Virus record (IMG/VR): IMGVR_UViG_3300027819_000007
Span: 83,787 to 147,786 of that record
Length of the DNA: 64,000 nt
Strand: one strand, 5' to 3'
DNA from: a virus
Taxonomy: Duplodnaviria; Heunggongvirae; Uroviricota; Caudoviricetes
The notes under the pieces were generated by a model. That model searched no databases, was not told the origin of the DNA, and was given only the letters and a program-made list of their open reading frames with translations. Positions within the stretch are counted from its first letter, which is position 1, and each line of letters starts with the position of its first letter. Shown here one piece after another: positions 1 to 64,000 of this stretch. The position numbers were made by a program, and so were the translations under genes.

Positions 1-204
1 TCCAATTCCACATGATGACCTCTATTTGAAAATATCTTGTACCTTCCCCCACAACGCTTTTACTTTGTTGACGGGTTTGGTAACGAGGGTTTCTTCGATC
101 ACATTTACGGAAGTACGAAACATGGATGCCAACATCTTCTTGGTATACCTACCAGTATCCCACAAAAGTCGTATCAGTTGTTTTTGTCGAGGAGAAAGCA
201 TTGA

Positions 205-783
205 TCAGGTGTCCAGCGTGTTATCATACAAGAGTGCTCCTACCGCTCCTGTCCCGGCTGCTGTTCCTCCCTGAGCAGTTCCACCCCCCCACGGATCATT
301 AGTATAAGGGATAGCTTTCCACTTCAAAGTAATAATGCTTCTCTCGGTCCCAATAGGGAAGTCTTGATCTCCGAGCAAGTAGGTGTAATAAAATCGCCAC
401 GGTTTCGCTGATACAGGTCCAGATAAATTCAATCCGATAAAATGGTTGGTGGCTGCAAATCGAGCTGCATTGTTTCCCAATCGTGCTCCTGCTCTAGCCA
501 TCGTACCAGGAGCCGAGGATCCTCCTTGACTTTCTTGCAAACAATAATCAATAACGGTTCTATCAAAGTGAACAAGGGTCATGGTAATGTCTGCATCGGC
601 AAGGAAAGTCTGAACCTCAAAAGCTGGTCCTCTTCCTTCCCGTCCCCAGGCATCGGCATTGACATCCATATGTTTGGGGTTCAAACGGATATGGATAGAG
701 TTGTCAGCTAATCCAAGTTGGGTAAGGGAAGAAATACTACTTCCAGAAGCCCCCTTTACGGATACCATGACTTCACCTTGCAC
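205..783 (-). CDS. putative virion structural protein (tail tube-like?), paralog of 830..1420
   Basis: 192 aa. Shares motifs with the neighbouring ORF ('IGTERS..L.W.AIPY', C-terminal 'LLYDNTLDT' versus 'ILFDDTLDV'). Sits at the distal end of the structural operon after the capsid genes. Confidence 0.45.
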   Translation of the reverse strand: MQGEVMVSVKGASGSSISSLTQLGLADNSIHIRLNPKHMDVNADAWGREGRGPAFEVQTFLADADITMTLVHFDRTVIDYCLQESQGGSSAPGTMARAGARLGNNAARFAATNHFIGLNLSGPVSAKPWRFYYTYLLGDQDFPIGTERSIITLKWKAIPYTNDPWGGGTAQGGTAAGTGAVGALLYDNTLDT

Positions 784-829
784 GAAAGATGTCTCTAGCC
801 ATAGCCAGAGTCTCCTTTCAATCTAAAAA

Positions 830-1420
830 TCAAACATCAAGCGTATCATCAAAAAGGATGGCATTCGTAGAGGTGATTTCAGTGCTAGACGTAAAGTTGT
901 TCGTACTGAAGTAAGGAATAGCTCGCCAATGGAGTTTGACTAAACTTCTTTCTGTCCCAATGGGTAGTTCATAGGGCATATCTGCCAAGTACGAACTTGG
1001 GAATCGATAGGTAGCCGGTATGTCGGTCCCAGCGTTAGGACTGTTCAAGTTCAAACTGATGTAGTGATTGAGGACATTACTTTGAGGCTTACTACCTCCC
1101 ATTGGAGTTCCTGCTCCCTTCATATTTCCAAATGAAGTTGCTCCCCCCATCGATTCCCGTACACATCGTTTCAGTACAACATCGTCCCAATGTACTAACG
1201 TCATTCTGATGGATGCTTCCCCAAGCATCCACAAAGTTTCGGCGGGAACTTTATTCGCATAGTCATCTACGGAGACATCAAGGTGATTCAACTTAAAAGA
1301 AATGATGATGGGATCAACCGAAAGACCAAGTTCAAACACTCCTTTGAAATCAGTCCCCGTAGCAGTGATGGTTTTTACGTAGACTAAGCATTCTCCATAA
1401 ATCTGAATATCGCGGGACAC
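830..1420 (-). CDS. putative virion structural protein, paralog of 205..783
   Basis: 196 aa. Clear paralog of the downstream ORF, sharing 'IGTERSLVKLHWRAIPYF' and the same C-terminal motif. Tandem duplication. Confidence 0.45.
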   Translation of the reverse strand: MSRDIQIYGECLVYVKTITATGTDFKGVFELGLSVDPIIISFKLNHLDVSVDDYANKVPAETLWMLGEASIRMTLVHWDDVVLKRCVRESMGGATSFGNMKGAGTPMGGSKPQSNVLNHYISLNLNSPNAGTDIPATYRFPSSYLADMPYELPIGTERSLVKLHWRAIPYFSTNNFTSSTEITSTNAILFDDTLDV

Positions 1421-1430
1421 TCTGCATTCC

Positions 1431-1808
1431 TCAGTTCAATCGTTTGCAGGGGATGCACCAGTGTTCTTCTATTAGCTGACTGACAATAACTTCTGGACTC
1501 TCTGGTTGCCATGTTCTTCCATCAGTATCCACAAAGCGGTCCAAAACATTGATGTTACTAACTCCGATGCGACTGAACTCTGATTGGGGAATGTGAACCT
1601 GGCGAGTATTGTTGGAACTCATACTCCCAGCTAAAGATTGTCCACCCTTCCATATTCTTGTCCATCTTGCATTGAAGATCTTGTAGGCTGTTACTGTTCC
1701 CTGTTGTTGATCATCTCCTCGTTTCAACAACGTCACAGTCTGGAGACACCCTACCCCGGCATAAAGTCGTTTATGAAAACTCCTGAAGTCTTGAGCATTG
1801 AGCACCAT
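1431..1808 (-). CDS. hypothetical virion-module protein
   Basis: 125 aa ORF tightly packed in the structural operon; no recognisable motif. Confidence 0.35.
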   Translation of the reverse strand: MVLNAQDFRSFHKRLYAGVGCLQTVTLLKRGDDQQQGTVTAYKIFNARWTRIWKGGQSLAGSMSSNNTRQVHIPQSEFSRIGVSNINVLDRFVDTDGRTWQPESPEVIVSQLIEEHWCIPCKRLN

Positions 1809-2024
1809 CTATTTCAAACCTTCCTCATACAACTGCCACTGCAATCCTCGACATAGTTCCTGATCCGAAGGCTTCATCTTTTCTACAATGGAGAACATTT
1901 GATGGGACAAGGTATCTTGCTTGTTGAGTTTACTCTCCATCTCCTCTTCTGTCTTCCACTTAGTGCGGATGACTTGGTGGTAGTTCTTGAGGAGTTCATG
2001 GTAGCTGGAAACTTGTTGGTTCAT
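1809..2024 (-). CDS. hypothetical small protein
   Basis: 71 aa ORF. Its stop abuts the start of 1431..1808, suggesting translational coupling. Confidence 0.3.
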   Translation of the reverse strand: MNQQVSSYHELLKNYHQVIRTKWKTEEEMESKLNKQDTLSHQMFSIVEKMKPSDQELCRGLQWQLYEEGLK

Positions 2025-2031
2025 GGTAGTC

Positions 2032-2709
2032 TCACATCACGTAGTTTCGAAATCCGCAGATCATAGGTTCAATCATCGATAGGAGTGGTTTCTTCTGTGG
2101 AAGTTGGTAAGTAACTCCTCTTTCTTCGTAGTTTTCACCAGCTAGTAAAAATCCTAGTGGGAACAACTGTTTCAATTCTGCTACTAAGGTATTGCAAGCT
2201 AATCGAAGTGGTGCGGGTAAAGTATCTTGAGTGTAACCAGCCGTGTAGATTATCTTGATTATTCCAAAGGATTCACCCACAAAGGGAGAGAGATAACCAG
2301 TTTGTCTCAAACCTCTCTTGGGCCAGTAGTCATTGATCCGAAGGAGGATACCACTCCTACTACTTCCATCATCCTGGTCAATCTCCAGGGCAAAGTCAGT
2401 TCCATAGGTGAGAGCATTACTACTACTAAAAGAGTCGGTTACACTTCCATACCAGGCTCCGGAGTCTTTCCATGCTTGGATGGTAGGAGAAGTAAATACA
2501 GGTCTGGCTCGGAGGAGTAATTTGGGAGTACCACTCCCTTTGTAATATTGAGTGCGTGACTGATAATTAATTTGGCCAACGCGGTTGAGACTTTCCTCAA
2601 TCCATGCACTTGCCATTTCAATGAAGAAACCCAGACGAAGATCCTCAGAGGTATCTGCTGGATCAATCTGTAGGAAGACCTTACACTCGTTTACATCAGT
2701 CAATCTCAC
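2032..2709 (-). CDS. putative head-tail joining/structural protein
   Basis: 225 aa ORF downstream of the capsid gene; function assigned from position only. Confidence 0.35.
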   Translation of the reverse strand: MRLTDVNECKVFLQIDPADTSEDLRLGFFIEMASAWIEESLNRVGQINYQSRTQYYKGSGTPKLLLRARPVFTSPTIQAWKDSGAWYGSVTDSFSSSNALTYGTDFALEIDQDDGSSRSGILLRINDYWPKRGLRQTGYLSPFVGESFGIIKIIYTAGYTQDTLPAPLRLACNTLVAELKQLFPLGFLLAGENYEERGVTYQLPQKKPLLSMIEPMICGFRNYVM

Positions 2710-2829
2710 GAGTCAAGTCTCCAAGGAAATCTATAGTAAACACAAGGGATGCCCCCAAAGAGACATCCCTTGTGTTAGTTGAGGGAAAACAGCCGTGCTG
2801 TTTTGATAAATGACAAAGGTAATACTTTG

Positions 2830-3345
2830 TCACACTGATAGCGAACCAGACCCAGGCAAAAACGAAAATCCGTGGCCTGAACCAGTGACCTTCTTCTGGC
2901 TGATAAAACCAGCCATCAGAATTTCAGCACCAATAGCTCCACCTGAAAGGTTCAAACGAGCATAGCGGTGCGGTTTCTGGAAGTGGAAGAACTGGATACC
3001 TCCGGAACACATCAAAGGACCATCATTCAAAGGAGAGGAAGGAGAATTATATCCAGAAGCATACAGTCCAGAATTGGCCCAGAAAATACCACCAGAAGCT
3101 ACTCCATCAGGAAGCCCTCCACCCTCCCACAATCCAGAAGTTGGATCGGAGAAGGTTCCTGATGTAGTAACATCAGCAGTTTGGATGAAGATAGGAGCCA
3201 GACCACTAAGAGCCGTAGCTGCTACCCATCCAATACAGTTTGTATCTGCCCCCAGAAGGTCGATGATACGACCTACGGCGGTGTTTGATCCGCTCAAACT
3301 GATAAGCGACACCTGATAGTCACAGGTATTGCCAATGTCGATCAC
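2830..3345 (-). CDS. Gly/Ser-rich putative capsid-associated (decoration-like) protein
   Basis: 171 aa. Gly/Ser-rich low-complexity sequence lying immediately after the major capsid gene. Confidence 0.4.
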   Translation of the reverse strand: MIDIGNTCDYQVSLISLSGSNTAVGRIIDLLGADTNCIGWVAATALSGLAPIFIQTADVTTSGTFSDPTSGLWEGGGLPDGVASGGIFWANSGLYASGYNSPSSPLNDGPLMCSGGIQFFHFQKPHRYARLNLSGGAIGAEILMAGFISQKKVTGSGHGFSFLPGSGSLSV

Positions 3346-3408
3346 AGTATTTGCGCTAATCTAAGTATCCTCCTAAATCTCAGCAAGAGTGCTGATGGTT
3401 AAGATTTA

Positions 3409-4860
3409 TCAACCCGTGACGATCAAATTATCTAAAAGGCTAAAAGCAGCAGCATGCCGCAGAGCAATATCGCAGGACAAAATTCCACGAACCCAAGTTT
3501 GGTCATTGGTAAAGGAGGTATCACCCAAAGTGGTAGCTGCAAACTCAATGGCTCCAAACATACCAATGAGCATATCGCTCCACATTCCACCCAGGATGTA
3601 GGTAAGAGTTGAAGAAGAACCCTTGGAACGAACCTGAGAAACCTGAGTGGACTTGGTCACCTTCTGTCCAGCAATGGTGGCTTCCACCTTGTCACCGGCT
3701 TCCCGGATCAGGTTGAACAGGAACGGTCCCATCTTATCGCCCTGTGCCACAGCATCGGTCCTAAGCTGGTAGGTACGATACAAGGTCTTGGGTCGCATGA
3801 TGAACCCCTCGAACTCGGCATTGGCCTCTTCCACCGAAGCGATCATACGGTAGAAGTCATTGGCTACCAGCTGGTCTCCGTCAACTCCAGTGGAGCTAGA
3901 AACCACCGTGTTAATACCCAGAGTGTTAAGAACACCACGAGGACGGGTATCCCCACCATTACCTTCCAGTCCGGCCAGGTCCAGTCCCAGAGCCAGGGAC
4001 TTGGTCATGTCGTCCCGCAGCAGGGCTTCTGCAGCAGGGGAGGCAAAACGAATGAGTTCGTTGGGAGCCTTGATGAGAACTGCCAGCTTCTTGGCCTGGA
4101 GGGTGACTTCACCCGTTCCCACCAACGATTCGGTAATAGCCGCATTCTCACCAACCCAATAGGTGTTAGAAGGAGTGGTCTGGCGAGGATACTTTAGTCG
4201 TCCCTGGGGAGGAAGGGGAACCGTCTTGGCTCCTGCATTGACCAAAGCTTCCTTGTTACGGAGCAGCTCGATCAATTCACCCATCTCTGGGGGTGCCACC
4301 AAGGCTCCACCCGTAATTTCGTTAATCCAGCTCAAAGCCTTGCTGCCGTATCCCATGCTCTGAAGCTGCTTGGTACGGATCCAATTCATTTCACCAGGAT
4401 CAACTCCTTCCATACCGGCCCGAACTGCCTGCCGCATTTCCGAACGGAAGTCACGGGGAACAATTCGATCCTGCATATAGGAAGTGCTCAAGGGAGCCAT
4501 GAAGCGATGGATACCTTCATGTCCGGTTCCACCATAGGTGTAACCAGCATCGCCCAACGACTTACAATAAACTCCGTGGAGTCTATTGTGGAAGTCAATT
4601 TCCATCTTGGCTTCGTCACGGGGAACAGCTCCGGTAAGGACACCCATCATTTTCATGAATGAGTAACCACGGGAACCCATGCTGTCTTCACCGTTGCGAA
4701 CATTGGGAACTCCCCACTGCTGTTGGTTAGGGTCGGGATGACCCGCCATACGGGTTTTCTTGAGAGTATCAACCAAGTCGTCAATACTCTTGGTCATAAC
4801 AGCAAGCCCTTCCGCATTCTTTTGCGTCTGGGCTGCCAGGTCGGACAATTCAATGCCCAT
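3409..4860 (-). CDS. major capsid protein, HK97 fold
   Basis: 483 aa. Has an N-terminal coiled-coil delta-like segment and HK97-family capsid signatures (Gly-rich core, 'EEANAEFEGFIMRP..'). Lies directly after the scaffold and protease genes, as in HK97-type head modules. Confidence 0.8.
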   Translation of the reverse strand: MGIELSDLAAQTQKNAEGLAVMTKSIDDLVDTLKKTRMAGHPDPNQQQWGVPNVRNGEDSMGSRGYSFMKMMGVLTGAVPRDEAKMEIDFHNRLHGVYCKSLGDAGYTYGGTGHEGIHRFMAPLSTSYMQDRIVPRDFRSEMRQAVRAGMEGVDPGEMNWIRTKQLQSMGYGSKALSWINEITGGALVAPPEMGELIELLRNKEALVNAGAKTVPLPPQGRLKYPRQTTPSNTYWVGENAAITESLVGTGEVTLQAKKLAVLIKAPNELIRFASPAAEALLRDDMTKSLALGLDLAGLEGNGGDTRPRGVLNTLGINTVVSSSTGVDGDQLVANDFYRMIASVEEANAEFEGFIMRPKTLYRTYQLRTDAVAQGDKMGPFLFNLIREAGDKVEATIAGQKVTKSTQVSQVRSKGSSSTLTYILGGMWSDMLIGMFGAIEFAATTLGDTSFTNDQTWVRGILSCDIALRHAAAFSLLDNLIVTG

Positions 4861-4965
4861 TAGTCAGTTGCCTCCGAAAAAGGATCTTACTTTCTAGTTC
4901 CAGGCAACAACATGGGATTGTGTTGCCAACTTCTCTGTTCAATCGGCCCCGTTTATTTGCACTGC

Positions 4966-6678
4966 TTAGGTGGATTTACCGTTGGTACTGTTGATGTGTT
5001 CCGTAAGGGAGGAGAGTTTCTTGGCTAGCTCGGACATGGCTTTACTTTGTTGTTCAGTCGTTTCCAGCAATTGCTTGACCTCTGCTTCGGGCTGAGACTT
5101 CTTGTCCTTCTTTTTCTTTTCCTCTTCCTTCTTCTTGTCACTTTCTTCCTTGTCAGTGGCTCCCTCAAACTTTGCCTTGTGCCAACCCTTGGCTCGTTCT
5201 CGGTGCTTATCACCGAAGTCCTTGGCCTGGGACAGTTCGTCCAGGAACTTGCTGAACTCCAGGCACTTAGCTCGGTCCTCATGCAAGTCAGTTGGCTTTT
5301 CGTCAATTGACTTACCGAACTCAGTAAGTCCCGCATAGGCAATATCAAACAAGGTCTTACTATAGTGGAATGCCTTAGCCCGCATGGGTTCGTCGGAGAA
5401 CGCCTTAGTAGCCACATCCCCCATGAAGTCCTTTACTTCCTCCAGGTGCTTGAGTTCTGGATTCTTCAAAGGACTTCGATGGGTAGTCTTATGGAAACTA
5501 CCTTGCTGTTCATTGGCCAAGTTGGTGTTAGTGGGTTGTCCATTCTGGGGAGCTACATTGCCATTCTGATTGGGATTCTGAGGCATTCCCGGAGCCGAGA
5601 AGACTTTCTTCTTACTCCCAACACACTTGCAGGGATCACTCTTACAATCCCCACACATAGACTTCTTACGTCCACCCCACTTAGGAGCTTGTCCCAACTT
5701 GGACCAGCCAGGCTTCTTCTTGAGGGAAGGGAACTTACCTCCCTTGAGAGCCTTGGCTGCTTTCCAACGGAGGTAGTCCTGATAAGCCTTGCTCTTGGCA
5801 AGTTGTGAAGGACGTCGGGGGAGGGACTTTTCACTTGCCTTCTTTTTGGCCTTGTCCTCGGCTACTTTACTCATCCCCTCAATGGCATCGTCTGCACTAG
5901 GCTCGTCCTCATCTCGTTCGTCGGTATCACTTTCACTTTCCAACTCATTGGGAGAGTCGGCATTGTCATCTTCAATCTTTTCTACTTCCTCCAGGTCTTC
6001 CTCTTCCAAGGCTCCTTCCAATCCAGGAAGGTCGGTATGGAACTTAATGAAGATCTCTTCTACTTCCTCCAGGAACTCTTCCAAGGTTTCCAGTTTCTTC
6101 TGGATGAGGGAGTCTACTTCCTCATTTTCCAACATACCCCGCATGTCATCGTACTCTTCCATCAGGATCAAACCATCCTGGTGAAGGCGACGAAGGACTT
6201 GTGCCGAGTACTTCTCCCCTCCTTCTTCGGGAGCAATGTCGTCCATCTCTCCTTCGTCGGAAAGTTCATCCATTTCTCCTTCCTCAAACTGACCATCGCC
6301 AGGAAGATCGTCCATACCTTCCATCCCCATGTCCCCTTCGGGTGGGAGATCGTCCATCTCTTCGTCTTCTACAGCCTTTCGACGCATACGGAGGTTTTTG
6401 ATCTTACTCATAGATTTTTTCCTTCTTTGGTTCCACTTTTCCCATACTTTTTTGGCTTCTTCTGCGGTTTTGTAAACTCCTTGAACAGGAGCTACTTGCT
6501 GTCCTGTAGTCTGCTCAACAATAGCAAATCCCCCATGAACGGGAGAAATTCTATAGTTGTTACCTTTCTTAACCTCTTCATCGGAAGATACTCTTTCTGC
6601 TACCCCTTCATATTTCCGATGTTTAGGATTGGGAAACTTTTTCTTTTTGAGGTACTTGTCGTAGGACTTTCCAGCCAT
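4966..6678 (-). CDS. scaffolding-like protein (highly charged, coiled-coil)
   Basis: 570 aa. Very acidic repeats ('EGEMDELSDEGEMDD') next to Lys-rich stretches and a 'CGDCKSDPCKC' cluster. Sits between protease and capsid genes. Carries a 'SKIKNLRMRRK' copy of the recurring basic motif. Confidence 0.5.
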   Translation of the reverse strand: MAGKSYDKYLKKKKFPNPKHRKYEGVAERVSSDEEVKKGNNYRISPVHGGFAIVEQTTGQQVAPVQGVYKTAEEAKKVWEKWNQRRKKSMSKIKNLRMRRKAVEDEEMDDLPPEGDMGMEGMDDLPGDGQFEEGEMDELSDEGEMDDIAPEEGGEKYSAQVLRRLHQDGLILMEEYDDMRGMLENEEVDSLIQKKLETLEEFLEEVEEIFIKFHTDLPGLEGALEEEDLEEVEKIEDDNADSPNELESESDTDERDEDEPSADDAIEGMSKVAEDKAKKKASEKSLPRRPSQLAKSKAYQDYLRWKAAKALKGGKFPSLKKKPGWSKLGQAPKWGGRKKSMCGDCKSDPCKCVGSKKKVFSAPGMPQNPNQNGNVAPQNGQPTNTNLANEQQGSFHKTTHRSPLKNPELKHLEEVKDFMGDVATKAFSDEPMRAKAFHYSKTLFDIAYAGLTEFGKSIDEKPTDLHEDRAKCLEFSKFLDELSQAKDFGDKHRERAKGWHKAKFEGATDKEESDKKKEEEKKKKDKKSQPEAEVKQLLETTEQQSKAMSELAKKLSSLTEHINSTNGKST

Positions 6679-6691
6679 GTTTTATCTTCCT

Positions 6692-9523
6692 TTATTGGTT
6701 CATTTGACGGTAAATATCTGCTGCCCTAGGTTTTGGAGATTGTGGCTGTGTTTTTGGAGGAGTCTTTTTTGATGGAAGTTTAATAGCTACATCAATCTTG
6801 ACGCCATAACGAGTTTGTGATGCAACTCTTCCTTGTTCATAATAGAAAGTGTATTTCGATGAGGTGATGACGATTTTATCATCTTCGGTGATTGTTTCAT
6901 CTCCCACCAATTTCTCTTTTACTTTCTCCTCAACAAAGGAATCAATGGCTGCTTTGTTTTTTGGTCCGTCAAATCCTACATAAACTGTAGCCTTGCCGTT
7001 AGATGGACCATTTAGAGAGAATCCATTTGACTCATCCGTACCAAAAGTTCTTTGAAACTTTCCTGCTTCTAGAGGAATAGCTGTCTTGGGAGATTCCCCA
7101 TTAGCAGATTGTCGAACGTTTCTGATTCCTATTTTGTCATGGTTTGGAATTTTCTGAACATCAGCGTCGTCTTTTGTTCGTCCAAAAGGGAGATTCTTCC
7201 TCCTCATCCTCAAACCATACTTACAGGCCAGCCTATCGGCGTGGGGATCGTGCCCTCGAAGTTTAACCTTGTGTCCACGATCAAACTTTCCAAGGTGGTG
7301 GAACTCCAAACCCATTGATTCTGCCTCTTTGCGAAAGGCATCAATGTCCTTAGCATGGGCAAAAACAATGGTAGTTCCTGGAGAACTCCTCTTGATCCGT
7401 CTCCGAAACCCCTTGGGATTGACTCGATACTTTTGACGGAGACTTTTTTGATGCAGATGTTTTGGACCACCTCTCCTTCCTCCTCTTACGGTAGCATCGT
7501 GGGAGTTTGGAGAATTTCCAGAAGTAGAAGGTTGTCTCTCAAATGTTTCGTTACTGAAAGCAAGTCCGGTAAGGAGATCATCGGCTGCCTCCATAGCTAC
7601 TTTTTTGTTACGGAGACCTCTCTTGGTGGTGACCCACATCTCCTGATCATCGTCCCACTTGACTACTCGCCAAGTTCCATCATTGTCAGGACATATTTGA
7701 ATTTCGTGATAAGGATTGTCACTAACGGCAACACAAGCGTTTGCTCGGAATTTTGGTTGTGGTTGGTTTGCTTTGGCGAAAGCCTTCTTCTTGAAAGGCT
7801 TTATATTTTCATGCTGGCCAAGTCCACAGAAGTCCTCAACCTTCTGTTTTTCTTTTACCACTTTTTTACCATGATGGACGTCACCACTGATGTTAGTGAG
7901 GAGGGGGACTTTTCTTTTCTTGGGAGCTTCTTCTGCCAACTCTACTTGGTTGTCACGGGACTGACCAAATTTCTTCATTCCCTTCTTATTCTGGGAATGA
8001 AACTTCACTAGGTCTAGTGCATTTTCAACCGAATCAACATTATTCCAATCATTGTCCCAGGAACCCTTGAGGAATAATTCTCCGGTTTTGATGTGTTTAG
8101 CAATCACATATCCTGGACCTTGTTTCACTACCTTCAAAGAAGATGGAACTTTGATTTCATCGTGAGAGGCAGTCCGTTGGTATGGTTGTTGTCCAGGATG
8201 TTTCTTGATGTGCTTGCGATCATGTTGTCGAGCATAGCACGAAGTACAGAGGTGTCCTTTAGGAGTCATTCCCATTTGACTTCGTGGCTTCCTCTTTTCA
8301 CAGGAGTAACAAACTGCATTAGGTTCTTTGCTGTTAGGATGAGATTGCCACTGTGCAGTAGATTCTTGCTCAACACCAGCCTTCTTATGGTACTTGAGAC
8401 TAAGTGATTTCTTGTGTTCCATTTCCTGCTCTTCTTCCTTCAACCAATTCAAATCCCCAACAATTTTCTTGTACCTCTTGTAGTAACGGAGACGAGAGGG
8501 TTTGATGTTCTTGAACTGCTTCCCCTTAACGATTTGTACATGGCCTGGTTTCATCTTAGGACCAGGGATCTTGGTCTTACTCAAATCACCATGAGGAATA
8601 GGGGTGGACTTCTTTCCTTCTTGCTCCTTCTTCTCTTCATCTTCCTTTTTCTTATCTCGCAGTTCATCGAACCTACGAGCCAACTCGTCCAGTAGTTGTT
8701 GAGTTTCTTGGGTAGTGGTTTCTGGTTTGGGACAAGCTTTCTGTTCTACCACATCACTGAATCCAACCACGGTCTTTGTCTCCGGAACATCATAAGCCGT
8801 CAAACTCTTTACCAAGTAAGGAGAAATCTTCTTTCCACAAATGGTAGGCATGGCCAACATTTTACGGACGGTGTCCTGGTTGGCTGGCATAACGACTGCA
8901 CTGGCTTCTAACATCAACGTAGAGTGAAGGTGCAATCCTTGAGGAGTGCCTCGCTCATAGTCGGGAGGAAGTTGAGTTGCATGAACGACTTGATAACCAA
9001 TACTTCCACTACGAATGAACTTCTTGGACCAGAGGTCGAAAGTCTGCTCGCAGAAAACTGCGTGGTCGTATTCCTGACCCTTGTCTACTTGGGTAAGTCC
9101 TCGTCCTTGGTAAATGAAAGCCTTGACCTTGGCTTCCTTGGAGACAGTGTCGATAGTTACCGTATACGCACTGGTTTTTGGGTCTTCGGCTAGTCCAATG
9201 GGAAGGGTAACTGCTTTACCGTGGTCAAACAAAATTACAGGATTTCGCTTATGTCTAGAGGTATCAATCCCCCCTACTTCTAATAAGTCCCCAACTCCAT
9301 CACGTCTATGTCCATCAGCAAAGGGAATAACAATGGACATCTCGGATTCGTTGACTTCCGGGTCTGCTTCTCCTACAACGTCGAGACCATACTGACCGTC
9401 CCCTGCCAACTTGTAGGCAAAGCGACTGCTGTCCAGGTTTTTATTCCTGGTGTTGAGAATATCGTAAGTTGAAATTCGAGAAGTGGATCGTAAATGAGAA
9501 GGATCTACTACAGCCACGAACAT
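6692..9523 (-). CDS. prohead protease domain fused to long basic C-terminal region (polyprotein-like)
   Basis: 943 aa. The N-terminal ~250 aa matches the HK97-family prohead protease pattern ('NPVILFDHGKAVTLPIG', 'LMLEASAVVMPANQD'). The remainder is Lys/Arg-rich and carries Cys clusters. It contains several copies of the 'KSL(S/R)LKY(H/R)KK'-type motif (near aa 341-381 and aa ~700) and a 'GLRMRRKNLP' copy. Confidence 0.6.
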   Translation of the reverse strand: MFVAVVDPSHLRSTSRISTYDILNTRNKNLDSSRFAYKLAGDGQYGLDVVGEADPEVNESEMSIVIPFADGHRRDGVGDLLEVGGIDTSRHKRNPVILFDHGKAVTLPIGLAEDPKTSAYTVTIDTVSKEAKVKAFIYQGRGLTQVDKGQEYDHAVFCEQTFDLWSKKFIRSGSIGYQVVHATQLPPDYERGTPQGLHLHSTLMLEASAVVMPANQDTVRKMLAMPTICGKKISPYLVKSLTAYDVPETKTVVGFSDVVEQKACPKPETTTQETQQLLDELARRFDELRDKKKEDEEKKEQEGKKSTPIPHGDLSKTKIPGPKMKPGHVQIVKGKQFKNIKPSRLRYYKRYKKIVGDLNWLKEEEQEMEHKKSLSLKYHKKAGVEQESTAQWQSHPNSKEPNAVCYSCEKRKPRSQMGMTPKGHLCTSCYARQHDRKHIKKHPGQQPYQRTASHDEIKVPSSLKVVKQGPGYVIAKHIKTGELFLKGSWDNDWNNVDSVENALDLVKFHSQNKKGMKKFGQSRDNQVELAEEAPKKRKVPLLTNISGDVHHGKKVVKEKQKVEDFCGLGQHENIKPFKKKAFAKANQPQPKFRANACVAVSDNPYHEIQICPDNDGTWRVVKWDDDQEMWVTTKRGLRNKKVAMEAADDLLTGLAFSNETFERQPSTSGNSPNSHDATVRGGRRGGPKHLHQKSLRQKYRVNPKGFRRRIKRSSPGTTIVFAHAKDIDAFRKEAESMGLEFHHLGKFDRGHKVKLRGHDPHADRLACKYGLRMRRKNLPFGRTKDDADVQKIPNHDKIGIRNVRQSANGESPKTAIPLEAGKFQRTFGTDESNGFSLNGPSNGKATVYVGFDGPKNKAAIDSFVEEKVKEKLVGDETITEDDKIVITSSKYTFYYEQGRVASQTRYGVKIDVAIKLPSKKTPPKTQPQSPKPRAADIYRQMNQ

Positions 9524-9582
9524 CCTCTGTCGGAGGAGTTGTAGTTGATCTTAGAAAGGTGATTGAGCTAGGAAAGGTGAGA

Positions 9583-9780
9583 CTAGCGGGGCTTGCTCTG
9601 AGGTGTGGTAATCTTTTCCATCAAGAGTTGAAGTTGACCATCATTGGTTAGAGCCAACTCAGCCATCCCAATCAAGTCTTCTACTGTCTTACAACAGGAG
9701 GAAACCTTTTGGGCAAAGGCCACTACGTCTTTGAGACTTTCACGAAAGGCGTCTTCAGTTGAAATTTTCTGGTCAGCCAT
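9583..9780 (-). CDS. hypothetical small protein
   Basis: 65 aa ORF in operon context. Confidence 0.3.
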   Translation of the reverse strand: MADQKISTEDAFRESLKDVVAFAQKVSSCCKTVEDLIGMAELALTNDGQLQLLMEKITTPQSKPR

Positions 9781-9862
9781 ATACTTGCTCCTACTAAGTT
9801 ATAGTTCATATTACTGACTGACCCATAATTATGTCAACTCGTAATGATCAAAAATCACTCTT

Positions 9863-10135
9863 TCACTTCCATTCCTGGGCTTGCTTCTTCTCCCCTTCAA
9901 CATACTCCAACTTGGCGACCCTGATTTCCTCATCGGGCATTTCTTCCTTCAGTCGTTTCATCAAGGTCTTGCGGTAGATCCCCCACCAGTCACGGTCGGT
10001 TGGTTCAGAAGGTGTTTCCATTGCTTTCACATCCTGCTGCATTCCCGCTTCACGAATTTTCTCTACTTCTTTGAGAGCTTCTTCCTGCTCAGGAGAAATA
10101 TCAATGTCTCGTCCATCATACTGTGAGTAGTTCAC
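9863..10135 (-). CDS. hypothetical acidic small protein
   Basis: 90 aa, charged. Its start overlaps the stop of the 1071-aa ORF. Confidence 0.35.
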   Translation of the reverse strand: MNYSQYDGRDIDISPEQEEALKEVEKIREAGMQQDVKAMETPSEPTDRDWWGIYRKTLMKRLKEEMPDEEIRVAKLEYVEGEKKQAQEWK

Positions 10136-13100
10136 GATTTCTTTTTCACTTTCTTATAGAAATATTGGAGATATTCGTTAAATGCTTTCATACATTTGGA
10201 GTCTTCTCGCAGGTCAAAATACATGCGGTTGGTACTTCCATTCTTCCACCACCAATCTCTACCTTCCTGAGTTGCCATTACATCAAGAATGTCTTTAGCG
10301 TTTGGAAACTCTTTGCGTAAGTCTTTCTGAAGCGTTTCCGGTTTGATGTCGGAAATTCGACAGTTATATCCGAAACGTGGCCAAACCCAATAACCGATGT
10401 CTGGACGTTGCTTACCTTTATTATTAGCGGGGTTATTCCAGTCCCAATCAGGAGTTTCTCGCCGTGCCGCACTACAACGAATCCTTCGGAAATTCCTCTC
10501 CTGTGCAGCAAAAACTTGTGAGGAGAAAATGGGGAACCCAACACCACTTCCCATTGGAACGTGCGGTTTGAGATAGAAGGTGTTATTGTAAAGTTCCAGT
10601 TCCCCCTTCTCATTCTTGAAAATCTCTCGTTCCATTGTGAAGAGTGGGTTGTTAACGAAAATCGTAACGTGGGACTCGTTACTATCAGCAGGGGGGTAGT
10701 AATCAATAGTAACTTCGGAATCTGGATCTTCTGCTCCGGTGAGTGTAACCACTCCGGGTATATTCAGACCTAAATCCTTGATGGCTTGACGCACCAATTT
10801 ATGGTTCTTCTCTGATCCTCCAAAAGAGACTTGTGCCTCAGTACGTTCCCCATCTTCATCTATCTCTTCGGTTTCAAAAGTTTCTTGCGATGGATGTCTA
10901 CTAGGAGGTGAGGTCCTTTCCCCATGAGGAGGATTGATTTGCTGTTGTGTTTCTTGTTGCTGCTGTTGCTGAATAAGTTGTGTGGTGTCAACAATTTGCT
11001 GATGTTCTGCATCGAGAACTTCAGGAATGGAATTCCCGCGTTGAACCAAATCCTGAATTGTAGAGATTGTTTCTTCAGCGGTAAGAAAATGTCCTACTCC
11101 AATCTCACCGAAAATCTGATCATAGATTGCTTTCATATGATCCCATTCTTCATTTTCCGCCAAGGAGGACAACTCAGAAGAATCTCGTTGGAGAAGATTT
11201 CTCATATCCTCTACCATACTATCCAATGACTTACTCTTCCAGTTGATACCACTGCTTCTTCGTCCAGCATCGTTCTCAGCTTCTACTCGCTCCATGACAA
11301 AACGGTCTCCCACACCAAGGAGACACGTTTCACAAAGGTTCTCATTGCCCTTCTCACACACTACGTCATACTCATGGAGTCTGGCTCCACAACCAAAACA
11401 CACTCCTTCTTCTCTTGTGTATGTTTTGAAGAAGGGACTTGGTTTAACTCTTAAGTTCTTAATGGTCTTAGGTGATGTCTTCGTCAAATCAATGAAAGGA
11501 GTGAAAGGAACTACCAAACCCTTGCTGTTCTCCTCCGGGTACACATCTTCATTGGCAATACCACCTTCTACCTCCTGACTAGCTTCCTCTCCTTCTGGAG
11601 TAGCTTCCTCTTGTTGTGGTAATGGAGAAGCCCCTATACCAAGATAGTCATCCATTGCCTGATCGTCAGCTACTACCTTCAAGGCTTCTGCGGTTTCATC
11701 TTCTGGGGGCTGGGGCTGGTCCTTTACCAGTCGATCGGCAATTTGGAGTGCTTGATTTTCATCTTCGGTTTTGGAAAAGGCCATAGCTAAGGCAGAAAGA
11801 TACCACTCCGGATTCTTGGCAGAATTTAGTTTGTTGGCCAGGGTAGTAGCAAAGTCACCTTCTCCCTTTTGGTGGTAGGGGAGATCCTTGGCATCCCACT
11901 CTGGCTCTCCTTCCTCACCTTCTTCCTCAACAGCATCTCCCACTCCGGCCAGGAATTCTTCCGCCCGCATTTGCAACTCCGTAAATCGTTCTAACTCCTC
12001 TTCCTGAGGAATTCCATAGTCGGAAGGGGAGTTAACCGCATCCCATACTTCTTCGGAAAGCTCTGTATTCCCGGCTTCCATCAAGTCAGCAGCTAGTTGT
12101 TCAAGGTGTTCCCAATCGAAGTAAGGAGCATTTTCGTTGACATTCCTGCCAAATTGGTCCAAGGCTTTGATCCCTTCCGTATCATCTTCATCATCAAGAA
12201 GACTTTCCAACCACTTTATTTGTTCTTCGTAGGTTGGTACAGTGTCCATACCTTCCGGTAAAATAACTTGTCCATCACTATCCAAACTGACAAGACTCAG
12301 AGACAAACACTCTTCTAACAAATCATCCCTATAGCCCCAATCTCTATTAAGAGTGTTTCTTACATTGTAAGTTTTGGAATACCTCTCTACGGTGTTGTCA
12401 ATGGGATCACCTTCAATCTTAGCAATAAGGTGTTCCAACTCCTCAATCTCATTGCGGATTAGCCCCGCTACTTGATCACTATAGGTTCCTGGCCGACCCA
12501 TAGACTCTATGTTCTCTTCTAAAAGTTCTACACTTAGCATCAAACGTCTAGCAACACCATAGTCATCGGTACTTAGTCCTACTCTTCTAGCATCTTCCAA
12601 CAGCTCTCGGATATACTCAATGTCGAATATTTCTCCCTCTGCAATTTCATCATCAGGATTTCTCCTAACGTCATAAGCCTTGGAAAAATCTCCTGTTGAG
12701 TGATCAATGGGATCACCTTCTGCTTGAGCGATGAGTCTTTCTGCTTTGCCAATCACGCCCCTCTCAACATAATCCACTATATTTGAACCCATTACAGAAT
12801 TATCTGTTCCTGGGTGGTTATGAAAGTGGTTATACCAACTTCTTAGACTCACAATCTCATTGGAGTCTCCCAATCCAAGATTTTCAGCATCCCCTATCAA
12901 TTCATTCATATACTCTACGTCGAAGACAACTGATCCATCTGCATTTGTCCTATTGTAAGTCTTCACCCGTGGAGCAACTGGCTTCCATCGCTTAGTGTGG
13001 ATTTTGGAGGGATGTAGTGAACTTTGTTTTGGATTCATCCCTTGTGAGTAGCCACGCTGTCGTTGCATTTCCTGATTGACCACTTGTTCCAAATAAGTAG

Positions 13101-13347
13101 TGATTTGTGACAAGGTTTCTTCATCCAAACTTCCTGGTTGAAGTCGGAAGCAACGTAGTAAATCTTGTTCTATTTGTCCAGGAGAGAACGATCCTTGCTC
13201 GATAGAGTACAAAACACTTTCCACGAACTTGTCTGCATATTGTTCGTTGAGCATGGAATCATCGATGATTTGATGAACAGCTTGAGTGATATTGTTCTTC
13301 TGTTCGTTAGTAAGTTCAATGGGAGTGAAATTACTATTTTCCATCAC
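10132..13347 (-). CDS. large virion-associated protein (minor head/internal protein candidate)
   Basis: 1071 aa. Has an internal duplicated segment ('DVEYMNELIGDAENLGL' and 'IFDIEYIRELLEDARRVGL'), a poly-Q tract and a CxxC pair. Located between the giant ORF and the protease gene. Confidence 0.5.
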   Translation of the reverse strand: MMENSNFTPIELTNEQKNNITQAVHQIIDDSMLNEQYADKFVESVLYSIEQGSFSPGQIEQDLLRCFRLQPGSLDEETLSQITTYLEQVVNQEMQRQRGYSQGMNPKQSSLHPSKIHTKRWKPVAPRVKTYNRTNADGSVVFDVEYMNELIGDAENLGLGDSNEIVSLRSWYNHFHNHPGTDNSVMGSNIVDYVERGVIGKAERLIAQAEGDPIDHSTGDFSKAYDVRRNPDDEIAEGEIFDIEYIRELLEDARRVGLSTDDYGVARRLMLSVELLEENIESMGRPGTYSDQVAGLIRNEIEELEHLIAKIEGDPIDNTVERYSKTYNVRNTLNRDWGYRDDLLEECLSLSLVSLDSDGQVILPEGMDTVPTYEEQIKWLESLLDDEDDTEGIKALDQFGRNVNENAPYFDWEHLEQLAADLMEAGNTELSEEVWDAVNSPSDYGIPQEEELERFTELQMRAEEFLAGVGDAVEEEGEEGEPEWDAKDLPYHQKGEGDFATTLANKLNSAKNPEWYLSALAMAFSKTEDENQALQIADRLVKDQPQPPEDETAEALKVVADDQAMDDYLGIGASPLPQQEEATPEGEEASQEVEGGIANEDVYPEENSKGLVVPFTPFIDLTKTSPKTIKNLRVKPSPFFKTYTREEGVCFGCGARLHEYDVVCEKGNENLCETCLLGVGDRFVMERVEAENDAGRRSSGINWKSKSLDSMVEDMRNLLQRDSSELSSLAENEEWDHMKAIYDQIFGEIGVGHFLTAEETISTIQDLVQRGNSIPEVLDAEHQQIVDTTQLIQQQQQQETQQQINPPHGERTSPPSRHPSQETFETEEIDEDGERTEAQVSFGGSEKNHKLVRQAIKDLGLNIPGVVTLTGAEDPDSEVTIDYYPPADSNESHVTIFVNNPLFTMEREIFKNEKGELELYNNTFYLKPHVPMGSGVGFPIFSSQVFAAQERNFRRIRCSAARRETPDWDWNNPANNKGKQRPDIGYWVWPRFGYNCRISDIKPETLQKDLRKEFPNAKDILDVMATQEGRDWWWKNGSTNRMYFDLREDSKCMKAFNEYLQYFYKKVKKKS

Positions 13348-16300
13348 TGCACCTTCTTCAGTTTATCGAGGTTGAGGTATTTCCCTACGTCATCCGGAGG
13401 TATTTTCTTGGCGAGTTTGACCAACTCACTAGCGGACAGAGTTCCCCTACGATCTTCGGTATCGATCTTTTCCAATACCCTTCCAGTAAGTTGTTGGTCA
13501 ATTTCATCATGTTCCAGCATTTGCAACACTCTTGAAGTGGTGTTCTTAACCACGGAGTTATCCTTGTCCGTACCTTCCCCATTCATGATATGATGGATAG
13601 CTGCTTCATAGTGTTGTTTGTTGTCCAGGTGGAAATCCTCATCACTAATGATACCACGCATTGCCCTCCCCAAGAAGGATTCACCACTAGCCTTTTCCAT
13701 CTCAGCAATCTTCTTTAACCTTCCCTGAAGGGGTTGTTGAAGTCGGTCCATATAGTCCAGAGGTTTCTTAGGCTCCTTCTTCCTTCGTTCACGAGTAGGA
13801 ATGGGTCGAAGTTCCTCTTCCTGTTCCACTTCTAAGTTTTCTGGCTTCAAGGTTCCTTCCAGGTAGTTATCCATCTCAGAAGCTTTGAGGGTGCCATAAC
13901 CTGCTTCACTAAGGTTCCTCAGAATGGCTTCCTTGTGTTGCTGGCTAATGTTACCACTCTTCAACTCATTCAGGACATTGGCACGAGTAGCCTTCATGTA
14001 GGAGAGGTTAGTTCTCTTGGCGTTCTCCCTGTTACGGTTAATGTCCCTCAAAGCTTCCTTGTAACGCTCACTATGAGTGATGGAAGAGTAAGCCAACACT
14101 CCGTTGATAAGTCTATCGGTGAAGGAGATACCTGTACCTTCTTCGGCTAGTTGGATACGATCCATCCGTTGTTGGAGTTCTTTCATGGGAGCTAGTTTTT
14201 TCTTCTGTTCAAGATTTTCCAGAATAGCAATTACCAGCCCATGCTTCTTGAGTTTACTGGTTCCTTTGATTCCTAGCTTGAAAGCTATCTTGTCTAGTCC
14301 TGATTTAAGTAGACCACCCCTCTTCATTGAGGAGGTTTGTTGGATTTCCTCCATCAACTGGTCAAACTTCTGAACATCTCCCTGTGATTCGGCCTGTCTC
14401 ACCTTACGGGTAACGTCCTCATGGTTTACCTTTTGAGGCTTAGGCTTAGGCTCCTTCTTGGGTTTCTTGGGCTTAGAGGCTTCTTCCCGTGGAGGACACT
14501 TCACTCGTTTTCCATCGTCAGTGCAGTAACGATAACCACGTCGGTCCTTACGTTCCTTGAGTTCTTTGGTGACATGAAACAAACCACTTGCTCGCAAAAG
14601 TCTTTCGAGAGGAAATCCCATCTTGACTTGTGGTGGGGAAAGGAATTTGGTGAAGTCTTGTACTTCTTTGTCCATATCTTCTTTAGGCATAATCCACAGA
14701 TCAATCAACCCCTTCATAAAAGGCCAAATTCTCCCGTCTTTATTGGCTTCGTCATTGTCTCGATATTTCAACACTTCCCAACCACGAATCATGAACCAGT
14801 CTGCTGCCGCTTCTGGTATGATGAAATCAGGATCATTTTCAGGCTTGTTGAAGGAAATGTACATCGCACCTTTAATATCACCACTCCTACCATAATGTCG
14901 AACTGTTAGTCCAAACTGCTGTGCAAAACTACTTACATCATCTTGAAGGTTTTTCCTTCTCCACTGCAAAGTTCCACTCTTGACGTTGGGAGCTAGGAAA
15001 CGAAGTGGAAGGGGATGAGATTTATTTCCTCCTTGCAATTTCTCTTGACGCTCCTCAGCACTTTGAATCAAATCTTCCAATTCATCTTCGGGGCTTTGCC
15101 AACCAATACTAGTTCCTTGCAAAGATTGAATCCAACTGCTAGCATATCCCTCCGCATCAATACTTCTGTTTTCATGGTAGATGTCTCCAAAGAGTACATT
15201 GGCAGTTTCCAACAAATAATCATGCAGTTCTTCCCAGGCTTTTTCCTTAAACATCCCTCGTACTAAATCTCCATTGAATTGGAAGTGGGACTTCTTGTGG
15301 GAGGATAGAGATTTAGTGTCTTTGGGAAAGAACATTCGGATGCGACTGTTTTTGTGGTATTGGGTCATATGTCGCATGGGGGAATATCCACGCTCCTCAA
15401 ACCAATCCTCAATTACTTCTTTTGGAGCCATTGGAACGGGGTTTTGTTCTTGGCCTAAATATTCCAACTTTTCGGAATACTTACTAGGCCACGCTTCATA
15501 GTTAAGAACAAGCTCAATGTGACCAACATGTCTTCTCCAGTTGAAATCATAAAATCCAAATTCATTGACAAAATCCCAGGAGTGTCTTCCTAGATTTTTG
15601 TGGTGAACACCATCGAGAGGAGTAAATTTTTTTCTCTTCTTTCTGTTCAAAGAAAATTCTGCATCTCTTACAATAGCTCCTCCTGTATCATTATTGATCC
15701 AGGACATAGATTTGTACCTATTATCATTTGCCCATATTTCCAACAACCTTCTCTCATCCCACACGTCTGAGGTTCCTAGATAGGAGTTAATCTCATGAAG
15801 AGTAGGATGATACACAACCCCAACTTGAACATCCGGTGGGAACCCTTGATGAACCAATGCTTCCTCTACCTGGGCGGATGTTGGAATTGTAACTGAACCG
15901 ACCCTGCCTTGTAAAATTCCTACTTGGATTGGCATTTCCACTTCTGGTGCTGTCTCTCGTTTACCCCCCGAACCCCCTAACAATTGATATTTGATTGGAA
16001 AATGAACAGTTTGCTTACCTTCTTCAAAAGGGGATAAGAAAGCATACTCTTCTCTTCGCATTGCTCGTCGTAGTTTATCAATACCAGGATAGCCTGCTTC
16101 CTCGGCTGCATCGGTGATTATTTCAAAAGGAACTTGATCTGTAATCATGTTGAAAACAGTTTTTGCGGTTGGTTTTTGAATGGCCTTAGCATAGTATGCC
16201 TTACTGTTCTCTGCAATGAATCCTCTTTTCACACGAGGGAGAGTAGGAATGGATTTCCCTCCATAGCCATAATATTCCTCAGGGAGAATGGCATCATAAA

Positions 16301-18212
16301 CTGCAATATCTTTGTTTACCAATCTCCCGGTTCCTCCATATCTCCTACCAGGGGGAAGAAACTTCCTCTTATCATGAAAACCAGTTTTCATTACGTCATC
16401 GAATTTCCTCAAAACTCTTGCAAAATGATATTCATCTTCAGGAGACTTAACGGAGTTTTCAAATTCTTGTATCCAAGAGTCAGCAAATGTTTCGGGAGTT
16501 AGGTATTGATTATTTTGATAAAAACTACCCCAAGTCTTCGTAGCTAACTCCATCAAATAGTCTCGAAGTATTCCCCAATCCTCATCCTTTATCATGTCTT
16601 TCACAATATTGATAGAATAACCAATTGAATTCCCTTCCAAGTGCGAGTGGTATTCTATCTGGAAGTCCTTAACAGCTTCTCTAAGTTGTCGTTCTGCCTG
16701 ACGATGCCTTTCGTTCAAAAATCCCCATCGAGGGTCTTCTCTAATTTCCTCACCAAATCTTCCAACCTCACTATCAAATTGTGCCAACCCTTCCTTGTTA
16801 AAAGCATCGGCTAGGTCATTAGCTGCTTGAACTGCTTTGTCAACATCCTCTTCCCGATAGGCTTCGGAGATTGAGTTCTGAGTTTTGCCAGCAGCCACAA
16901 TTCCATCTACCGAAGTTAAGTAGTTGGAATAACTCCTAAGTGTATCTTGTACTTCCTTGTAAAGTCCCCCAATCAGAAGTTGGATGATGGAATGGTCCTC
17001 TCTCCCACTCATCCAACTGTCCAACGACCAACGGAAGGACTTTTGGTTGGAACCACCTGTCAAGCGTTTCCTTCCTAGGAAGGGAGATGCCTTGACATGG
17101 GGAATTTCCATTCCATGTTCTTCCCAATCATCCTCCTCATCCTGTTCCATTTCTCCGGGAGATAAGTCAGAGAACAAACCACTTTCAAAAGCATCCTGAG
17201 CACAATTTTCACACATCAACGTGCCAGTTTCATCCTGCATATCAATACGGTAAAGGGATTGACTTCCCGTGTGGGAGCAATGACTTTCTCCAGGATGAAC
17301 TGGACAGCCAGGATCGCTACATTCACAAGGTGAAGGAAGAGGAGGAGACTCATTTCCTGGCTTGGCTCCGAATTTGATGAAAGTTCCATCATCTAAAGTG
17401 AGAACGAATTCTGTGTTTTTAATTGAGTCCGTTCTAGTATATCCAATATCAGTCCATCCCCAACTTGACATTTCATCATCGCCTGGATAAATATAATCTG
17501 GTATATTTCCATTTTCACTCATCAATTTTTCTATATCGTCACTACTCATCGTCGGCGAGTTGATGTAGTAAATCTGAAGTTGTTCATGCTCTTGAAGGTA
17601 GTCCCAAGCTTCCTCTGCTTCCATATCCTCCCAACGATGGGGAAGGGCTTTTACATCATGAATTCCTCTTCTTTCACTGTGGGGGGTTCCTTGAGGGGCA
17701 TAGATATGAAAGAGAGCATAGATTTGGTCTGCAAGACGTTCCTGTTGATCAATCGACAACTCGTTATATCCATCACCAAACCAAATTTCTATAAGTGCTC
17801 GAATTGACTCGCGAGTTGCTTTCCACCCACCTGGATGACCTTGATATCCTGGTCCACTTGTGAAAAGGGCATTAACGAACATTCGTCGTTGAGGCTCACT
17901 TCTCCTATCCCTAGGCATCCCCGAAAATTCATGATGGATAAGAGTGGTCAACTCACGTTTCAAATCATCTTCCGTTAATGCTTTCTGATACACTCCTTCT
18001 TGCAACTCTTTGGCACACTCTTGCAACCTACTGAACTTAATCTTAGGTTCAATGTCCTTTTGGAACTCCTGACTAGACTGAATAATCTCGTCGAAGGAGA
18101 TGTTGGAAGGAGCCAACTCCTTTTCCAATCGTTCGGCTTGTTCCTTGATTTGGGACAAGGCTTCAAACTTCTCGGCAAAAACATCACTTGTGGCCATTAT
18201 GAACTTCCTCAA
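13344..18212 (-). CDS. giant protein (1622 aa), putative internal virion/ejection protein
   Basis: Uninterrupted 4.9-kb ORF with start/stop overlapping neighbours. Contains a Cys/His cluster ('CECSDPGCPVHPGESHCSH..CENCAQ') and a Lys/Pro-rich linker. No recognisable enzymatic motif. Confidence 0.55.
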   Translation of the reverse strand: MRKFIMATSDVFAEKFEALSQIKEQAERLEKELAPSNISFDEIIQSSQEFQKDIEPKIKFSRLQECAKELQEGVYQKALTEDDLKRELTTLIHHEFSGMPRDRRSEPQRRMFVNALFTSGPGYQGHPGGWKATRESIRALIEIWFGDGYNELSIDQQERLADQIYALFHIYAPQGTPHSERRGIHDVKALPHRWEDMEAEEAWDYLQEHEQLQIYYINSPTMSSDDIEKLMSENGNIPDYIYPGDDEMSSWGWTDIGYTRTDSIKNTEFVLTLDDGTFIKFGAKPGNESPPLPSPCECSDPGCPVHPGESHCSHTGSQSLYRIDMQDETGTLMCENCAQDAFESGLFSDLSPGEMEQDEEDDWEEHGMEIPHVKASPFLGRKRLTGGSNQKSFRWSLDSWMSGREDHSIIQLLIGGLYKEVQDTLRSYSNYLTSVDGIVAAGKTQNSISEAYREEDVDKAVQAANDLADAFNKEGLAQFDSEVGRFGEEIREDPRWGFLNERHRQAERQLREAVKDFQIEYHSHLEGNSIGYSINIVKDMIKDEDWGILRDYLMELATKTWGSFYQNNQYLTPETFADSWIQEFENSVKSPEDEYHFARVLRKFDDVMKTGFHDKRKFLPPGRRYGGTGRLVNKDIAVYDAILPEEYYGYGGKSIPTLPRVKRGFIAENSKAYYAKAIQKPTAKTVFNMITDQVPFEIITDAAEEAGYPGIDKLRRAMRREEYAFLSPFEEGKQTVHFPIKYQLLGGSGGKRETAPEVEMPIQVGILQGRVGSVTIPTSAQVEEALVHQGFPPDVQVGVVYHPTLHEINSYLGTSDVWDERRLLEIWANDNRYKSMSWINNDTGGAIVRDAEFSLNRKKRKKFTPLDGVHHKNLGRHSWDFVNEFGFYDFNWRRHVGHIELVLNYEAWPSKYSEKLEYLGQEQNPVPMAPKEVIEDWFEERGYSPMRHMTQYHKNSRIRMFFPKDTKSLSSHKKSHFQFNGDLVRGMFKEKAWEELHDYLLETANVLFGDIYHENRSIDAEGYASSWIQSLQGTSIGWQSPEDELEDLIQSAEERQEKLQGGNKSHPLPLRFLAPNVKSGTLQWRRKNLQDDVSSFAQQFGLTVRHYGRSGDIKGAMYISFNKPENDPDFIIPEAAADWFMIRGWEVLKYRDNDEANKDGRIWPFMKGLIDLWIMPKEDMDKEVQDFTKFLSPPQVKMGFPLERLLRASGLFHVTKELKERKDRRGYRYCTDDGKRVKCPPREEASKPKKPKKEPKPKPQKVNHEDVTRKVRQAESQGDVQKFDQLMEEIQQTSSMKRGGLLKSGLDKIAFKLGIKGTSKLKKHGLVIAILENLEQKKKLAPMKELQQRMDRIQLAEEGTGISFTDRLINGVLAYSSITHSERYKEALRDINRNRENAKRTNLSYMKATRANVLNELKSGNISQQHKEAILRNLSEAGYGTLKASEMDNYLEGTLKPENLEVEQEEELRPIPTRERRKKEPKKPLDYMDRLQQPLQGRLKKIAEMEKASGESFLGRAMRGIISDEDFHLDNKQHYEAAIHHIMNGEGTDKDNSVVKNTTSRVLQMLEHDEIDQQLTGRVLEKIDTEDRRGTLSASELVKLAKKIPPDDVGKYLNLDKLKKVQ

Positions 18213-18330
18213 AAAGTGAGGATGAGAAGAGAAAAAGAAAAGGGAGGATGCCGTTTCCTACATGCTGGAAGGAGTCTAAAGGACCAGCATCGGCAGAGCC
18301 TCCCCATAAGTCCAAACATCAAGGTGTTAA

Positions 18331-18798
18331 TCATGCAGGCTGGAAGAATCCAGAAATCTCAGGAGTGTAGCACACGGTGAATGCAGCCGTTCCGGAAGCT
18401 GCGGGACAAGCGATAAGTCCAGAGAAGAAAACAATATCCACAGTCTGGGGAGCACCCGGCTGCGAACCAGTCAAAAGATTACCAGATCCACCCACTGCCC
18501 AAACAGGAGGAATAACTCCCACTACTTTATGCCCGGAGTTGACCAAAGGCATACCAGACGTGGCAACCGGCACTGCGTCCACAAAGTAAACTGGAGCACC
18601 TGAGTTGATGTTAGTCGTCACCAGGATGGAGTTCAATCGTCCACCACCAGAGAAGATAATGGTGGTGGAATTAACCCCGGACAGGGCAGAGTAGGTCTGG
18701 AGTCCACCACGATTCCAGGCCACAGCTCCATCGTAAAGGTTCCCTGAGTGGACGTTGGCCCCTGCCATACGCATCGGATTCTTAGTCGTCAAACTCAT
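18331..18798 (-). CDS. Gly-rich putative structural protein
   Basis: 155 aa; Gly/Ser/Val-rich beta-like sequence. Confidence 0.4.
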   Translation of the reverse strand: MSLTTKNPMRMAGANVHSGNLYDGAVAWNRGGLQTYSALSGVNSTTIIFSGGGRLNSILVTTNINSGAPVYFVDAVPVATSGMPLVNSGHKVVGVIPPVWAVGGSGNLLTGSQPGAPQTVDIVFFSGLIACPAASGTAAFTVCYTPEISGFFQPA

Positions 18799-18992
18799 CG
18801 TTTCTGTTCCTCTATTCCGTGAAGGGTAGAGCAGTATCCCGGCCTGGCCATAAGACCCCCACAGGAATGAAACAATTCACCCCTGCTTAGCTGCGGGCTT
18901 CACTCCCACTTCATTAAATGTATTTTACTAGATGTGATTGAATTATGTCAAACGAGATGTGGCAGAAAGGCTGGTTGTAATTATGGAGACTT

Positions 18993-19769
18993 GTGAGTAC
19001 AATAAGGTCGAGAATGGTGGGGGAGCATGACTTCCCCCACCATCCCCTCGCCAACAAACTATGTCCTTCGTGGAGAACACGGTCTGTGACTACCAATAAG
19101 TTTAGCGATCTATCCCACCTAAATCAATTCTTCGAGCCATACCACCCCAATCAACATCCCTACGTCTATCTGATTTGTCGAGTTTCTTCACCCAGACAAG
19201 AGATGAACGGCACCTTAGCCAAACATCGGAAGTATCTGATGGAAGATGCTAGTTCTAGTATTATTCGCGGAGTGAACTGTTACGTCGGTCCCTCCACACA
19301 ACGAGAATGGTACAAACACCTCACTAATTCCTCAATCATAGCCAAGGAACTCAATTGTGTTCTCCTGGCCTATTGTGTTGACCGATACATAAGACCAGGA
19401 GGCTGGAGTGTACAACATCCCGAACACTATCCTACCCTTGAAGAACTGAACCACCTCAAATCATGTGTTGGGGGTATAAACATGGCTACCGTACTCCCAC
19501 CCAGCAGTCCCTTCCAATTCGTCAAATCAATCCAAGGTAAGAAGGAGAAGAAGGAACGAGTACCTTCACCTTGCTTCCAGGATCAACGTAGAGAGAAGTG
19601 GTATGATTTCGTATTAGATCAACGTCAAAAGGGTTGTACACTATGTCAGATACGAGATCACATCAATAAGGCAGAAGGTGGGAATTACATAAGCCATGTT
19701 ACGATTGACAAGTGGACCAAAGAAGTAGGTAGCCGAAGCACAAGATTGAAGAGAAGAGGTTGCAAATAA
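18993..19769 (+). CDS. serine recombinase-like protein (resolvase/invertase family), N-terminally extended
   Basis: Only substantial plus-strand ORF. 'YVYLICRVSSPRQE' matches the catalytic 'Y.RVS...Q' serine-recombinase motif, and 'VLLAYCVDRYIRPG' matches the conserved 'DRl.R' segment. The catalytic Ser lies unusually far (~aa 65) from the annotated start. A strong hairpin (19011-19040) lies over the 5' end of the ORF. Confidence 0.45.
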   Translation: MSTIRSRMVGEHDFPHHPLANKLCPSWRTRSVTTNKFSDLSHLNQFFEPYHPNQHPYVYLICRVSSPRQEMNGTLAKHRKYLMEDASSSIIRGVNCYVGPSTQREWYKHLTNSSIIAKELNCVLLAYCVDRYIRPGGWSVQHPEHYPTLEELNHLKSCVGGINMATVLPPSSPFQFVKSIQGKKEKKERVPSPCFQDQRREKWYDFVLDQRQKGCTLCQIRDHINKAEGGNYISHVTIDKWTKEVGSRSTRLKRRGCK

Positions 19770-19892
19770 GGTAGGTAAAAGGATTTAAACTTTACTATAC
19801 AAAGTGTATTTTCTCCCCCATAGCAGAAGTACCATCAAACCTAGTCTTTTACCTTGTTTTCTCTACTTTTGGGGTAGGACTACCAATATAAC

Positions 19893-19999
19893 GTTACCTT
19901 ACCTACCTTTTCATGCAAATTGGTGTCCTTTTTGTACCTCTTCAATCTACACCCCAAGGGGGTTATTAGGAGAAGGGATACTGCAAGGTTCCCAACTAC
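19893..19999. repeat. direct repeat copy 1 (~105 bp) with conserved internal hairpin
   Basis: Begins 'gttaccttacctacctttt'. Shares long identical blocks with copy 2 ('ccttcttgtac.tctcaatcta', 'aggttcccaa.tac'). Contains the hairpin ccccaagggg at 19952-19961. Confidence 0.7.
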
Positions 20000-20112
20000 T
20001 TTTAGCTTGTTTTCTAGCTAACTGTTATACGATCTCTATCTATAGAACTCAACTAACCCATTTTGGGGAACTTGATACTCTTAGGGAGAGTATGTATTCG
20101 TTTACTCTAGCA

Positions 20113-20215
20113 GTTACCTTACCTACCTTTTAGTCATAGCTTGGCATCCTTCTTGTACTTCTCAATCTAGTTCCCGAAGGGCTAGGAGAGTTGTCACAGT
20201 AAGGTTCCCAATTAC
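20113..20215. repeat. direct repeat copy 2
   Basis: Same 19-nt leader 'gttaccttacctacctttt'. Has the hairpin cccgaaggg in the equivalent position (a structure-preserving change from copy 1). Confidence 0.7.
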
Positions 20216-20337
20216 ATTTCCAGATGATGATGATGATGTAAACAGTTATTCATCAATTATTCATCAAAACAACCATTTCCGACGACCGAAGGGAGGAGGA
20301 ACATGAGCCACGAAGTGGCGAAATGCCAGGACATTGA

Positions 20338-20610
20338 TCACTTTTGATAACTTGTTTCATACACCACAACTCCGTCTTCTTGATATTGCTTTTCTAACAA
20401 ATCAAGATAAGTGAAATCATTACCTATGATATCATTCAAATAATGACAAACTCTACCACATCTAGTACTCCCCATGAAGTGAAGATAAGCAAATCTTTCA
20501 TAACCTCTTTCACACAAAAGATCATGCAAGGGAGGCAAGGCAGTTTCATCACCATCCTGGTATGCTTTGGCTAAAGCTTGAAGTGGAGTCATGGTGTTAT
20601 TCCTTGGCAA
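20338..20610 (-). CDS. hypothetical protein, family A (paralog of 23708..24019)
   Basis: 90 aa. 'MTPLQALAKAYQDGDETALPPLHDLL' aligns with 'MTPHQTLVMLAKALKEGDESARQPLYDLWL' in the paralog. Confidence 0.45.
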   Translation of the reverse strand: MPRNNTMTPLQALAKAYQDGDETALPPLHDLLCERGYERFAYLHFMGSTRCGRVCHYLNDIIGNDFTYLDLLEKQYQEDGVVVYETSYQK

Positions 20611-21304
20611 GTAGTAAATCCAAAACCCAGCAGCCCCTCACATGAGGATCGAAAGATTGTTCCCATCCAAATCCACTTGTCCTGGAACAATAAGTACATG
20701 GAGAAATTTCCTTACCTAGTGATTTCCACTTGGCTCCTGTACCGTCACACTGAGAACATACTTTCCATCCTCGACAGTGTCTCAAGATGTTCTCATTCGT
20801 GCAGTCTGCCTCCTCCAGCATATCTCCCAGGATGGGCATCATGGTAAAATCCCTGGATTGGTATATTTCCTGAGCAAGATTAGGAATAGTTTTACCGTTC
20901 CAAGTGAGCCAGCGGACATTGAATGATGTATCTGGTTTTCTAGTGATGTTCTGGTCCCAATCATACTTCTCCACGGGACACCACGGATTCCCGAAAATGT
21001 CCCTCAACAATGAGGCTCGTTCTGCAAAAGTTGGTTTATTCCTTCCAAATTCCGTCCATCCCCTAGCCCATCCTTCGTCGGAGTATTCTGTTCCACACTC
21101 ACTACTCATTCCGTCTTTCTCATAACCCTCTACTACTTCCAATGCTGTTCCTTGTGCTAAGCAACATGCACAGGCATACAGCCTTAACTTTCTATCACTT
21201 GCTGTAGAAGGACGCCAGGCTCCATATTGAGCTTCTCGTCCTTCCAACAGCCACTCCAGCATCTTGGTAGGGATTTCACACTTCAACCATTCGGTTTCAG
21301 TCAT
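20597..21304 (-). CDS. hypothetical protein, family B (paralog of 21894..22553)
   Basis: 235 aa. Shared C-terminus 'ILGDMLEEADC...RGCWVLDLLLAKE' versus 'ILADALEESGC...RGCWVLDLLLGKE'. CxxC pairs present. Confidence 0.5.
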   Translation of the reverse strand: MTETEWLKCEIPTKMLEWLLEGREAQYGAWRPSTASDRKLRLYACACCLAQGTALEVVEGYEKDGMSSECGTEYSDEGWARGWTEFGRNKPTFAERASLLRDIFGNPWCPVEKYDWDQNITRKPDTSFNVRWLTWNGKTIPNLAQEIYQSRDFTMMPILGDMLEEADCTNENILRHCRGWKVCSQCDGTGAKWKSLGKEISPCTYCSRTSGFGWEQSFDPHVRGCWVLDLLLAKE

Positions 21305-21930
21305 AGTTGTTTTCCTTCTGATGGTGATAAGTTTGCTAGTTCTCGACCTTGAGCAACTAACTTTTCGGAAAAGGCATTTCGTAGTGAAGGTCTCCCAATC
21401 CCATCAATTTTCGTTATGGGGAACAAAGAGAACATTTCTTTAGCATACTTATTGAAATTTTCCATTGTGGTTCGCCACAGGAAGGGGAAACCTCGATGGA
21501 CCATTAATACTTCAACTCCTCCTATCCATCCTTCTTGGATTGTCTTCCCTCGTTCCAAAACACATGGAAAAGGAGTAGAAAACCACTCTTCATAACTTAC
21601 ATACTTCGCTGCCCAGAGGTCCATCACTTGGTCATTTTTGGTGAGATACTGCTTGCAGTTCTTACAGAAGGAAGATTTATCCTTGGGCCAATATAAATTC
21701 TCACCACATGAATACATGAACTGATCACAACCATACTTCCCTGACGCTAGTTCTACTTCCAATCGTAAGAATTGAGCCTGGTTCTGTTTACCCTGCTCCT
21801 CTAACCAATCGGAGTAAACTAGTCTCACTTCATCATCATGAGGATTTTCTAAGATGGCTCTTAGCAGTTGTTTTCCCGTGGTAGTCATGAGAATTACTCC
21901 TTTCCAAGCAAGAGATCCAAAACCCAGCAT
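21301..21930 (-). CDS. protein with N-terminal repeat-companion-like 'RLVYSDWLEE' domain, family C
   Basis: 209 aa. N-terminus 'LLRAILENPHDDEVRLVYSDWLEEQGKQNQAQFLRLEVEL'. Paralog of 22956..23711, with the shared C-terminal block 'AKEMFSLFPIT'. Confidence 0.5.
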   Translation of the reverse strand: MLGFGSLAWKGVILMTTTGKQLLRAILENPHDDEVRLVYSDWLEEQGKQNQAQFLRLEVELASGKYGCDQFMYSCGENLYWPKDKSSFCKNCKQYLTKNDQVMDLWAAKYVSYEEWFSTPFPCVLERGKTIQEGWIGGVEVLMVHRGFPFLWRTTMENFNKYAKEMFSLFPITKIDGIGRPSLRNAFSEKLVAQGRELANLSPSEGKQL

Positions 21931-22553
21931 CCTCGCCAGTGGAGTTGATCTTGTCGTAAGTGACCTATCATTTCCGGAATATCACAACCACTCTCTTCCA
22001 AAGCATCTGCCAGGATAGGAAGTAACTCCTGGTCCAAGGTTCCTTCAAGGTTTCGTTTTTCTTCAATCTCTTTCGCAAGATAAGTAACAGTAGAGTTATT
22101 CCAGGTCAACCATTCATTCCTGATCATGGCATAAGGTGGTGTCCACATTCCATGTTGCTCCATATCCCACAAAGGAGATTTTCCCTCTTGCTGAATGATG
22201 GGTTTGAAAGGATTTCCGATCACATCGTGAAACATCCTGGTAAGATTAAGAAGGTAAGTAGCATGAGGGACCAGATAATCTCTGCCAATCCTATCCAAAT
22301 ATTCCCAGGTGGAGGAATGATGTACTTCCCCTGAATTCTCTGCCCAATGCAAATTATCTTTTTGGATATCACAATTTTCACTTCCGAATGCCAGCCACCA
22401 TATATGAGCAGACAACCAACGCATCTTTCTCGTGGAAAGAGTTCCTAAAGGAGGAATATCCTTTTGACAGGATTGCACAATCCAACTGATTATCTCCTTC
22501 GGATCGGTAAGGGAGAGCCACTTCTCTTCATTCATGGTAGTTACCAAGGTCAT
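21894..22553 (-). CDS. hypothetical protein, family B'
   Basis: 219 aa paralog of 20597..21304. Confidence 0.5.
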   Translation of the reverse strand: MTLVTTMNEEKWLSLTDPKEIISWIVQSCQKDIPPLGTLSTRKMRWLSAHIWWLAFGSENCDIQKDNLHWAENSGEVHHSSTWEYLDRIGRDYLVPHATYLLNLTRMFHDVIGNPFKPIIQQEGKSPLWDMEQHGMWTPPYAMIRNEWLTWNNSTVTYLAKEIEEKRNLEGTLDQELLPILADALEESGCDIPEMIGHLRQDQLHWRGCWVLDLLLGKE

Positions 22554-22683
22554 TGAGTCACTCCTTGAGTTCCAAGCCTACTTTACGGAGCATGGTAATA
22601 ATATCATCCACGGTTACTTGACCAATGTTGACAATAGACAACAGTTTCTTCCTTCCTAGGTTAGCAATATCCTCCACCGTCAC

Positions 22684-23040
22684 TTATCCCGTTTCCTTCC
22701 TCAACAGATAAGCAACATGTCGATGCATACTTCTTACACGATAAGGAGGGAACTGGTTGGTGAATCTTCTATAAGAAAACTCAGTCCACTTCATAGGGAG
22801 GAAAGAGTTAGGATTAATCCCTCCCAAGGTAGCCAATACCTCTACCAAAGAAGTAGTGTCAGATGTTTCCATGAGGAGGTCAGCCAGGGCATGGACCGCT
22901 ACCATGTCCTTCTCACTTTGAATAGCCTGAAGTAAGGCTCGAACATTTTGAGACATCATTTGGTTTTGTCCTTGGTAAAGTCTAGAGGAGGAAGGTTCAC
23001 TAAACCTCTTCCATAGTTCACACATTGTTGAGACAACCAC
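22684..23040 (-). CDS. hypothetical protein
   Basis: 118 aa ORF; its 3' end overlaps the start of the next ORF. Confidence 0.3.
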   Translation of the reverse strand: MVVSTMCELWKRFSEPSSSRLYQGQNQMMSQNVRALLQAIQSEKDMVAVHALADLLMETSDTTSLVEVLATLGGINPNSFLPMKWTEFSYRRFTNQFPPYRVRSMHRHVAYLLRKETG

Positions 23041-23711
23041 TTCTCTGCTTCAAGGAGAGTGAAAAATACAGGAGATCGTCCTACCCCTTTGGCATACCTT
23101 GATTTCTCGATTTGAACAATCTCTGCCGGAATGTTGTACGATGAGTTAGGTATCTCCTTCTTTCGAATAGGTCGAAATGCTCTCCAATAGTAAATCCGTT
23201 CTTCGGTTCCTCTTTTCGGTCCTTCAAAATGGTGTTGTATTGCCACAAGAGGATTCTTATCAATCAATCGAACTTCTGTAATGGGATGTAAAGAGAACAA
23301 CTCCTTTGCATGGTTAAGAAATTCCTCGCAAGGAAGGTGGATCCTAAAAGTAAATCCTCTCCTCCATTGCCAGGACCATTGAGAAATAGTCTCTGGGAAA
23401 TGTTCCGGAAGTATCCACCAGCTAAACCCCAAACCAGATAATTGGATTTGCCTCATTTTCAACGGTTTGTTTTCGTGCATATCCAGAACACACTTGCCAT
23501 TGTGATGCTGCCGTCCACTTCCTTCCTTAACGCACCTTCCACATAGGCACTGAGAACGAAGTTTGTCTACCTGCAACTCCACTCGAATGAATTCAGCACG
23601 GTCTTGCTGTCCATTCTCTTCCAGCCAGTCTGAATAGACGAGACGAACATCATCATCATAAGGATCTTCCAGAATGGCTCGGAGGAGGGATTCTCCGGTG
23701 GTGGTAGTCAT
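22956..23711 (-). CDS. protein with N-terminal 'RLVYSDWLEE' domain, family C'
   Basis: 251 aa. N-terminus 'LLRAILEDPYDDDVRLVYSDWLEENGQQDRAEFIRVELQV', followed by a Cys-rich middle region. Confidence 0.5.
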   Translation of the reverse strand: MTTTTGESLLRAILEDPYDDDVRLVYSDWLEENGQQDRAEFIRVELQVDKLRSQCLCGRCVKEGSGRQHHNGKCVLDMHENKPLKMRQIQLSGLGFSWWILPEHFPETISQWSWQWRRGFTFRIHLPCEEFLNHAKELFSLHPITEVRLIDKNPLVAIQHHFEGPKRGTEERIYYWRAFRPIRKKEIPNSSYNIPAEIVQIEKSRYAKGVGRSPVFFTLLEAEKWLSQQCVNYGRGLVNLPPLDFTKDKTK

Positions 23712-24019
23712 GAATACAAACTCCTCAACTCATCTTCAGAATATCTTAGAACGTTATCCAACAAAGCACATTGGGCTGGTCCGATGTTACAACCATGCCA
23801 CTTCCTCTTTCGTAAGTGGGTGGTGACATGATCTTGTCTCAATCCCATCTCCAACCACAGGTCATAAAGTGGCTGTCGTGCCGACTCGTCTCCCTCTTTC
23901 AATGCTTTGGCTAGCATCACTAAAGTTTGGTGTGGTGTCATTTTTTGTATGCTCCTACGTTGGCAGTGCAATACTGAATACAACTCCCAAAGTTCATGGC
24001 ATTGGTACGACACTGACAC
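23708..24019 (-). CDS. hypothetical protein, family A'
   Basis: 103 aa paralog of 20338..20610. Confidence 0.4.
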   Translation of the reverse strand: MSVSYQCHELWELYSVLHCQRRSIQKMTPHQTLVMLAKALKEGDESARQPLYDLWLEMGLRQDHVTTHLRKRKWHGCNIGPAQCALLDNVLRYSEDELRSLYS

Positions 24020-24546
24020 TCATATTGATCATAAGGATTACAGTGGAGGTCCAGCCACTCAGCAATGATCGGCCCACTAGAAATATGAGAAGTGGTTTCA
24101 TAGAACATAACGCGATGACCATTGAGGATGCTCCAAAAGAAAGCAACATTAATGGGACTTCCAAGAAAGTAACCTACTCTGACAAAACACCCTGGATTCT
24201 CCTCTTTCCAGGTAAGATGATATCTTGGACTTTTGGTTATTCTTTCGTCATTCTCTCGCCATAAAGTTATCATCTCAAAGCTTGTTGCCTCTATGACATA
24301 TTCTGTCTGAGCAAATCTCTTATCTAGCTCTTCCTTCTCCACGGAAGGAAGGATAGAGGTAATGAACTCTTTGACCAAAGAAGGGTTTTCTTCTACCCAA
24401 TCTAGGAGAGCATCCTGTGTAGCTGGACAAAACGGATCGTGTCCCAGGCCACGGAGGAGAACAATTGCATTCTCAATGTCTTTGATTTTCTTGGTGGGCA
24501 TAATTCTTCTTCCTGGTGAAATAAAAATGACGTGGGTGTGAGCCAC
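23938..24546 (-). CDS. hypothetical protein
   Basis: 202 aa ORF; no recognisable motif. Confidence 0.4.
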   Translation of the reverse strand: MAHTHVIFISPGRRIMPTKKIKDIENAIVLLRGLGHDPFCPATQDALLDWVEENPSLVKEFITSILPSVEKEELDKRFAQTEYVIEATSFEMITLWRENDERITKSPRYHLTWKEENPGCFVRVGYFLGSPINVAFFWSILNGHRVMFYETTSHISSGPIIAEWLDLHCNPYDQYECQCRTNAMNFGSCIQYCTANVGAYKK

Positions 24547-24580
24547 GTCATAAAGTAGAATTACATTCTCTTCCCGTTCA

Positions 24581-26473
24581 TCATCCCACAGTGGGAACTG
24601 CTTCCATGAAGAGACTCAAACATGGGATCGCGTCAATCGTCTCACACAAGATTAACTTACCAAGGTCTCCGCTTTGAGTCGTCCTGAACTTAGTAGGACG
24701 TGGAGTAAACTTCGCCTCACTGAGAAGGTTGCCTAGCGTTTCTTCGTCTAACAGGGACTTATGTTCATCTCCAACGAGAAGGGAATTCAACTTCATGGCC
24801 TGGGTCTTGGCTTCCTCACATTCACTTTGCAGTTGGTCAAGAAATCCCAATGACTTCTCCTGATACTGAGTTGTAAGGAATTCCACGTCAGGAACAATGA
24901 TTCTTACCACTCCATCCGGACGAATGGCTCTCCGCAAATCTTTGAGGATGGCTAGTATCTCTTTGAAGGTAAAGTGCTCCAGGACATGAGATAGGAAGAA
25001 GCAGTTTACCACTTCCGTACCGAAGGGAATACCTTGTCGAAGGTCACATTGGGTGAATTTGTAGTTACTTTGTTGAGCATAGTTTTTCAGGTCCAAGATG
25101 TCCAAGTTATGCCACCCCTGGTGCAGCATACTCCAGGCACAGCCGATGTTAACCTTGGTCAAACCACCATCTTCAAAGTAGTGGGGGGGAAATTCTCCTT
25201 GCTCCGACTCCTGTTGAGTAACTACTTCATGTCCTGGAGGGAGGATACCCTGCCACCACTCTTTAGGTTTGATGGTAACACGAGTCAAATCTCCACTGTC
25301 TGGAGGATTGAAGTTGATCCCGTGATAGCCCCTTTTGCTGTAGGTAGCTAGGTCTTGCATAACACGAGGAAGCAATTGCTCCGGAATATGGTCCAACACT
25401 GCGATGCTTACTGCTAAGTCATAGGATTGTGCTAAGACAATTCCTTCACACAGGTCACCCAATGCCATTCGACTGGTGGCACGAGTAAGTTCACAGTGAG
25501 TGGAAATGTCGATCCCGAAGCAATCTACTCCTCTATCCTCTAACCGTTTGATGAGGTATCCTCGACCACACCCTAGCTCCAGAACACTTTGGGGTTTCCT
25601 CCTCAAAATATTCTGGACCGTCATCTCATGGCAGGGGAAGTCCATATAGAAGGGTTTGTAACCTCCACAAAAGCTACCTCCAGAGAAATATCGACGATCA
25701 AAACACTTTCTACGACCTTCTGACGTAAGAAGGAGGGATGGGACCGATTTCTCCCTAACCACATTTCCTTCGTAAGAGGCAGATTCAGTCCCATCCCCCT
25801 GTTTGCTTTTGGTAGTTTGGGTAATTTCCTTAGTAGTAGGGTTAGTTTCGTTTATACCGCCTTCAGGGGGGTTTCCTACCCCTTGGGTCGTATTACCATC
25901 CTCGGACGCGACCTGGACCGTTTTAGGGGTATTTACAAGGGTTTGGGGTTTGGAACACTCTATTAACATATCGGTTTCGTCTCCGGGCCTTGTTTGTGGA
26001 TTCTGGGTATATGGTGATACGATGATGTTTTCAAACCCCGCTTCGGAAAATATCTTGGTAGCCCATCTTGGAGACCATGCTGATTTGTGTGCATTTTCTC
26101 CATAGTCTTGTCCACCAAATAACATACTTCCCTCGTCCCCATCCCATTCCGGTTTTGCAAGAATGTATTTCATCTGGGCTTCGGTGTTGGGTACTACGAC
26201 CACCAGTTTTCCTCCTGGTTGCATGATTCGATGAATTTCTTTTAGAGTTTGCGTGACTAATCTCCAAGAGATATGTTCCAAACAAAAGATAGACAACACT
26301 ATTGGCCATTCATCATCTTTAATTGGCCAAGGAAACTCTTCAAAATTCACTACGAAATTGACTCTTTTGCCTTGACGTACATCTACATTGCAAGTGGTGA
26401 TTGGCTGTGGGTTGTCCCCACCACCAAGTTCGAGAACCTTTGAACCTTCCGGAAGATTGGTGAAACGAATCAT
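24581..26473 (-). CDS. multi-domain SAM-dependent methyltransferase (three class-I MTase-like modules)
   Basis: 630 aa. Three separate glycine-rich SAM-binding-like motifs: 'VLELGGGDNPQ...MQPGGKLVVVVP', 'VLELGCGRGYLIKRLEDRGVDCFGIDIS', and 'FLSHVLEHFT...IRPDGVVRIIVPD'. They are separated by a Thr/Gly/Asn-rich linker. Confidence 0.6.
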   Translation of the reverse strand: MIRFTNLPEGSKVLELGGGDNPQPITTCNVDVRQGKRVNFVVNFEEFPWPIKDDEWPIVLSIFCLEHISWRLVTQTLKEIHRIMQPGGKLVVVVPNTEAQMKYILAKPEWDGDEGSMLFGGQDYGENAHKSAWSPRWATKIFSEAGFENIIVSPYTQNPQTRPGDETDMLIECSKPQTLVNTPKTVQVASEDGNTTQGVGNPPEGGINETNPTTKEITQTTKSKQGDGTESASYEGNVVREKSVPSLLLTSEGRRKCFDRRYFSGGSFCGGYKPFYMDFPCHEMTVQNILRRKPQSVLELGCGRGYLIKRLEDRGVDCFGIDISTHCELTRATSRMALGDLCEGIVLAQSYDLAVSIAVLDHIPEQLLPRVMQDLATYSKRGYHGINFNPPDSGDLTRVTIKPKEWWQGILPPGHEVVTQQESEQGEFPPHYFEDGGLTKVNIGCAWSMLHQGWHNLDILDLKNYAQQSNYKFTQCDLRQGIPFGTEVVNCFFLSHVLEHFTFKEILAILKDLRRAIRPDGVVRIIVPDVEFLTTQYQEKSLGFLDQLQSECEEAKTQAMKLNSLLVGDEHKSLLDEETLGNLLSEAKFTPRPTKFRTTQSGDLGKLILCETIDAIPCLSLFMEAVPTVG

Positions 26474-26494
26474 TGATTATCCTTTGAAAAATAG

Positions 26495-26525
26495 AGAATA
26501 GGTGGGAAATTCCCACCTATTCTCA
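26495..26525 (-). terminator. intrinsic terminator-like perfect palindrome (15-1-15) followed by U-run in minus-strand sense
   Basis: The sequence 'gagaataggtgggaaattcccacctattctc' is followed, in transcript sense, by 'uauuuuuc'. It lies between the HNH gene stop (26622) and the methyltransferase start (26473). Confidence 0.55.
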
Positions 26526-26621
26526 TACCTAACTAACCTCACCCTAAAAACCTCAACCCAACTAACCGGACCCACCAGACCAACCACAACGAACCCTAAC
26601 GTATCTGACCGAACCGCATGT

Positions 26622-26909
26622 TCATTCCCAAACTAGCTCTCGCCAGTTGAAGGGAATGATTCCATCTTCCAATGCCTTGGCTATCATACCTCGGTGTCGG
26701 AAATCAGCACGGAGAACATGACAGCGACGGCAAAGGACTCGTAAATTGGTGTGATGGTTCGTTCCTAACTTCCCTGAACGAATGTGGTCCACATGACATT
26801 CATTCAGAGCCACTTCCTTGTTACAGTGGAAGCACCTTCCGTTGTCTCTTTTCCAGACTGTTTCCCTGGTCTTGTCCCACACTTCCCTCGGTTGGCGTTT
26901 CTTGGGCAT
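26622..26909 (-). CDS. HNH endonuclease
   Basis: 95 aa. 'CFHCNKEV..CHVDHIRSGKLGTNHHTNLRVLCRRCH' is a canonical HNH/zinc motif. Confidence 0.75.
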   Translation of the reverse strand: MPKKRQPREVWDKTRETVWKRDNGRCFHCNKEVALNECHVDHIRSGKLGTNHHTNLRVLCRRCHVLRADFRHRGMIAKALEDGIIPFNWRELVWE

Positions 26910-27549
26910 CTTCCAACTCCTGGTAAGAAATCACATCGAATCTCCCACATCCCACTCGAATACCATCTCCCAAACCACCAAGGGTTCCGGAATCTCGGAG
27001 AATGGCTTTCATTTGTTCACGGGAGATGATGGTTTTGTCCCAACGCAAGGTAAATCGTGCTTTCCAACCAGATCTGGTTGACAGACGGTATCGAATGTTC
27101 CTCCCTTTTGTAGATGGATTCCGAACTGATGTTATGTAAACGAACACCAGGATGGAAGAGTCGGTAGGAGAAAGAACATACTGTTGTGTTAATTTTTCAG
27201 GCATCTTCCGATTGAGAAGAACCACATCTTCTTCTACTTGGAGCGTTGACACCAGTTGGTTTTGAAGAGATCCGCGTCCTTTCTTGGTATGCACGGCTCC
27301 ATTTTTCAAACACCCAAAGACATAGTTTCCTGGTATGTACAGATTTCCGTCCTCTGTAACCATACAGGTTTTCTTCCACTCCTCCGGGTTGTTTCCTGCG
27401 ACTCCTGACCGTTCTTCTTTTTCTAATGGGATGGCATCAGGACCAAAGCGATGCTGAACCAATGCTCTACTCCCCTGAACCAACACTCTTGCTCTTACGA
27501 TGTTTGACATGGACCTTGCCCTTTCGTGGTTCTTCGTTCCATCGAGCAC
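26821..27549 (-). CDS. hypothetical protein
   Basis: 242 aa ORF; its 3' end overlaps the HNH gene start by ~88 nt in another frame. Confidence 0.4.
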   Translation of the reverse strand: MLDGTKNHERARSMSNIVRARVLVQGSRALVQHRFGPDAIPLEKEERSGVAGNNPEEWKKTCMVTEDGNLYIPGNYVFGCLKNGAVHTKKGRGSLQNQLVSTLQVEEDVVLLNRKMPEKLTQQYVLSPTDSSILVFVYITSVRNPSTKGRNIRYRLSTRSGWKARFTLRWDKTIISREQMKAILRDSGTLGGLGDGIRVGCGRFDVISYQELEDAQETPTEGSVGQDQGNSLEKRQRKVLPL

Positions 27550-27673
27550 TTTTGCATTTAGGACATATCCTCACATCACGAATGCGGGGAATCCAGGTGT
27601 AACCACACCGTTTGCAACAAAGCTCATCTGGAAGTTTGATTTCCATGTTAGGGTATCCTACGTTAACGTACAA
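27467..27673 (-). CDS. small zinc-ribbon protein
   Basis: 68 aa with 'CCKRCG...CPKCK' (C4). Confidence 0.4.
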   Translation of the reverse strand: MYVNVGYPNMEIKLPDELCCKRCGYTWIPRIRDVRICPKCKSARWNEEPRKGKVHVKHRKSKSVGSGE

Positions 27674-27692
27674 GTATTGTCAATAGCAAAAA

Positions 27693-27917
27693 CTAAATTT
27701 TCTTTTCCTTGAGGATTTCAAGTAGTATGTGATGGAGTAAAGTAGTCTGATAGATAAGGATATTGGACAGAATGAAAAACATAGCCTTCACTCCTGATTC
27801 AACATTGGAGTGGTCATAGATCCAGTCCCAGGTGAACCATACGGAGAGGAAGAAAGAGATGATAAACATGAAGTAAAAAGCATTTTGGGATTTCTTCACC
27901 TCAGTTGGATCGATCAT
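27693..27917 (-). CDS. small membrane protein
   Basis: 74 aa with two hydrophobic helices. Confidence 0.4.
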   Translation of the reverse strand: MIDPTEVKKSQNAFYFMFIISFFLSVWFTWDWIYDHSNVESGVKAMFFILSNILIYQTTLLHHILLEILKEKKI

Positions 27918-28363
27918 GATTCTTCCTTTGGAGGTAATTTGACTACAATCACTTTGTCCTTACCTACAATCTCTTCTAGTTCTTGTACAGGATCACGAGA
28001 CAACCATGCCATAGGCGGAATGGGTTCCAACTCCAGTTCCTCTCCAAAAGTGGAGTATTGCTCATTCAGCCACACGTCTAGTTCTTCATTGGAAGTAGGT
28101 CCATCTCCTACTCTGTTGAGTTGTGGAAGTTGTTGTAAAACAAAAGGGTGACAGATTTTCATCGCACGAGGAATCTGATGGGTGAAGATGTCGTCGGTGG
28201 TGAGAAAGTTGAGAATGTCAGACACTCCGTCCATACCACGATTGGAAAGAAGTCTTCCGGTAGTGATAGTAAGGATGTCACTTAGATGAAATTTCTTCAT
28301 GGTTGCTCCAATTCGTGTTGAAGGTTCTCTTTCATCCGGGAGAGTCTGGATCGGTAGGGACAA
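27914..28363 (-). CDS. hypothetical protein (probable true start at internal Met near 28297)
   Basis: 149 aa ORF. An internal 'MKKFHLSDIL' start would abut the upstream stop. Confidence 0.4.
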   Translation of the reverse strand: MSLPIQTLPDEREPSTRIGATMKKFHLSDILTITTGRLLSNRGMDGVSDILNFLTTDDIFTHQIPRAMKICHPFVLQQLPQLNRVGDGPTSNEELDVWLNEQYSTFGEELELEPIPPMAWLSRDPVQELEEIVGKDKVIVVKLPPKEES

Positions 28364-28767
28364 TCCGGTACACAGGTTTCAATCTCATTGATTCTTGTTT
28401 TCAGGTCAGCAATGTACTTTTCCTTATTTCGTAATTCTGCAAAAACCTCCTCGATGGGAATGAATGGTCCTTTGTATAGTTCATCCTCATCCGTCATCTT
28501 CTTGAAGCAGGGAACACAATGGTACACTGGACGATGGTGTAATTCCAAAACCTTGCGAGCCATGTCAGGGTTCTTTTCGCACTCTTCCCTGAGCTTGTCG
28601 TCCATATTGATCTTGTCAATAGTAGCAGGTTGAGTTTTCTGTAGGGTGAGAGTCTCCTTACATTTCCAACAAATCCCCTCATTGTCATCGTAATCTTTCT
28701 GAGAGTAAATCCACTTACTCTCAATCAGGTAACGAGCATGAGGACAATCGCAGGTAGGTTTCTTCAT
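28297..28767 (-). CDS. Cys-rich hypothetical protein
   Basis: 156 aa with multiple Cys pairs ('CDCPH', 'CWKCK', 'CVPCF', 'CVPDCP'). Confidence 0.45.
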   Translation of the reverse strand: MKKPTCDCPHARYLIESKWIYSQKDYDDNEGICWKCKETLTLQKTQPATIDKINMDDKLREECEKNPDMARKVLELHHRPVYHCVPCFKKMTDEDELYKGPFIPIEEVFAELRNKEKYIADLKTRINEIETCVPDCPYRSRLSRMKENLQHELEQP

Positions 28768-28772
28768 GGTTG

Positions 28773-29582
28773 CTACTCCATCTTTGGTTCTGCTCCTTGG
28801 AAGATCACTTCAGGACGATTGACTACCTTTCCAAATGGTGGCATCTCCACGATCTTCACATCACTCCGTTCGATCATCAAATCTGGATTGGTTCTTGCTT
28901 CGTGTTTAGTAGGCAAACTTTCCAACTCTTCACTAGTGAACTTTCTGGTGGTAACTTGCTTTTGTACAAAAGTTCCACGCTTGAAGAATGGTAAATAGTC
29001 ATTCCAATTGATACCACGACCAAATAACATCTCCTGCATTTCGGGACCATTCTTGTTGTAGAGTTCCTTGTGACTAAAAACGGATTGGGCTGCCATAGAA
29101 ATGGAGTTTCGAGTAGCATCCTGCTCCCGCCACAAGAATACGTTAACCCCTTCCACTATGTTGGGAACATTCCATACTCGACAATCGAAGTGAGCAATGG
29201 GTAAATTCATCAATGGAAATCTGGAGGGGACATGTTTGTTGAACCATCCCGTACACAAAGAAGACAACACTGATACCATCTTCTGAATTTTGCCATCGAA
29301 GAAGATTTGACTTTTGAAGTCGGTACTGTGCCAAGCCAAAGTGATTTCATCCGACTGCACGTATCCCATACAAGCATTGGTTTCTTTGACAAGGTAAATC
29401 GTGGTGTCAATCATAAGGGCAGAAAGTCGCTCATCGTAAGGACGTTCCATCCCCCTGGTCCAGTTGTGGAAGTTCTTTCCATCAAGACGAGCAAAAGCAG
29501 GGAGGAGAGGAATAAGTTTTCTTCTTGCTTCCATCCCTTCATAAAGCTTCATACGTTCACCAAAATCAGTTGTATCTGCCAT
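28773..29582 (-). CDS. Thg1-like protein (tRNA-His guanylyltransferase family, 3'-5' nucleotidyltransferase)
   Basis: 269 aa. 'FARLDGKNFHNWTRGMERPYDERLSALM' matches the Thg1/TLP N-terminal signature ('R.DG..FH.F......KP.D'). Lies immediately upstream of a four-tRNA cluster. Confidence 0.65.
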   Translation of the reverse strand: MADTTDFGERMKLYEGMEARRKLIPLLPAFARLDGKNFHNWTRGMERPYDERLSALMIDTTIYLVKETNACMGYVQSDEITLAWHSTDFKSQIFFDGKIQKMVSVLSSLCTGWFNKHVPSRFPLMNLPIAHFDCRVWNVPNIVEGVNVFLWREQDATRNSISMAAQSVFSHKELYNKNGPEMQEMLFGRGINWNDYLPFFKRGTFVQKQVTTRKFTSEELESLPTKHEARTNPDLMIERSDVKIVEMPPFGKVVNRPEVIFQGAEPKME

Positions 29583-29608
29583 GTTGTTCTCCTAAAGGTT
29601 AGTACCAG

Positions 29609-29678
29609 TTGCAGACCCCGGAGTTGAACCGGGAAAGAGAAACTTATGAGGCTTCTCCAGGAACCGTCCAAGTCTGCG
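29609..29678 (-). tRNA. atypical tRNA-like gene, anticodon CAU (Met/Ile2-type) with C1:A72 mismatch and shortened D-arm
   Basis: Manual fold gives acceptor 5' cgcagac / 3' gtctgca, anticodon stem gaagc/gtttc, loop cucauaa, variable ucuuu, and T-arm cccgg-uucaacu-ccggg. The D-region is only 16 nt. Confidence 0.4.
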
Positions 29679-29683
29679 ATCAA

Positions 29684-29768
29684 TGACCAGAGTGGGACTC
29701 GAACCCACAAGCCCATAAAGAGCATCAGATCTTAAATCTGATGTGTTTCCCAATTTCACCATCTGGTC
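29684..29768 (-). tRNA. tRNA-Leu (anticodon UAA), type II with long variable arm
   Basis: Acceptor gaccaga/ucugguc, 3-bp D stem, anticodon loop uuuaaga, 16-nt variable arm, T-arm guggg-uucgagu-cccac. Confidence 0.7.
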
Positions 29769-29794
29769 ATAGACTGTTCTCAAGGTTTAAAGAA

Positions 29795-29866
29795 TGGGTT
29801 CAGTTGGAATTGAACCAACAACCGAAGGATTATGAGTCCTTTGCTCTACCATTGAGCTATGAACCC
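29795..29866 (-). tRNA. tRNA-Met/Ile2 (anticodon CAU), canonical
   Basis: Acceptor ggguuca/ugaaccc, D-arm gcuc-aauggua-gagc, anticodon arm aagga-cucauaa-uccuu, T-arm guugg-uucaauu-ccaac. Confidence 0.75.
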
Positions 29867-29869
29867 AAA

Positions 29870-29940
29870 GGCAACCCGCAGGATTCGAACCTACATCTTC
29901 CTCCGGAAAGGAGGTTGTCCTACCGTTAGACGAGGGTTAC
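29870..29940 (-). tRNA. tRNA-Glu-like (anticodon UUC)
   Basis: Acceptor guaaccc/ggguugc (one G-U), D-arm gucu-aacggua-ggac, anticodon loop cuuuccg, T-arm guagg-uucgaau-ccugc. The A27:A43 mismatch and C37 are slightly atypical. Confidence 0.55.
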
Positions 29941-30243
29941 GATAAAAAACTACTCCCACTTGCACCAGTCCAGGTCATCCCGTCTCTATCTCCCTCCTGT
30001 GGAGGTAATAACGACTTCGGGGTTTATAGACCCTTCTTCCCAATGTAGTTGAAAGTAGTTTGTCTATACAGAAGTATTAACATTCAACAACTTGCTAATG
30101 TATAAACAAAAATCTTGAGAATCCTGACAATAAAATAGAGATTCTCTGATTTCGTCAAGAATTTTAATCATATCTTTCTTACTCATAGATTCAAAATCTG
30201 GGCGACTTTCTTGTAAATCATTCATTACTTTATCTCTTCTTTC

Positions 30244-30519
30244 TTACAGTTCGTCTTCAGTCGCTTCTCGAAAATCTGAAGTATGCCTCATAACTTGAAT
30301 GTTACCGCTATCCATGTCTACTAACACGCAATGACCCGGAATGTTTCTTATTTCCGTGAGGAATATAAAGTGTTTCTGTCTTTTTTGTCCATACCCCAAA
30401 ACTCCGTAATATTTGATTCTGTCATATTCTGCTAGTTGGTTCCAATACTTCGGATTGAAGTTTTTGGGTTCAAACACCACCACCGTTCCAAGTTTGAATT
30501 TCTTTGGTTTCTTTTGCAT
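30244..30519 (-). CDS. hypothetical protein
   Basis: 91 aa basic ORF. Confidence 0.4.
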   Translation of the reverse strand: MQKKPKKFKLGTVVVFEPKNFNPKYWNQLAEYDRIKYYGVLGYGQKRQKHFIFLTEIRNIPGHCVLVDMDSGNIQVMRHTSDFREATEDEL

Positions 30520-30659
30520 GACTCATAACCTAGTGGTAAAATAAAGAGAAGTGTGGGATATGGTTTCCTTCGAGTTTTCTGCCGCCCTTAACTCCCCACT
30601 CCGGAGGAGCTACGAGTCGAAGCCGCTTCCCATTATGCGGATTCCCACACTTCTCTAAT

Positions 30660-30950
30660 TCAAAGACCCACCGAAGTTGCAATCTCCTCTACGATGGGTT
30701 TTAACTCTTCGTGGTCGTCGATGACAAAGTATGTAGACCCCTCATTGAAGATGACGTGGATCATAGTCACATCATTCTCTTCCGACCATCCCGCGTCCCA
30801 GGCATCACGAGCAGCCATGTTTTTGTAGATCATCGTCTCTGACACTAGCTCCGTATAAACAGCTTGTGGCCAGAATTTCTCAACCTCACTCATGATTGTT
30901 GGTATACTCAACGCTACCGGAATCTCTAGTTGACATCCATGAAGGTCCAT
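30660..30950 (-). CDS. hypothetical protein
   Basis: 96 aa ORF. Confidence 0.4.
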   Translation of the reverse strand: MDLHGCQLEIPVALSIPTIMSEVEKFWPQAVYTELVSETMIYKNMAARDAWDAGWSEENDVTMIHVIFNEGSTYFVIDDHEELKPIVEEIATSVGL

Positions 30951-30974
30951 AGTTGTACTCCTTGTTGATTTCCC

Positions 30975-31562
30975 TCACTTCTCGTAAGAGCGAGAGGATG
31001 GATTTGGACCATCATTCAGTGTCACCACTGGTTTTGCTATTAAACTACTCTCGCAGATAGGCACTACAGGATTTGAACCTGTGACCATTGATATGTAAGA
31101 CCAATGCTCTACCCACTGAGCTAAGTGCCTATTGAGAACCAGAAGACTTCCCCAACAGAGGTCCATTACGTTCTGTCGTAATCTCTTCAAATGGATTGAA
31201 GCTTGACACGAATTCATTCGTAAAACCCTACCGATACTCCAGATCGCAACCCAAAGTAACCTTGTGGTAGGAATACCAATGAACCGTCCATTCCAGTTAT
31301 CATTCTTAGTATTACGTGAATCCAAAGGAATGGCTAACCTCACCAAATGAGCTTCACATTCTGTAATGGCATTGTCAAGGGATAAGGCTAACCCATCAAA
31401 GCGGTCTTCATATTTTGGAGGAAATATCTTCCACTTCCAGCCCCCACGAGGACTGTCACACTCTTCGTCAAAGTAGACTTCCGCATAGTAAGGACGTCTC
31501 ACAATGCCCCGAACCATGTTGCCTAGTACCCACTCGTCCGGTTCATGTTGTTGCCAGATCAC
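30975..31562 (-). CDS. hypothetical protein; C-terminal part overlaps tRNA-Val
   Basis: 195 aa ORF. Its start overlaps the stop of the SPFH gene (ATGA), implying coupling. The last ~50 codons run through the tRNA-Val sequence. Confidence 0.4.
   Translation of the reverse strand: MIWQQHEPDEWVLGNMVRGIVRRPYYAEVYFDEECDSPRGGWKWKIFPPKYEDRFDGLALSLDNAITECEAHLVRLAIPLDSRNTKNDNWNGRFIGIPTTRLLWVAIWSIGRVLRMNSCQASIHLKRLRQNVMDLCWGSLLVLNRHLAQWVEHWSYISMVTGSNPVVPICESSLIAKPVVTLNDGPNPSSRSYEK
31058..31130 (-). tRNA. tRNA-Val (anticodon UAC)
   Basis: Acceptor aggcacu/agugccu, D-arm gcuc-agugggua-gagc, anticodon arm uuggu-cuuacau-aucaa, T-arm acagg-uucaaau-ccugu. Lies inside the 3' part of ORF 30975..31562. Confidence 0.75.
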
Positions 31563-31564
31563 AA

Positions 31565-32407
31565 CTACTCCTTCTTGTTCACTACTGATTTGATGATGGG
31601 CATTCCATCATTGCCTGTGGGGACATACACCACGGCACCAGGATGATTTTTCAATGCCTCTACCCAAAGATAGCGAATGTAGTTATCTGTGAGAGTCCCT
31701 TGAATGATTTTCTGAGCATCGGCAATACCACTTGCTTCTGCCCGCTTCCGATCTGCTTCTAATTTTTCCTTACGGATGGTAAACTCCATTTGTTGTGCAG
31801 CCTGGTCCATTGCCAATTTTTGCTCGATAGCTTTTTGCACTACAGAAGGAAGATCAACATCTCTTAGCAAAACTCTTTCCACAATAATTCCATCAGCCTC
31901 CAAAGAAGATTTTGTTTCAGTGAATAAAGAGTTTTCTATCTTCTGACGATTAGCAGTGAAAAGATCTTCTGCTCGATAATTGGAAGTAGCTTCTCGAACC
32001 AAAGATCGAAATACAGGAACAATAAGCACTTGATCGTATCTCTCCCCGTACTTCTGGAAAATGGCAGGGGCATCTTTTGGTTTGATGGAATAAAGGAGGG
32101 ACACTTCCAAATGCACCCCTAGACCATCTTTCGTGGGAACATCCCCCTCTGCTTTGTATTCCCATGTTCGTATTGATATTTTATGAACGGATTTAAGTGG
32201 ATTGATCCAGTTAAATCCTTCCTGAATAGGGTGATCATCCACTGCTCCAAAAGTGGTTAGAACACCCACATGACCAGCGGGAATGGTAGTCCAACTCTTC
32301 ATCAATATGATAAAGAGCAAAAGAAACACGGATGCCACACCAAATCCCAAACATCCAAAATAGAAATTTCCCTTTTCCATACCAAGCTCCTTTATGGTTT
32401 TTGCCAT
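31565..32407 (-). CDS. SPFH/band-7 (prohibitin/HflC-like) membrane protein
   Basis: 280 aa. N-terminal TM helix followed by an SPFH core ('VPTKDGLGVHLEVSLLYSI', 'YDQVLIVPVFRSLVREATSNYRAEDL', 'LRDVDLPSVVQKAIEQKLAMDQAAQQMEF..KEKLEADRKRAEA'). Confidence 0.75.
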   Translation of the reverse strand: MAKTIKELGMEKGNFYFGCLGFGVASVFLLLFIILMKSWTTIPAGHVGVLTTFGAVDDHPIQEGFNWINPLKSVHKISIRTWEYKAEGDVPTKDGLGVHLEVSLLYSIKPKDAPAIFQKYGERYDQVLIVPVFRSLVREATSNYRAEDLFTANRQKIENSLFTETKSSLEADGIIVERVLLRDVDLPSVVQKAIEQKLAMDQAAQQMEFTIRKEKLEADRKRAEASGIADAQKIIQGTLTDNYIRYLWVEALKNHPGAVVYVPTGNDGMPIIKSVVNKKE

Positions 32408-33126
32408 CTTATCATGAGAACCATCAAATGAATTTCATCTGGTTCCCCTTCATTTCCCACCCGTGCTTCCATCACATCCCCTATTTCAATAGCTTTTGAG
32501 ATTCCAAATTCGTCAACTACAATTCCTGCTGTCTCCGGATTCATGTGGAAGTCTCCTTCCTTGGGACTACCCCATGTAACCACATCCATTGTCAGGAGAG
32601 CAGTTCCTCCTGGTTTAAGGACTCGTTTGGCCTCTTTTACGCATTGTGCATACTTACTTGAATGAACATGCTCCAGGACGGAACAGTTGACATAGCGGTC
32701 AAAAGTCTCATCAGGAAAAGGTAGTTCACACATATCACCTTGGGTTTGCTTGATGTTATCAAAACCAATCTGGTCAATGGTAACTTGAGCCTTCTTGATG
32801 AACTCTGGATTGATTTCCAAACAATCTACCCAATGAGTTCTAGTTGCCATAGCAAACTTCAAAATACTCCAACCACTTCCTATGTCCAGCACTCGATGAT
32901 GTTGTTGAAAATCTCCTTCCCTCAATATCCAAGGCCACTCTCGTTGTCTACTCCAGTGCATAGGAGAGGGAGTATTGGCGAAAACTACGTTAGCCAAAGC
33001 TCCTCGTGCAAAAATACAGGAAATAGGACAAATCATTTCATAAGACAGAAGTTCTCGAATAAGAGGATAATCCTCATCCAAACATGGACCTGCTAGAGCA
33101 GCATAAGAGGTTGGTTTAATGATCAT
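32392..33126 (-). CDS. class I SAM-dependent methyltransferase
   Basis: 244 aa. 'VLDIGSGWS' and 'LKPGGTALLTMD' motifs. Confidence 0.6.
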   Translation of the reverse strand: MIIKPTSYAALAGPCLDEDYPLIRELLSYEMICPISCIFARGALANVVFANTPSPMHWSRQREWPWILREGDFQQHHRVLDIGSGWSILKFAMATRTHWVDCLEINPEFIKKAQVTIDQIGFDNIKQTQGDMCELPFPDETFDRYVNCSVLEHVHSSKYAQCVKEAKRVLKPGGTALLTMDVVTWGSPKEGDFHMNPETAGIVVDEFGISKAIEIGDVMEARVGNEGEPDEIHLMVLMIRWQKP

Positions 33127-33127
33127 G

Positions 33128-33952
33128 TCAAATTCCTGAAATTCGTTTACGTTCTTCTACCAAGTTCCATGGATTGGGAGAAGGTACTTCCCACTTTGGT
33201 TCTTCCGGAGCACTTGAGATATGAGTAATCCTCCACATCCCTTCATTTCCGAGGGGAGAAAGTTCCTGGGGAGTATCCCATACTCGATGGTCTACCATGT
33301 GACAAACAGCAATTTCCTGATCGACTTCTAGTTTGTATCCTAACATTTTTGCCTGAGCCATCTTGCTGGTTACGGGCCAGCAATGACAATGATCTGCTCT
33401 TTCATCCACTCCATTGATAATATCGAAAAAGTCTCTGGTGATACTTACGTAAAAGGTCTCCCACTCTCTTGGAACCCAAGGCCACTTGGGAATCAAGGGA
33501 GGGGGGATTTTCCAGGTAGAGAAGTCATCAACCAGAGTTGGTTTAGGTGTTTCGTAAACAATGGCTGATCCGGAGATAAGAGTCTTGTCATCAAACTGTT
33601 TATGAAGATGGTCCCATGCCCTGATCCAGTAGGGAGGCAGCCAGGTATAATCACTGACAAAGACAATCCTTTCTCCTCTGCAATGGAGGAGAGCACTGTT
33701 CCAGGCGTTGCACAATCCGCCTTTCACATTGGAGTAAAACTTGTTTTTACTTTTGCGATAACAAGTAAGTGGTAATCCCATTGAGAGGATTCTTTTCTCA
33801 ACAACTCCTCGTTCAACTCTACCAGGATAATCATCGATGACAATGAATTCCCACTCGATTGTTTGATCGGTTCCTTGCAAAGTTTCTTGCAAGGAATGAC
33901 AAAGAATGTCAAATCCTCCAGGTCGGTAGCTGCACAGCACCAAAGAAATCAT
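33128..33952 (-). CDS. putative glycosyltransferase (GT-A fold)
   Basis: 274 aa. N-terminal 'ISLVLCSYRPGG' and a 'FIVIDDYPG' DxD-like region, as in family-2 glycosyltransferases. Confidence 0.45.
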   Translation of the reverse strand: MISLVLCSYRPGGFDILCHSLQETLQGTDQTIEWEFIVIDDYPGRVERGVVEKRILSMGLPLTCYRKSKNKFYSNVKGGLCNAWNSALLHCRGERIVFVSDYTWLPPYWIRAWDHLHKQFDDKTLISGSAIVYETPKPTLVDDFSTWKIPPPLIPKWPWVPREWETFYVSITRDFFDIINGVDERADHCHCWPVTSKMAQAKMLGYKLEVDQEIAVCHMVDHRVWDTPQELSPLGNEGMWRITHISSAPEEPKWEVPSPNPWNLVEERKRISGI

Positions 33953-34494
33953 GACTTGTTTTCTCTCAATTTCTTCAAAGCTCTGGACAGAGCCTTTTCT
34001 GCTTCCACTCGATTGATGTAAGAACGAGCATAGTTACTATGGGACAGATTGTCGTTCCATTTCCCATTGTTCCGACCGTCCACAATATATCCATCAAGGT
34101 ACTGAAATAGACTCAATGCAATACACCATTCTCCGTGAACATGGTAATCTTTTCTGGTTGTCAATCCTATCCTAACGACGGGGAGTTTTTTGGAATCGGG
34201 GAAAATCCAAAAACATCGTTCCATACCAGCACAAAACCAAGTAGCTTCATCTCCAGAACCCAATCCCAACGCACATGGGGGGCCAGGCATGACTTTGAGG
34301 TTAGCGAGATAGCGTTGTCCTTCTGCTTCATCTTGAAGATACTTCTCCTCCAGCCAATCTGAGTATACTAAGCGAGATTCCCAATCGTCAGGATGTTGGT
34401 CAAAATGTTGTTCCCATTCCCAAGCATACATGGTAGTGAAATCTCCTCCCGTGGTCCATTTCCAGGTGTCCACTACGAAGGTGATGAAACTCAT
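33949..34494 (-). CDS. protein with 'RLVYSDWLEE' repeat-companion-like motif
   Basis: 181 aa containing 'ESRLVYSDWLEEKYLQDEAEGQRYLANLK'. Confidence 0.45.
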   Translation of the reverse strand: MSFITFVVDTWKWTTGGDFTTMYAWEWEQHFDQHPDDWESRLVYSDWLEEKYLQDEAEGQRYLANLKVMPGPPCALGLGSGDEATWFCAGMERCFWIFPDSKKLPVVRIGLTTRKDYHVHGEWCIALSLFQYLDGYIVDGRNNGKWNDNLSHSNYARSYINRVEAEKALSRALKKLRENKS

Positions 34495-34506
34495 CTAACA
34501 AATCCT

Positions 34507-35757
34507 TTATTCGATGATTTTAGGTATTGGAAGAGGAACTATAAATTTTCCTCGATACCCTTTCTTCTTGAGGTTCTTCATCAACTCATCGGCAATGTGC
34601 CAGGAGAGAAGAAGGACATACTCTGGTTGGTCATCTTCAAAAATACATTCTTGATCGTAAATGGGAACTCGCGTCCCAGGTAAGTAATGTCCCAACTTGG
34701 GAGACTGTGGGACTTCCACAATGCAGTCCAGAATGTTTTCATCTAACCCTAGGAAGTGAACTAAAGTAACTGCTCGGCTAGGTGCTCCTACTCCGTAAAG
34801 TCCACTCTCCATTGTGTGCTTGGCTAGCAGTTGGAATAGTTCCATCTTGGCTCTTGCTACTCGTTGACGGAAAGTAGTCCACACATCTTCTGTAAAGAAT
34901 GCCTTTTCTTCATCAAAAAGAGACATCCATTGAGAAGGACACTTGTGATGATCATAAGTAGCCTCTTTCTTCTGAGCATAGACGCGGAGACTTCCTCCAT
35001 GAGTGGGAATCTTCTTGACGTAAGTAATTTCCAACCCATGCTGGTCGAAGAGATATTTCAAGCTGGTGAGGGAATAAAAACGTCTATGTTCGTGATACAA
35101 ACAATCATATTGCAAGTTCTCTATCAGTGAAGGGAGGTAGTGGTTTTCACAAATAAAGACCCCATCATCACTCATCAATCTCCTGATATTTTCCACTACC
35201 TCATTGATGTTTGGCATGTGAGCAAAACAGTTTGTACAAGTGACTACATCAGCTTTCCCGATATTGTTCACGATCTCATCGACCACTTTGGAGGAGAAGA
35301 ACTTGTTGATGGTAGGAATACCTTGCTGTTTGCTCTCCTCTGCGGCTCCTGTCGGTTCGATGTTGATACAGTAGAATCCTGCTTGGTGAAAGTTGGATAG
35401 TAAATTTCCATCGTTGCCGCCTAAATCTACAATCACATCCCCTTTCCCAAGATGGGGGAAGAGAAAGTCTACCTCTTGAAACAACTCCTTGAAGTTATCC
35501 TTGAGGATTTTGGTTGTGGAACTACGATAAGCATATTCTTTTGGGAAGAGAATCTCTGGATCAACTTCTACGGAAAGTTGAACTAACTTGCAGTGTTGAC
35601 ACTCTAGCAATTCTGTAGGATAGAATACCTCTTCAGGAGGGAGCGGTTCTCCTATCTCCCTCATCGTATTGACAGGAGGAAGCCACCCTACATGGAATAC
35701 TGACTCCGGAAAGCGAGTAGCACACATCTGACATTGAGTAACTTGTGTTGCTTGCAT
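34507..35757 (-). CDS. NDP-sugar C-methyltransferase (TylCIII-like: Zn-binding N-domain + SAM MTase + C-terminal domain)
   Basis: 416 aa. N-terminal 'CQMC...CQHC', 'VIVDLGGNDGNLL', and a C-terminal domain typical of hexose C-methyltransferases. Confidence 0.6.
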   Translation of the reverse strand: MQATQVTQCQMCATRFPESVFHVGWLPPVNTMREIGEPLPPEEVFYPTELLECQHCKLVQLSVEVDPEILFPKEYAYRSSTTKILKDNFKELFQEVDFLFPHLGKGDVIVDLGGNDGNLLSNFHQAGFYCINIEPTGAAEESKQQGIPTINKFFSSKVVDEIVNNIGKADVVTCTNCFAHMPNINEVVENIRRLMSDDGVFICENHYLPSLIENLQYDCLYHEHRRFYSLTSLKYLFDQHGLEITYVKKIPTHGGSLRVYAQKKEATYDHHKCPSQWMSLFDEEKAFFTEDVWTTFRQRVARAKMELFQLLAKHTMESGLYGVGAPSRAVTLVHFLGLDENILDCIVEVPQSPKLGHYLPGTRVPIYDQECIFEDDQPEYVLLLSWHIADELMKNLKKKGYRGKFIVPLPIPKIIE

Positions 35758-35758
35758 A

Positions 35759-36757
35759 TTAGCATTCCTTTCTTTCCAAAGGGTGTTCCAGATACCAAAG
35801 GATTGTCTTTCTTAACCCTTCTTCTAACATTACTTTTGGTTCCCAACCAAGTGCTTTTAATTTGGAAATATTAGGACAACGATAAGGAGTGCTTCCACTA
35901 GGGGATTGAGTATGAATAATCTCTCTTACTGGCTTGTTCATGATTAAGGCTATCCTCAACAACAAGGATTCCATACTCACCACTTCATCGGTTCCCACAT
36001 TGTAGATATTCCTATGCTCACCTTTTTCCAGGATAGTAAGAATTCCACTTACCGCATCATCAACATAACAAAATGCTCTGGTTTCCTTCCCACTCCCTTG
36101 AATCTTCTTTGCGGTACGGGGGTTAGATACTTCTCGTATCAGTTGAGGGATTACATGATCCCATCCCGCGTCGGGGCCGTAGCAGTTATGTGGTCTAATG
36201 ATTAACATCTTGTTGAAATCTTCACTTTTGTAGTGAAGAGCAAACATCTCCGAGATGATCTTGCTAGCCGCATAACTGTACCGTGGATTCTGAGGATAAG
36301 GAATCGTTAGGGGAACTTCTTCATGAGCAGGATAAACAGGAGGAGTTTGATAAACCTCCGATGAGGAGGCAATGAGGAGTTCTCCTACTCCATGCTCCAC
36401 ACAAGCATCCATGACGTTGATGATCCCTTTGGTGCCTACTTCCAACACACGGGATGGGTAGTCGTAGAAGTTTTTCGTCCCATTGATAGCAGCAAGGTGA
36501 ATCACTGCATCATGTCCTTTTACTGCTGTTTTGACTACGTTATAGTCACAAATATCCCCATAGAAGAAACACACATCCTGTCCATTTAATCTACTGCGGG
36601 AGCCACGGGAGTAGTTGTCGAAGGTACTGACAGCATGACCTTGTTGAAGTAGTGTTTTGACCAACGGGGTTGCGAGTGAGCCACAACCCCCGGTAATAAG
36701 ATAGCGTTTCATTAACGAACCCCCGCTGCAAAATCCTTTTCGGAAATGAACCTCCAT
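35759..36757 (-). CDS. NAD-dependent sugar epimerase/4,6-dehydratase (SDR family)
   Basis: 332 aa. 'ITGGCGSLATPLVKTLL' Rossmann motif and the 'YAASKIISEM' YxxxK catalytic motif. Confidence 0.7.
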   Translation of the reverse strand: MEVHFRKGFCSGGSLMKRYLITGGCGSLATPLVKTLLQQGHAVSTFDNYSRGSRSRLNGQDVCFFYGDICDYNVVKTAVKGHDAVIHLAAINGTKNFYDYPSRVLEVGTKGIINVMDACVEHGVGELLIASSSEVYQTPPVYPAHEEVPLTIPYPQNPRYSYAASKIISEMFALHYKSEDFNKMLIIRPHNCYGPDAGWDHVIPQLIREVSNPRTAKKIQGSGKETRAFCYVDDAVSGILTILEKGEHRNIYNVGTDEVVSMESLLLRIALIMNKPVREIIHTQSPSGSTPYRCPNISKLKALGWEPKVMLEEGLRKTILWYLEHPLERKEC

Positions 36758-37089
36758 GCAGCCCGTAGAGCATGGGACATATCCTCACTGCTGCCAGACT
36801 GAGGAAGTCCAAATTGTTTGGAGCAAGCCTCTCCGATATTCCCTACCATAATGTAATCGTCTGCACGAATATTAAGTTTCAATCCATGAAGAAAGTAATC
36901 TTTGGAAAGGAAAGATTGCCCCAGGAAGGATACTCGCTTGTGCCAATCAGGAAGTTGGCAAAATACGTGCATGTTCCCACAGATTCCAACAATATCCCCT
37001 TGTTGTCGAAGCTCCTCCATAGATTCCAAAGTAACAGGACCATTGGAGATAACTAAAGTTTCGTCAACGCCAAACGCCCAACATCGCAT
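36712..37089 (-). CDS. hypothetical protein (sugar-pathway accessory?)
   Basis: 125 aa ORF inside the sugar cluster; no secure motif. Confidence 0.35.
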   Translation of the reverse strand: MRCWAFGVDETLVISNGPVTLESMEELRQQGDIVGICGNMHVFCQLPDWHKRVSFLGQSFLSKDYFLHGLKLNIRADDYIMVGNIGEACSKQFGLPQSGSSEDMSHALRAAWRFISEKDFAAGVR

Positions 37090-37092
37090 AAT

Positions 37093-37737
37093 TTATTCCT
37101 CACATGGGATAATTTTGTATTTCTTCCCGCTAATCGTAATTTGAGCATGATGCTTAGGGTGACAGGTCAACGCCCGGATAACTATTTTGGATGAATCTGG
37201 GATAGATATTTCCTCACAAAGAGGAGATTTTTTGTAGTATCTTCCTTCCCCTTTATTTTGAGGAGTAGAAGGAATCTCCTCCCCGTTCAAAATCCTTGGA
37301 ACCCATTTGATGAAGAGTTCCTTGAGCAGTTGATGAGAAATTTTTACCAAATCTCCCGATGTGTGATGATTCTCTATAGGGAATTTCTTGACCTCAATGA
37401 TAGGCCCGGTATCATACTCCGGAGCCATGTAGTGGAGGGTAGCTCCAAACTCCTTCTCTCCGTTGATGATAGCATGGTAAGCAAGGTTCCTTCCTTTATA
37501 CTCTGGGAGGGGGGCAGGATGGAAGTTGAGCCAACGGTAAGGAATAGTAAACTCACTAGAAGGAATCTTGTGAGTGGCCAGAAAATTCACTCCTAAGTCA
37601 TAGGGGGGAATCTTGGACCAGTCCTTGATGTGGTAATCATTACACCCTTCAAAGACCACTTCTCCACCAATCCAACGTAGATGATGATACATCTCCCATC
37701 CAAGATCGGTATTGGCAAGGTAAAGAACTCTGGTCAT
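37093..37737 (-). CDS. sugar N-formyltransferase (formyl_transf_N family)
   Basis: 214 aa. 'LNFHPAPLPEYKGRN...HYMAPEYDTGPII' matches the formyltransferase catalytic motif (N.H.S.LP...G, His, Asp). Confidence 0.65.
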   Translation of the reverse strand: MTRVLYLANTDLGWEMYHHLRWIGGEVVFEGCNDYHIKDWSKIPPYDLGVNFLATHKIPSSEFTIPYRWLNFHPAPLPEYKGRNLAYHAIINGEKEFGATLHYMAPEYDTGPIIEVKKFPIENHHTSGDLVKISHQLLKELFIKWVPRILNGEEIPSTPQNKGEGRYYKKSPLCEEISIPDSSKIVIRALTCHPKHHAQITISGKKYKIIPCEE

Positions 37738-38180
37738 TACTCCCTCTCTACCAGAAATCGAATATCATGTAGGGCAATTTGGAAGTCTAATTCTGTAGGA
37801 TTCTTGACAATGTTGATGGCTCGATCATCCACCAAGGCAGCAAAGAAAGGCTTCCCCTGACCAGCGTAGATAGAGTCATAACTGAACCCATGCTGGTCTA
37901 ACCATTCTTTAACACGAAGAGTTAGCTTATCTACTGTATCTCCCTCTTCTCGACCAAACATATCTACTTTGGTTCTGGTAGTGAAGATCATTACCGAGTA
38001 GGTTTCACTCAACTTTTTGGTGAACTCCACTGCTCCTGGTCTGGGTTCCCCGAAGTGATCAGAACCCTTCCAGGTATCGTAGTGAGCTAATACTCCATCT
38101 ACATCCAAGGCAATAGTCTTTTTGTGCTTCTTGTCCATTTCCTTTGCTTTCTCTAATATTTCCTGATTGGTCATCACCAT
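37737..38180 (-). CDS. HAD-superfamily phosphatase/5'-nucleotidase-like
   Basis: 147 aa. 'IALDVDGVLA' matches HAD motif I. Confidence 0.5.
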   Translation of the reverse strand: MVMTNQEILEKAKEMDKKHKKTIALDVDGVLAHYDTWKGSDHFGEPRPGAVEFTKKLSETYSVMIFTTRTKVDMFGREEGDTVDKLTLRVKEWLDQHGFSYDSIYAGQGKPFFAALVDDRAINIVKNPTELDFQIALHDIRFLVERE

Positions 38181-39334
38181 CCTCCCCGGACTGCATCGAT
38201 GACTTGTTGAACATCCTCGTCTGACAAATTTTCATGACAGGGGAGGCAAATACTCTTTTTGCTAAACTCCCTCTGTCCCACTAAGTCTTCTCGTATCCCT
38301 CCAAAAACAGGATTCTTGTCGATCCGGGAGCAAATGATAGAACAAGGAATCCCCTTTTCTTTCATCTTCTGTACAAAGTCATCTCGCCAGTTTACTTTCA
38401 TGGCAAAGGCATAGTACGCATGGGACCAACTACCAGGAACTTCGATAAATTCGATGTCCTTCACGGTATCCAATTCTTCTCGGTACTGTTTTGCTATTTG
38501 CTGTCTTCTTGTCAGCCGTTGAGGGAGAGTATGAAGGTTTCCTATCCCCAAAGAAGCAGCCAGATCATTGAGGTGGTATTTGTACCCGACTTCTTGTAAT
38601 GAAAAATCCCTTTCTCCAAGTGGTCCAATTTCAGCACCACGGGGGATTCCAAACCATCGTCGATGGATGGCATCTTCTTTATCCCATGTGATGTCAATAC
38701 TGCTGCAAATACACCCCCCATCACCCGTGGTCAACAGTTTAGTAGATTGAAAGGAGAAACAACAAAATCTTGACCAGTGAGTTTTCCCTATCAAGTCTTG
38801 TTGATAGACAGCTCCCAAGGCATGAGCAGCATCTTCAATGATGGAAGGTCGTTCGTTGAATAATTCACTCTCTCGCTCGATTGCATAGTTGATGTCTTCC
38901 ATGTAACAAGGAAGACCCGTCCAGTGAACGGGAATAACCGCTTTGGTTTTGGGAGTTAGTTTCTTCTGTACACTTTCCGGACACAAGTTCCCGGTGAAAG
39001 GATCGATGTCAGCAAAAATAGGAGTAGCCCCACAATAGAGAATTGCCATCCCGGTAGCCACAAAAGTTTGTGGGGGAAGAATAACCTCATCACCCCTTTC
39101 CACTCCGGATAAAACCAAGGCAAGGTGAAGAGCAGAGGTGCCACTATTTACCGTAACAGGGTTCCACAGACCAAACTTATTCAACCCCTTCTCAAACTCC
39201 TTAACTCGCTCTCCTTCACTGAGCCTACCACTATCCAGGGTTTCCTGGACCAGTCGCTTACTTTCTTCCGAGATGTGAGTGTAAAATAATTCCATTAAGA
39301 CACCGTGGGAGGAGTGTGTTTGGTAATAGTCCAC
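38174..39334 (-). CDS. DegT/DnrJ/EryC1/StrS-family PLP-dependent sugar aminotransferase
   Basis: 386 aa. 'GDEVILPPQTFVATGMAILYCGATPIFADID' and 'FSFQSTKLLTTGDGG' (Lys-containing) motifs. Confidence 0.75.
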   Translation of the reverse strand: MDYYQTHSSHGVLMELFYTHISEESKRLVQETLDSGRLSEGERVKEFEKGLNKFGLWNPVTVNSGTSALHLALVLSGVERGDEVILPPQTFVATGMAILYCGATPIFADIDPFTGNLCPESVQKKLTPKTKAVIPVHWTGLPCYMEDINYAIERESELFNERPSIIEDAAHALGAVYQQDLIGKTHWSRFCCFSFQSTKLLTTGDGGCICSSIDITWDKEDAIHRRWFGIPRGAEIGPLGERDFSLQEVGYKYHLNDLAASLGIGNLHTLPQRLTRRQQIAKQYREELDTVKDIEFIEVPGSWSHAYYAFAMKVNWRDDFVQKMKEKGIPCSIICSRIDKNPVFGGIREDLVGQREFSKKSICLPCHENLSDEDVQQVIDAVRGGW

Positions 39335-39903
39335 TTATCGTCGCTGAAGGAAATATCTACCTCTCGCTGCCACTGAATGTCCCTTCTATCCACATAAGAA
39401 TATCCAATAACAGGAACGTCTTGTGGGAGAGGGTCATCAGGAGAAATATTCTTGTCGAAGAATATTTTACACACATCTTCCAAACCATTTACATCACTAG
39501 AAATTTCACCTGCTCGTTTCTTACAATGTTTGACGAAATGTTCCAATTCAATTTCATACCTTATCTTCTGTACAGTCTTTCGATGATCTTCATTACTCTG
39601 TTCATAAGAAACAGCTTTTTGTTCAGAAAGGTCTGAATAATCAACAGTGAAGGATGGGTTATTGGATATAGCATCATGGAAAGACAAGGTTCTGATTACT
39701 ACCTTAGTCTTGCTGGAATTGTATCGTCCACCAATAATATTATAATACTTCTTCTCCTCATTCCGAACGAGTATCTGTTGGCAACCATCCCAATACCCCT
39801 CTGCACGATGAACGAAGTGAATGTCCTCATTTCCTACAGAGACTTCTAGTTCTCCTGAAGGGTCTTCTTTCTGCAATCTTCTAATCAACTCTTTGGTTTT
39901 CAT
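39295..39903 (-). CDS. hypothetical protein
   Basis: 202 aa ORF. Confidence 0.4.
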   Translation of the reverse strand: MKTKELIRRLQKEDPSGELEVSVGNEDIHFVHRAEGYWDGCQQILVRNEEKKYYNIIGGRYNSSKTKVVIRTLSFHDAISNNPSFTVDYSDLSEQKAVSYEQSNEDHRKTVQKIRYEIELEHFVKHCKKRAGEISSDVNGLEDVCKIFFDKNISPDDPLPQDVPVIGYSYVDRRDIQWQREVDISFSDDKWTITKHTPPTVS

Positions 39904-40100
39904 TATGCCGATTCTCCCACTTCATCTTCATATTCTACTTCGATTTCCACAATCTCCGCTCCGATGCGTTTCCCTGCTTCTCCCTGATAGTGTTGAGTGA
40001 CTTCCTCAAAGGTGCCAAATACTTCTACCTCTTCATAGTTCCAGCCTCGGTCACTACACCAAAACTCATTGGAAACCGTATCGAAAATACAGAATTGCAC
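39903..40100 (-). CDS. hypothetical small acidic protein
   Basis: 65 aa ORF. Confidence 0.3.
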   Translation of the reverse strand: MQFCIFDTVSNEFWCSDRGWNYEEVEVFGTFEEVTQHYQGEAGKRIGAEIVEIEVEYEDEVGESA

Positions 40101-40111
40101 TCAGGAATCTC

Positions 40112-40654
40112 CTAACGAGAAAATTCCGATCTTGCTTGATTGATGTTACTCCTGTGCTGTTCATTGATTTCTTGAGTAAGGATTCTGTCCTTGGGTATTG
40201 AAGAAGCCTTTTCTTTAGCTTCCTGATGAATTTTATCGACTCTTTCTTTGCATACTGAGTAGAACTCTCCCTCTAACTCCGAAAGAGCGGAGAAGGGCAA
40301 CCCCTCTACTTTACGGTGACACTCATAATCCTTCCCTTTTGGAACCCAGAAGGTATGATACTCCGGACGGTGACATTGAAAAACATTGTAGAGATTATTG
40401 ATGAATTCATCAAAACGGTTATAAATTACCGTTGATCCATCGACAGAATAAGAAGCATGAAAGAAGAACTCTTCCGCAGCAACTTGATAGCGGTCCAGAA
40501 TCTCCTGGACCTGGACAGACACCTGCTCCTTCCCATTCCAATAGGAGAACATTTCCGGTTCTACTTCTGAGGAAAGTGAGAGAGAAGAGATGGATGGAAT
40601 GGCCACCAGAGATGAAATAACCGTACCAATAAATTGCCGACGATTCTGATCCAT
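40112..40654 (-). CDS. putative Tat-secreted protein
   Basis: 180 aa. N-terminal 'NRRQFIGTVISSLVAIPS' resembles a twin-arginine signal peptide. Confidence 0.45.
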   Translation of the reverse strand: MDQNRRQFIGTVISSLVAIPSISSLSLSSEVEPEMFSYWNGKEQVSVQVQEILDRYQVAAEEFFFHASYSVDGSTVIYNRFDEFINNLYNVFQCHRPEYHTFWVPKGKDYECHRKVEGLPFSALSELEGEFYSVCKERVDKIHQEAKEKASSIPKDRILTQEINEQHRSNINQARSEFSR

Positions 40655-40665
40655 TTTACTTCCCT

Positions 40666-41118
40666 TTATCTTGAAGAAAGAATTTCATCACACTTCCGAA
40701 TGTACTCACTATCCTTGGTTCGTTGGTTCTCTTCTAGCCAGTCCGCAATGATGGGTAGAGGTGTATCTTGAGTCAAAGGAATGCTGTCCATGATCCAGTC
40801 ATACCGTTGGTGGAAACCATTTCCTAGAACGGGATGCTTGTAAGTGAAGCCAGCACATTGCCAACAGAATCTCATGTAAAGTCCAGAAACTCCATGAATG
40901 GCTACACCATCACCTGATCCACCCATCCTTGTTTTACACCCCCTACAGTACATCCAGTTCTCTAAGTCTCCAGAATGGATATTGTAAGTGTTCAATCCTG
41001 ATTCATAGATTGTTCTCTGTTCGGAAGCAATAGACCCCATCACCACAGTTCCCAAGGGAGGAGTGGATAAGGCTCCTGATAGAAATCCAATCGAAATTCC
41101 AAGAGGAAGTTGACTCAT
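40666..41118 (-). CDS. hypothetical protein with zinc-ribbon and C-terminal 'ADWLEEN' motif
   Basis: 150 aa; 'CRGCK...CWQC' and 'PIIADWLEENQRT'. Confidence 0.4.
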   Translation of the reverse strand: MSQLPLGISIGFLSGALSTPPLGTVVMGSIASEQRTIYESGLNTYNIHSGDLENWMYCRGCKTRMGGSGDGVAIHGVSGLYMRFCWQCAGFTYKHPVLGNGFHQRYDWIMDSIPLTQDTPLPIIADWLEENQRTKDSEYIRKCDEILSSR

Positions 41119-41474
41119 TCTTTCTTCCCTTCCTTTGTCTTCTCGATCATGCTATCCACCCAGAAGATCTGGATACCAATAACTTCCTTGGTATCAATAC
41201 TCCTCATGAGAGCCATGATCTCACCTTTGCCAGGAATGACAATAGGATCAGCATAGGCACTTTCATTCTTCCAGTAGGCTTCCAGGAAGTCTCCATCCTG
41301 ATAGTAATGAACGAAAGGTCTAATCATAGAAGGTTCCTTCCCTTCTCCACTGAGTTTCTTGAGGTACTCCAGAAAGGTTTCGTTGTTCATCTTTCTATCC
41401 ATTTCCACAAGTTGTAAATCACAATGCAGGATAAAACAGCTGGCCACAAAGGAATAGTAAGAATAGAAACCCAA
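41115..41474 (-). CDS. hypothetical protein
   Basis: 119 aa ORF. Confidence 0.35.
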   Translation of the reverse strand: MGFYSYYSFVASCFILHCDLQLVEMDRKMNNETFLEYLKKLSGEGKEPSMIRPFVHYYQDGDFLEAYWKNESAYADPIVIPGKGEIMALMRSIDTKEVIGIQIFWVDSMIEKTKEGKKE

Positions 41475-41583
41475 AATCTCAAACTACCCACAGGTATCCG
41501 TATGAAAACGAACTCTCCAACGTGGTATCCAATTATCACATAGAGCATCGTTATGGGGATAAGGAAAAGGTAATCTTCTACCA

Positions 41584-41865
41584 TTAGTTGATCCCCGAAG
41601 TCCCTTTACCGAAGTAGGTATGTGGATACTGTGTTCCCGGTGTGGGTTTGGCCTGCCCCATTTGTTGAAGCATCTCATCTGGGATACGATGGATAGCTAA
41701 AACATGGTCCAAGTCCACTCCCTCATAGAACTCTCCACGAGTAAGACGCATACTCTTCCGTTGGGACCAGTCTTGAACTATTCTTTTCGCTTCACTAGAA
41801 GGATAGATGCACTGGATGAATGCTCCCCCTTGCATGATGAAACGGAGACATACTTGTGGTTCCAT
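41584..41865 (-). CDS. hypothetical protein
   Basis: 93 aa ORF. Confidence 0.3.
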   Translation of the reverse strand: MEPQVCLRFIMQGGAFIQCIYPSSEAKRIVQDWSQRKSMRLTRGEFYEGVDLDHVLAIHRIPDEMLQQMGQAKPTPGTQYPHTYFGKGTSGIN

Positions 41866-41868
41866 AAG

Positions 41869-42060
41869 TTATTCCTTATTCAATTCCTTGGGATCAGGTT
41901 GCTCCCATTCCCCTTCCCACCAAGGAGGAGGGGTATCACAATGAGGACATGGAGTATCCTCATACATAAACTTACCGCACACATCACAGACCCAGGTATC
42001 GTCACTGTCTTCATCCTCATCGTCGAAGTCTGGGTCATCTAACTCATTGGGAGTTTTCAC
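41869..42060 (-). CDS. small zinc-ribbon protein
   Basis: 63 aa; 'CDVCG...CPHC'. Confidence 0.35.
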   Translation of the reverse strand: MKTPNELDDPDFDDEDEDSDDTWVCDVCGKFMYEDTPCPHCDTPPPWWEGEWEQPDPKELNKE

Positions 42061-42404
42061 AGGAATTCATAGCCTCGTCTTTGGGTAGTTGTATCATCCT
42101 TGGTGGTAGTTTCCTCCTTGATAGGGAATGTGAAATTGTCAAATTCCCCCTGTAACTCATCACGTCGAAGTTTCAATTCCTCAATGATATGATTACGGAG
42201 GTAGGCTACTTGGTGCTCAGACAAGTAATCCTCTACTCGATATTCACCGTTAAACCCATTTTTGATGCTAAGGTGACACCCATTTTCTAACATAGTCAGG
42301 TTTTTCTTTACGTGGAAGAGAAGTGAGTAAAGTTCGTCGATTCTCCCGCACACGTTCCTCAGTGTATCAAATTCTTCCTTCGTCATGAAATCATTTCCTT
42401 CCAC
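42057..42404 (-). CDS. hypothetical protein
   Basis: 115 aa ORF. Confidence 0.35.
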   Translation of the reverse strand: MEGNDFMTKEEFDTLRNVCGRIDELYSLLFHVKKNLTMLENGCHLSIKNGFNGEYRVEDYLSEHQVAYLRNHIIEELKLRRDELQGEFDNFTFPIKEETTTKDDTTTQRRGYEFL

Positions 42405-43435
42405 AGTTCAAGGTACTTTTGTTTGATGAGATCCCAAGTATACAATTCTGCCACTTCTCTTGCTTGTTTTCCTCTAGCTTCCAAATCCCAGATTTTCTTA
42501 GCTTCATCTATCTTCTCTGCTAGTTGATCTTCACTACAAGCGTCTACTGTATGGGAGGGAGGAACTAAATCTACAGCACCCGCTCCACGGGAACAAATAA
42601 CAGTACGGGAATGGGCTTGGGATTCTAACACTTCACAATTAAATCCTTCGGTGGCAGCAGGGCAACAGAAAAGGGAGATCTCATTGTAGAACTCACTTAC
42701 ATCATTAACCCAACCCTTAACGATAATGTTGCCCCCTCCTAGTTGGGTAATGAGTTGTCTCCCCCATATGGAGGTAGAATCCCTTCCCCCTAGAATAAGG
42801 GTAGCGTCTTGGTAGTTCAGTTTCTTCCAGGCTTGTAGTAAGTAAACTACCCCTTTGTCAGCTCCGAAACTTCCAAGATACCCAACAGTAAAACGGTCTG
42901 GGAGGGATTTGACTTCTGGTGGAATATTACAGCCATGATGAATTATGCGTATGTCCTTGTTCTCAAAATCTGGACCGTATTGCTGAACAGTTCTCTTCGG
43001 TACACTTCCAGGCACCACAATTACGTCGGCAAGTCGGTATCCCTCAATGTATCGTTTCCATAGTTCCGGATCGGTGAGATGACTAAGGTTGAATCCAAAT
43101 CCCAACTTTTCGTGTTCTCGTTTGGATACTTCTACGGAGTGTGCCGCTATAGTCATGACCACAATGGAACCATTGCGTTTTAACACATCTACTGTTTTTG
43201 GCCAAGTTCCGCTGTAAAAGTGGCAAAGTTTTGGTCTTATCACAAAGAAATCTTTTTTGCAACAAGCAACATCATCCCATTTCCACGGTTCTCCACCACC
43301 TCCACCTAGTTGGTCTCTGTCCCATACCTCACATGGACCAAGAGTGGAGAAGGCTTCACTCTCATGTTTGGTGACAATCCCCCCTCCAGTGGGGAGTGAT
43401 ATCTTATCGTGCGTGATGTAGAAGTTGTGAGGCAT
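42383..43435 (-). CDS. glycosyltransferase family 1 (GT4-like)
   Basis: 350 aa. 'EGFNCEVLESQAHSRTVICS' is the E-x7-E motif of retaining GT-B transferases. Confidence 0.65.
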   Translation of the reverse strand: MPHNFYITHDKISLPTGGGIVTKHESEAFSTLGPCEVWDRDQLGGGGGEPWKWDDVACCKKDFFVIRPKLCHFYSGTWPKTVDVLKRNGSIVVMTIAAHSVEVSKREHEKLGFGFNLSHLTDPELWKRYIEGYRLADVIVVPGSVPKRTVQQYGPDFENKDIRIIHHGCNIPPEVKSLPDRFTVGYLGSFGADKGVVYLLQAWKKLNYQDATLILGGRDSTSIWGRQLITQLGGGNIIVKGWVNDVSEFYNEISLFCCPAATEGFNCEVLESQAHSRTVICSRGAGAVDLVPPSHTVDACSEDQLAEKIDEAKKIWDLEARGKQAREVAELYTWDLIKQKYLELWKEMIS

Positions 43436-43785
43436 CAGCTTCCCGATTGAACGTGAAATGTAGTAATTTGCCCACTAGAAATATTGCCGCTGTAAAGCAC
43501 TCCAGCAAAATGGCCGCTTCTAATTGCACCACTCGTTACTTCCATTGGAGATGATCGATATTTGGCATAACGATTCATGCCAGGAACATAACCTTCTTCA
43601 ATCAGCTTAGCTCCATTCTCTCGATGGTTCTCTTTCAGCCAGTCAGAATAAGCTGCACGAAGAGCTTCGTCATTAGGATCGTCTTGTAGTGCTTTGAGGA
43701 AGATCCTTTCCTGGGAACTCATAAGCAGTTCCACGAAGAAGGTATTCTCCTCGATCTTGTTATAGTTGAAATCTTCAAAGCTCAT
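43435..43785 (-). CDS. repeat-companion-like 'AAYSDWLKEN' domain protein
   Basis: 116 aa; 'ERIFLKALQDDPNDEALRAAYSDWLKENHRENGAKLI'. Confidence 0.45.
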   Translation of the reverse strand: MSFEDFNYNKIEENTFFVELLMSSQERIFLKALQDDPNDEALRAAYSDWLKENHRENGAKLIEEGYVPGMNRYAKYRSSPMEVTSGAIRSGHFAGVLYSGNISSGQITTFHVQSGS

Positions 43786-43796
43786 GATTGGTCCTC

Positions 43797-44174
43797 TTAG
43801 TGAGATCGAAATTCGTCGAAGTAAGCTCGAAAATACTTGGCGTCTTCCTCATTCAAAATAACAAACGGAGAAGCATCATATCTAGGTTCTGGATAACTTA
43901 CCCTAAGAATAATTGGTCCTTCATCAAACACATAATGAGGACGCACAAACCGAGACTCCCATCTTTTGGTTTCTCCAAGATCTGGAACTTGTCTCATCTC
44001 CTCCACAGCAACAACATGATCCAAGTTGATGAATTTTCCTTTGCTGAGATGGAGAAAATGTGCCATACTACACTTCTCCCAGGAAATGAATAACCTTGTA
44101 AATCCCACAAAATATCCAATGACCAACAAGGCAAATAAGGACAAGTGGCCATAGTACAGCAATGGGGACTTCAC
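43797..44174 (-). CDS. hypothetical protein with N-terminal membrane helix
   Basis: 125 aa ORF. Confidence 0.35.
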   Translation of the reverse strand: MKSPLLYYGHLSLFALLVIGYFVGFTRLFISWEKCSMAHFLHLSKGKFINLDHVVAVEEMRQVPDLGETKRWESRFVRPHYVFDEGPIILRVSYPEPRYDASPFVILNEEDAKYFRAYFDEFRSH

Positions 44175-44322
44175 ATTGTTCTTTTACGATTGGAGAATAG
44201 CCACCATAAATATACTTCTCCACCCGAATTGCCGTGGCACTGATAGCAATTCCCAACGTAAGATATCCCATCACACCAACAACTATTTGTCCCCAAAGAG
44301 GAACCAAATCGAAGTAATCCAT
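44068..44322 (-). CDS. small membrane protein
   Basis: 84 aa with two hydrophobic helices. Overlaps the neighbouring ORF, so only one of the pair may be real. Confidence 0.3.
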   Translation of the reverse strand: MDYFDLVPLWGQIVVGVMGYLTLGIAISATAIRVEKYIYGGYSPIVKEQCEVPIAVLWPLVLICLVGHWIFCGIYKVIHFLGEV

Positions 44323-44334
44323 TCGTTGTAACTC

Positions 44335-44682
44335 CTACATGAAAAGGTGCAAAATCCAACCGAACAAGATAGTAACTCCAGCGACTACTATCGGAGTGGT
44401 GATCTTTACCACTAAACGACTCAGGAAGGACAACTCACTATCCGGTTTTTCTCTAGCATGGTTGTGGAACATATAGCTAATCAACAAGGCAATCCCCAAA
44501 CATCCCACAATACCAGGAGAAGAGATGCCAAAAGTAGGAGTTAAGAACCATCCCCACAAGAGGTGGAGAGTCCATCCATTCGCTAGCATGAGGAATGGCA
44601 AGGTGGCTAACACCAGGAGACAGCCTACGGTTAATTCATCACCATCCGGTTCGTTTTTACTCATTCCTAAAACCTTCTGCAC
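44335..44682 (-). CDS. multi-pass membrane protein
   Basis: 115 aa with ~4 hydrophobic segments. Confidence 0.45.
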   Translation of the reverse strand: MQKVLGMSKNEPDGDELTVGCLLVLATLPFLMLANGWTLHLLWGWFLTPTFGISSPGIVGCLGIALLISYMFHNHAREKPDSELSFLSRLVVKITTPIVVAGVTILFGWILHLFM

Positions 44683-45364
44683 GAATCAGTCTACTCACTG
44701 TAGCAATTCCTATTCCTACTATCTCAGCTATCTGTGATTGAGTAAGTGTTCCTTGTTGGTATAGCTCTCTAACCTTTTCTCTATCTTGGGGGGACAATTT
44801 TAGTCCCTTTCCATATCGAGGGAGTTTCCCATATTCCCTTCTCAGGGTTTTGATGGAACGAACAAAGATAGTTTTGGAGTGGGTACAATCCAACTCTCGA
44901 TTGATCTGTTCAAAGGTAGACCCCCACATTCTGAGGGTAACAATTTGTTGCTTTTGAGGGGCCAAGGAAGAGATCAATTCCTCCAACTTGGGAGATTCCT
45001 TCTCTTCCTCCTGGACCGGAACAGGGATTCTTCCCACGTCAACCAAATCCCCTCCTTTACCTATGGTGAGGTCACGAAGTCGTTGGTTGAAAGCTTTGGT
45101 CTTCTTCCAATAGCGGTAGAGAGCCACCTTGATGAACCACTTCCAGAAAGACAGGATAGGACGTGGTTTCTTCCACAAGAGTAGGAATACCTCCTGGACT
45201 GAATCCTCCACATCCTGGAAGTTGAACCTCCCCAACTTGTGGCATAACAACCGAATGGCTTTCTCCTGGTTCAACTCCACCAACTTGTTGAATGACTCCT
45301 TGTGTCCTCTCATGTACCAAAAGAGTAACTTTTCTGGGGAGACTTCCTTGTGTTGATTTTTCAT
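44657..45364 (-). CDS. sigma-70 family (ECF-like) RNA polymerase sigma factor with extra C-terminal HTH
   Basis: 235 aa. Region-2-like 'VQEVFLLLWKK', region-4-like 'QQIVTLRMWGSTFEQINRELDCTHSKTIFV', plus C-terminal 'GTLTQSQIAEIVGIGIATVSRLIRAEG'. Confidence 0.6.
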   Translation of the reverse strand: MKNQHKEVSPEKLLFWYMRGHKESFNKLVELNQEKAIRLLCHKLGRFNFQDVEDSVQEVFLLLWKKPRPILSFWKWFIKVALYRYWKKTKAFNQRLRDLTIGKGGDLVDVGRIPVPVQEEEKESPKLEELISSLAPQKQQIVTLRMWGSTFEQINRELDCTHSKTIFVRSIKTLRREYGKLPRYGKGLKLSPQDREKVRELYQQGTLTQSQIAEIVGIGIATVSRLIRAEGFRNE

Positions 45365-45372
45365 AGGTGGAC

Positions 45373-45927
45373 CTACACCTCCACCACAATCGTCATCGAC
45401 CCGGCTTCAACATCCTCAGTCAATTCCTTGATCTGACCGAGTTGCTTGGCCTTAACCTTGAGTGCTTCTGCCGTAGTGCGGTTTACAACCTGATCCAACT
45501 CGTGTTTCAGTCCTTGTAGTTCCTTCTCCAGCTTGTCCGTGATCTCCTGTTGGAGTTTCTTCTCCTTGGCAATCACTTCCTGAGCCAGTTCCTTCTTGAC
45601 TTGTTCACGGAGATGTTGGTCGTCTTGACGGGATTCTCCATATCCTTCCTTGGTCTTTTCCACCTCTACTTCCTCACAGTCATGCACCAAGACGGTAACT
45701 TCTCCCGTCTCCGTATCAATGCTAACTTCCATGCCGTTGTCCAAGGTTTTCTTCATCACCTTGCCATCTTGGATGTAGCCCTTCTCCGCGAGTGCTCCTT
45801 CCAACATTTGCTGCATTTGTTCTGGAGGAAGAACCTGGATGATGTCCAACTTGCACTTGGCTTCATCGTCAGCTGAGATGGTGGACTTCAGACTTTCTTT
45901 GACCTTGATACGATAGGCTCGGCTCAT
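45373..45927 (-). CDS. coiled-coil protein
   Basis: 184 aa; heptad-rich charged C-terminal half. Confidence 0.4.
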   Translation of the reverse strand: MSRAYRIKVKESLKSTISADDEAKCKLDIIQVLPPEQMQQMLEGALAEKGYIQDGKVMKKTLDNGMEVSIDTETGEVTVLVHDCEEVEVEKTKEGYGESRQDDQHLREQVKKELAQEVIAKEKKLQQEITDKLEKELQGLKHELDQVVNRTTAEALKVKAKQLGQIKELTEDVEAGSMTIVVEV

Positions 45928-45987
45928 GGTTTGATTGCTCCTTTCCTAGTGGTGTTTGAACCTTACTCTAAGGTAGTATTAATTCTG

Positions 45988-47022
45988 CTACCAGCCTTTG
46001 GTCAAAGCAAGGATAGCCAGCTCCTCACAACGATTTACCATATGGTCTACGGTAAAACGGGAGGTAATCCAATCCCTACATTTAGCCCTGTCAAGCCTCG
46101 AAACAGCGTCTTGTTGCAGTAACCCCACTAATTCCTCTTGCGACTCGACCAGGAAGCCCGTAGAGCCGTTTAACACGGTCTCCCTCATTGCACCGTGATC
46201 CCAGGCCACACAGGGACAACCACAAAGTTGTGCTTCGCATGGTGATAAACCAAAAGGTTCCTGAAATCTTAGGTTGGGATGGAGTAAAGCCTTGGCTTTG
46301 GAGAACCACATAACACATTCGGCTCGACTAGCTGGCCCTACAATTCTAATCTGCTCTCCATCACAAAGAGCCTCACATTGTTTGAACAACTCAGGTTCAT
46401 TGGTGATGGAAAAGTCTCCAATCAGGTCTAATCCTACTCCAGCTTGCTTACATGCCTGAATTGCCAAGTCCGGACCTTTGATTGAACTGAACCGTGCTAG
46501 GAACAAATATCGATCCGTTCTTGTTACCCCCTCCATCGGCTTGTAGTAATCCGGGTCCACTCCGTTGTAACAGCACCGTGCGGCTCGTTTGAGGTGGATC
46601 ATACACATCCGTGCCTGGTCCTCACTAATGCACACGAAGCAGGACTTAAGATAAGGAGGAGGTTGTTGGAACATAGTTTGGACAGGAGCATGACACCACA
46701 ACAGGATGGGACAAGTTAGCCTCCCTTCTAGTTTGAGCATGACAGAAAACTTGTTCCAACTATGATCAATAATTACTCCATCGTTAAAGTGAAGTAACTC
46801 CTTCCAGTAGGTACTATAAGCTCGTTTTTCATCCCATCCCCCTGGAGGTCCGGTAGGAATTACTCTAACTCCTGGACACGTAGACCCTTGAGGGGCAATC
46901 AAAGCAACTTCATGTCCCTTAGCAGCTAATCCCTTAGCTTGCTGCCAGGAAACCATCTCAAGCCCTGCATATCCCGATGGAGGGCAGGAGAAGACCGTAC
47001 TACTTATGATGCATATTTTCAT
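45988..47022 (-). CDS. glycosyltransferase family 1 (GT4-like)
   Basis: 344 aa. 'EPFGLSPCEAQLCGCPCVAWDHGAMRETV' is the GT-B C-terminal motif. Confidence 0.6.
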   Translation of the reverse strand: MKICIISSTVFSCPPSGYAGLEMVSWQQAKGLAAKGHEVALIAPQGSTCPGVRVIPTGPPGGWDEKRAYSTYWKELLHFNDGVIIDHSWNKFSVMLKLEGRLTCPILLWCHAPVQTMFQQPPPYLKSCFVCISEDQARMCMIHLKRAARCCYNGVDPDYYKPMEGVTRTDRYLFLARFSSIKGPDLAIQACKQAGVGLDLIGDFSITNEPELFKQCEALCDGEQIRIVGPASRAECVMWFSKAKALLHPNLRFQEPFGLSPCEAQLCGCPCVAWDHGAMRETVLNGSTGFLVESQEELVGLLQQDAVSRLDRAKCRDWITSRFTVDHMVNRCEELAILALTKGW

Positions 47023-47306
47023 ACATTTTCCAGGTGTGTAAAAGCATCTTCACCACACACTGCCTTGAGTGCTTTTTGGAACACCAAGTCGCGGAACTCA
47101 TTGTGGTTCCAACTACCCGTCTTGATTTTTTGCTCCACTACACTCTTGATAATGGGAGCCACGGCATTCCACATGTCAGCCTTCTTCTTATCAGGAAGGG
47201 TCATGACATTGTCCACATTGTTGAGGAGGAAGTTCTTACTTTGACGTACTTCCTCCAGTTGCTTTTCGAGGTCTTGTTCTTTGCCCATGAGTAAAGTTCC
47301 TTTCAA
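47019..47306 (-). CDS. hypothetical protein
   Basis: 95 aa ORF. Confidence 0.35.
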   Translation of the reverse strand: MKGTLLMGKEQDLEKQLEEVRQSKNFLLNNVDNVMTLPDKKKADMWNAVAPIIKSVVEQKIKTGSWNHNEFRDLVFQKALKAVCGEDAFTHLENV

Positions 47307-47566
47307 AGATTGTGGGTGATACTTCCAGAACTATATACTATTGGATAGCCAGCAAGGGTTCCTATCACTTGTCGTTTGGTCTCTAAAGGGTCCCATCCCT
47401 TACGTATCATACTTGCTGCTTCTCCTCTTTCATTCTCCTCCAACCAATCTCCATAGGCAGCTCGAATGGCAGGGTCTTTGGGATCGTCCAGGAGAGCACG
47501 TAGAAGGATTCGTTCCTGTTTACAAACCAACAGTTCGAGGATAAACTTAGTTAGTTCTGGAGTCAT
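47303..47566 (-). CDS. repeat-companion-like 'AAYGDWLEEN' domain protein
   Basis: 87 aa; 'ERILLRALLDDPKDPAIRAAYGDWLEENERGEAASMIRKG'. Confidence 0.45.
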   Translation of the reverse strand: MTPELTKFILELLVCKQERILLRALLDDPKDPAIRAAYGDWLEENERGEAASMIRKGWDPLETKRQVIGTLAGYPIVYSSGSITHNL

Positions 47567-47617
47567 AGTAGGTTGATTCCTCTTGATTGGAGAATATCAT
47601 AAGCACGGTTGAAATTC

Positions 47618-64000: not shown

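What the first reader, a model, noticed from the sequence alone, without database searches (positions are those of the whole stretch)
6376..9523. Prohead protease fused into a 943-aa polyprotein-like ORF carrying multiple copies of the same basic motif; scaffold carries one too
The N-terminal ~250 aa of 6692..9523 looks like an HK97-family prohead protease. The remaining ~700 aa is Lys/Arg-rich. It contains 'IKPSRLRYYKRYKK' and 'HKKSLSLKYHKK' (nt ~8381-8470), 'HQKSLRQKYR' and 'YGLRMRRKNLP' (nt ~7300-7500). The adjacent scaffold-like gene has 'SKIKNLRMRRK' (nt ~6376-6408). Repeated copies of the accessory-gene motif inside a protease fusion suggest autoproteolytic processing of a polyprotein into several internal head proteins at these sites. 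This would be an unusual head-maturation layout for a HK97-type module.
Basis: partly seen in the sequence, partly recalled or inferred. Interest (0 to 1): 0.8.

Follow-up and report, generated by a model that had tools for sequence, protein, structure and literature searches.

The report
Phage protease polyprotein with address tag
A large uncultivated phage fuses its head-maturation protease to a string of small basic "cargo" domains, and marks these, plus several unrelated small proteins elsewhere in the genome, with the same short basic peptide, which most likely works as a load-into-the-capsid tag.

Summary
The first ~250 aa of ORF 6692-9523 (-) fold like T4 gp21 and herpesvirus assemblin. 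His101 and Ser174 are invariant in relatives. The repeated basic motif, M = [IVL]-K-[SA]-[LIV]-R-x-K-Y-[RK], is genuine. It has two strong copies here, 227 copies in 109 of 120 relatives (0.14 expected), and five copies in unrelated small ORFs at 50-55 kb. The two 'LRMRRK' strings, including the scaffold one, are not this motif.

The ORF belongs to an uncultivated clade with no GenBank phage relative. Its head gene is one polyprotein: protease, variable basic cargo (RMF, KOW or DUF5661 in relatives), M plus a clade-specific 85-aa domain, then scaffold. Here the scaffold (4966-6678) is a separate gene with its own ribosome-binding site.

M sits at the extreme N- or C-terminus of independently translated proteins. 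I therefore favour a portable capsid-targeting tag, like the T4 capsid targeting sequence, over a bare cleavage site. Cleavage at or next to M is not excluded. Nothing here tests function.

Verdict: a new variant of known kinds (protease-scaffold fusion; capsid targeting sequence).

The parts
6692..9523 (-). 943-aa ORF: protease, linker motifs, variable basic region, M+d85, C-terminal tail
   Evidence: identical protein in three independent assemblies
8744..9523 (-). Prohead serine protease domain (aa 1-260; well-modelled core aa ~44-245)
9221..9226 (-). Asp100-His101, invariant; candidate catalytic His
   Evidence: invariant columns in A2; the catalytic assignment is an inference
8993..9007 (-). 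GSIGY with invariant Ser174; candidate catalytic Ser
   Evidence: invariant columns in A2; lies inside the Pfam S78 match aa 159-219
8534..8605 (-). Linker element A (TPIPHGDLSKTKIPGPKMKPGHVQ; family consensus VPVPxxDLSKTxIPPxKWKPGxGA)
   Evidence: found in 57 of 120 relatives, 22 of them followed by M within 0-9 aa; absent from other window ORFs
8465..8506 (-). Degenerate M copy (IKPSRLRYYKRYKK)
   Evidence: 12.1 bits with the window-trained matrix, below 7 bits with the relative-trained one; positional equivalence after element A
8411..8464 (-). Linker element B (IVGDLNWLKEEEQEMEHK)
   Evidence: found in 20 of 120 relatives, usually directly followed by M or by element A
8381..8410 (-). M copy 1 (KSLSLKYHKK)
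   Evidence: 15.0 bits; 32.5 bits with the window-trained matrix
7460..8380 (-). Variable basic 'cargo' region (aa 382-688) with a CxxC...CxxC zinc-ribbon-like stretch at 8234-8311; no family assignment
   Evidence: no significant Pfam hit; no homology to relatives in this stretch; net charge +17
7424..7453 (-). M copy 2 (HQKSLRQKYR), the N-terminal element of d85
   Evidence: 19.3 bits; R and Y invariant in 94 aligned relatives; predicted helical with pLDDT 67-81
7184..7459 (-). M+d85: clade-specific basic ~85-aa beta-alpha-beta-beta-alpha domain (aa 689-780)
7187..7219 (-). 'YGLRMRRKNLP': the C-terminal edge of d85, not an M copy
   Evidence: family consensus here is FGR[RP]VKSL; no matrix score
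6695..7183 (-). C-terminal tail of the 943-aa ORF (aa 781-943), unassigned
6686..6692 (-). AAGGAAG ribosome-binding site for the scaffold gene, overlapping the TAA stop of the 943-aa ORF
   Evidence: sequence read directly
4966..6678 (-). 570-aa scaffold-like ORF, homologous to the C-terminal part of the fused polyproteins of relatives
   Evidence: blastp, e.g. P0067 aa 1032-1540 E=3e-30 and P0082 aa 379-808; 78 of 119 relatives are fused
6376..6408 (-). 'SKIKNLRMRRK': basic linker before the acidic block, not an M copy
5854..6372 (-). Acidic block of the scaffold (aa 103-275, net charge -59); the conserved helical core starts at 'EKYSAQVLRRLHQDG' (6172-6216)
4969..5478 (-). Conserved C-terminal scaffold domain (aa 401-570)
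3409..4860 (-). HK97-fold major capsid protein; carries no M
   Evidence: PF05065 1e-32; 68-70% identical to the capsid proteins of L001 and L003; no M
51215..51616 (-). 133-aa orphan ORF with M at its N-terminus (MNNIKSLRLKYRKK; 51575-51607)
   Evidence: 31.4 bits; no homologue other than itself
50388..51218 (-). 276-aa ORF with an internal M (VKSLRMKYRQK; 50886-50918)
   Evidence: 25.9 bits
53700..54074 (-). 124-aa ORF ending in M (IKSLRLKYHKK*; 53703-53735)
   Evidence: 29.7 bits
54079..54405 (-). 108-aa ORF ending in M (IKSLRIKYRRK*; 54082-54114)
   Evidence: 25.7 bits
54648..55388 (-). 246-aa ORF with an internal M (IKSLRRKYSMK; 54963-54995)
   Evidence: 22.3 bits as a non-seed hit; 10.7 bits
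60852..63596 (-). Portal protein, heading the structural gene run that contains the M-tagged small ORFs
   Evidence: phrog_12 9e-23

Best explanation
ORF 6692-9523 is the protease-plus-cargo part of a head-assembly polyprotein typical of a large uncultivated phage clade. The ancestral layout is: prohead serine protease, linker motifs, variable small basic domains, M plus an 85-aa basic domain (d85), acidic scaffold block, C-terminal scaffold domain, with the capsid gene directly downstream. In this genome the scaffold part is a separate gene with its own ribosome-binding site.

The repeated basic peptide M ([IVL]-K-[SA]-[LIV]-R-x-K-Y-[RK]) is a portable short linear motif. I propose it is a docking or address tag. 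It would bind a component of the assembling procapsid interior, with the acidic scaffold block, the capsid shell interior or the protease as candidate receptors. Any polypeptide carrying it would then be co-assembled into the prohead. That includes modules of the polyprotein and unlinked small proteins encoded next to the portal and virion genes.

The N-terminal protease would then cut the polyprotein in the linkers, at or beside M or in the neighbouring elements A and B. This would free basic internal proteins that stay with the DNA and may be injected.

Shown here: the protease fold, the family architecture, the reality, conservation and distribution of M, and the gene split. Inferred: binding, encapsidation, cleavage and injection.
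For: Protease:
- His101 and Ser174 are invariant.
- Relative P0119 passes the Pfam S78 cut-off.

Architecture:
- Only the first ~240 aa are conserved across at least 185 relatives of 538-1614 aa.
- 78 of 119 are fused to scaffold homology and 93 of 119 carry d85.
- The capsid gene follows directly.

M is a selected peptide:
- 227 copies in 109 of 120 relatives against 0.14 in shuffles, with invariant R and Y.
- Codons differ between the window copies.

M is portable:
- It hits five unrelated window ORFs at 10.7-31 bits (four at 26-31), with none expected at or above 14 bits and 0.07 at or above 10.
- It also occurs in non-polyprotein ORFs of related contigs L003, L007, L008, L013 and L015.

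Tag rather than bare cut site:
- M lies at the extreme N-terminus of independently translated proteins: window 51215-51616, and L036, where a relative's gene is split so that the d85-scaffold protein starts 'MYKDLSSIRLKYRK'.
- M lies at the extreme C-terminus of others: 53700-54074, 54079-54405, L008 and L015.

Cargo character:
- RMF, KOW and DUF5661 domains sit between M copies in relatives. In P0020 the RMF domain (aa 386-426) is bracketed by M at 370-385 and 432-447.

Context and precedent:
- The window's M-tagged ORFs lie in the run of genes after the portal and virion structural proteins.
Against: - No experiment or structure shows that M binds anything, and no receptor is identified.
- The capsid protein carries no complementary conserved feature that I could recognise.
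- Evidence that M is a helix is weak. AF2 predicts a helix at moderate confidence only. A hydrophobic-moment test was not decisive: the signal was stronger at 160 degrees than at 100 degrees.
- In the polyprotein a covalently attached module should not need its own tag unless it is first cut free.
- M always precedes d85 and may simply be part of that domain.
- The separate scaffold proteins (window; L005) have no M.
- It is not shown that the M-tagged small proteins are virion components.
- Two loci whose polyproteins lack M contain no M at all, but that sample is too small to show co-occurrence.
Confidence: 0.5

Rival explanations
1. M is the recognition and cleavage site of the N-terminal prohead protease. 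The polyprotein would be cut at each M into internal head proteins, and the accessory proteins carrying M would be further substrates.
For: - M lies in linkers between recognisable domains and brackets an RMF domain in P0020.
- There are typically 2-3 copies per polyprotein, reminiscent of the release and maturation sites of herpesvirus UL26 (my own knowledge).
- M marks the N-terminal boundary of d85 in 84 of 94 cases.
- A natural gene split falls immediately before M.
- Positions 3-10 of M contain no Pro and almost no Gly, while Pro and Gly are frequent in the flanks.
Against: - M at the extreme N- or C-terminus of separately translated proteins would release only 3-10 residues, so cleavage alone does not explain why it is kept there.
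- The conserved span of 9-12 residues is longer than the sites recorded for T4 gp21 (L/I-x-E) or the herpesvirus proteases (V/L-x-A|S) (my own knowledge).
- The capsid protein has no M.
- AF2 predicts M as a helix, not an extended strand, although at moderate confidence.
Confidence: 0.25
2. M and the surrounding Lys/Arg-rich region are nucleic-acid-binding peptides. The middle of the polyprotein would act as a set of DNA-condensing internal proteins, or as RNA- or ribosome-binding effectors. M would be a conserved nucleic-acid contact, not a protein-docking tag.
For: - Net charge is +51 over aa 300-943 and +16 over M+d85.
- Cargo in relatives includes RMF and KOW, which are families that bind RNA or the ribosome.
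- In T4, lysines of the internal proteins contact the packaged DNA (PMC3012670).
Against: - Invariant R and Y with fixed spacing across about 230 copies is more specific than generic charge neutralisation needs.
- Binding DNA would not by itself bring a protein into a prohead before DNA is packaged.
Confidence: 0.12
3. M has no independent function. It would be the N-terminal structural element of d85, and the other copies would be remnants spread by duplication and module shuffling within this clade.
For: - The best-conserved version of M is the one fused to d85.
- d85 and M are confined to the same clade.
Against: - Free-standing copies keep the same invariant residues in otherwise unrelated, fast-evolving proteins. 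One carrier is an orphan ORF.
- They use different codons.
- Decaying remnants would not score 26-31 bits.
Confidence: 0.08

Closest known systems
T4 capsid targeting sequence (CTS) of the internal proteins IPI, IPII and IPIII
   Same: A short conserved peptide is the only feature shared by otherwise diverse small proteins. It directs them into the scaffolding core of the prohead, and a gp21-type prohead protease then processes them (PMC3012670). The protease domain here has T4 gp21 as its best structural match.
   Different: There is no sequence similarity. The T4 CTS is N-terminal and is followed by an L/I-x-E cut site (my own knowledge). M is basic and occurs at N-termini, at C-termini and internally. 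M also occurs in several copies inside the protease polyprotein itself. Encapsidation is not shown here.
Protease-scaffold fusion proteins: P2 gpO (also lambda C/Nu3 and herpesvirus UL26/UL26.5)
   Same: An N-terminal protease domain and a C-terminal internal scaffold are made as one polypeptide, which cleaves itself and the capsid protein (P2 gpO: PMC7552001). Of 119 relatives, 78 have this layout, with the capsid gene next.
   Different: gpO is 284 aa with a short middle portion. Here 300-1000 aa of variable basic domains (RMF, KOW, DUF5661, Zn-ribbon-like), the clade-specific d85 domain and the linker motifs A, B and M are inserted between protease and scaffold. In the window the scaffold is a separate gene, not a nested one.
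HK97 gp4 / Pfam Peptidase_S78 prohead proteases
   Same: Position in the head module, the assemblin-like fold, and a weak Pfam match over the Ser region.
   Different: The window protein is below the Pfam cut-off (15.2 against 21 bits). No GenBank phage protein matches at E of 1e-5 or better, and no PDB sequence matches a family profile.
Propeptide-directed loading and extensive head proteolysis in phiKZ-like giant phages such as SPN3US
   Same: Many head-internal or ejection proteins are processed by one prohead protease (PMC7411985, PMC10052503, abstracts seen).
   Different: Those proteins are separate gene products. They are cut at S/A/G-x-E motifs (my own knowledge). No basic portable motif or protease-cargo fusion is described for them.
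Encapsulin cargo-loading peptides
   Same: A short terminal peptide on otherwise unrelated cargo proteins binds the interior of an HK97-fold shell (my own knowledge).
   Different: Encapsulins have no portal, protease or DNA. Their peptides are Gly/Leu-rich rather than basic. No similarity to M was tested or seen.

Membership tests
Prohead serine protease of the HK97 / T4 gp21 / herpesvirus assemblin fold (Pfam PF04586 Peptidase_S78) | Profile match above the curated cut-off | tested here: not met
   The window protein scores 15.2 bits against a cut-off of 21, E=0.024, over aa 159-219 only. Relative P0119 passes with 27.6 bits. NCBIfam gives no hit.
Prohead serine protease of the HK97 / T4 gp21 / herpesvirus assemblin fold (Pfam PF04586 Peptidase_S78) | Assemblin-like fold | tested here: met
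Prohead serine protease of the HK97 / T4 gp21 / herpesvirus assemblin fold (Pfam PF04586 Peptidase_S78) | Conserved catalytic His and Ser | tested here: inconclusive
   His101 (in D-H) and Ser174 (in GSIGY) are invariant in 38 aligned sequences.
Prohead serine protease of the HK97 / T4 gp21 / herpesvirus assemblin fold (Pfam PF04586 Peptidase_S78) | Encoded next to the scaffold and major capsid protein genes | tested here: met
   The gene order is 943-aa ORF, 570-aa scaffold, capsid protein PF05065. The same order holds in relatives.
Prohead serine protease of the HK97 / T4 gp21 / herpesvirus assemblin fold (Pfam PF04586 Peptidase_S78) | Proteolytic activity on head proteins | not testable with these tools
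   Needs expression and mass spectrometry.
Protease-scaffold fusion (P2 gpO type) | Protease and scaffold in one polypeptide | tested here: not met
   In the window the scaffold is a separate ORF in another frame with its own ribosome-binding site, and the same split appears in independent assemblies. The feature is met in 78 of 119 relatives.
Protease-scaffold fusion (P2 gpO type) | Autoproteolytic separation of the domains | not testable with these tools
   No virion or expression data exist for this uncultivated clade.
Capsid targeting sequence (T4 type) | A short conserved peptide shared by otherwise unrelated phage proteins | tested here: met
   M occurs in at least six unrelated window proteins and in non-polyprotein ORFs of five related contigs.
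Capsid targeting sequence (T4 type) | N-terminal position followed by a protease site, and similarity to the T4 consensus | tested here: not met
   M is found at N-termini, at C-termini and internally. Its sequence is basic and unrelated to the T4 CTS.
Capsid targeting sequence (T4 type) | Sufficient to direct a protein into the prohead | not testable with these tools
   Needs co-expression or encapsidation assays.
Herpesvirus-type release and maturation cleavage sites | Consensus (V/L)-x-A|S in the linkers of the protease-scaffold precursor | tested here: not met
   The conserved linker elements are M, A (VPVPxxDLSKTxIPPxKWKPGxGA) and B (GDLNWLKEEExExEHK). None resembles the herpesvirus consensus.

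The most novel reading that the evidence does not exclude
M is a general capsid-loading tag for a whole clade of large uncultivated HK97-type phages. Any protein carrying this 9-12-residue peptide at either end, or inside the protease-scaffold polyprotein, would be packed into the head and delivered to the host with the DNA. The cargo would include host-takeover factors such as ribosome modulation factor homologues. This would be a phage counterpart of encapsulin cargo loading, with the maturation protease itself serving as the delivery chassis.
Probability: 0.35. Interest if true: 0.85.

Novelty: new variant of a known kind. Interest (0 to 1): 0.65.

Why it matters
If M is a loading tag, it gives a simple sequence rule for predicting which proteins of these uncultivated phages travel inside the capsid and are injected. 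This is something that normally needs virion proteomics. It would show that HK97-type phages, not only T4-like and phiKZ-like ones, run a tag-based cargo system, and it would link phage heads mechanistically to encapsulins.

The cargo seen in relatives (RMF, KOW) suggests early manipulation of host translation by pre-made proteins. A 10-residue tag that works at either terminus would also be a practical tool for loading proteins into HK97-fold shells.

Even if M turns out to be only a cleavage signal, the family gives the first conserved and easily recognised processing motif for a clade with no cultured member.

Tried and rejected
1. DNA-level repeat. Rejected: the copies differ at synonymous positions.

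2. The 'LRMRRK' strings as copies of M. Rejected.

3. An M-like hit in 44657-45364 (13.4 bits). This protein is a sigma factor (phrog_1740). The hit lies in its C-terminal DNA-binding part, so I treat it as probably spurious.

4. A cleavage site 'K|SLG' in the capsid protein, by analogy with HK97. The 'CKSLGD' string is not conserved in the capsid protein of L001, so I dropped it.

6. Domains in the window's variable regions and scaffold. Nothing significant was found.

7. Homologues of the N-terminally tagged protein 51215-51616, to test whether the tag is conserved. It is an orphan.

8. Helix test by hydrophobic moment. Not decisive.

9. Co-occurrence test in loci whose polyprotein lacks M (L033, L034). 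No M was found in six frames, but two loci are too few.

10. My impression that the small tagged proteins at 53700-55731 have TIGR02996-like N-termini. The profile does not support it.

11. Nested internal start, as in lambda Nu3 or herpesvirus UL26.5. There is an in-frame ATG at aa 368 with AAGGAAG upstream, but relatives have no Met there.

12. Literature. No paper in the library holds both 'prohead protease' and 'ribosome modulation factor'. Nothing describing this family was found.

13. Host. The single hit among GTDB species genomes is an 85.7-kb contig binned as Candidatus Parcubacteria, probably misbinned.
Full report
**What is at the coordinates.** All genes in this part of the window are on the minus strand. 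In transcription order they are a 1622-aa ORF (13344-18212), a 1071-aa ORF (10132-13347) and two small ORFs. Then come the 943-aa ORF of the finding (6692-9523), a 570-aa ORF (4966-6678) and a 483-aa HK97-fold major capsid protein (3409-4860; PF05065, E=1e-32).

**The protease.**
- Sequence profiles alone are weak. Pfam Peptidase_S78 gives E=0.024 at 15.2 bits, below the 21-bit cut-off, and covers only aa 159-219.
- phrog_617, a protease-capsid fusion family, matches aa 60-303 at 3e-7.
- An AlphaFold2 model of aa 1-300, built on 38 family sequences, has pLDDT 79.6 and pTM 0.70.
- His101 (in D-H) and Ser174 (in GSIGY) are invariant in the family alignment. They are the obvious catalytic candidates; T4 gp21 uses H85 and S140 (PMC12991175).
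- One relative, P0119, passes the Pfam S78 cut-off.

**The family.**
- The 943-aa protein has no match in 50,697 GenBank phage records at E of 1e-5 or better.
- It has at least 185 relatives in metagenome assemblies, many on contigs of 70-185 kb.
- Only the first ~240 aa are conserved (45-66% identity). Total lengths run from 538 to 1614 aa.
- In related contigs the gene is followed directly by the capsid gene, with no separate scaffold gene (L001 and L003).
- The window's 570-aa ORF aligns to the C-terminal part of those long proteins, for example P0067 aa 1032-1540 at E=3e-30 and P0082 aa 379-808, to the end of the protein.
- Of 119 relatives, 78 carry this scaffold homology in the same polypeptide, 93 carry a conserved ~85-aa domain (d85; window aa 689-780), and 12 stop right after d85.

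The family layout is protease, linker and variable region, M+d85, acidic scaffold block, C-terminal scaffold domain.

- In the window the scaffold part is a separate gene in another frame. Its AAGGAAG ribosome-binding site overlaps the upstream stop codon.
- The same split is present in independent assemblies, so it is not an assembly error.
- A third arrangement exists in L036. There a 346-aa protease ORF stops, and the next ORF starts 'MYKDLSSIRLKYRK...' and continues through d85 and the scaffold.

**The motif.**
- A scoring matrix built from six window copies found a seventh copy that was not a seed, at 22 bits.
- Iterating on the 120 relatives gave 227 copies in 109 proteins, against 0.14 in shuffled sequences.
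- The consensus is G-K-S-[LI]-K-[SADE]-[LIV]-R-x-K-Y-[RK]-x-x-K-G. The R is present in 222 of 227 copies and the Y in 221 of 227.
- Positions 3-10 contain no Pro and almost no Gly, while Pro and Gly are frequent in the flanks.
- Applied back to all window ORFs, the relative-trained matrix gives these scores, with no hit at or above 14 bits in 100 shuffles:

| ORF | Position of M in the protein | Bits |
|---|---|---|
| 51215-51616 | N-terminus | 31.4 |
| 53700-54074 | C-terminus | 29.7 |
| 50388-51218 | internal | 25.9 |
| 54079-54405 | C-terminus | 25.7 |
| 943-aa ORF, copy at aa 691-700 | internal | 19.3 |
| 943-aa ORF, copy at aa 370-381 | internal | 15.0 |
| 54648-55388 | internal | 10.7 |

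- The copies differ at synonymous sites.

The 'accessory-gene motif' is therefore a real, selected peptide motif, here called M. Both 'LRMRRK' strings fail:
- They lack the Tyr and do not score.
- The one in the 943-aa ORF is the C-terminal edge of d85, where the family consensus is FGR[RP]VKSL.
- The scaffold one is not conserved in relatives.
- A shared hexamer between the two proteins arises in 3-4% of shuffles.

'IKPSRLRYYKRYKK' is best read as a decayed copy of M, judged by its position.

**More structure in the linker.** Two further conserved elements flank M in the polyproteins.
- Element A is VPVPxxDLSKTxIPPxKWKPGxGA. It occurs in 57 of 120 relatives and runs straight into M in 22 of them.
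- Element B is GDLNWLKEEExExEHK. It occurs in 20 of 120 relatives and is usually followed by M or by A.
- The window reads A (8534-8605), decayed M (8465-8506), B (8411-8464), M (8381-8410).
- A and B occur in no other window ORF. Only M is portable.

**d85.**
- It is strongly basic: net charge is +16 over M+d85.
- It is modelled confidently, with core pLDDT above 93, as a beta-alpha-beta-beta-alpha domain. M forms a preceding helix at moderate confidence.
- A profile search of 1.84 billion representative proteins finds only 152 members, nearly all inside long proteins and most of those listed already known as polyprotein relatives.

**Cargo.**
- In relatives the variable region holds recognisable small domains: ribosome modulation factor in P0006 (51 bits, above the cut-off), P0020, P0059 and P0066; DUF5661 in P0007 and P0036; KOW in P0059.
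- In P0020 the RMF domain (aa 386-426) is bracketed by M copies at 370-385 and 432-447.
- The window's own variable regions have no assignable family. They are basic and include a CxxC...CxxC stretch.

**M outside the polyprotein.**
- Small or large non-polyprotein ORFs with M occur in five related contigs.
- In L008 and L015 the carriers are homologous small proteins ending in M. In L003, L007 and L013 the copy is internal.
- In the window, the M-tagged ORFs lie in the gene run that starts with the portal (60852-63596; phrog_12, 9e-23) and contains virion structural proteins.

**Mechanism.** Two readings compete.

It fits the linker positions and the bracketing of cargo. It does not explain why M is kept at the extreme N- or C-terminus of independently translated proteins, where cutting releases only a few residues. 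It also does not explain why a natural gene split leaves M at the start of the d85-scaffold protein (L036).

A tag reading explains all the positions: every separately made or separately released module carries one M. It also has a precise precedent. T-even internal proteins are diverse and share only a capsid targeting sequence that loads them into the scaffolding core (PMC3012670).

I therefore favour M as a docking or address peptide, possibly coupled to cleavage at or next to it, at about 0.5. I put the pure cleavage-site reading at about 0.25.

Candidate receptors are the acidic scaffold block (net charge -59), the shell interior and the protease. None was tested. The hydrophobic-moment test did not settle whether M is helical.

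**Comparison and novelty.** Protease-scaffold fusions are established. In P2 gpO, aa 1-141 are the protease and aa 195-284 the scaffold, and the protein cleaves itself and the capsid protein (PMC7552001). Lambda C/Nu3 and herpesvirus UL26 are further examples (my own knowledge). The layout as such is therefore not unusual.

The new features are:
- the insertion of hundreds of residues of interchangeable basic domains between protease and scaffold;
- the clade-specific M+d85 unit;
- a portable motif shared with unlinked genes, in a clade with no cultured representative.

I class this as a new variant of known kinds.

**Limits.**
- All functional statements are inference.
- The scoring matrix included the window protein's own two copies among its 227 seeds.
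- Only 20-kb slices of related contigs could be scanned.

Noticed in passing
window 60852-63596 versus 3409-9523: The portal gene (phrog_12, 9e-23) lies about 50 kb upstream of the protease, scaffold and capsid genes. Between them are glycosyltransferase-like and methyltransferase genes, a sigma factor, tRNAs and two giant ORFs. This is an unusually split head module.
   Followed up: partly
window 22956-23711; also 20597-21304 and 21894-22553: 22956-23711 carries a TIGR02996 domain (66.8 bits against a cut-off of 29). From memory, this domain is typical of Gemmata and other Planctomycetota and of some Myxococcota, so it may hint at the host. The other two ORFs share a C-terminal '...CWVLDLLL(A/G)KE' with each other.
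   Followed up: partly
window 29608-31131: A cluster of five tRNA genes on the minus strand: Met, Leu(taa), Met, Glu(ttc) and Val(tac).
   Followed up: no
window 10132-13347 and 13344-18212: Two giant ORFs (1071 and 1622 aa) overlap by 4 nt immediately upstream of the head genes and have no family hits. Equivalent positions in relatives carry weak PI3/PI4-kinase, 2',5' RNA ligase and Zeta-toxin/AAA_33 hits (L001-L003). In L013 the equivalent 1056-aa protein carries an M copy.
   Followed up: partly
L008 1355-1684, L015 4311-4685, L013 6395-9565, L007 6982-9693: A second shared short motif, '(D/K)RxG(R/H)xxCF(R/V)xGxxxxC', occurs in the small proteins that end in M and in the giant proteins upstream of the polyprotein in related contigs. 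It was not found in the window.
   Followed up: partly
window 8420-8437 (aa 368 of the 943-aa ORF): An in-frame ATG preceded by AAGGAAG would give a product starting 'MEHKKSLSLKYHKK', that is, with M at its N-terminus. The Met is not conserved in relatives, so it is probably a by-product of encoding element B.
   Followed up: partly
window 7907-7924: 'PKKRKV' occurs inside the variable basic region. It resembles the SV40-type nuclear localisation core and is probably chance in a Lys-rich stretch.
   Followed up: no
window 55743-60614: A run of Gly/Ser-rich paralogous ORFs lies after the portal. They give virion-structural and tail-fibre-like PHROG hits (phrog_13518, phrog_10356).
   Followed up: no
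window 53700-55731: Four adjacent small ORFs share an N-terminal 'MAD(D/Q/E)xL...DY(L/V/I)(E/Q)E(N/K)Y' region. Three carry M. The ORF between them (54410-54655) ends in 'HHRKKKYKK', and 55393-55731 ends in 'MRRRRKQQAQG'.
   Followed up: partly
window 44657-45364; L033 615-1804: The window encodes a phage sigma-70/ECF-like factor. A related contig carries two sigma factors upstream of its head genes.
   Followed up: no
L001 13672-16349; L003 16219-17241: LAGLIDADG-like and HNH/NUMOD4 homing-endonuclease-like genes lie directly downstream of the capsid gene in relatives. They are absent at that position in the window.
   Followed up: no

Follow-up and report, generated by a model that had tools for sequence, protein, structure and literature searches.

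Genomic context of the locus

The window, by which we mean the whole stretch of 64,000 nucleotides (64 kb) that was analysed, is part of a tailed-phage genome of ~164 kb transcribed almost wholly from the minus strand, and its protein set is also present on one contig of 163,635 bp. It contains an HK97-type capsid gene (3409-4860), a portal gene (60852-63596), five tRNAs and a Thg1-like gene, and no close phage relative was found in INPHARED or IMG/VR. Its sizeable unshadowed ORFs are all on the minus strand with one exception at 18993-19769(+), which a preliminary description of this DNA had picked out as a lone plus-strand gene. Among plus-strand ORFs of 150 aa or more, this is indeed the only one that no larger minus-strand ORF shadows. 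Minus-strand coding is broken by only one large gap, of 1.5 kb; an array of direct repeats fills this gap and sits in the window's largest non-coding, strand-switch region.

The plus-strand gene, which we assign below to the serine recombinases, has as neighbours a 155-aa virion-module gene and an ORF of 84-90 aa, both without TnpB domains. The shorter neighbour (20338-20610(-)) is the last gene of a minus-strand accessory operon and converges on the array. On the other side, a strong sigma-70-like promoter on the minus strand (TTGACA-18-TAAAAT, 11/12 matches, 18922-18951) is predicted to drive the 155-aa gene and a giant-protein module, divergently from the recombinase gene. Accessory genes spanning ~5.8 kb (TIGR02996 proteins, the array and the recombinase gene) occupy the junction between a methyltransferase gene and the 155-aa gene, and TIGR02996 domains, which are typical of Gemmata-type Planctomycetes, occur in two neighbours. 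A metagenome scan returned a single contig, L007 (2.65 kb), which is syntenic with the window and in which the minus-strand promoter is 99-100% identical.

A divergent serine recombinase gene

In the longest reading of the gene (258 aa, start 18993), the motif RVSSPRQ lies at aa 63-69 and DRYIR at aa 130-134. The true start is probably the GTG at 19086, giving a protein of 227 aa (19086-19769(+)), because a GGAG Shine-Dalgarno sequence is present at 19071-19074, an in-frame TAA lies upstream in L007, and residues 1-31 of the longer reading are disordered in the AlphaFold2 (AF2) model, with pLDDT below 50.

When searched alone, the protein had no match in Pfam, PHROGs, NCBIfam, PADLOC or PDB sequences; against PF00239 it gave no match even at E <=1 and did not reach the Pfam gathering score, and a word-indexed search of 5.8 billion proteins returned only the protein itself. 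Relatives came from an exhaustive HMMER scan of 1.84 billion representatives, which gave 120 proteins of 210-260 aa, including a 56%-identical orthologue. In an alignment of 40 relatives, R63, S65, Q69, R131 and R134 are invariant (R32, S34, Q38, R100 and R103 in the 227-aa numbering) and D130 is common, so that both the R-V-S motif of the nucleophilic serine, with Gln four residues on, and the D-R-x-x-R cluster are present. The concern that the ORF might lack the catalytic Ser is thereby removed.

PF00239 is matched by 20 of the 40 relatives at E <=0.01 and NF033518, weakly, by 18 of 40; relatives also match HTH_23, HTH_28, HTH_38 and HTH_7, and some weakly match IS607-transposase or YneB-resolvase models. 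A profile of the family matches IS607-like TnpA (2e-8), Bin3, Tn3 resolvase and TP901-1 integrase with the RVSS and DRxxR blocks aligned: RVSS..Q falls on its counterparts in ISC1926 TnpA and Bin3, and the second cluster on DRLTR and DRLGR. Because the window protein itself does not match PF00239, its membership of the superfamily is established by transitive homology.

The structure model points the same way. AlphaFold with the family alignment reached a pLDDT of 86 (single-sequence AF2, 38) and gave a catalytic domain with the alpha/beta fold of the serine recombinase superfamily. In this model the N-terminal catalytic domain is followed by a short helix E and a C-terminal three-helix HTH domain, the HTH helices spanning 195-243 at pLDDT >90. 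A single predicted helix of 15 residues (174-188) separates strand 4 from the HTH, and across the helix E stretch the family consensus is ~10 residues shorter than resolvases. Large serine recombinases, which include phage integrases, exceed 400 aa and carry a PF07508 recombinase domain and a zinc-ribbon domain; at 227-258 aa and with neither domain, the protein has none of these features. The earlier assignment from sequence blocks is therefore supported at the level of the superfamily by the family profile matches, the invariant residues, the relatives' PF00239 and HTH matches and the AlphaFold model, rather than by direct database matches. The protein is a very divergent small member of the serine-recombinase family and is probably active.

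A promoter-like site, TTGTAA-17-TACAAT (18975-19003(+)), precedes the gene. Its hexamers and 17-nt spacing are kept in L007 (TTGTAx-17-TACAAT) despite diverged surrounding sequence. Directly after it, where the recombinase mRNA is predicted to begin, lies a 30-bp palindrome (19014-19043(+)) that can form a hairpin with a 12-bp stem, ATGGTGGGGGAG-CATGAC-TTCCCCCACCAT. Its fold z-scores are -2.9 (window) and -3.8 (L007), and the two alleles differ by two symmetric double compensatory changes. The palindrome is single-copy within the 64-kb window; strong palindromes also occur upstream of the homologues in loci L009 (13-bp arms), L008, L015 and L018. We regard it as a candidate operator, recombinase dimer site or 5' stabiliser. 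Its size and position fit either a dimer site used in autoregulation or a 5' stabilising hairpin; at the start of the transcript it would probably serve autoregulation or mRNA stability of the recombinase gene.

An invertible recombinase gene was also considered and rejected, as no convincing inverted repeats flank the gene. A 16-nt inverted repeat around the homologue in L038, an unrelated 172-kb phage contig, is within chance expectation (~0.6).

An array of repeated hairpins downstream of the recombinase gene

Two imperfect direct repeats with an identical 19-nt leader had been noted downstream of the gene. Both are real: repeats A (19893-20003) and B (20113-20219) are spaced 220 bp apart and share 73% identity over 113 columns (blastn E 1e-11; nhmmer 7e-34 and 2e-31), homology far beyond chance. 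The 19 identical nucleotides are unpaired and the best-conserved part of the unit. The full unit A (19893-20017(+)), 98-100% identical in L007, consists of a leader (19893-19919), an imperfect hairpin of 24 bp found by folding (22 Watson-Crick and 2 G-U pairs, 19920-19995) and a U-rich tail, CTACTTTTAGCTTGTTTTCTAG (19996-20017), and a spacer with a 7-bp perfect hairpin at 20075-20093 completes the 220-bp period (20018-20112(+)). Unit B (20113-20219(+)) has its leader at 20113-20139 and the homologous hairpin at 20141-20211. Upstream of A, comparison with L007 reveals a decayed unit 0 (19837-19892(+)) made up of the leader-like CTAGTCTTTTACCTT and a remnant; its counterpart in L007 is a fuller version of 190 bp with its own hairpins and a CTACTTTTAGCTT tail. 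A TTACC pentamer is visibly reiterated within the leaders. Each unit is thus one continuous palindrome with a 24-bp stem plus a leader without dyad symmetry, 3' of the recombinase gene.

The repeats were also assessed as tRNA-like or known RNAs, and this was rejected as neither ARAGORN nor Rfam gave a match there; among Rfam covariance models the best hit in 19600-20500 had E >2 (snoRNA noise), and in the window tRNAs alone pass. A 109-aa ORF at 19804-20133 was rejected as coding because its start region is not conserved and a 190-bp indel lies inside it in L007.

No further copies were found in the window or in 30 other loci by pattern, blastn, nhmmer or covariance-model searches. Att-like copies elsewhere, which the preliminary description had proposed to seek, are thus absent from these sequences, and the covariance model it had suggested building on the copies recovered only local ones. 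Leader and tail are absent from IMG/VR, where 15 matches to a degenerate pattern are not homologues; five leader matches in GTDB genomes are in line with the chance expectation (~4) and fall in unrelated taxa.

These searches bear on the proposal that each unit is an independent small-RNA gene, with the leader as promoter or seed, the hairpin as body and the U-rich tail as terminator, the window holding a duplicated pair. The linear leader is conserved, the pairing appears to be under selection (see below) and a U-rich tail follows three of the hairpins, those of units A, L7_1 and L007 unit 0. However, units B, L7_2 and L7_3 have no U-tract as their tail, no sigma-70-type -35/-10 pair is conserved in the leaders or units on either strand (isolated 9/12 matches only), no Rfam family applies, and there are no copies elsewhere in the 64 kb or the other loci. 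We therefore consider paired small-RNA genes quite unlikely.

Selection on base pairing

The preliminary description had pointed to a compensated hairpin in the two repeats, CCCCAAGGGG in one and CCCGAAGGG in the other. These short hairpins are in fact the tip of the much longer imperfect hairpin (24 bp, ~77 nt), and the difference between them is an indel plus one substitution rather than a compensatory change; covariation itself does stand, but becomes evident only once the L007 copies join A and B. The window's two copies (wA and wB) and L7_2 are each independently predicted to form the same four-helix hairpin. When five aligned copies (four distinct, from two closely related genomes) were scored against the 24-pair structure, 94.6% of cells pair, compared with 37-55% in controls with slid partner columns, and four pairs are altered on both sides, a level reached by 3 of 500 shuffles. 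Between wA (22 Watson-Crick and 2 G-U pairs) and L7_2 (23 and 1) there are 11 substitutions at paired positions, which change seven pairs, and all seven still pair (7/7; P ~5e-6 under simulated random substitution). Stems differ by 11% and loops by 37% between A and B. This supports selection on the base pairing of the hairpin, and with it the earlier view that the structure is maintained rather than a junk duplication.

The units could nevertheless be functionless tandem duplications whose palindromes are upheld by quasi-palindrome correction instead of selection, since templated correction could mimic compensatory change. Units occur in only two related genomes, their copy number is unstable, and L7_3 has lost its outer helices. 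On the other hand, diverged copies retain their internal loops in place rather than being made perfectly palindromic, the 7/7 changed pairs remain paired, and unit A is 98-100% conserved even though the neighbouring sequence on both sides has been replaced. Weighing these points, we find functionless duplication very unlikely.

The folding statistics themselves are unremarkable. The hairpins have ordinary MFE z-scores (-0.1 to -1.5), both strands fold with equal energy, and on the plus strand G-U cells outnumber A-C cells by a margin too small to assign a strand (~5 independent positions versus 1). Equal strand energies would suit DNA structures or protein-binding arrays unrelated to the recombinase, such as a replication priming site or origin, a nucleoid-protein array or a cruciform, and so would the location in the strand-switch gap and the reiterated TTACC pentamers. 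But cumulative GC skew has no inflection at 19-20 kb, no replication genes adjoin the array, and the element is missing from the group's more distant relatives, so that it is not an essential origin. This explanation appears to us highly improbable.

Mosaic differences from a near-identical relative

The flanks at 18728-18960 and 20310-20560 are 99-100% identical between the window and L007, and the interior is a mosaic. The recombinase alleles share only 56% protein identity (dN 0.36, dS ~2.1), and their dN/dS of 0.17 indicates purifying selection; the gene is real and selectively maintained, and the comparison shows an old allele, kept by selection, that was exchanged within an almost unchanged backbone. 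The stretch from unit A through the spacer to the start of leader B (19902-20125) is again 98-100% identical, so unit A was conserved while sequence on either side of it was replaced. L007 carries three full units with a period of 221 bp in addition to its 190-bp unit 0 (3-4 units in all), and the repeats are accordingly kept in a related genome, a point on which the earlier proposal had depended. The breakpoints of the differences lie at TTACCTT leaders, at ~19855, 19900 and 20126. A recombinase gene with dS ~2 inside 99-100% identical flanks amounts to a natural allele replacement, and since the upstream palindrome changes symmetrically along with the allele, the two form a candidate protein-site pair.

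The preliminary description had offered the repeats as res- or att-like sites of the adjacent enzyme. If the units or leaders were its DNA target sites, recombination between direct repeats would add or remove 220-bp units, and recombination between a leader and a motif at the recombinase stop codon, TAAGGTAGGTAA (19767-19778(+)), the reverse complement of the leader core, would invert a hairpin segment of 120 or 340 bp as a switch. The units do adjoin a recombinase gene with intact catalytic residues, the leader is their best-conserved part, and unit number varies between near-identical phages with mosaic breakpoints at leaders. Moreover, AAAGGTAGGTA is confined within the window to the stop codon, on the plus strand, and the two leaders, on the minus strand. 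The 12-mer AAAAGGTAGGTA, the motif that ties the leaders to the 3' end of the recombinase gene, also lies ~80 nt after the family member of the unrelated phage L038. However, an exact inverted 11-mer match within 700 bp has a chance expectation of ~6%, the stop-codon copy is degenerate in L007, and the L038 match was noticed post hoc (~1%). Known small serine recombinases act on dimer sites of 26-34 bp, but the leader has no dyad and a shared 12-bp half-site was not found; no second dimer-binding dyad lies near the gene, the sole 30-bp dyad being that at 19014-19043, with which the downstream repeats share no half-site. The canonical tetramer requires helix E, for which a short length is predicted, and the homologue loci L009, L008, L015 and L018 have no comparable repeats. 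Unit A stayed 98-100% identical while the recombinase alleles diverged to dS ~2, which is evidence against sites that co-evolve with the enzyme. The absence of dimer-type dyads, the position downstream of the gene and the constancy of unit A next to a 56%-identical allele leave the res/att proposal unsupported, and we judge it unlikely, if less so than the other alternatives weighed here.

Distribution among phages and bacteria

The 155-aa neighbour protein has 95 homologues. In five phage loci (L011, L012, L035, L036 and L037) a methyltransferase gene is followed by the 155-aa homologue and the giant protein, with no recombinase gene and no repeats. In L009 a different island occupies the same junction; it includes a family member of 23% identity whose relative orientation is reversed, and it contains no repeats. 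Other family members are found in bacterial chromosomes, adjoining housekeeping genes, and one in L038. Nearby repeats were absent at three of four other family loci checked; the fourth, L038, has only unrelated local duplications. In the reading we favour, the phage gained the recombinase gene within a host-like accessory island.

If these findings hold, they define a sizeable serine-recombinase-like clade not annotated as such, comprising at least 120 clusters at 50% identity. Its members, in bacterial chromosomes and at least three unrelated large phages, would combine an intact catalytic set with a predicted shortened helix E, and those of phages are missed by standard domain libraries.

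A proposed role in insulating convergent transcripts

The reading we favour, tentatively and at a probability a little short of even, makes the units reiterated stem-loop cassettes at a boundary between convergent modules, where they would insulate or process transcripts, and treats the repeated leaders as recombination breakpoints. We consider a transcript-level role somewhat more likely than a link between recombinase and repeats. The insulator reading draws on the selection on pairing, the convergent placement, the U-rich tails and the precedent of the PeSL cassettes discussed below, and also on the island-free relatives, in which the methyltransferase gene runs straight to the 155-aa gene.

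Under the proposed arrangement, an array of ~220-bp non-coding cassettes, each with a leader, a 77-nt imperfect hairpin, a U-rich tail and a spacer, would occupy the stretch in which transcription of the recombinase gene meets that of the minus-strand accessory operon, immediately ahead of the virion and giant-protein module with its own promoter. We infer that the hairpins act in nucleic-acid form, most likely as RNA; their role as terminator, RNase-processing or 3'-end-stabilising elements, and the strand on which they play it, are put forward in the same spirit. They would insulate the modules by blocking read-through in one direction or both, and the repeated leaders would supply the homology through which units are gained, lost and swapped.

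Several observations count against the insulator reading. A scan for intrinsic terminators over 19770-20337 found none, the U-tract of the hairpin starting 4 nt past a weak basal helix; basal helices are weak in general and MFE z-scores ordinary, and the equal strand energies and small G-U excess do not favour an RNA. The conserved, unpaired 19-nt leader is left unexplained by a pure hairpin model, and only four distinct copies, from two closely related genomes, are available. Even so, for so small a set of sequences the compensatory evidence in the 77-nt units is unusually clear, and no known family includes them.

Comparison with known systems

The closest protein relatives in architecture are the small serine recombinases (gamma-delta/Tn3 resolvase, Sin, Bin3, Hin/Gin), which share the order of an N-terminal catalytic domain and a C-terminal HTH. 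RVS..Q and DRxxR of the phage protein align with their R8, S10, Q14, R68 and R71, the family consensus has a GGRP-type arm before the HTH, and the fold matches. Resolvases autoregulate just upstream of their gene, where the ~30-bp palindrome lies here. In contrast, their helix E has ~34-35 residues versus ~15 predicted for the phage protein, in which the distance from R71 to the arm is ~10 residues shorter; the palindrome is single-copy, and no res-like region of three subsites or hix-like pair of sites was found. Tn3-type res sites are ~120 bp, consist of three dyad subsites with a common 12-bp motif and lie upstream of the recombinase gene, whereas the units described here are downstream, each a single continuous palindrome with a non-dyad leader.

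Of all profile and structure matches to the catalytic domain, IS607-family TnpA (PDB 6dgc, 6dgb) is the best. That enzyme binds multiple non-palindromic subterminal repeats (PMC6188088). Its DNA-binding domain is N-terminal and MerR-like, however, and tnpB usually lies alongside, whereas the phage protein has a C-terminal HTH and is accompanied by neither tnpB nor recognisable element ends.

Among hairpin arrays next to recombinase genes, integron attC sites offer a partial parallel, being likewise arrays of imperfect palindromes (~60-140 nt) with structure conserved above sequence. A tyrosine recombinase binds them in the form of folded single strands, and they carry R and L boxes (GTTRRRY) and flank gene cassettes; the phage, by contrast, has a serine recombinase, spacers without ORFs and no such boxes. 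One could imagine that the short-helix-E clade, in Planctomycete-type genomes and phages, uses folded hairpins as recombination substrates or partners, either attC-like single-stranded sites or structured RNA, with the 77-nt units as an example. We attach very little probability to this idea; were it true, it would be a new structure-directed module of site-specific recombination that adds, removes or inverts 220-bp cassettes, and hairpins as substrates of such a recombinase would be new biochemistry.

A parallel for the insulator reading is lambda int-sib/tI, a long imperfect hairpin 3' of a recombinase gene that can serve as terminator or RNase III site and set the stability of the recombinase mRNA. 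By analogy, the phage array also places a long imperfect hairpin little over 100 nt 3' of a recombinase gene, but lambda has one hairpin with attP between it and the gene, and here there is an array with no attP in between.

The nearest precedent is provided by the PeSLs of T4-type phages, reiterated promoter/stem-loop cassettes through which transcription is terminated and modules are shuffled in variable regions (PMC2839356); they are thought to block the transcription of accessory genes from spilling into virion genes (PMC2839356, PMC4122927). As in the present phage, they are reiterated intergenic stem-loops, lie where a large phage genome is variable and accessory, and mark breakpoints of insertion, deletion and replacement between close relatives. 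They differ in being short, dispersed in ~50 copies per genome and equipped with a consensus sigma-70 promoter, whereas the array described here has 2-4 units side by side, each of 220 bp with a 77-nt hairpin, and lacks a recognisable promoter. If the hairpins are insulators, the idea of mobile regulatory cassettes drawn from PeSLs would extend to a very different group of phages.

Accessory island and neighbouring genes

In the window, an accessory island of ~5.8 kb (18799-24580) separates the 630-aa methyltransferase gene from the minus-strand 155-aa gene and includes two genes for TIGR02996-domain proteins (21301-21930 and 22956-23711). This island is missing from five relatives in the phage group, and another relative, L009, has a different island at the equivalent position. 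Taken together, the island content, the five relatives without it and the other island in L009 point to a host of Planctomycete type and to the junction being an insertion hot spot. Several paralogue-like ORFs are also part of the island. Upstream of the same junction, relatives have an Acb2/Tad1-hairpin gene of the anti-CBASS/Thoeris type, and a TnpB-like gene (Cas12f1-like_TNB) is inserted among their methyltransferase genes (L036, 1587-3182; L011, 674-1012).

Within the island, homology between the window and L007, a syntenic 2.65-kb contig, ends sharply where the 84-aa gene begins (from 20593 in the window and from 2214 in L007), and the next gene upstream is a 235-aa ORF in the window but an unrelated ORF of >143 aa in L007. 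This is a further mosaic breakpoint. A (GAT)5 microsatellite immediately follows repeat B in the window (20222-20238) and is absent from L007. A plus-strand micro-ORF of 14 codons, MSHEVAKCQDIDHF (20303-20347), preceded by a strong Shine-Dalgarno sequence, AGGGAGGAGG, is retained in L007, where its counterpart (1923-1967) differs by one synonymous change and one Ile-to-Val substitution. The micro-ORF and the 3' end of the convergent gene (84-90 aa) overlap.

After the 155-aa gene come two giant proteins of 1071 and 1622 aa (10132-18212), both without a Pfam match. Proteins at the equivalent position in L011, L013 and L036 contain 2'-5' RNA ligase, PI3/PI4-kinase, topoisomerase IB or ADP-ribosyltransferase domains, which suggests a fast-evolving, effector-like set of virion proteins. 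Elsewhere in the window, a Thg1-like gene (28773-29582) directly adjoins five clustered tRNA genes (Met, Leu, Met, Glu and Val), all within 28773-31131.

Recombinase-family homologues at other loci

In L038, a 172-kb contig of an unrelated phage, the final 69 coding nt of a recombinase-family gene are duplicated right behind the stop codon with 74% identity (3084-3266). The duplicated gene end is followed by the 12-mer AAAAGGTAGGTA, the reverse complement of the core of the window's repeat leader. Upstream of two bacterial homologues lies a shared, conserved element, GCGGCRGCCGGTTGCGTCGCCCGC (L015, 2948-2998; L018, 1111-1153). Covarying inverted arms flank it and end 3-5 nt ahead of the start codon, an arrangement that resembles a cis-regulatory structure covering the ribosome-binding site.

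Follow-up and report, generated by a model that had tools for sequence, protein, structure and literature searches.

Locus and gene product

The window, by which we mean the whole analysed stretch of 64,000 nucleotides, carries genes for a major head protein, a portal and a tail-fibre-like protein, and the gene described here is phage-encoded, in line with its description as a viral copy in the initial annotation. It occupies positions 28773..29582 on the minus strand (ATG at 29582-29580) and codes for a Thg1-like protein (TLP) of 269 amino acids. A Shine-Dalgarno-like AGGAG, read from the sequence, lies on the same strand at 29589..29593, 6 nt ahead of the ATG. Both motifs by which the gene had been recognised are present, RLDGKNFH at residues 32-39 and RPYD at residues 47-50. 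The product matched the Pfam family Thg1 (PF04446) with 94.2 bits (gathering score 29.2, E=7.8e-27) over profile positions 2-130 of 130, and PHROG 4717 with E=1e-81. The Thg1 C-terminal domain PF14413 gave a weak match (15.3 bits, cutoff 26.3) and is detected in some close homologues; a search with NCBIfam profiles returned no match. Among solved structures, the best match is the B. thuringiensis TLP (BtTLP, 4KGK; E=4.8e-39), whereas eukaryotic Thg1 structures matched far less well (E 3e-8 to 5e-6). Among named homologues, the nearest come from bacteria, namely Myxococcota and a Patescibacteria MAG (60-64% identity), and the closest homologue of all, with 69% identity, is found at the viral loci L014 and L016. 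The ORF encodes an intact, apparently active bacterial-type protein, a putative template-dependent 3'-5' nucleotidyltransferase of the TLP type rather than the eukaryotic Thg1 type. Thg1-like proteins are the only known 3'-5' polymerases.

The active-site carboxylates of BtTLP and of human THG1 (hTHG1) have been defined previously (PMC3701042), and we mapped the pairwise alignment of our TLP with BtTLP to the residues given in that study. The profile match and the catalytic carboxylates, either of which by its absence would have refuted the original assignment, are both present: the predicted catalytic residues D34, D78 and E79 align with D30, D75 and E76 of BtTLP (D29, D76 and E77 of hTHG1) and are invariant in homologue alignments of 16 and of 36 sequences. 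Further identical pairs of TLP and BtTLP residues are E15=E12, R32=R28, H39=H35, S77=S74, K101=K99, R135=R131 and R152=R147. M163 corresponds to BtTLP M158, a position taken by Met in TLPs and by Asn in eukaryotic Thg1 (PMC3701042). All mapped BtTLP-equivalent residues, M163 included, are invariant in the 36 homologues. The conserved lysine of the activation step, K43 of BtTLP by our reading of the alignment, is an invariant arginine (R47) in the clade of the present TLP. An AlphaFold2 model of the protein (pLDDT 93.4, pTM 0.88) was compared with the PDB by Foldseek; the top 32 matches were all Thg1 or TLP structures, and the best was 4KGM (BtTLP; E=4e-22, TM 0.88), with which the model aligns structurally over ~259 columns. 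As modelled, the TLP shares the polymerase-like palm fold of the solved Thg1/TLP structures.

The tRNA genes preceding the TLP gene

ARAGORN detected exactly the five tRNA genes of the initial annotation, all on the minus strand as the TLP gene is. They had been described as following it, whereas transcription runs from the tRNAs towards the TLP gene. Four of them form a tight array, the last member of which ends 25 nt ahead of the TLP ATG; tRNA-Val is located 1.1 kb further upstream.

Next to the TLP gene lies a divergent tRNA-like gene with a CAU anticodon (CAU#1, 29608-29678). Alignment with phage CAU tRNAs and with E. coli tRNAfMet revealed an initiator-type acceptor end (C1·A72, A73), a degenerate D arm and an anticodon stem without the three G-C pairs. 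Rfam gave no tRNA match for CAU#1, the best hit being tRNA-Sec with 17.3 bits. Further upstream are a canonical type II tRNA-Leu(UAA) (29683-29769; Rfam 60.5 bits), a canonical CAU-anticodon tRNA of the elongator Met or Ile2 type (CAU#2, 29794-29867; 77.4 bits) and an atypical tRNA-Glu(UUC) (29870-29940; 41.3 bits), which features a C73 discriminator, C37, an A·A atop the anticodon stem and a U2·G71 wobble pair. The tRNA-Val(UAC) (31056-31131; 73.9 bits) is again canonical. The genes for Leu, CAU#2 and Val were annotated within slightly narrower bounds, at 29684..29768, 29795..29866 and 31058..31130. By Rfam, only three of the five ARAGORN calls are confident tRNAs (CAU#2, Val and Leu); tRNA-Glu reaches no more than 41 bits, and CAU#1 lacks a tRNA match.

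Rfam reported one additional element at 30989-31054 on the minus strand (tRNA model, 43 bits), which is missing from the initial annotation and for which ARAGORN made no call. Its acceptor, D and T arms are complete and it has no anticodon: the anticodon arm consists of a 4-bp stem closed by a GUGA tetraloop of the GNRA type, and in the Rfam alignment 4 nt replace 9 loop positions. Together with CAU#1 and tRNA-Glu, half of the elements in the cluster (three of six) are non-canonical. Rfam matches to 'Plastid-ycf2' were discarded as antisense-tRNA artefacts. For four tRNAs ARAGORN drew 8-bp acceptor stems (U-1:A73). We rejected these extended stems as a special signal for RNase P or the TLP, since 103 of the 155 phage tRNAs have a U-1, which is also what bacterial RNase P usually prefers.

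Every tRNA found in ~78 kb of the genome (the window and its outer flanks of about 8.5 kb and 6 kb) is confined to one stretch of 1.5 kb. For this reason we regard the juxtaposition of tRNAs and TLP gene as real; that it arose in this genome by pure chance is unlikely, at an estimated 2% or so per named gene. As the gene starts so closely behind a tight array on the same strand, it is probably, to judge by the spacing, transcribed together with the tRNAs. A scan for promoters and terminators yielded matches not above shuffled expectation, and the only terminator-like sites are arms of the tRNAs. No gene for an RNA ligase, a kinase or a CCA-adding enzyme, which would complete a repair pathway, was found in the window and roughly 14 kb beyond its ends. 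When flanking genes were used as probes for genomic relatives, the Band_7 protein retrieved nothing and a 149-aa neighbour two weak, partial matches only, and no close relative of this phage was found in IMG/VR by these probes.

TLP genes in other viruses

Viral TLPs are not new as a kind. A protein family exists for them (PHROG 4717), they are widely annotated in big phages, and we found TLP genes in 164 phage records of GenBank and on at least 595 contigs of IMG/VR. Iyer et al. (2021; PMC7824862) listed Thg1 among the enzymes of jumbo phages and assigned to it a role in the restoration of tRNA 5' ends.

The idea of a self-contained module of TLP and tRNAs, put forward in the initial annotation, was not borne out by comparison with these viruses. 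We compared 74 distinct viral TLP loci. A tRNA lies no more than 1 kb from the TLP gene at only 8 of them and no more than 10 kb away at 24, which leaves 50 loci with none at this distance. The density of tRNA genes around viral TLPs is flat over 0-10 kb (about 0.08-0.27 per kb) and has no TLP-adjacent peak. Even at the tRNA-bearing loci the TLP is no nearer to tRNAs than its neighbouring genes are (within-locus rank test confined to 20 kb, p=0.08). The flanks examined at the two loci of the closest homologue contain no tRNA (L014, about 6 kb before and 2.6 kb after the TLP gene; L016, about 2.3 kb before and 6 kb after it), and four cultured phage lineages with a TLP have none within 4 kb. 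On the strength of the 74-locus statistics and the four cultured phages we reject a conserved TLP-tRNA synteny and regard the placement of the TLP gene next to tRNAs as a peculiarity of the present genome.

The neighbourhoods of viral TLPs are highly variable. An RNA ligase gene (PF09414) is the commonest recurrent neighbour, present at 8 of 76 loci in one count and at about 10 of 74 in another; it ends 2 bp (L030) or 23 bp (L036) upstream of the TLP in an operonic arrangement, and in the closest homologue one gene separates it from the TLP. Other recurrent neighbours are NUDIX and NAPRTase genes, and phage Kalah2 encodes a polynucleotide kinase three genes from its TLP. RNA ligase and NAD-salvage genes are more frequent partners of viral TLPs than tRNAs are.

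Acceptor stems and tRNA-His

A mismatch in the first three acceptor pairs was present in about 10 of 155 tRNAs near viral TLPs, several of which are mis-folds by ARAGORN. The only 1:72 mismatch in the window is that of the initiator-like CAU#1, and the other 1:72 mismatches near viral TLPs likewise belong to CAU tRNAs with an initiator-type feature. We take C1·A72 with A73 in CAU#1 to be the normal identity mark of a bacterial initiator tRNA and no defect. Bacterial initiator tRNA requires C1·A72 for its identity, which a 'repair' of this pair would destroy. Consequently, the suggestion that the TLP serves to fix this mismatched tRNA is unlikely to be correct. The ~78 kb of the genome that were scanned contain no tRNA-His gene. 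Three such genes lie near other viral TLPs, and each of them, like its bacterial counterparts, already includes G-1, facing C73; processing by RNase P should therefore suffice for them.

Proposed function and alternatives

We consider it fairly probable that the main function of the TLP is template-dependent repair of tRNA 5' ends, in a general role in RNA repair and maintenance of translation. By homology, the enzyme would activate the 5'-monophosphate end of a tRNA with ATP or GTP and would then add nucleotides in 3'-5' direction, templated by Watson-Crick pairing with the acceptor stem's 3' strand, by which tRNAs missing 5' nucleotides would be rebuilt. The TLP is best seen as one item of an accessory repertoire for translation maintenance and RNA repair in large phages, to which CCA-adding enzymes, kinases, RNA ligases and the phages' own tRNAs belong as well. 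Its substrates would be tRNAs in general, from the phage and/or the host, and it would not be dedicated to the four that lie beside its gene. Family membership, catalytic residues, fold, TLP type, phage origin and the lack of a conserved tRNA adjacency are shown by the present data, while we infer enzymatic activity, tRNA as the substrate, co-transcription and a benefit for the phage. The linkage of the family to RNA ligase and polynucleotide kinase was counted for a repair role, and the same role has been published for jumbo-phage Thg1 (PMC7824862). Against it we counted that the window and its flanks lack partner genes for such a pathway and that R47 replaces the activation-step lysine.

The initial annotation had also considered that the TLP counters host nucleases that attack tRNAs. 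This idea is reasonable and has been published before (PMC7824862), but no known defence nuclease yields 5'-truncated tRNAs. We found no bacterial defence or phage process in the literature that is known to remove tRNA 5' nucleotides, and Retron Eco2, Cas12a3 and HEPN-MNT are described to attack the 3' strand or tail of the tRNA, i.e. the template of the TLP; nor did our literature search find an experimental study of any phage TLP. It is improbable, in our estimation, that the TLP is coupled to its own co-transcribed aberrant tRNAs or counters an undescribed 5'-trimming host nuclease. A coupling of this kind could consist in the addition of G-1 opposite C73 of tRNA-Glu or in the processing of the initiator-like and anticodon-less RNAs.

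Other functions have to be weighed against general tRNA repair. That the main substrate is not tRNA, and that the enzyme repairs or activates other RNA 5' ends next to tRNA genes by coincidence, is rather unlikely, although the variable neighbourhoods, dominated by RNA ligase and nucleotide/NAD-metabolism genes and not by tRNAs, and the 50 of 74 loci devoid of tRNAs inside 10 kb would fit such a function. Joint work with RNA ligase on cleaved RNAs or the formation of 5'-adenylylated or guanylylated cap-like ends are conceivable examples, and the Thg1 family has been discussed among non-canonical capping enzymes (PMC8131947). However, the characterised TLPs all act on tRNA acceptor stems (PMC3701042, PMC4820378), the full TLP fold including its C-terminal part is kept in the model, and in the present phage the gene is placed in what is probably a tRNA transcription unit. 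A true tRNA-His guanylyltransferase, adding a C73-templated G-1 to phage or host tRNA-His and in this way securing its charging during infection, would agree with the database label of the family, with the tRNA-His gene 330 nt upstream of the TLP in the related locus L004/L024 and with the finding that TLPs such as BtTLP can add G-1 opposite C73 (PMC3701042). We nevertheless judge it unlikely: tRNA-His is missing from the ~78 kb, G-1 is already part of the tRNA-His genes close to other viral TLPs, the isotypes of the tRNAs closest to TLP genes in viruses vary widely, and the enzyme is of the TLP and not the eukaryotic Thg1 type.

Very unlikely, finally, is a dedicated maturation or editing enzyme that rewrites the 5' ends of the aberrant neighbouring tRNAs after trimming by a nuclease; the conversion of C1·A72 to U1-A72 and the addition of G-1 opposite C73 of tRNA-Glu can be imagined as its reactions. 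The tight and probably co-transcribed position of the TLP beside a cluster in which every second element is non-canonical, and the unusual C73 of tRNA-Glu, speak for such an enzyme. Against it stand the rarity of acceptor mismatches near viral TLPs, the loss of initiator identity that a C1·A72 'repair' would cause, the lack of conservation of the TLP-tRNA adjacency in the family and the lack of an evident 5'-trimming nuclease as partner.

The locus leaves existing knowledge unchanged, because Thg1-like proteins, their occurrence in phages and the idea that they repair tRNAs have all been published already. It is one more well-preserved example of a viral TLP, as they are carried by hundreds of large phages. 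Its value lies in the placement of the TLP in a putative tRNA transcription unit, which makes it a convenient test case: six tRNA or tRNA-like genes and the enzyme are combined in one small cassette and could be expressed and assayed together. The comparative results (linkage to RNA ligase and NAD salvage, encoded G-1, and known acceptor-end defence nucleases that cut the wrong strand) may be useful for the design of such experiments. If true, a coupling of the TLP to its tRNAs or a counter-nuclease role would give a viral 3'-5' polymerase its first demonstrated biological function.

Comparison with known systems

Among characterised proteins, BtTLP (4KGK/4KGM) and bacterial TLPs such as that of Myxococcus xanthus resemble the phage enzyme in their fold (TM 0.88), three carboxylates and TLP-type Met, and they likewise have the WRxxDxxKNS motif and the Arg/Lys residues that bind the triphosphate. 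The phage TLP differs from BtTLP in being encoded by a virus within a probable tRNA transcription unit, in about 25 additional C-terminal residues and in having Arg (R47) where BtTLP has Lys43. The phage proteins of PHROG 4717 share 35-52% identity with it; they include the 'putative Thg1' of Pseudomonas phage 201phi2-1, gp143 of Bacillus phage Bc431v3, CcrColossus gp300 and GAP32_147, and the family bears the label 'tRNA-His guanylyltransferase'. These phages are large, too, but in four cultured examples that were inspected no tRNA lies within 4 kb of the gene, which here abuts an array.

Eukaryotic Thg1 (human THG1L, yeast, C. albicans) belongs to the same superfamily and uses the same two-metal 3'-5' chemistry, yet the phage protein is much nearer to TLPs (E=5e-39 vs ~1e-6 to 1e-8; TM 0.88 vs ~0.7). 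Eukaryotic Thg1 adds a non-templated G-1 opposite A73 of tRNA-His, which it recognises via the GUG anticodon. The mitochondrial TLPs of amoebozoa (Dictyostelium, Acanthamoeba) are template-dependent and act on organelle-encoded tRNAs of a small genome. Their tRNA 5'-editing is the closest analogy to the module idea, but most of their tRNAs are mismatched in the first three acceptor pairs, whereas such mismatches are rare here and at related phage loci. Phage T4 with Pnkp and Rnl1 likewise encodes the restoration of damaged tRNA, and RNA ligase and polynucleotide kinase genes recur beside viral TLPs. The T4 pathway mends anticodon-loop breaks made by PrrC, whereas the TLP would rebuild missing 5' nucleotides of the acceptor stem.

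Identity and locus of the Thg1-like protein

The ORF 28773..29582 claimed in the initial annotation is present on the minus strand, encodes 269 aa from an ATG at 29582-29580 preceded by AGGAG (29593-29589), and is identified with very high confidence as a Thg1-like protein (TLP). Pfam Thg1 matches over its full profile with 94.2 bits (cutoff 29.2) and the phage family PHROG 4717 ('tRNA-His guanylyltransferase') with E=1e-81. Among proteins of solved structure, the Bacillus thuringiensis TLP (BtTLP, 4KGK, E=4.8e-39) matches best, followed by an archaeal TLP (4.5e-11) and by eukaryotic Thg1s (3e-8 to 5e-6). An AlphaFold2 model (mean pLDDT 93.4, pTM 0.88) gave 32 significant PDB fold matches, every one a Thg1 or TLP, with BtTLP on top (TM 0.88). 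Residues defined for BtTLP and for human and yeast Thg1 (PMC3701042) were mapped through an alignment of the window TLP with BtTLP. They comprise E15 (E12 in BtTLP), R32 (R28), D34 (D30), H39 (H35), S77-D78-E79 (S74-D75-E76), K101 (K99), R135 (R131), R152 (R147) and M163 (M158), the position at which eukaryotic Thg1 has an Asn (PMC3701042). None of these positions, M163 included, varies in alignments of 16 or of 36 homologues. The assignment to Thg1 thus stands, with a significant profile match and the catalytic carboxylates D34, D78 and E79 in place; the enzyme belongs with the bacterial-type TLPs rather than with the eukaryotic-type tRNA-His guanylyltransferases.

ARAGORN found all five tRNAs of the initial annotation, each on the minus strand: CAU#1 (29608-29678), tRNA-Leu-UAA (29683-29769), CAU#2 (29794-29867), tRNA-Glu-UUC (29870-29940) and tRNA-Val-UAC (31056-31131). 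An Rfam covariance search strongly supported CAU#2 (77 bits), Val (74 bits) and Leu (60 bits) and moderately Glu (41 bits), but gave no support to CAU#1 as a tRNA, whose top score was 17 bits to the tRNA-Sec model. The adjacency to the TLP is real, but the order is the reverse of that described, as the tRNAs precede the TLP in the direction of transcription: the ORF is the immediate 3' neighbour of the array, the last tRNA of which ends 25 nt before the ATG. All tRNAs in ≈78 kb (the window with flanks of ≈8.5 kb and 6 kb) are confined to one 1.5-kb stretch, and no additional tRNA was present in the ≈8.5 kb and 6 kb past the window ends. Sub-threshold plus-strand matches (20-45 bits) to the Rfam model 'Plastid-ycf2 5'UTR' (RF04354) at 29794-29866, 31059-31128 and 29609-29677 were rejected as artefacts; they lie antisense to three tRNA genes, and the model apparently captures antisense-tRNA sequence.

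The window lies within a 163.5-kb metagenomic contig (GCA_900218215.1 ORJL010676767.1) and is clearly phage DNA, with genes for a major head protein (3409-4860), a portal (60852-63596) and a tail-fibre-like protein; nearly all genes share one strand. A long minus-strand run of sugar- and methyl-transfer genes (≈24581-26473 and 32392-47022) encodes several class I methyltransferases (one a 630-aa double-domain protein), a DegT/DnrJ aminotransferase, a formyltransferase, an NAD-dependent epimerase/dehydratase and two glycosyltransferases, and looks like a phage-carried nucleotide-sugar modification pathway.

Aberrant tRNA and tRNA-like elements

Directly 3' of tRNA-Val, a tRNA-like element (30989-31054, minus strand; Rfam 43 bits, not called by ARAGORN) combines a perfect 7-bp acceptor stem and complete D and T arms with a 4-bp stem and GUGA (GNRA) tetraloop in place of the anticodon arm. 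It has no anticodon, and might act as a decoy or as a processing signal or be a tRNA in decay. A 195-aa ORF (30975-31562, minus strand) spans this element and tRNA-Val, and public gene finders agree on it (8021-8608 of locus L013); its 3' third is probably non-coding.

The tRNA-Glu has a C73 discriminator, C37 and an A·A topping the anticodon stem, and C32 and G38 could pair, shrinking the loop to 5 nt. Nuclease-evading anticodon-loop variants have been reported for other phage tRNAs, and the tRNA-Glu may be one by analogy.

CAU#1 shares its acceptor end (CGC...GCAAC, with C1·A72 and A73) and its T arm with the E. coli initiator tRNA (tRNAfMet). Its C1·A72 is therefore an initiator-type identity feature rather than damage. 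The D arm of CAU#1 is degenerate, however, and the three G-C pairs are missing from its anticodon stem, which leaves its function doubtful. A 1:72 mismatch occurs in five CAU tRNAs near viral TLPs, CAU#1 among them; CAU tRNAs of this kind that resemble CAU#1 are present at the TLP-bearing phage loci L029, L031 and L035.

Genomic surroundings of viral TLPs

To see whether TLPs accompany tRNAs, ARAGORN was run on 74 non-identical viral TLP loci, each taken with at most 10 kb of sequence per side. A tRNA was present within 10 kb of the TLP in 24 loci and within 1 kb in eight, and 50 had none. There is no peak of tRNAs beside the TLP, since their density was 0.08 per kb in the two TLP-nearest bins compared to ≈0.116 per kb overall. 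In the 24 tRNA-bearing loci the TLP was not significantly closer to tRNAs than other genes of the same 20 kb (mean percentile 0.41, Wilcoxon p=0.08), in a test that the central position of the TLP biases in its favour. No tRNA was found in the 2-6 kb flanks of the closest homologue (69% identity) or within 4 kb of the TLP in Bcp1, Kalah2, CcrColossus and GAP32. A modest regional tRNA enrichment near viral TLPs may exist relative to whole genomes, our comparison having been made within 20 kb. The observation behind the initial annotation is confirmed, and its interpretation is supported in part: these data do not support a conserved module of TLP and tRNAs, and the arrangement in the window is attractive but non-conserved.

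Clustering of 1,179 adjacent ORFs from 76 loci revealed highly variable neighbourhoods. The commonest recurrent neighbour was an RNA ligase (PF09414 with a PF21189 OB domain; 8 loci by BLAST, ≈10 by HMM), usually just upstream of the TLP on the same strand. In loci L030 and L036 the gap between its end and the TLP is 2 and 23 bp, respectively, and in the closest homologue's locus it lies one gene away; the window has no RNA ligase of the PF09414 type. NUDIX (7 loci), sugar-nucleotidyltransferase (5), TnpB (5) and NAPRTase (4) genes also recur, and in Kalah2 a polynucleotide kinase is encoded three genes downstream. These linkages agree with the counter-defence theme of RNA repair and NAD salvage set out by Iyer et al.

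L030 (4509-8702) and L036 (8845-11031) each carry a compact same-strand set of RNA ligase, TLP, CUA-anticodon tRNA and NAPRTase. The CUA tRNA, labelled 'Pyl' by ARAGORN, is an amber suppressor and hints at stop-codon recoding in these phages. TnpB/IS605 OrfB-type genes (Cas12f1-like TNB domain) lie 0.3-3 kb from the TLP in five loci (L023, L050, L056, L082, L096), which suggests that the TLP resides in a mobile, often rearranged accessory region. A 64%-identical TLP (P0018) carries the label 'Patescibacteria group bacterium' MAG but lies on a 160.9-kb contig, whose source may be a large phage that was mis-binned rather than a CPR bacterium.

Possible functions

Given its homology to BtTLP and archaeal TLPs, the intact window enzyme most likely carries out template-dependent tRNA 5'-end repair, a role that we assign with moderate confidence. 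It is probably expressed as part of the tRNA transcription unit, and would belong to the variable set of translation-maintenance and RNA-repair tools that large phages carry rather than being a dedicated partner of adjacent tRNAs. Addition of G-1 to tRNA-His, the reaction named in the usual database labels, is quite unlikely: the ≈78 kb covered here have no tRNA-His, and the tRNA-His genes near viral TLPs (3/3) already encode G-1 opposite C73. A non-tRNA RNA as substrate is also unlikely.

Very improbable is a dedicated editor of the neighbouring aberrant tRNAs. Acceptor pairs 1-3 are mismatched in only ≈10 of 155 tRNAs near viral TLPs, to which the five CAU tRNAs with a 1:72 mismatch are to be added, and the earlier idea of fixing a mismatched tRNA is made unlikely by this rarity and by the initiator-type nature of C1·A72 in CAU#1. 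The U-1:A73 pairing, drawn by ARAGORN as 8-bp stems, was dismissed as a special signal, being ordinary (103/155 tRNAs). A further suggestion, that the TLP counters acceptor-targeting host nucleases, is reasonable in itself. Retron Eco2 cleaves at 6-7 nt upstream of the tRNA CCA (PMC12916289) and CCA-tail nucleases likewise act on the 3' side (PMC12851939). The known acceptor-end immune nucleases target the 3' strand or tail, which is the TLP template and not the strand rebuilt. No known defence yields TLP substrates.

Comparison with known TLPs

A viral TLP is not new as a kind, and the window adds one example to an annotated family. By tblastn, the family is present in 164 of 50,697 GenBank phage records, usually labelled 'tRNA-His guanylyltransferase' or 'putative Thg1', among them 201phi2-1, CcrColossus, GAP32, Atu_ph07, Lak phages and many Bacillus herelleviruses; in IMG/VR it occurs on at least 595 viral contigs. 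Thg1 has been listed among jumbo-phage RNA-repair enzymes that restore tRNA 5'-end nucleotides (Iyer et al. 2021, PMC7824862), and our literature search turned up no experimental work on a phage TLP. The compact TLP and tRNA cassette would be a reasonable experimental entry point to the role of TLPs in vivo, viral or bacterial. Compared to BtTLP, the window TLP is alike in the mapped residues and in fold, and differs at the lysine read as K43, in place of which its clade has an invariant arginine (R47).

Follow-up and report, generated by a model that had tools for sequence, protein, structure and literature searches.

A compact initiator-like tRNA(CAU) gene next to a Thg1-like protein gene in a phage genome

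In the bacterial initiator tRNA, the 1:72 mismatch, in combination with pairs 2:71 and 3:70, is the main determinant for the formyltransferase Fmt (Shetty et al., PMC5389676). In the anticodon stem, G30 is the most critical residue among the three G:C pairs at 29:41, 30:40 and 31:39, and it can suffice alone in a particular context: a mutant with au/gu/au at these pairs sustained the growth of Escherichia coli, cg/gu/cg and cg/gu/GC mutants failed, and natural au/GC/gu initiators exist (PMC5389676).

Initiator tRNAs borne by phages are already known. In our search, 306 phage records matched at least 80% of the length of E. coli tRNAfMet; the sequence that we took to be that of this tRNA served both as the comparison and as the search query. 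Initiator-type tRNAs are carried by Mycobacterium phage Burrough (A1·C72), Caulobacter phage CcrBL9 (U1·U72 and ua/GC/GC, annotated as tRNA-fMet), Prevotella phage Lak-B2 (U1·U72) and Cronobacter phage GAP32 (U1:A72 and au/GC/GC). The tRNAs of this group (CcrBL9, a Bxz1-like mycobacteriophage, Lak and GAP32) resemble the gene described below in several respects: they have a CAU anticodon and belong to the tRNA arrays of large phages, their 1:72 position is weak or mismatched (A·C, U·U or U:A), and the first G:C pair of the anticodon stem is often replaced. Unlike it, all four that were examined are full-sized, with a GAGC...GCUC D arm and at least the G30:C40 and G31:C39 pairs. What is new here is the compaction.

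Compaction itself has a counterpart in mitochondria, where tRNAs of the mammalian mt-tRNASer(UCN) type trade a longer anticodon stem for a shorter D region and variable loop. The gene described here shows the same trade-off between stem and D arm, but it belongs to another genetic system and, unlike these reduced mitochondrial tRNAs, has fully canonical T and anticodon loops.

The gene (hereafter, the candidate) lies in a 64,000-nucleotide stretch of DNA, which we call the window. The window is phage DNA, as it codes for a major head protein (3409-4860) and a portal protein (60852-63596), and nearly every gene in it is on the minus strand. The candidate (29609-29678, minus strand) is the fourth and last gene of an array in the order Glu-Met-Leu-X. 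The array, also on the minus strand, begins with a tRNA-Glu(UUC) (29870-29940), detected by ARAGORN and by the Rfam model RF00005. It continues with a canonical tRNA(CAU) with a G1:C72 pair (29795-29866; 77.4 bits against RF00005), which would be either an elongator tRNA-Met or a tRNA-Ile2, and then with a tRNA-Leu(UAA) (29684-29768), which ends 5 nt upstream of the candidate, a spacing that is normal for this array. A preliminary description of the locus had reported the second, canonical CAU tRNA nearby. We find the same, with 116 nt between the two genes, and the proposed division of the two CAU tRNAs into an initiator-like one and an elongator or Ile2 one is reasonable. Position 1:72 is paired in all four of the Glu, Met, Leu and Val tRNAs of the window. 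Directly downstream of the candidate is the gene for a bacterial-type Thg1-like protein (TLP) of 269 aa (28773-29582, minus strand), the assignment of which, also made in the preliminary description, is confirmed by a match to PF04446 (E 7.8e-27).

Two further features of the window deserve mention. In a second, aberrant tRNA-like element (30989-31054), a GUGA tetraloop stands where an anticodon loop would be expected; the element follows the tRNA-Val as the last unit, and the next ORF begins 38 nt downstream of it. A formyltransferase gene at 37093-37737 was considered as a possible phage Fmt and rejected: its product has the catalytic domain only, reaches 65.6 bits where the cut-off is 201.5, and is encoded in a sugar-modification cluster.

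The candidate is 70 nt long, from C1 at 29678 to the discriminator base A73 at 29609, and CCA is not encoded. From 5' to 3', its sequence is CGCAGAC UU GGA CGGU UCC U GGAGAAGC CUCAUAA GUUUCUCU UU CCCGG UUCAACU CCGGG GUCUGCA A. The 5' strand of the acceptor stem, CGCAGAC (29672-29678), has C1 unpaired against A72, and its G2 and C3 are as in tRNAfMet; the 3' strand, GUCUGCA (29616-29610), ends in A72 at 29610 and is followed by A73, so that the two together occupy 29609-29616. Pairs 2-7 are all Watson-Crick, and 1:72 is the sole mismatch. The T arm, CCCGG-UUCAACU-CCGGG (29617-29633), is canonical and has 5 bp, in agreement between the sequence, the fold and ARAGORN. The anticodon arm (29636-29658) has at most 8 bp, formed by GGAGAAGC and GUUUCUCU around the loop CUCAUAA, with the CAU anticodon at 29646-29648. 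U8, the GG of the D loop, U33 and A37 are all kept, and the anticodon and T loops are canonical.

In the minimum free energy (MFE) fold, the D hairpin GGA-CGGU-UCC (29660-29669) consists of a 3-bp stem and a 4-nt loop, in which the GG is preserved, the anticodon stem has 8 bp and the variable region is 2 nt long. The energy of this fold is -27.9 kcal/mol (z = -2.85), and 3 of 200 shuffles were equally good. Sequence, ARAGORN and fold agree on the 70-nt CAU tRNA-like gene with C1:A72 and a canonical T arm that had first been described. The truncated D region, which measures 16 nt if the anticodon stem is taken as 5 bp, and the possible 8-bp anticodon stem are likewise present in the MFE fold. 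ARAGORN uses another register, with a 6-bp anticodon stem and a D arm drawn otherwise than in the MFE fold; the purine 11:pyrimidine 24 pair of bacterial initiators would be G11:C24 in the MFE register, from which the register drawn by ARAGORN departs. An attP-like tRNA fragment was also considered at this site and is ruled out, as the 5' half of the candidate pairs fully with its 3' half.

The two tRNA predictors disagree on the candidate. ARAGORN calls a tRNA-Met(cat) at 29608-29678 on the minus strand and draws C1 and A72 unpaired. When the window is shuffled with its dinucleotide composition preserved, the program makes one false call in 2.56 Mb and, with a rate this low and a slot of about 100 nt on the strand of the array, the call is not due to chance. 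RF00005 (gathering threshold, 29 bits) did not match the candidate at E ≤ 10 in a search of 601 nt, nor in one of 86 nt. As a predicted tRNA with position 1:72 unpaired, the gene of the preliminary description is therefore upheld by the first program and missed by the second. We conclude that the candidate is a genuine but aberrant tRNA-like gene. As the general tRNA covariance model is silent at this threshold, more stringent software would probably dismiss it or label it a pseudogene, and this counts against reading it as an initiator.

The silence of RF00005 would also fit a decaying pseudogene, i.e. a former initiator or Met tRNA that has partly lost its D arm. The short D arm, the loss of the three G:C pairs typical of initiators and the status of the candidate as an orphan without relatives all speak for such a history. 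We nevertheless consider decay quite unlikely. The helices are intact, with six Watson-Crick pairs in the acceptor stem, five G:C pairs in the T stem and eight contiguous pairs in the anticodon stem, and U8, the D-loop GG, U33 and A37 are retained. Furthermore, the 3-bp extension of the anticodon stem is coupled to the shortening of the variable region, and the same coupling is found in the tRNAs of two other phage contigs described below (L288 and L105), an outcome that random decay would not yield. The short D hairpin, the long anticodon stem and the 2-nt variable region look like evolved compaction, not decay.

At its acceptor end, the candidate has C1·A72, G2:C71, C3:G70 and A73, which are the formylation determinants of E. 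coli tRNAfMet; aligned with this initiator, as the preliminary description had envisaged, the end CGC...GCA-A is the same. C1·A72 is absent both from the other tRNAs of the window and from tRNAs adjacent to TLP genes elsewhere. In addition to these acceptor features, the candidate and bacterial tRNAfMet of the E. coli metZ/metY type have in common the CUCAUAA loop, U8, G30 and a T arm of the GG-UUCAAnU-CC type. The differences lie mainly in size: the length before CCA is 70 nt in the candidate and 76-77 nt in bacterial tRNAfMet, the D arm has 3 bp and a 4-nt loop instead of 4 bp and 8-9 nt, and the anticodon stem of up to 8 bp is accompanied by a variable region of 2 nt instead of 5. A4:U69 takes the place of the G4:C69 pair of E. 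coli-type tRNAfMet, and the candidate does not encode its CCA.

The most serious departure concerns the anticodon stem. Pairs 29:41, 30:40 and 31:39 are A:U, G·U and C:G (au/gu/cg) in the candidate, whereas bacterial tRNAfMet has G:C at all three, so that of this run only G30 is retained. This is a point against the initiator reading, and because the three G:C pairs are missing, the candidate is not a canonical tRNAfMet. The earlier proposal that the gene is bacterial-initiator-like accordingly holds for the acceptor end and for G30, and it gains from the compact initiator analogues described below, but it fails for the three G:C pairs.

A stem without the initiator G:C run and a CAU anticodon could also belong to an oddly shaped elongator tRNA-Met, or to a tRNA-Ile2 in which CAU is modified to lysidine, and Ile2-type CAU tRNAs are often carried by phages. 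We judge this to be very unlikely. The array already has its canonical CAU tRNA with G1:C72, the CGC...GCAA end of the candidate is that of initiators, and an unpaired 1:72 is the classical anti-determinant for bacterial EF-Tu.

The location of the candidate bears on another alternative. The spacer between its 3' end and the TLP start codon is 26 nt long (29583-29608, minus strand) and contains an AGGAG ribosome-binding site (29589-29593). A terminator scan predicted no terminator-like site between the candidate and the TLP ORF, and the two genes are thus likely to be co-transcribed. A tRNA-like sequence placed 26 nt upstream of a start codon, with only a ribosome-binding site in between, might be a non-decoding element: a signal for RNase P/RNase Z, a stabilizer of the 5' end of the TLP mRNA, or a decoy that draws off a host factor which binds or cleaves initiator tRNA. 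The anticodon-less element at 30989-31054 is likewise the last tRNA unit just upstream of an ORF. It indicates that non-decoding tRNA derivatives occur in the genome of the candidate, which is a point against the initiator reading, and the rejection of the candidate by the general tRNA model agrees with a non-decoding role. Such a role still appears unlikely to us, since the perfect 7-nt CUCAUAA loop and the set of C1·A72, G2:C71, C3:G70 and A73 would be superfluous in a processing signal, and since the compact tRNAs of L105 and L288 encode CCA, which suggests that these are real tRNAs.

Among solved structures, the neighbouring TLP is closest to 4KGK (E 4.8e-39), the deposited name of which is ‘Thg1-like uncharacterized protein’; chains named tRNA(His) guanylyltransferase match the TLP at only 3e-8 to 5e-6. 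These values place the protein nearer to bacterial TLPs than to eukaryotic Thg1. The catalytic carboxylates D34, D78 and E79 are invariant among 26 aligned relatives. TLP genes are present on at least 587 contigs of IMG/VR, and the identical protein is found on contigs as long as 163,635 bp. A literature search found no paper on phage TLPs.

In amoebozoan mitochondria, mismatches at positions 1-3 are found in several tRNAs. By analogy with 5' editing in these organelles, the preliminary description had suggested that the encoded mismatch is destined for the Thg1-like enzyme. On this reading, the encoded C1 would be removed and the TLP would add a U opposite A72. The TLP gene is indeed directly downstream and probably co-transcribed, its product is of the bacterial type with conserved catalytic carboxylates, and tRNAs near phage TLP genes elsewhere show an excess of G1·U72. 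TLPs extend 5'-truncated tRNAs by template-dependent nucleotide addition (PMC4820378).

We nonetheless regard editing of the candidate as most improbable. In contrast to the amoebozoan case, a single tRNA is affected here, by a single mismatch, and that mismatch is the initiator one, accompanied by G2:C71, C3:G70 and A73; the four other tRNAs of the window are paired at 1:72. Conversion to U1:A72 would, moreover, erase the formylation determinant. The linkage to a TLP gene was also seen in no other locus. Of the TLP loci L001-L099, only about 13 have tRNAs called by ARAGORN within 2.5-3 kb, and in this set ARAGORN found no compact initiator-like tRNA except at the candidate's own locus, L019. 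A search of 87 other viral TLP loci from this set with the covariance model R1, described below, found none, and no TLP was found in the loci of other compact initiator-like tRNAs (L100-L298). The closest TLPs (P0002 and P0003, with 69% and 66% identity) adjoin RNA ligase, NAMPT and NUDIX genes, and their loci have no upstream tRNA. In view of this lack of recurrent linkage, the adjacency of the candidate and the TLP gene is not a conserved module, and the editing proposal is not supported. The single mismatch is fully accounted for by the initiator signature. The most likely role of the TLP is the general repair of tRNA 5' ends, and its presence on the same transcript as the candidate would be happenstance.

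Near and distant BLAST searches of 50,697 phage records, with the array and with the candidate alone, found no relative of the candidate, and none was found in the INPHARED and IMG/VR searches. Synteny searches of IMG/VR with two small neighbouring proteins returned nothing, and a first DNA pattern, which was over-specific, gave no match. The contigs that do carry the candidate are 100% identical to the window and hence offer zero variation. As no relative of this exact gene was found, its function is something that we infer.

Similar architectures were found with a pattern for CAU tRNAs that have the CGC...GCAA end and in which no more than 17-21 nt separate U8 from C32. More than 119 contigs of the JGI metagenomes match this pattern. 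Roughly 60% of the matches were tRNAfMet 3' halves on unrelated 5' sequence, which resemble attachment-site repeats and were discarded as noise; the remaining matches are complete compact tRNAs. A relaxed pattern added just two matches in IMG/VR, both due to chance. Among GTDB representative genomes, we found a family of compact tRNAs of 69-70 nt in 64 species (L219-L282), with the sequence CGCGGGG UA GUGU ACGG(N) GCAC [GUGAGG CUCAUAA UCUCAC] AGG CUAGG UUCAACU CCUAG CCCCGCA A. Its structure is supported by covariation: 99.8% of the cells are paired, nine pairs have changed on both sides and none of 500 shuffles was as good. The sixth pair of the anticodon stem, 26:44, is among those supported, and the family has U11:A24.

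Two phage contigs provide close architectural matches to the candidate, each with a miniature D hairpin and a variable region of 2-3 nt. On L288, where capsid and scaffold genes adjoin, the compact initiator-like tRNA begins with CGCAGAG and encodes CCA; its D stem of 5 bp closes a 3-nt loop, its anticodon stem is bulged and 7 bp long, and its variable region is UU. The tRNA of L105, which was missed by ARAGORN and RF00005 alike, also encodes CCA; its D loop measures 4 nt, and its anticodon stem is again bulged and 7 bp long; the neighbouring gene is presumably lambda NinG-like, as read from the translation of its ORF. L283 and L141 are milder compact cases.

The tRNAs of L288, L105 and the genome family share with the candidate the CGC...GCAA end, an anticodon at position 29-32 and a short D loop that holds GG. 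Their anticodon stem is lengthened too, there to 6-7 bp, the variable region measures 2-4 nt, the run of three G:C pairs is incomplete and the T loop is often UUCAACU. Differences remain. The likeness in sequence between the candidate and the family is confined to the parts common to initiators, and in the family the D stem has 4 bp and pair 30:40 is G30:C40. CCA is encoded in L288 and L105 but not in the candidate, and only the candidate has a TLP neighbour. The compact initiator architecture is a working solution in nature.

From the 69-70-nt genome family, we built the covariance model R1. In the window, the candidate is its best match (48.3 bits, E 1.4e-12), ahead of the canonical CAU tRNA (36.1 bits). 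For comparison, R1 gives 14-40 bits to fragments that carry the same pattern, 25-38 to generic tRNAs, 42 to the L105 tRNA and 54 to that of L141. True family members score 94-99 bits, about twice as much as the candidate, which is a further point against the initiator reading, and the score of the candidate is partly circular, as features of the candidate had gone into the pattern by which the family was collected. We conclude that the candidate and the family share an architecture, but not that the candidate is a member by descent. In an attempt to infer the host, the tRNAs of the window proved unlike those adjoining compact initiators, and a search with a TIGR02996-domain protein gave no hint of the host.

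On balance, and with somewhat better than even confidence, we favour the explanation that the candidate is an initiator-type tRNA gene of the phage, reduced in structure. Its product would be cut out of the transcript by RNase P and the 3' processing enzymes of the host, whose CCA-adding enzyme would complete the 3' end. Methionyl-tRNA synthetase (MetRS) would charge it by way of the CAU anticodon and A73, and the set of C1·A72, G2:C71 and C3:G70 would mark it for the formyltransferase of the host and bar EF-Tu. The fMet-charged tRNA would then enter the ribosomal P site, with G30 as a minimal anticodon-stem signal, and during infection the phage could in this way supplement or replace the initiator tRNA pool of its host.

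A more speculative extension, which we consider unlikely, is that the gene acts as an anti-defence device. With G39 instead of C39, no G:C run and a reduced D arm, the tRNA might be hidden from VapC-type PIN toxins that destroy tRNAfMet, so that phage initiation could continue under host shut-down. The co-transcribed TLP would in that case keep the 5' ends of phage tRNAs intact, and compact initiators such as the candidate and those of L288 and L105 would represent a recurrent phage strategy.

If the candidate is indeed an initiator, such a tRNA can function, or at least be kept, when the D arm is cut to 3 bp and a 4-nt loop, the anticodon stem is extended to 8 bp, the variable region shrinks to 2 nt and G30 alone remains of the three G:C pairs. 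This would bear on the true needs of the ribosome, IF3, MetRS and the formyltransferase. There is also a consequence for annotation, as covariance models overlook such genes: the candidate and the L105 tRNA are both invisible to RF00005. Phage tRNA repertoires, and any links to host attack on tRNAfMet, may thus be under-counted.

A side result of this work is the genome family itself, a conserved au/GC/gu compact initiator with a 6-bp anticodon stem. A literature search found no paper on initiator tRNA in Patescibacteria/CPR, the lineages to which about half of the 64 genomes are assigned in their deposited records (Levyibacteriota, Microgenomates, Roizmanbacteria, Woesebacteria, Chisholmbacteria and Saccharimonadales). 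The other genomes are mostly metagenome-assembled genomes deposited as uncultured Gammaproteobacteria or Pseudomonadales. In the loci of this family, a canonical elongator tRNA-Met (CAU) usually adjoins the compact gene.

The compact initiator tRNA, of 69-70 nt, is conserved in 64 species, with loci both in GTDB genomes (L219-L282) and in metagenomes (L100-L218). About half of these species are deposited as Patescibacteria lineages, and the remainder mostly as uncultured Gammaproteobacteria/Pseudomonadales MAGs. Members of the family have a short D loop and a 6-bp anticodon stem that includes a covarying 26:44 pair. The three G:C pairs of the standard initiator are replaced in this stem by au/GC/gu at 29:41, 30:40 and 31:39, and CCA is not encoded. 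Our literature searches found no published description of this family. At the GTDB loci, the elongator tRNA-Met adjoining the compact initiator carries a G1·U72 wobble and A73 (e.g. GCCAGGG...CCCTGGT-A-C).

In many contigs, both metagenomic and viral (many of L101-L218, and L284-L296), an exact 3' half of tRNAfMet, from the anticodon loop to CCA, is fused to unrelated 5' sequence. Elements that insert into initiator tRNA genes would be expected to leave attachment-site repeats of this kind.

G1·U72 is also found in tRNAs near genes for Thg1-like proteins (TLPs) at six IMG/VR loci (L002, L004, L027, L029, L079 and L088), an apparent excess; none of the tRNAs of the window has this pair. In a 291-kb phage (L004/L005), the TLP gene is preceded by a tRNA-His (2601-2674) with an encoded G-1 opposite C73 and followed, after 9 nt, by a 70-nt tRNA-Arg(UCG) (3795-3864), which has G1·U72 and a D stem of only 3 bp. 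The closest relatives of the window TLP (P0002 and P0003, 69% and 66% identity; L013-L018) are clustered with genes for RNA ligase (PF09414), nucleotidyltransferase, UDG, NAMPT and NUDIX proteins, and their neighbourhood is one of tRNA repair and NAD salvage, not a tRNA array.

The window holds a second aberrant tRNA-derived element (30989-31054, minus strand), which lies 3 nt after tRNA-Val(UAC) (31058-31130). It forms a full cloverleaf with a 7-bp acceptor stem, a D arm and a T arm with a UCCAAAU loop; in the anticodon arm, however, the 5-bp stem ends in a loop of four nucleotides, GUGA, and the element therefore has no anticodon. It scores 43 bits against RF00005 in a local search, and was reported neither by ARAGORN nor by the Rfam run on the whole window. 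An ORF (30660-30950) begins 38 nt downstream. The mechanically called 195-aa ORF at 30975-31562 (minus strand) is probably not a true gene, since both tRNA-Val and the anticodon-less element fall inside it.

A 214-aa formyltransferase catalytic domain is encoded at 37093-37737 (minus strand; PF00551, 1.6e-15). We rejected it as a Met-tRNA formyltransferase because it scores 65.6 bits against the fmt model, below the cut-off of 201.5, lacks the C-terminal tRNA-binding domain and is surrounded by genes for a DegT aminotransferase, a HAD phosphatase and an epimerase. The product is most likely a sugar N-formyltransferase.

Two proteins with the TIGR02996 'repeat-companion' domain (22956-23711 and 33949-34494, both minus strand) hint at a possible Planctomycetota-like host, because the NCBIfam model name, rpt_mate_G_obs, presumably points to Gemmata obscuriglobus; a homology search with a TIGR02996-domain protein returned unnamed proteins only. 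Finally, a 242-aa ORF (26821-27549, minus strand) matches the RAMP superfamily model PF03787 weakly (E 0.0033), its 18.4 bits falling short of the cut-off of 22.1, and adjoins an HNH endonuclease ORF (26622-26909).
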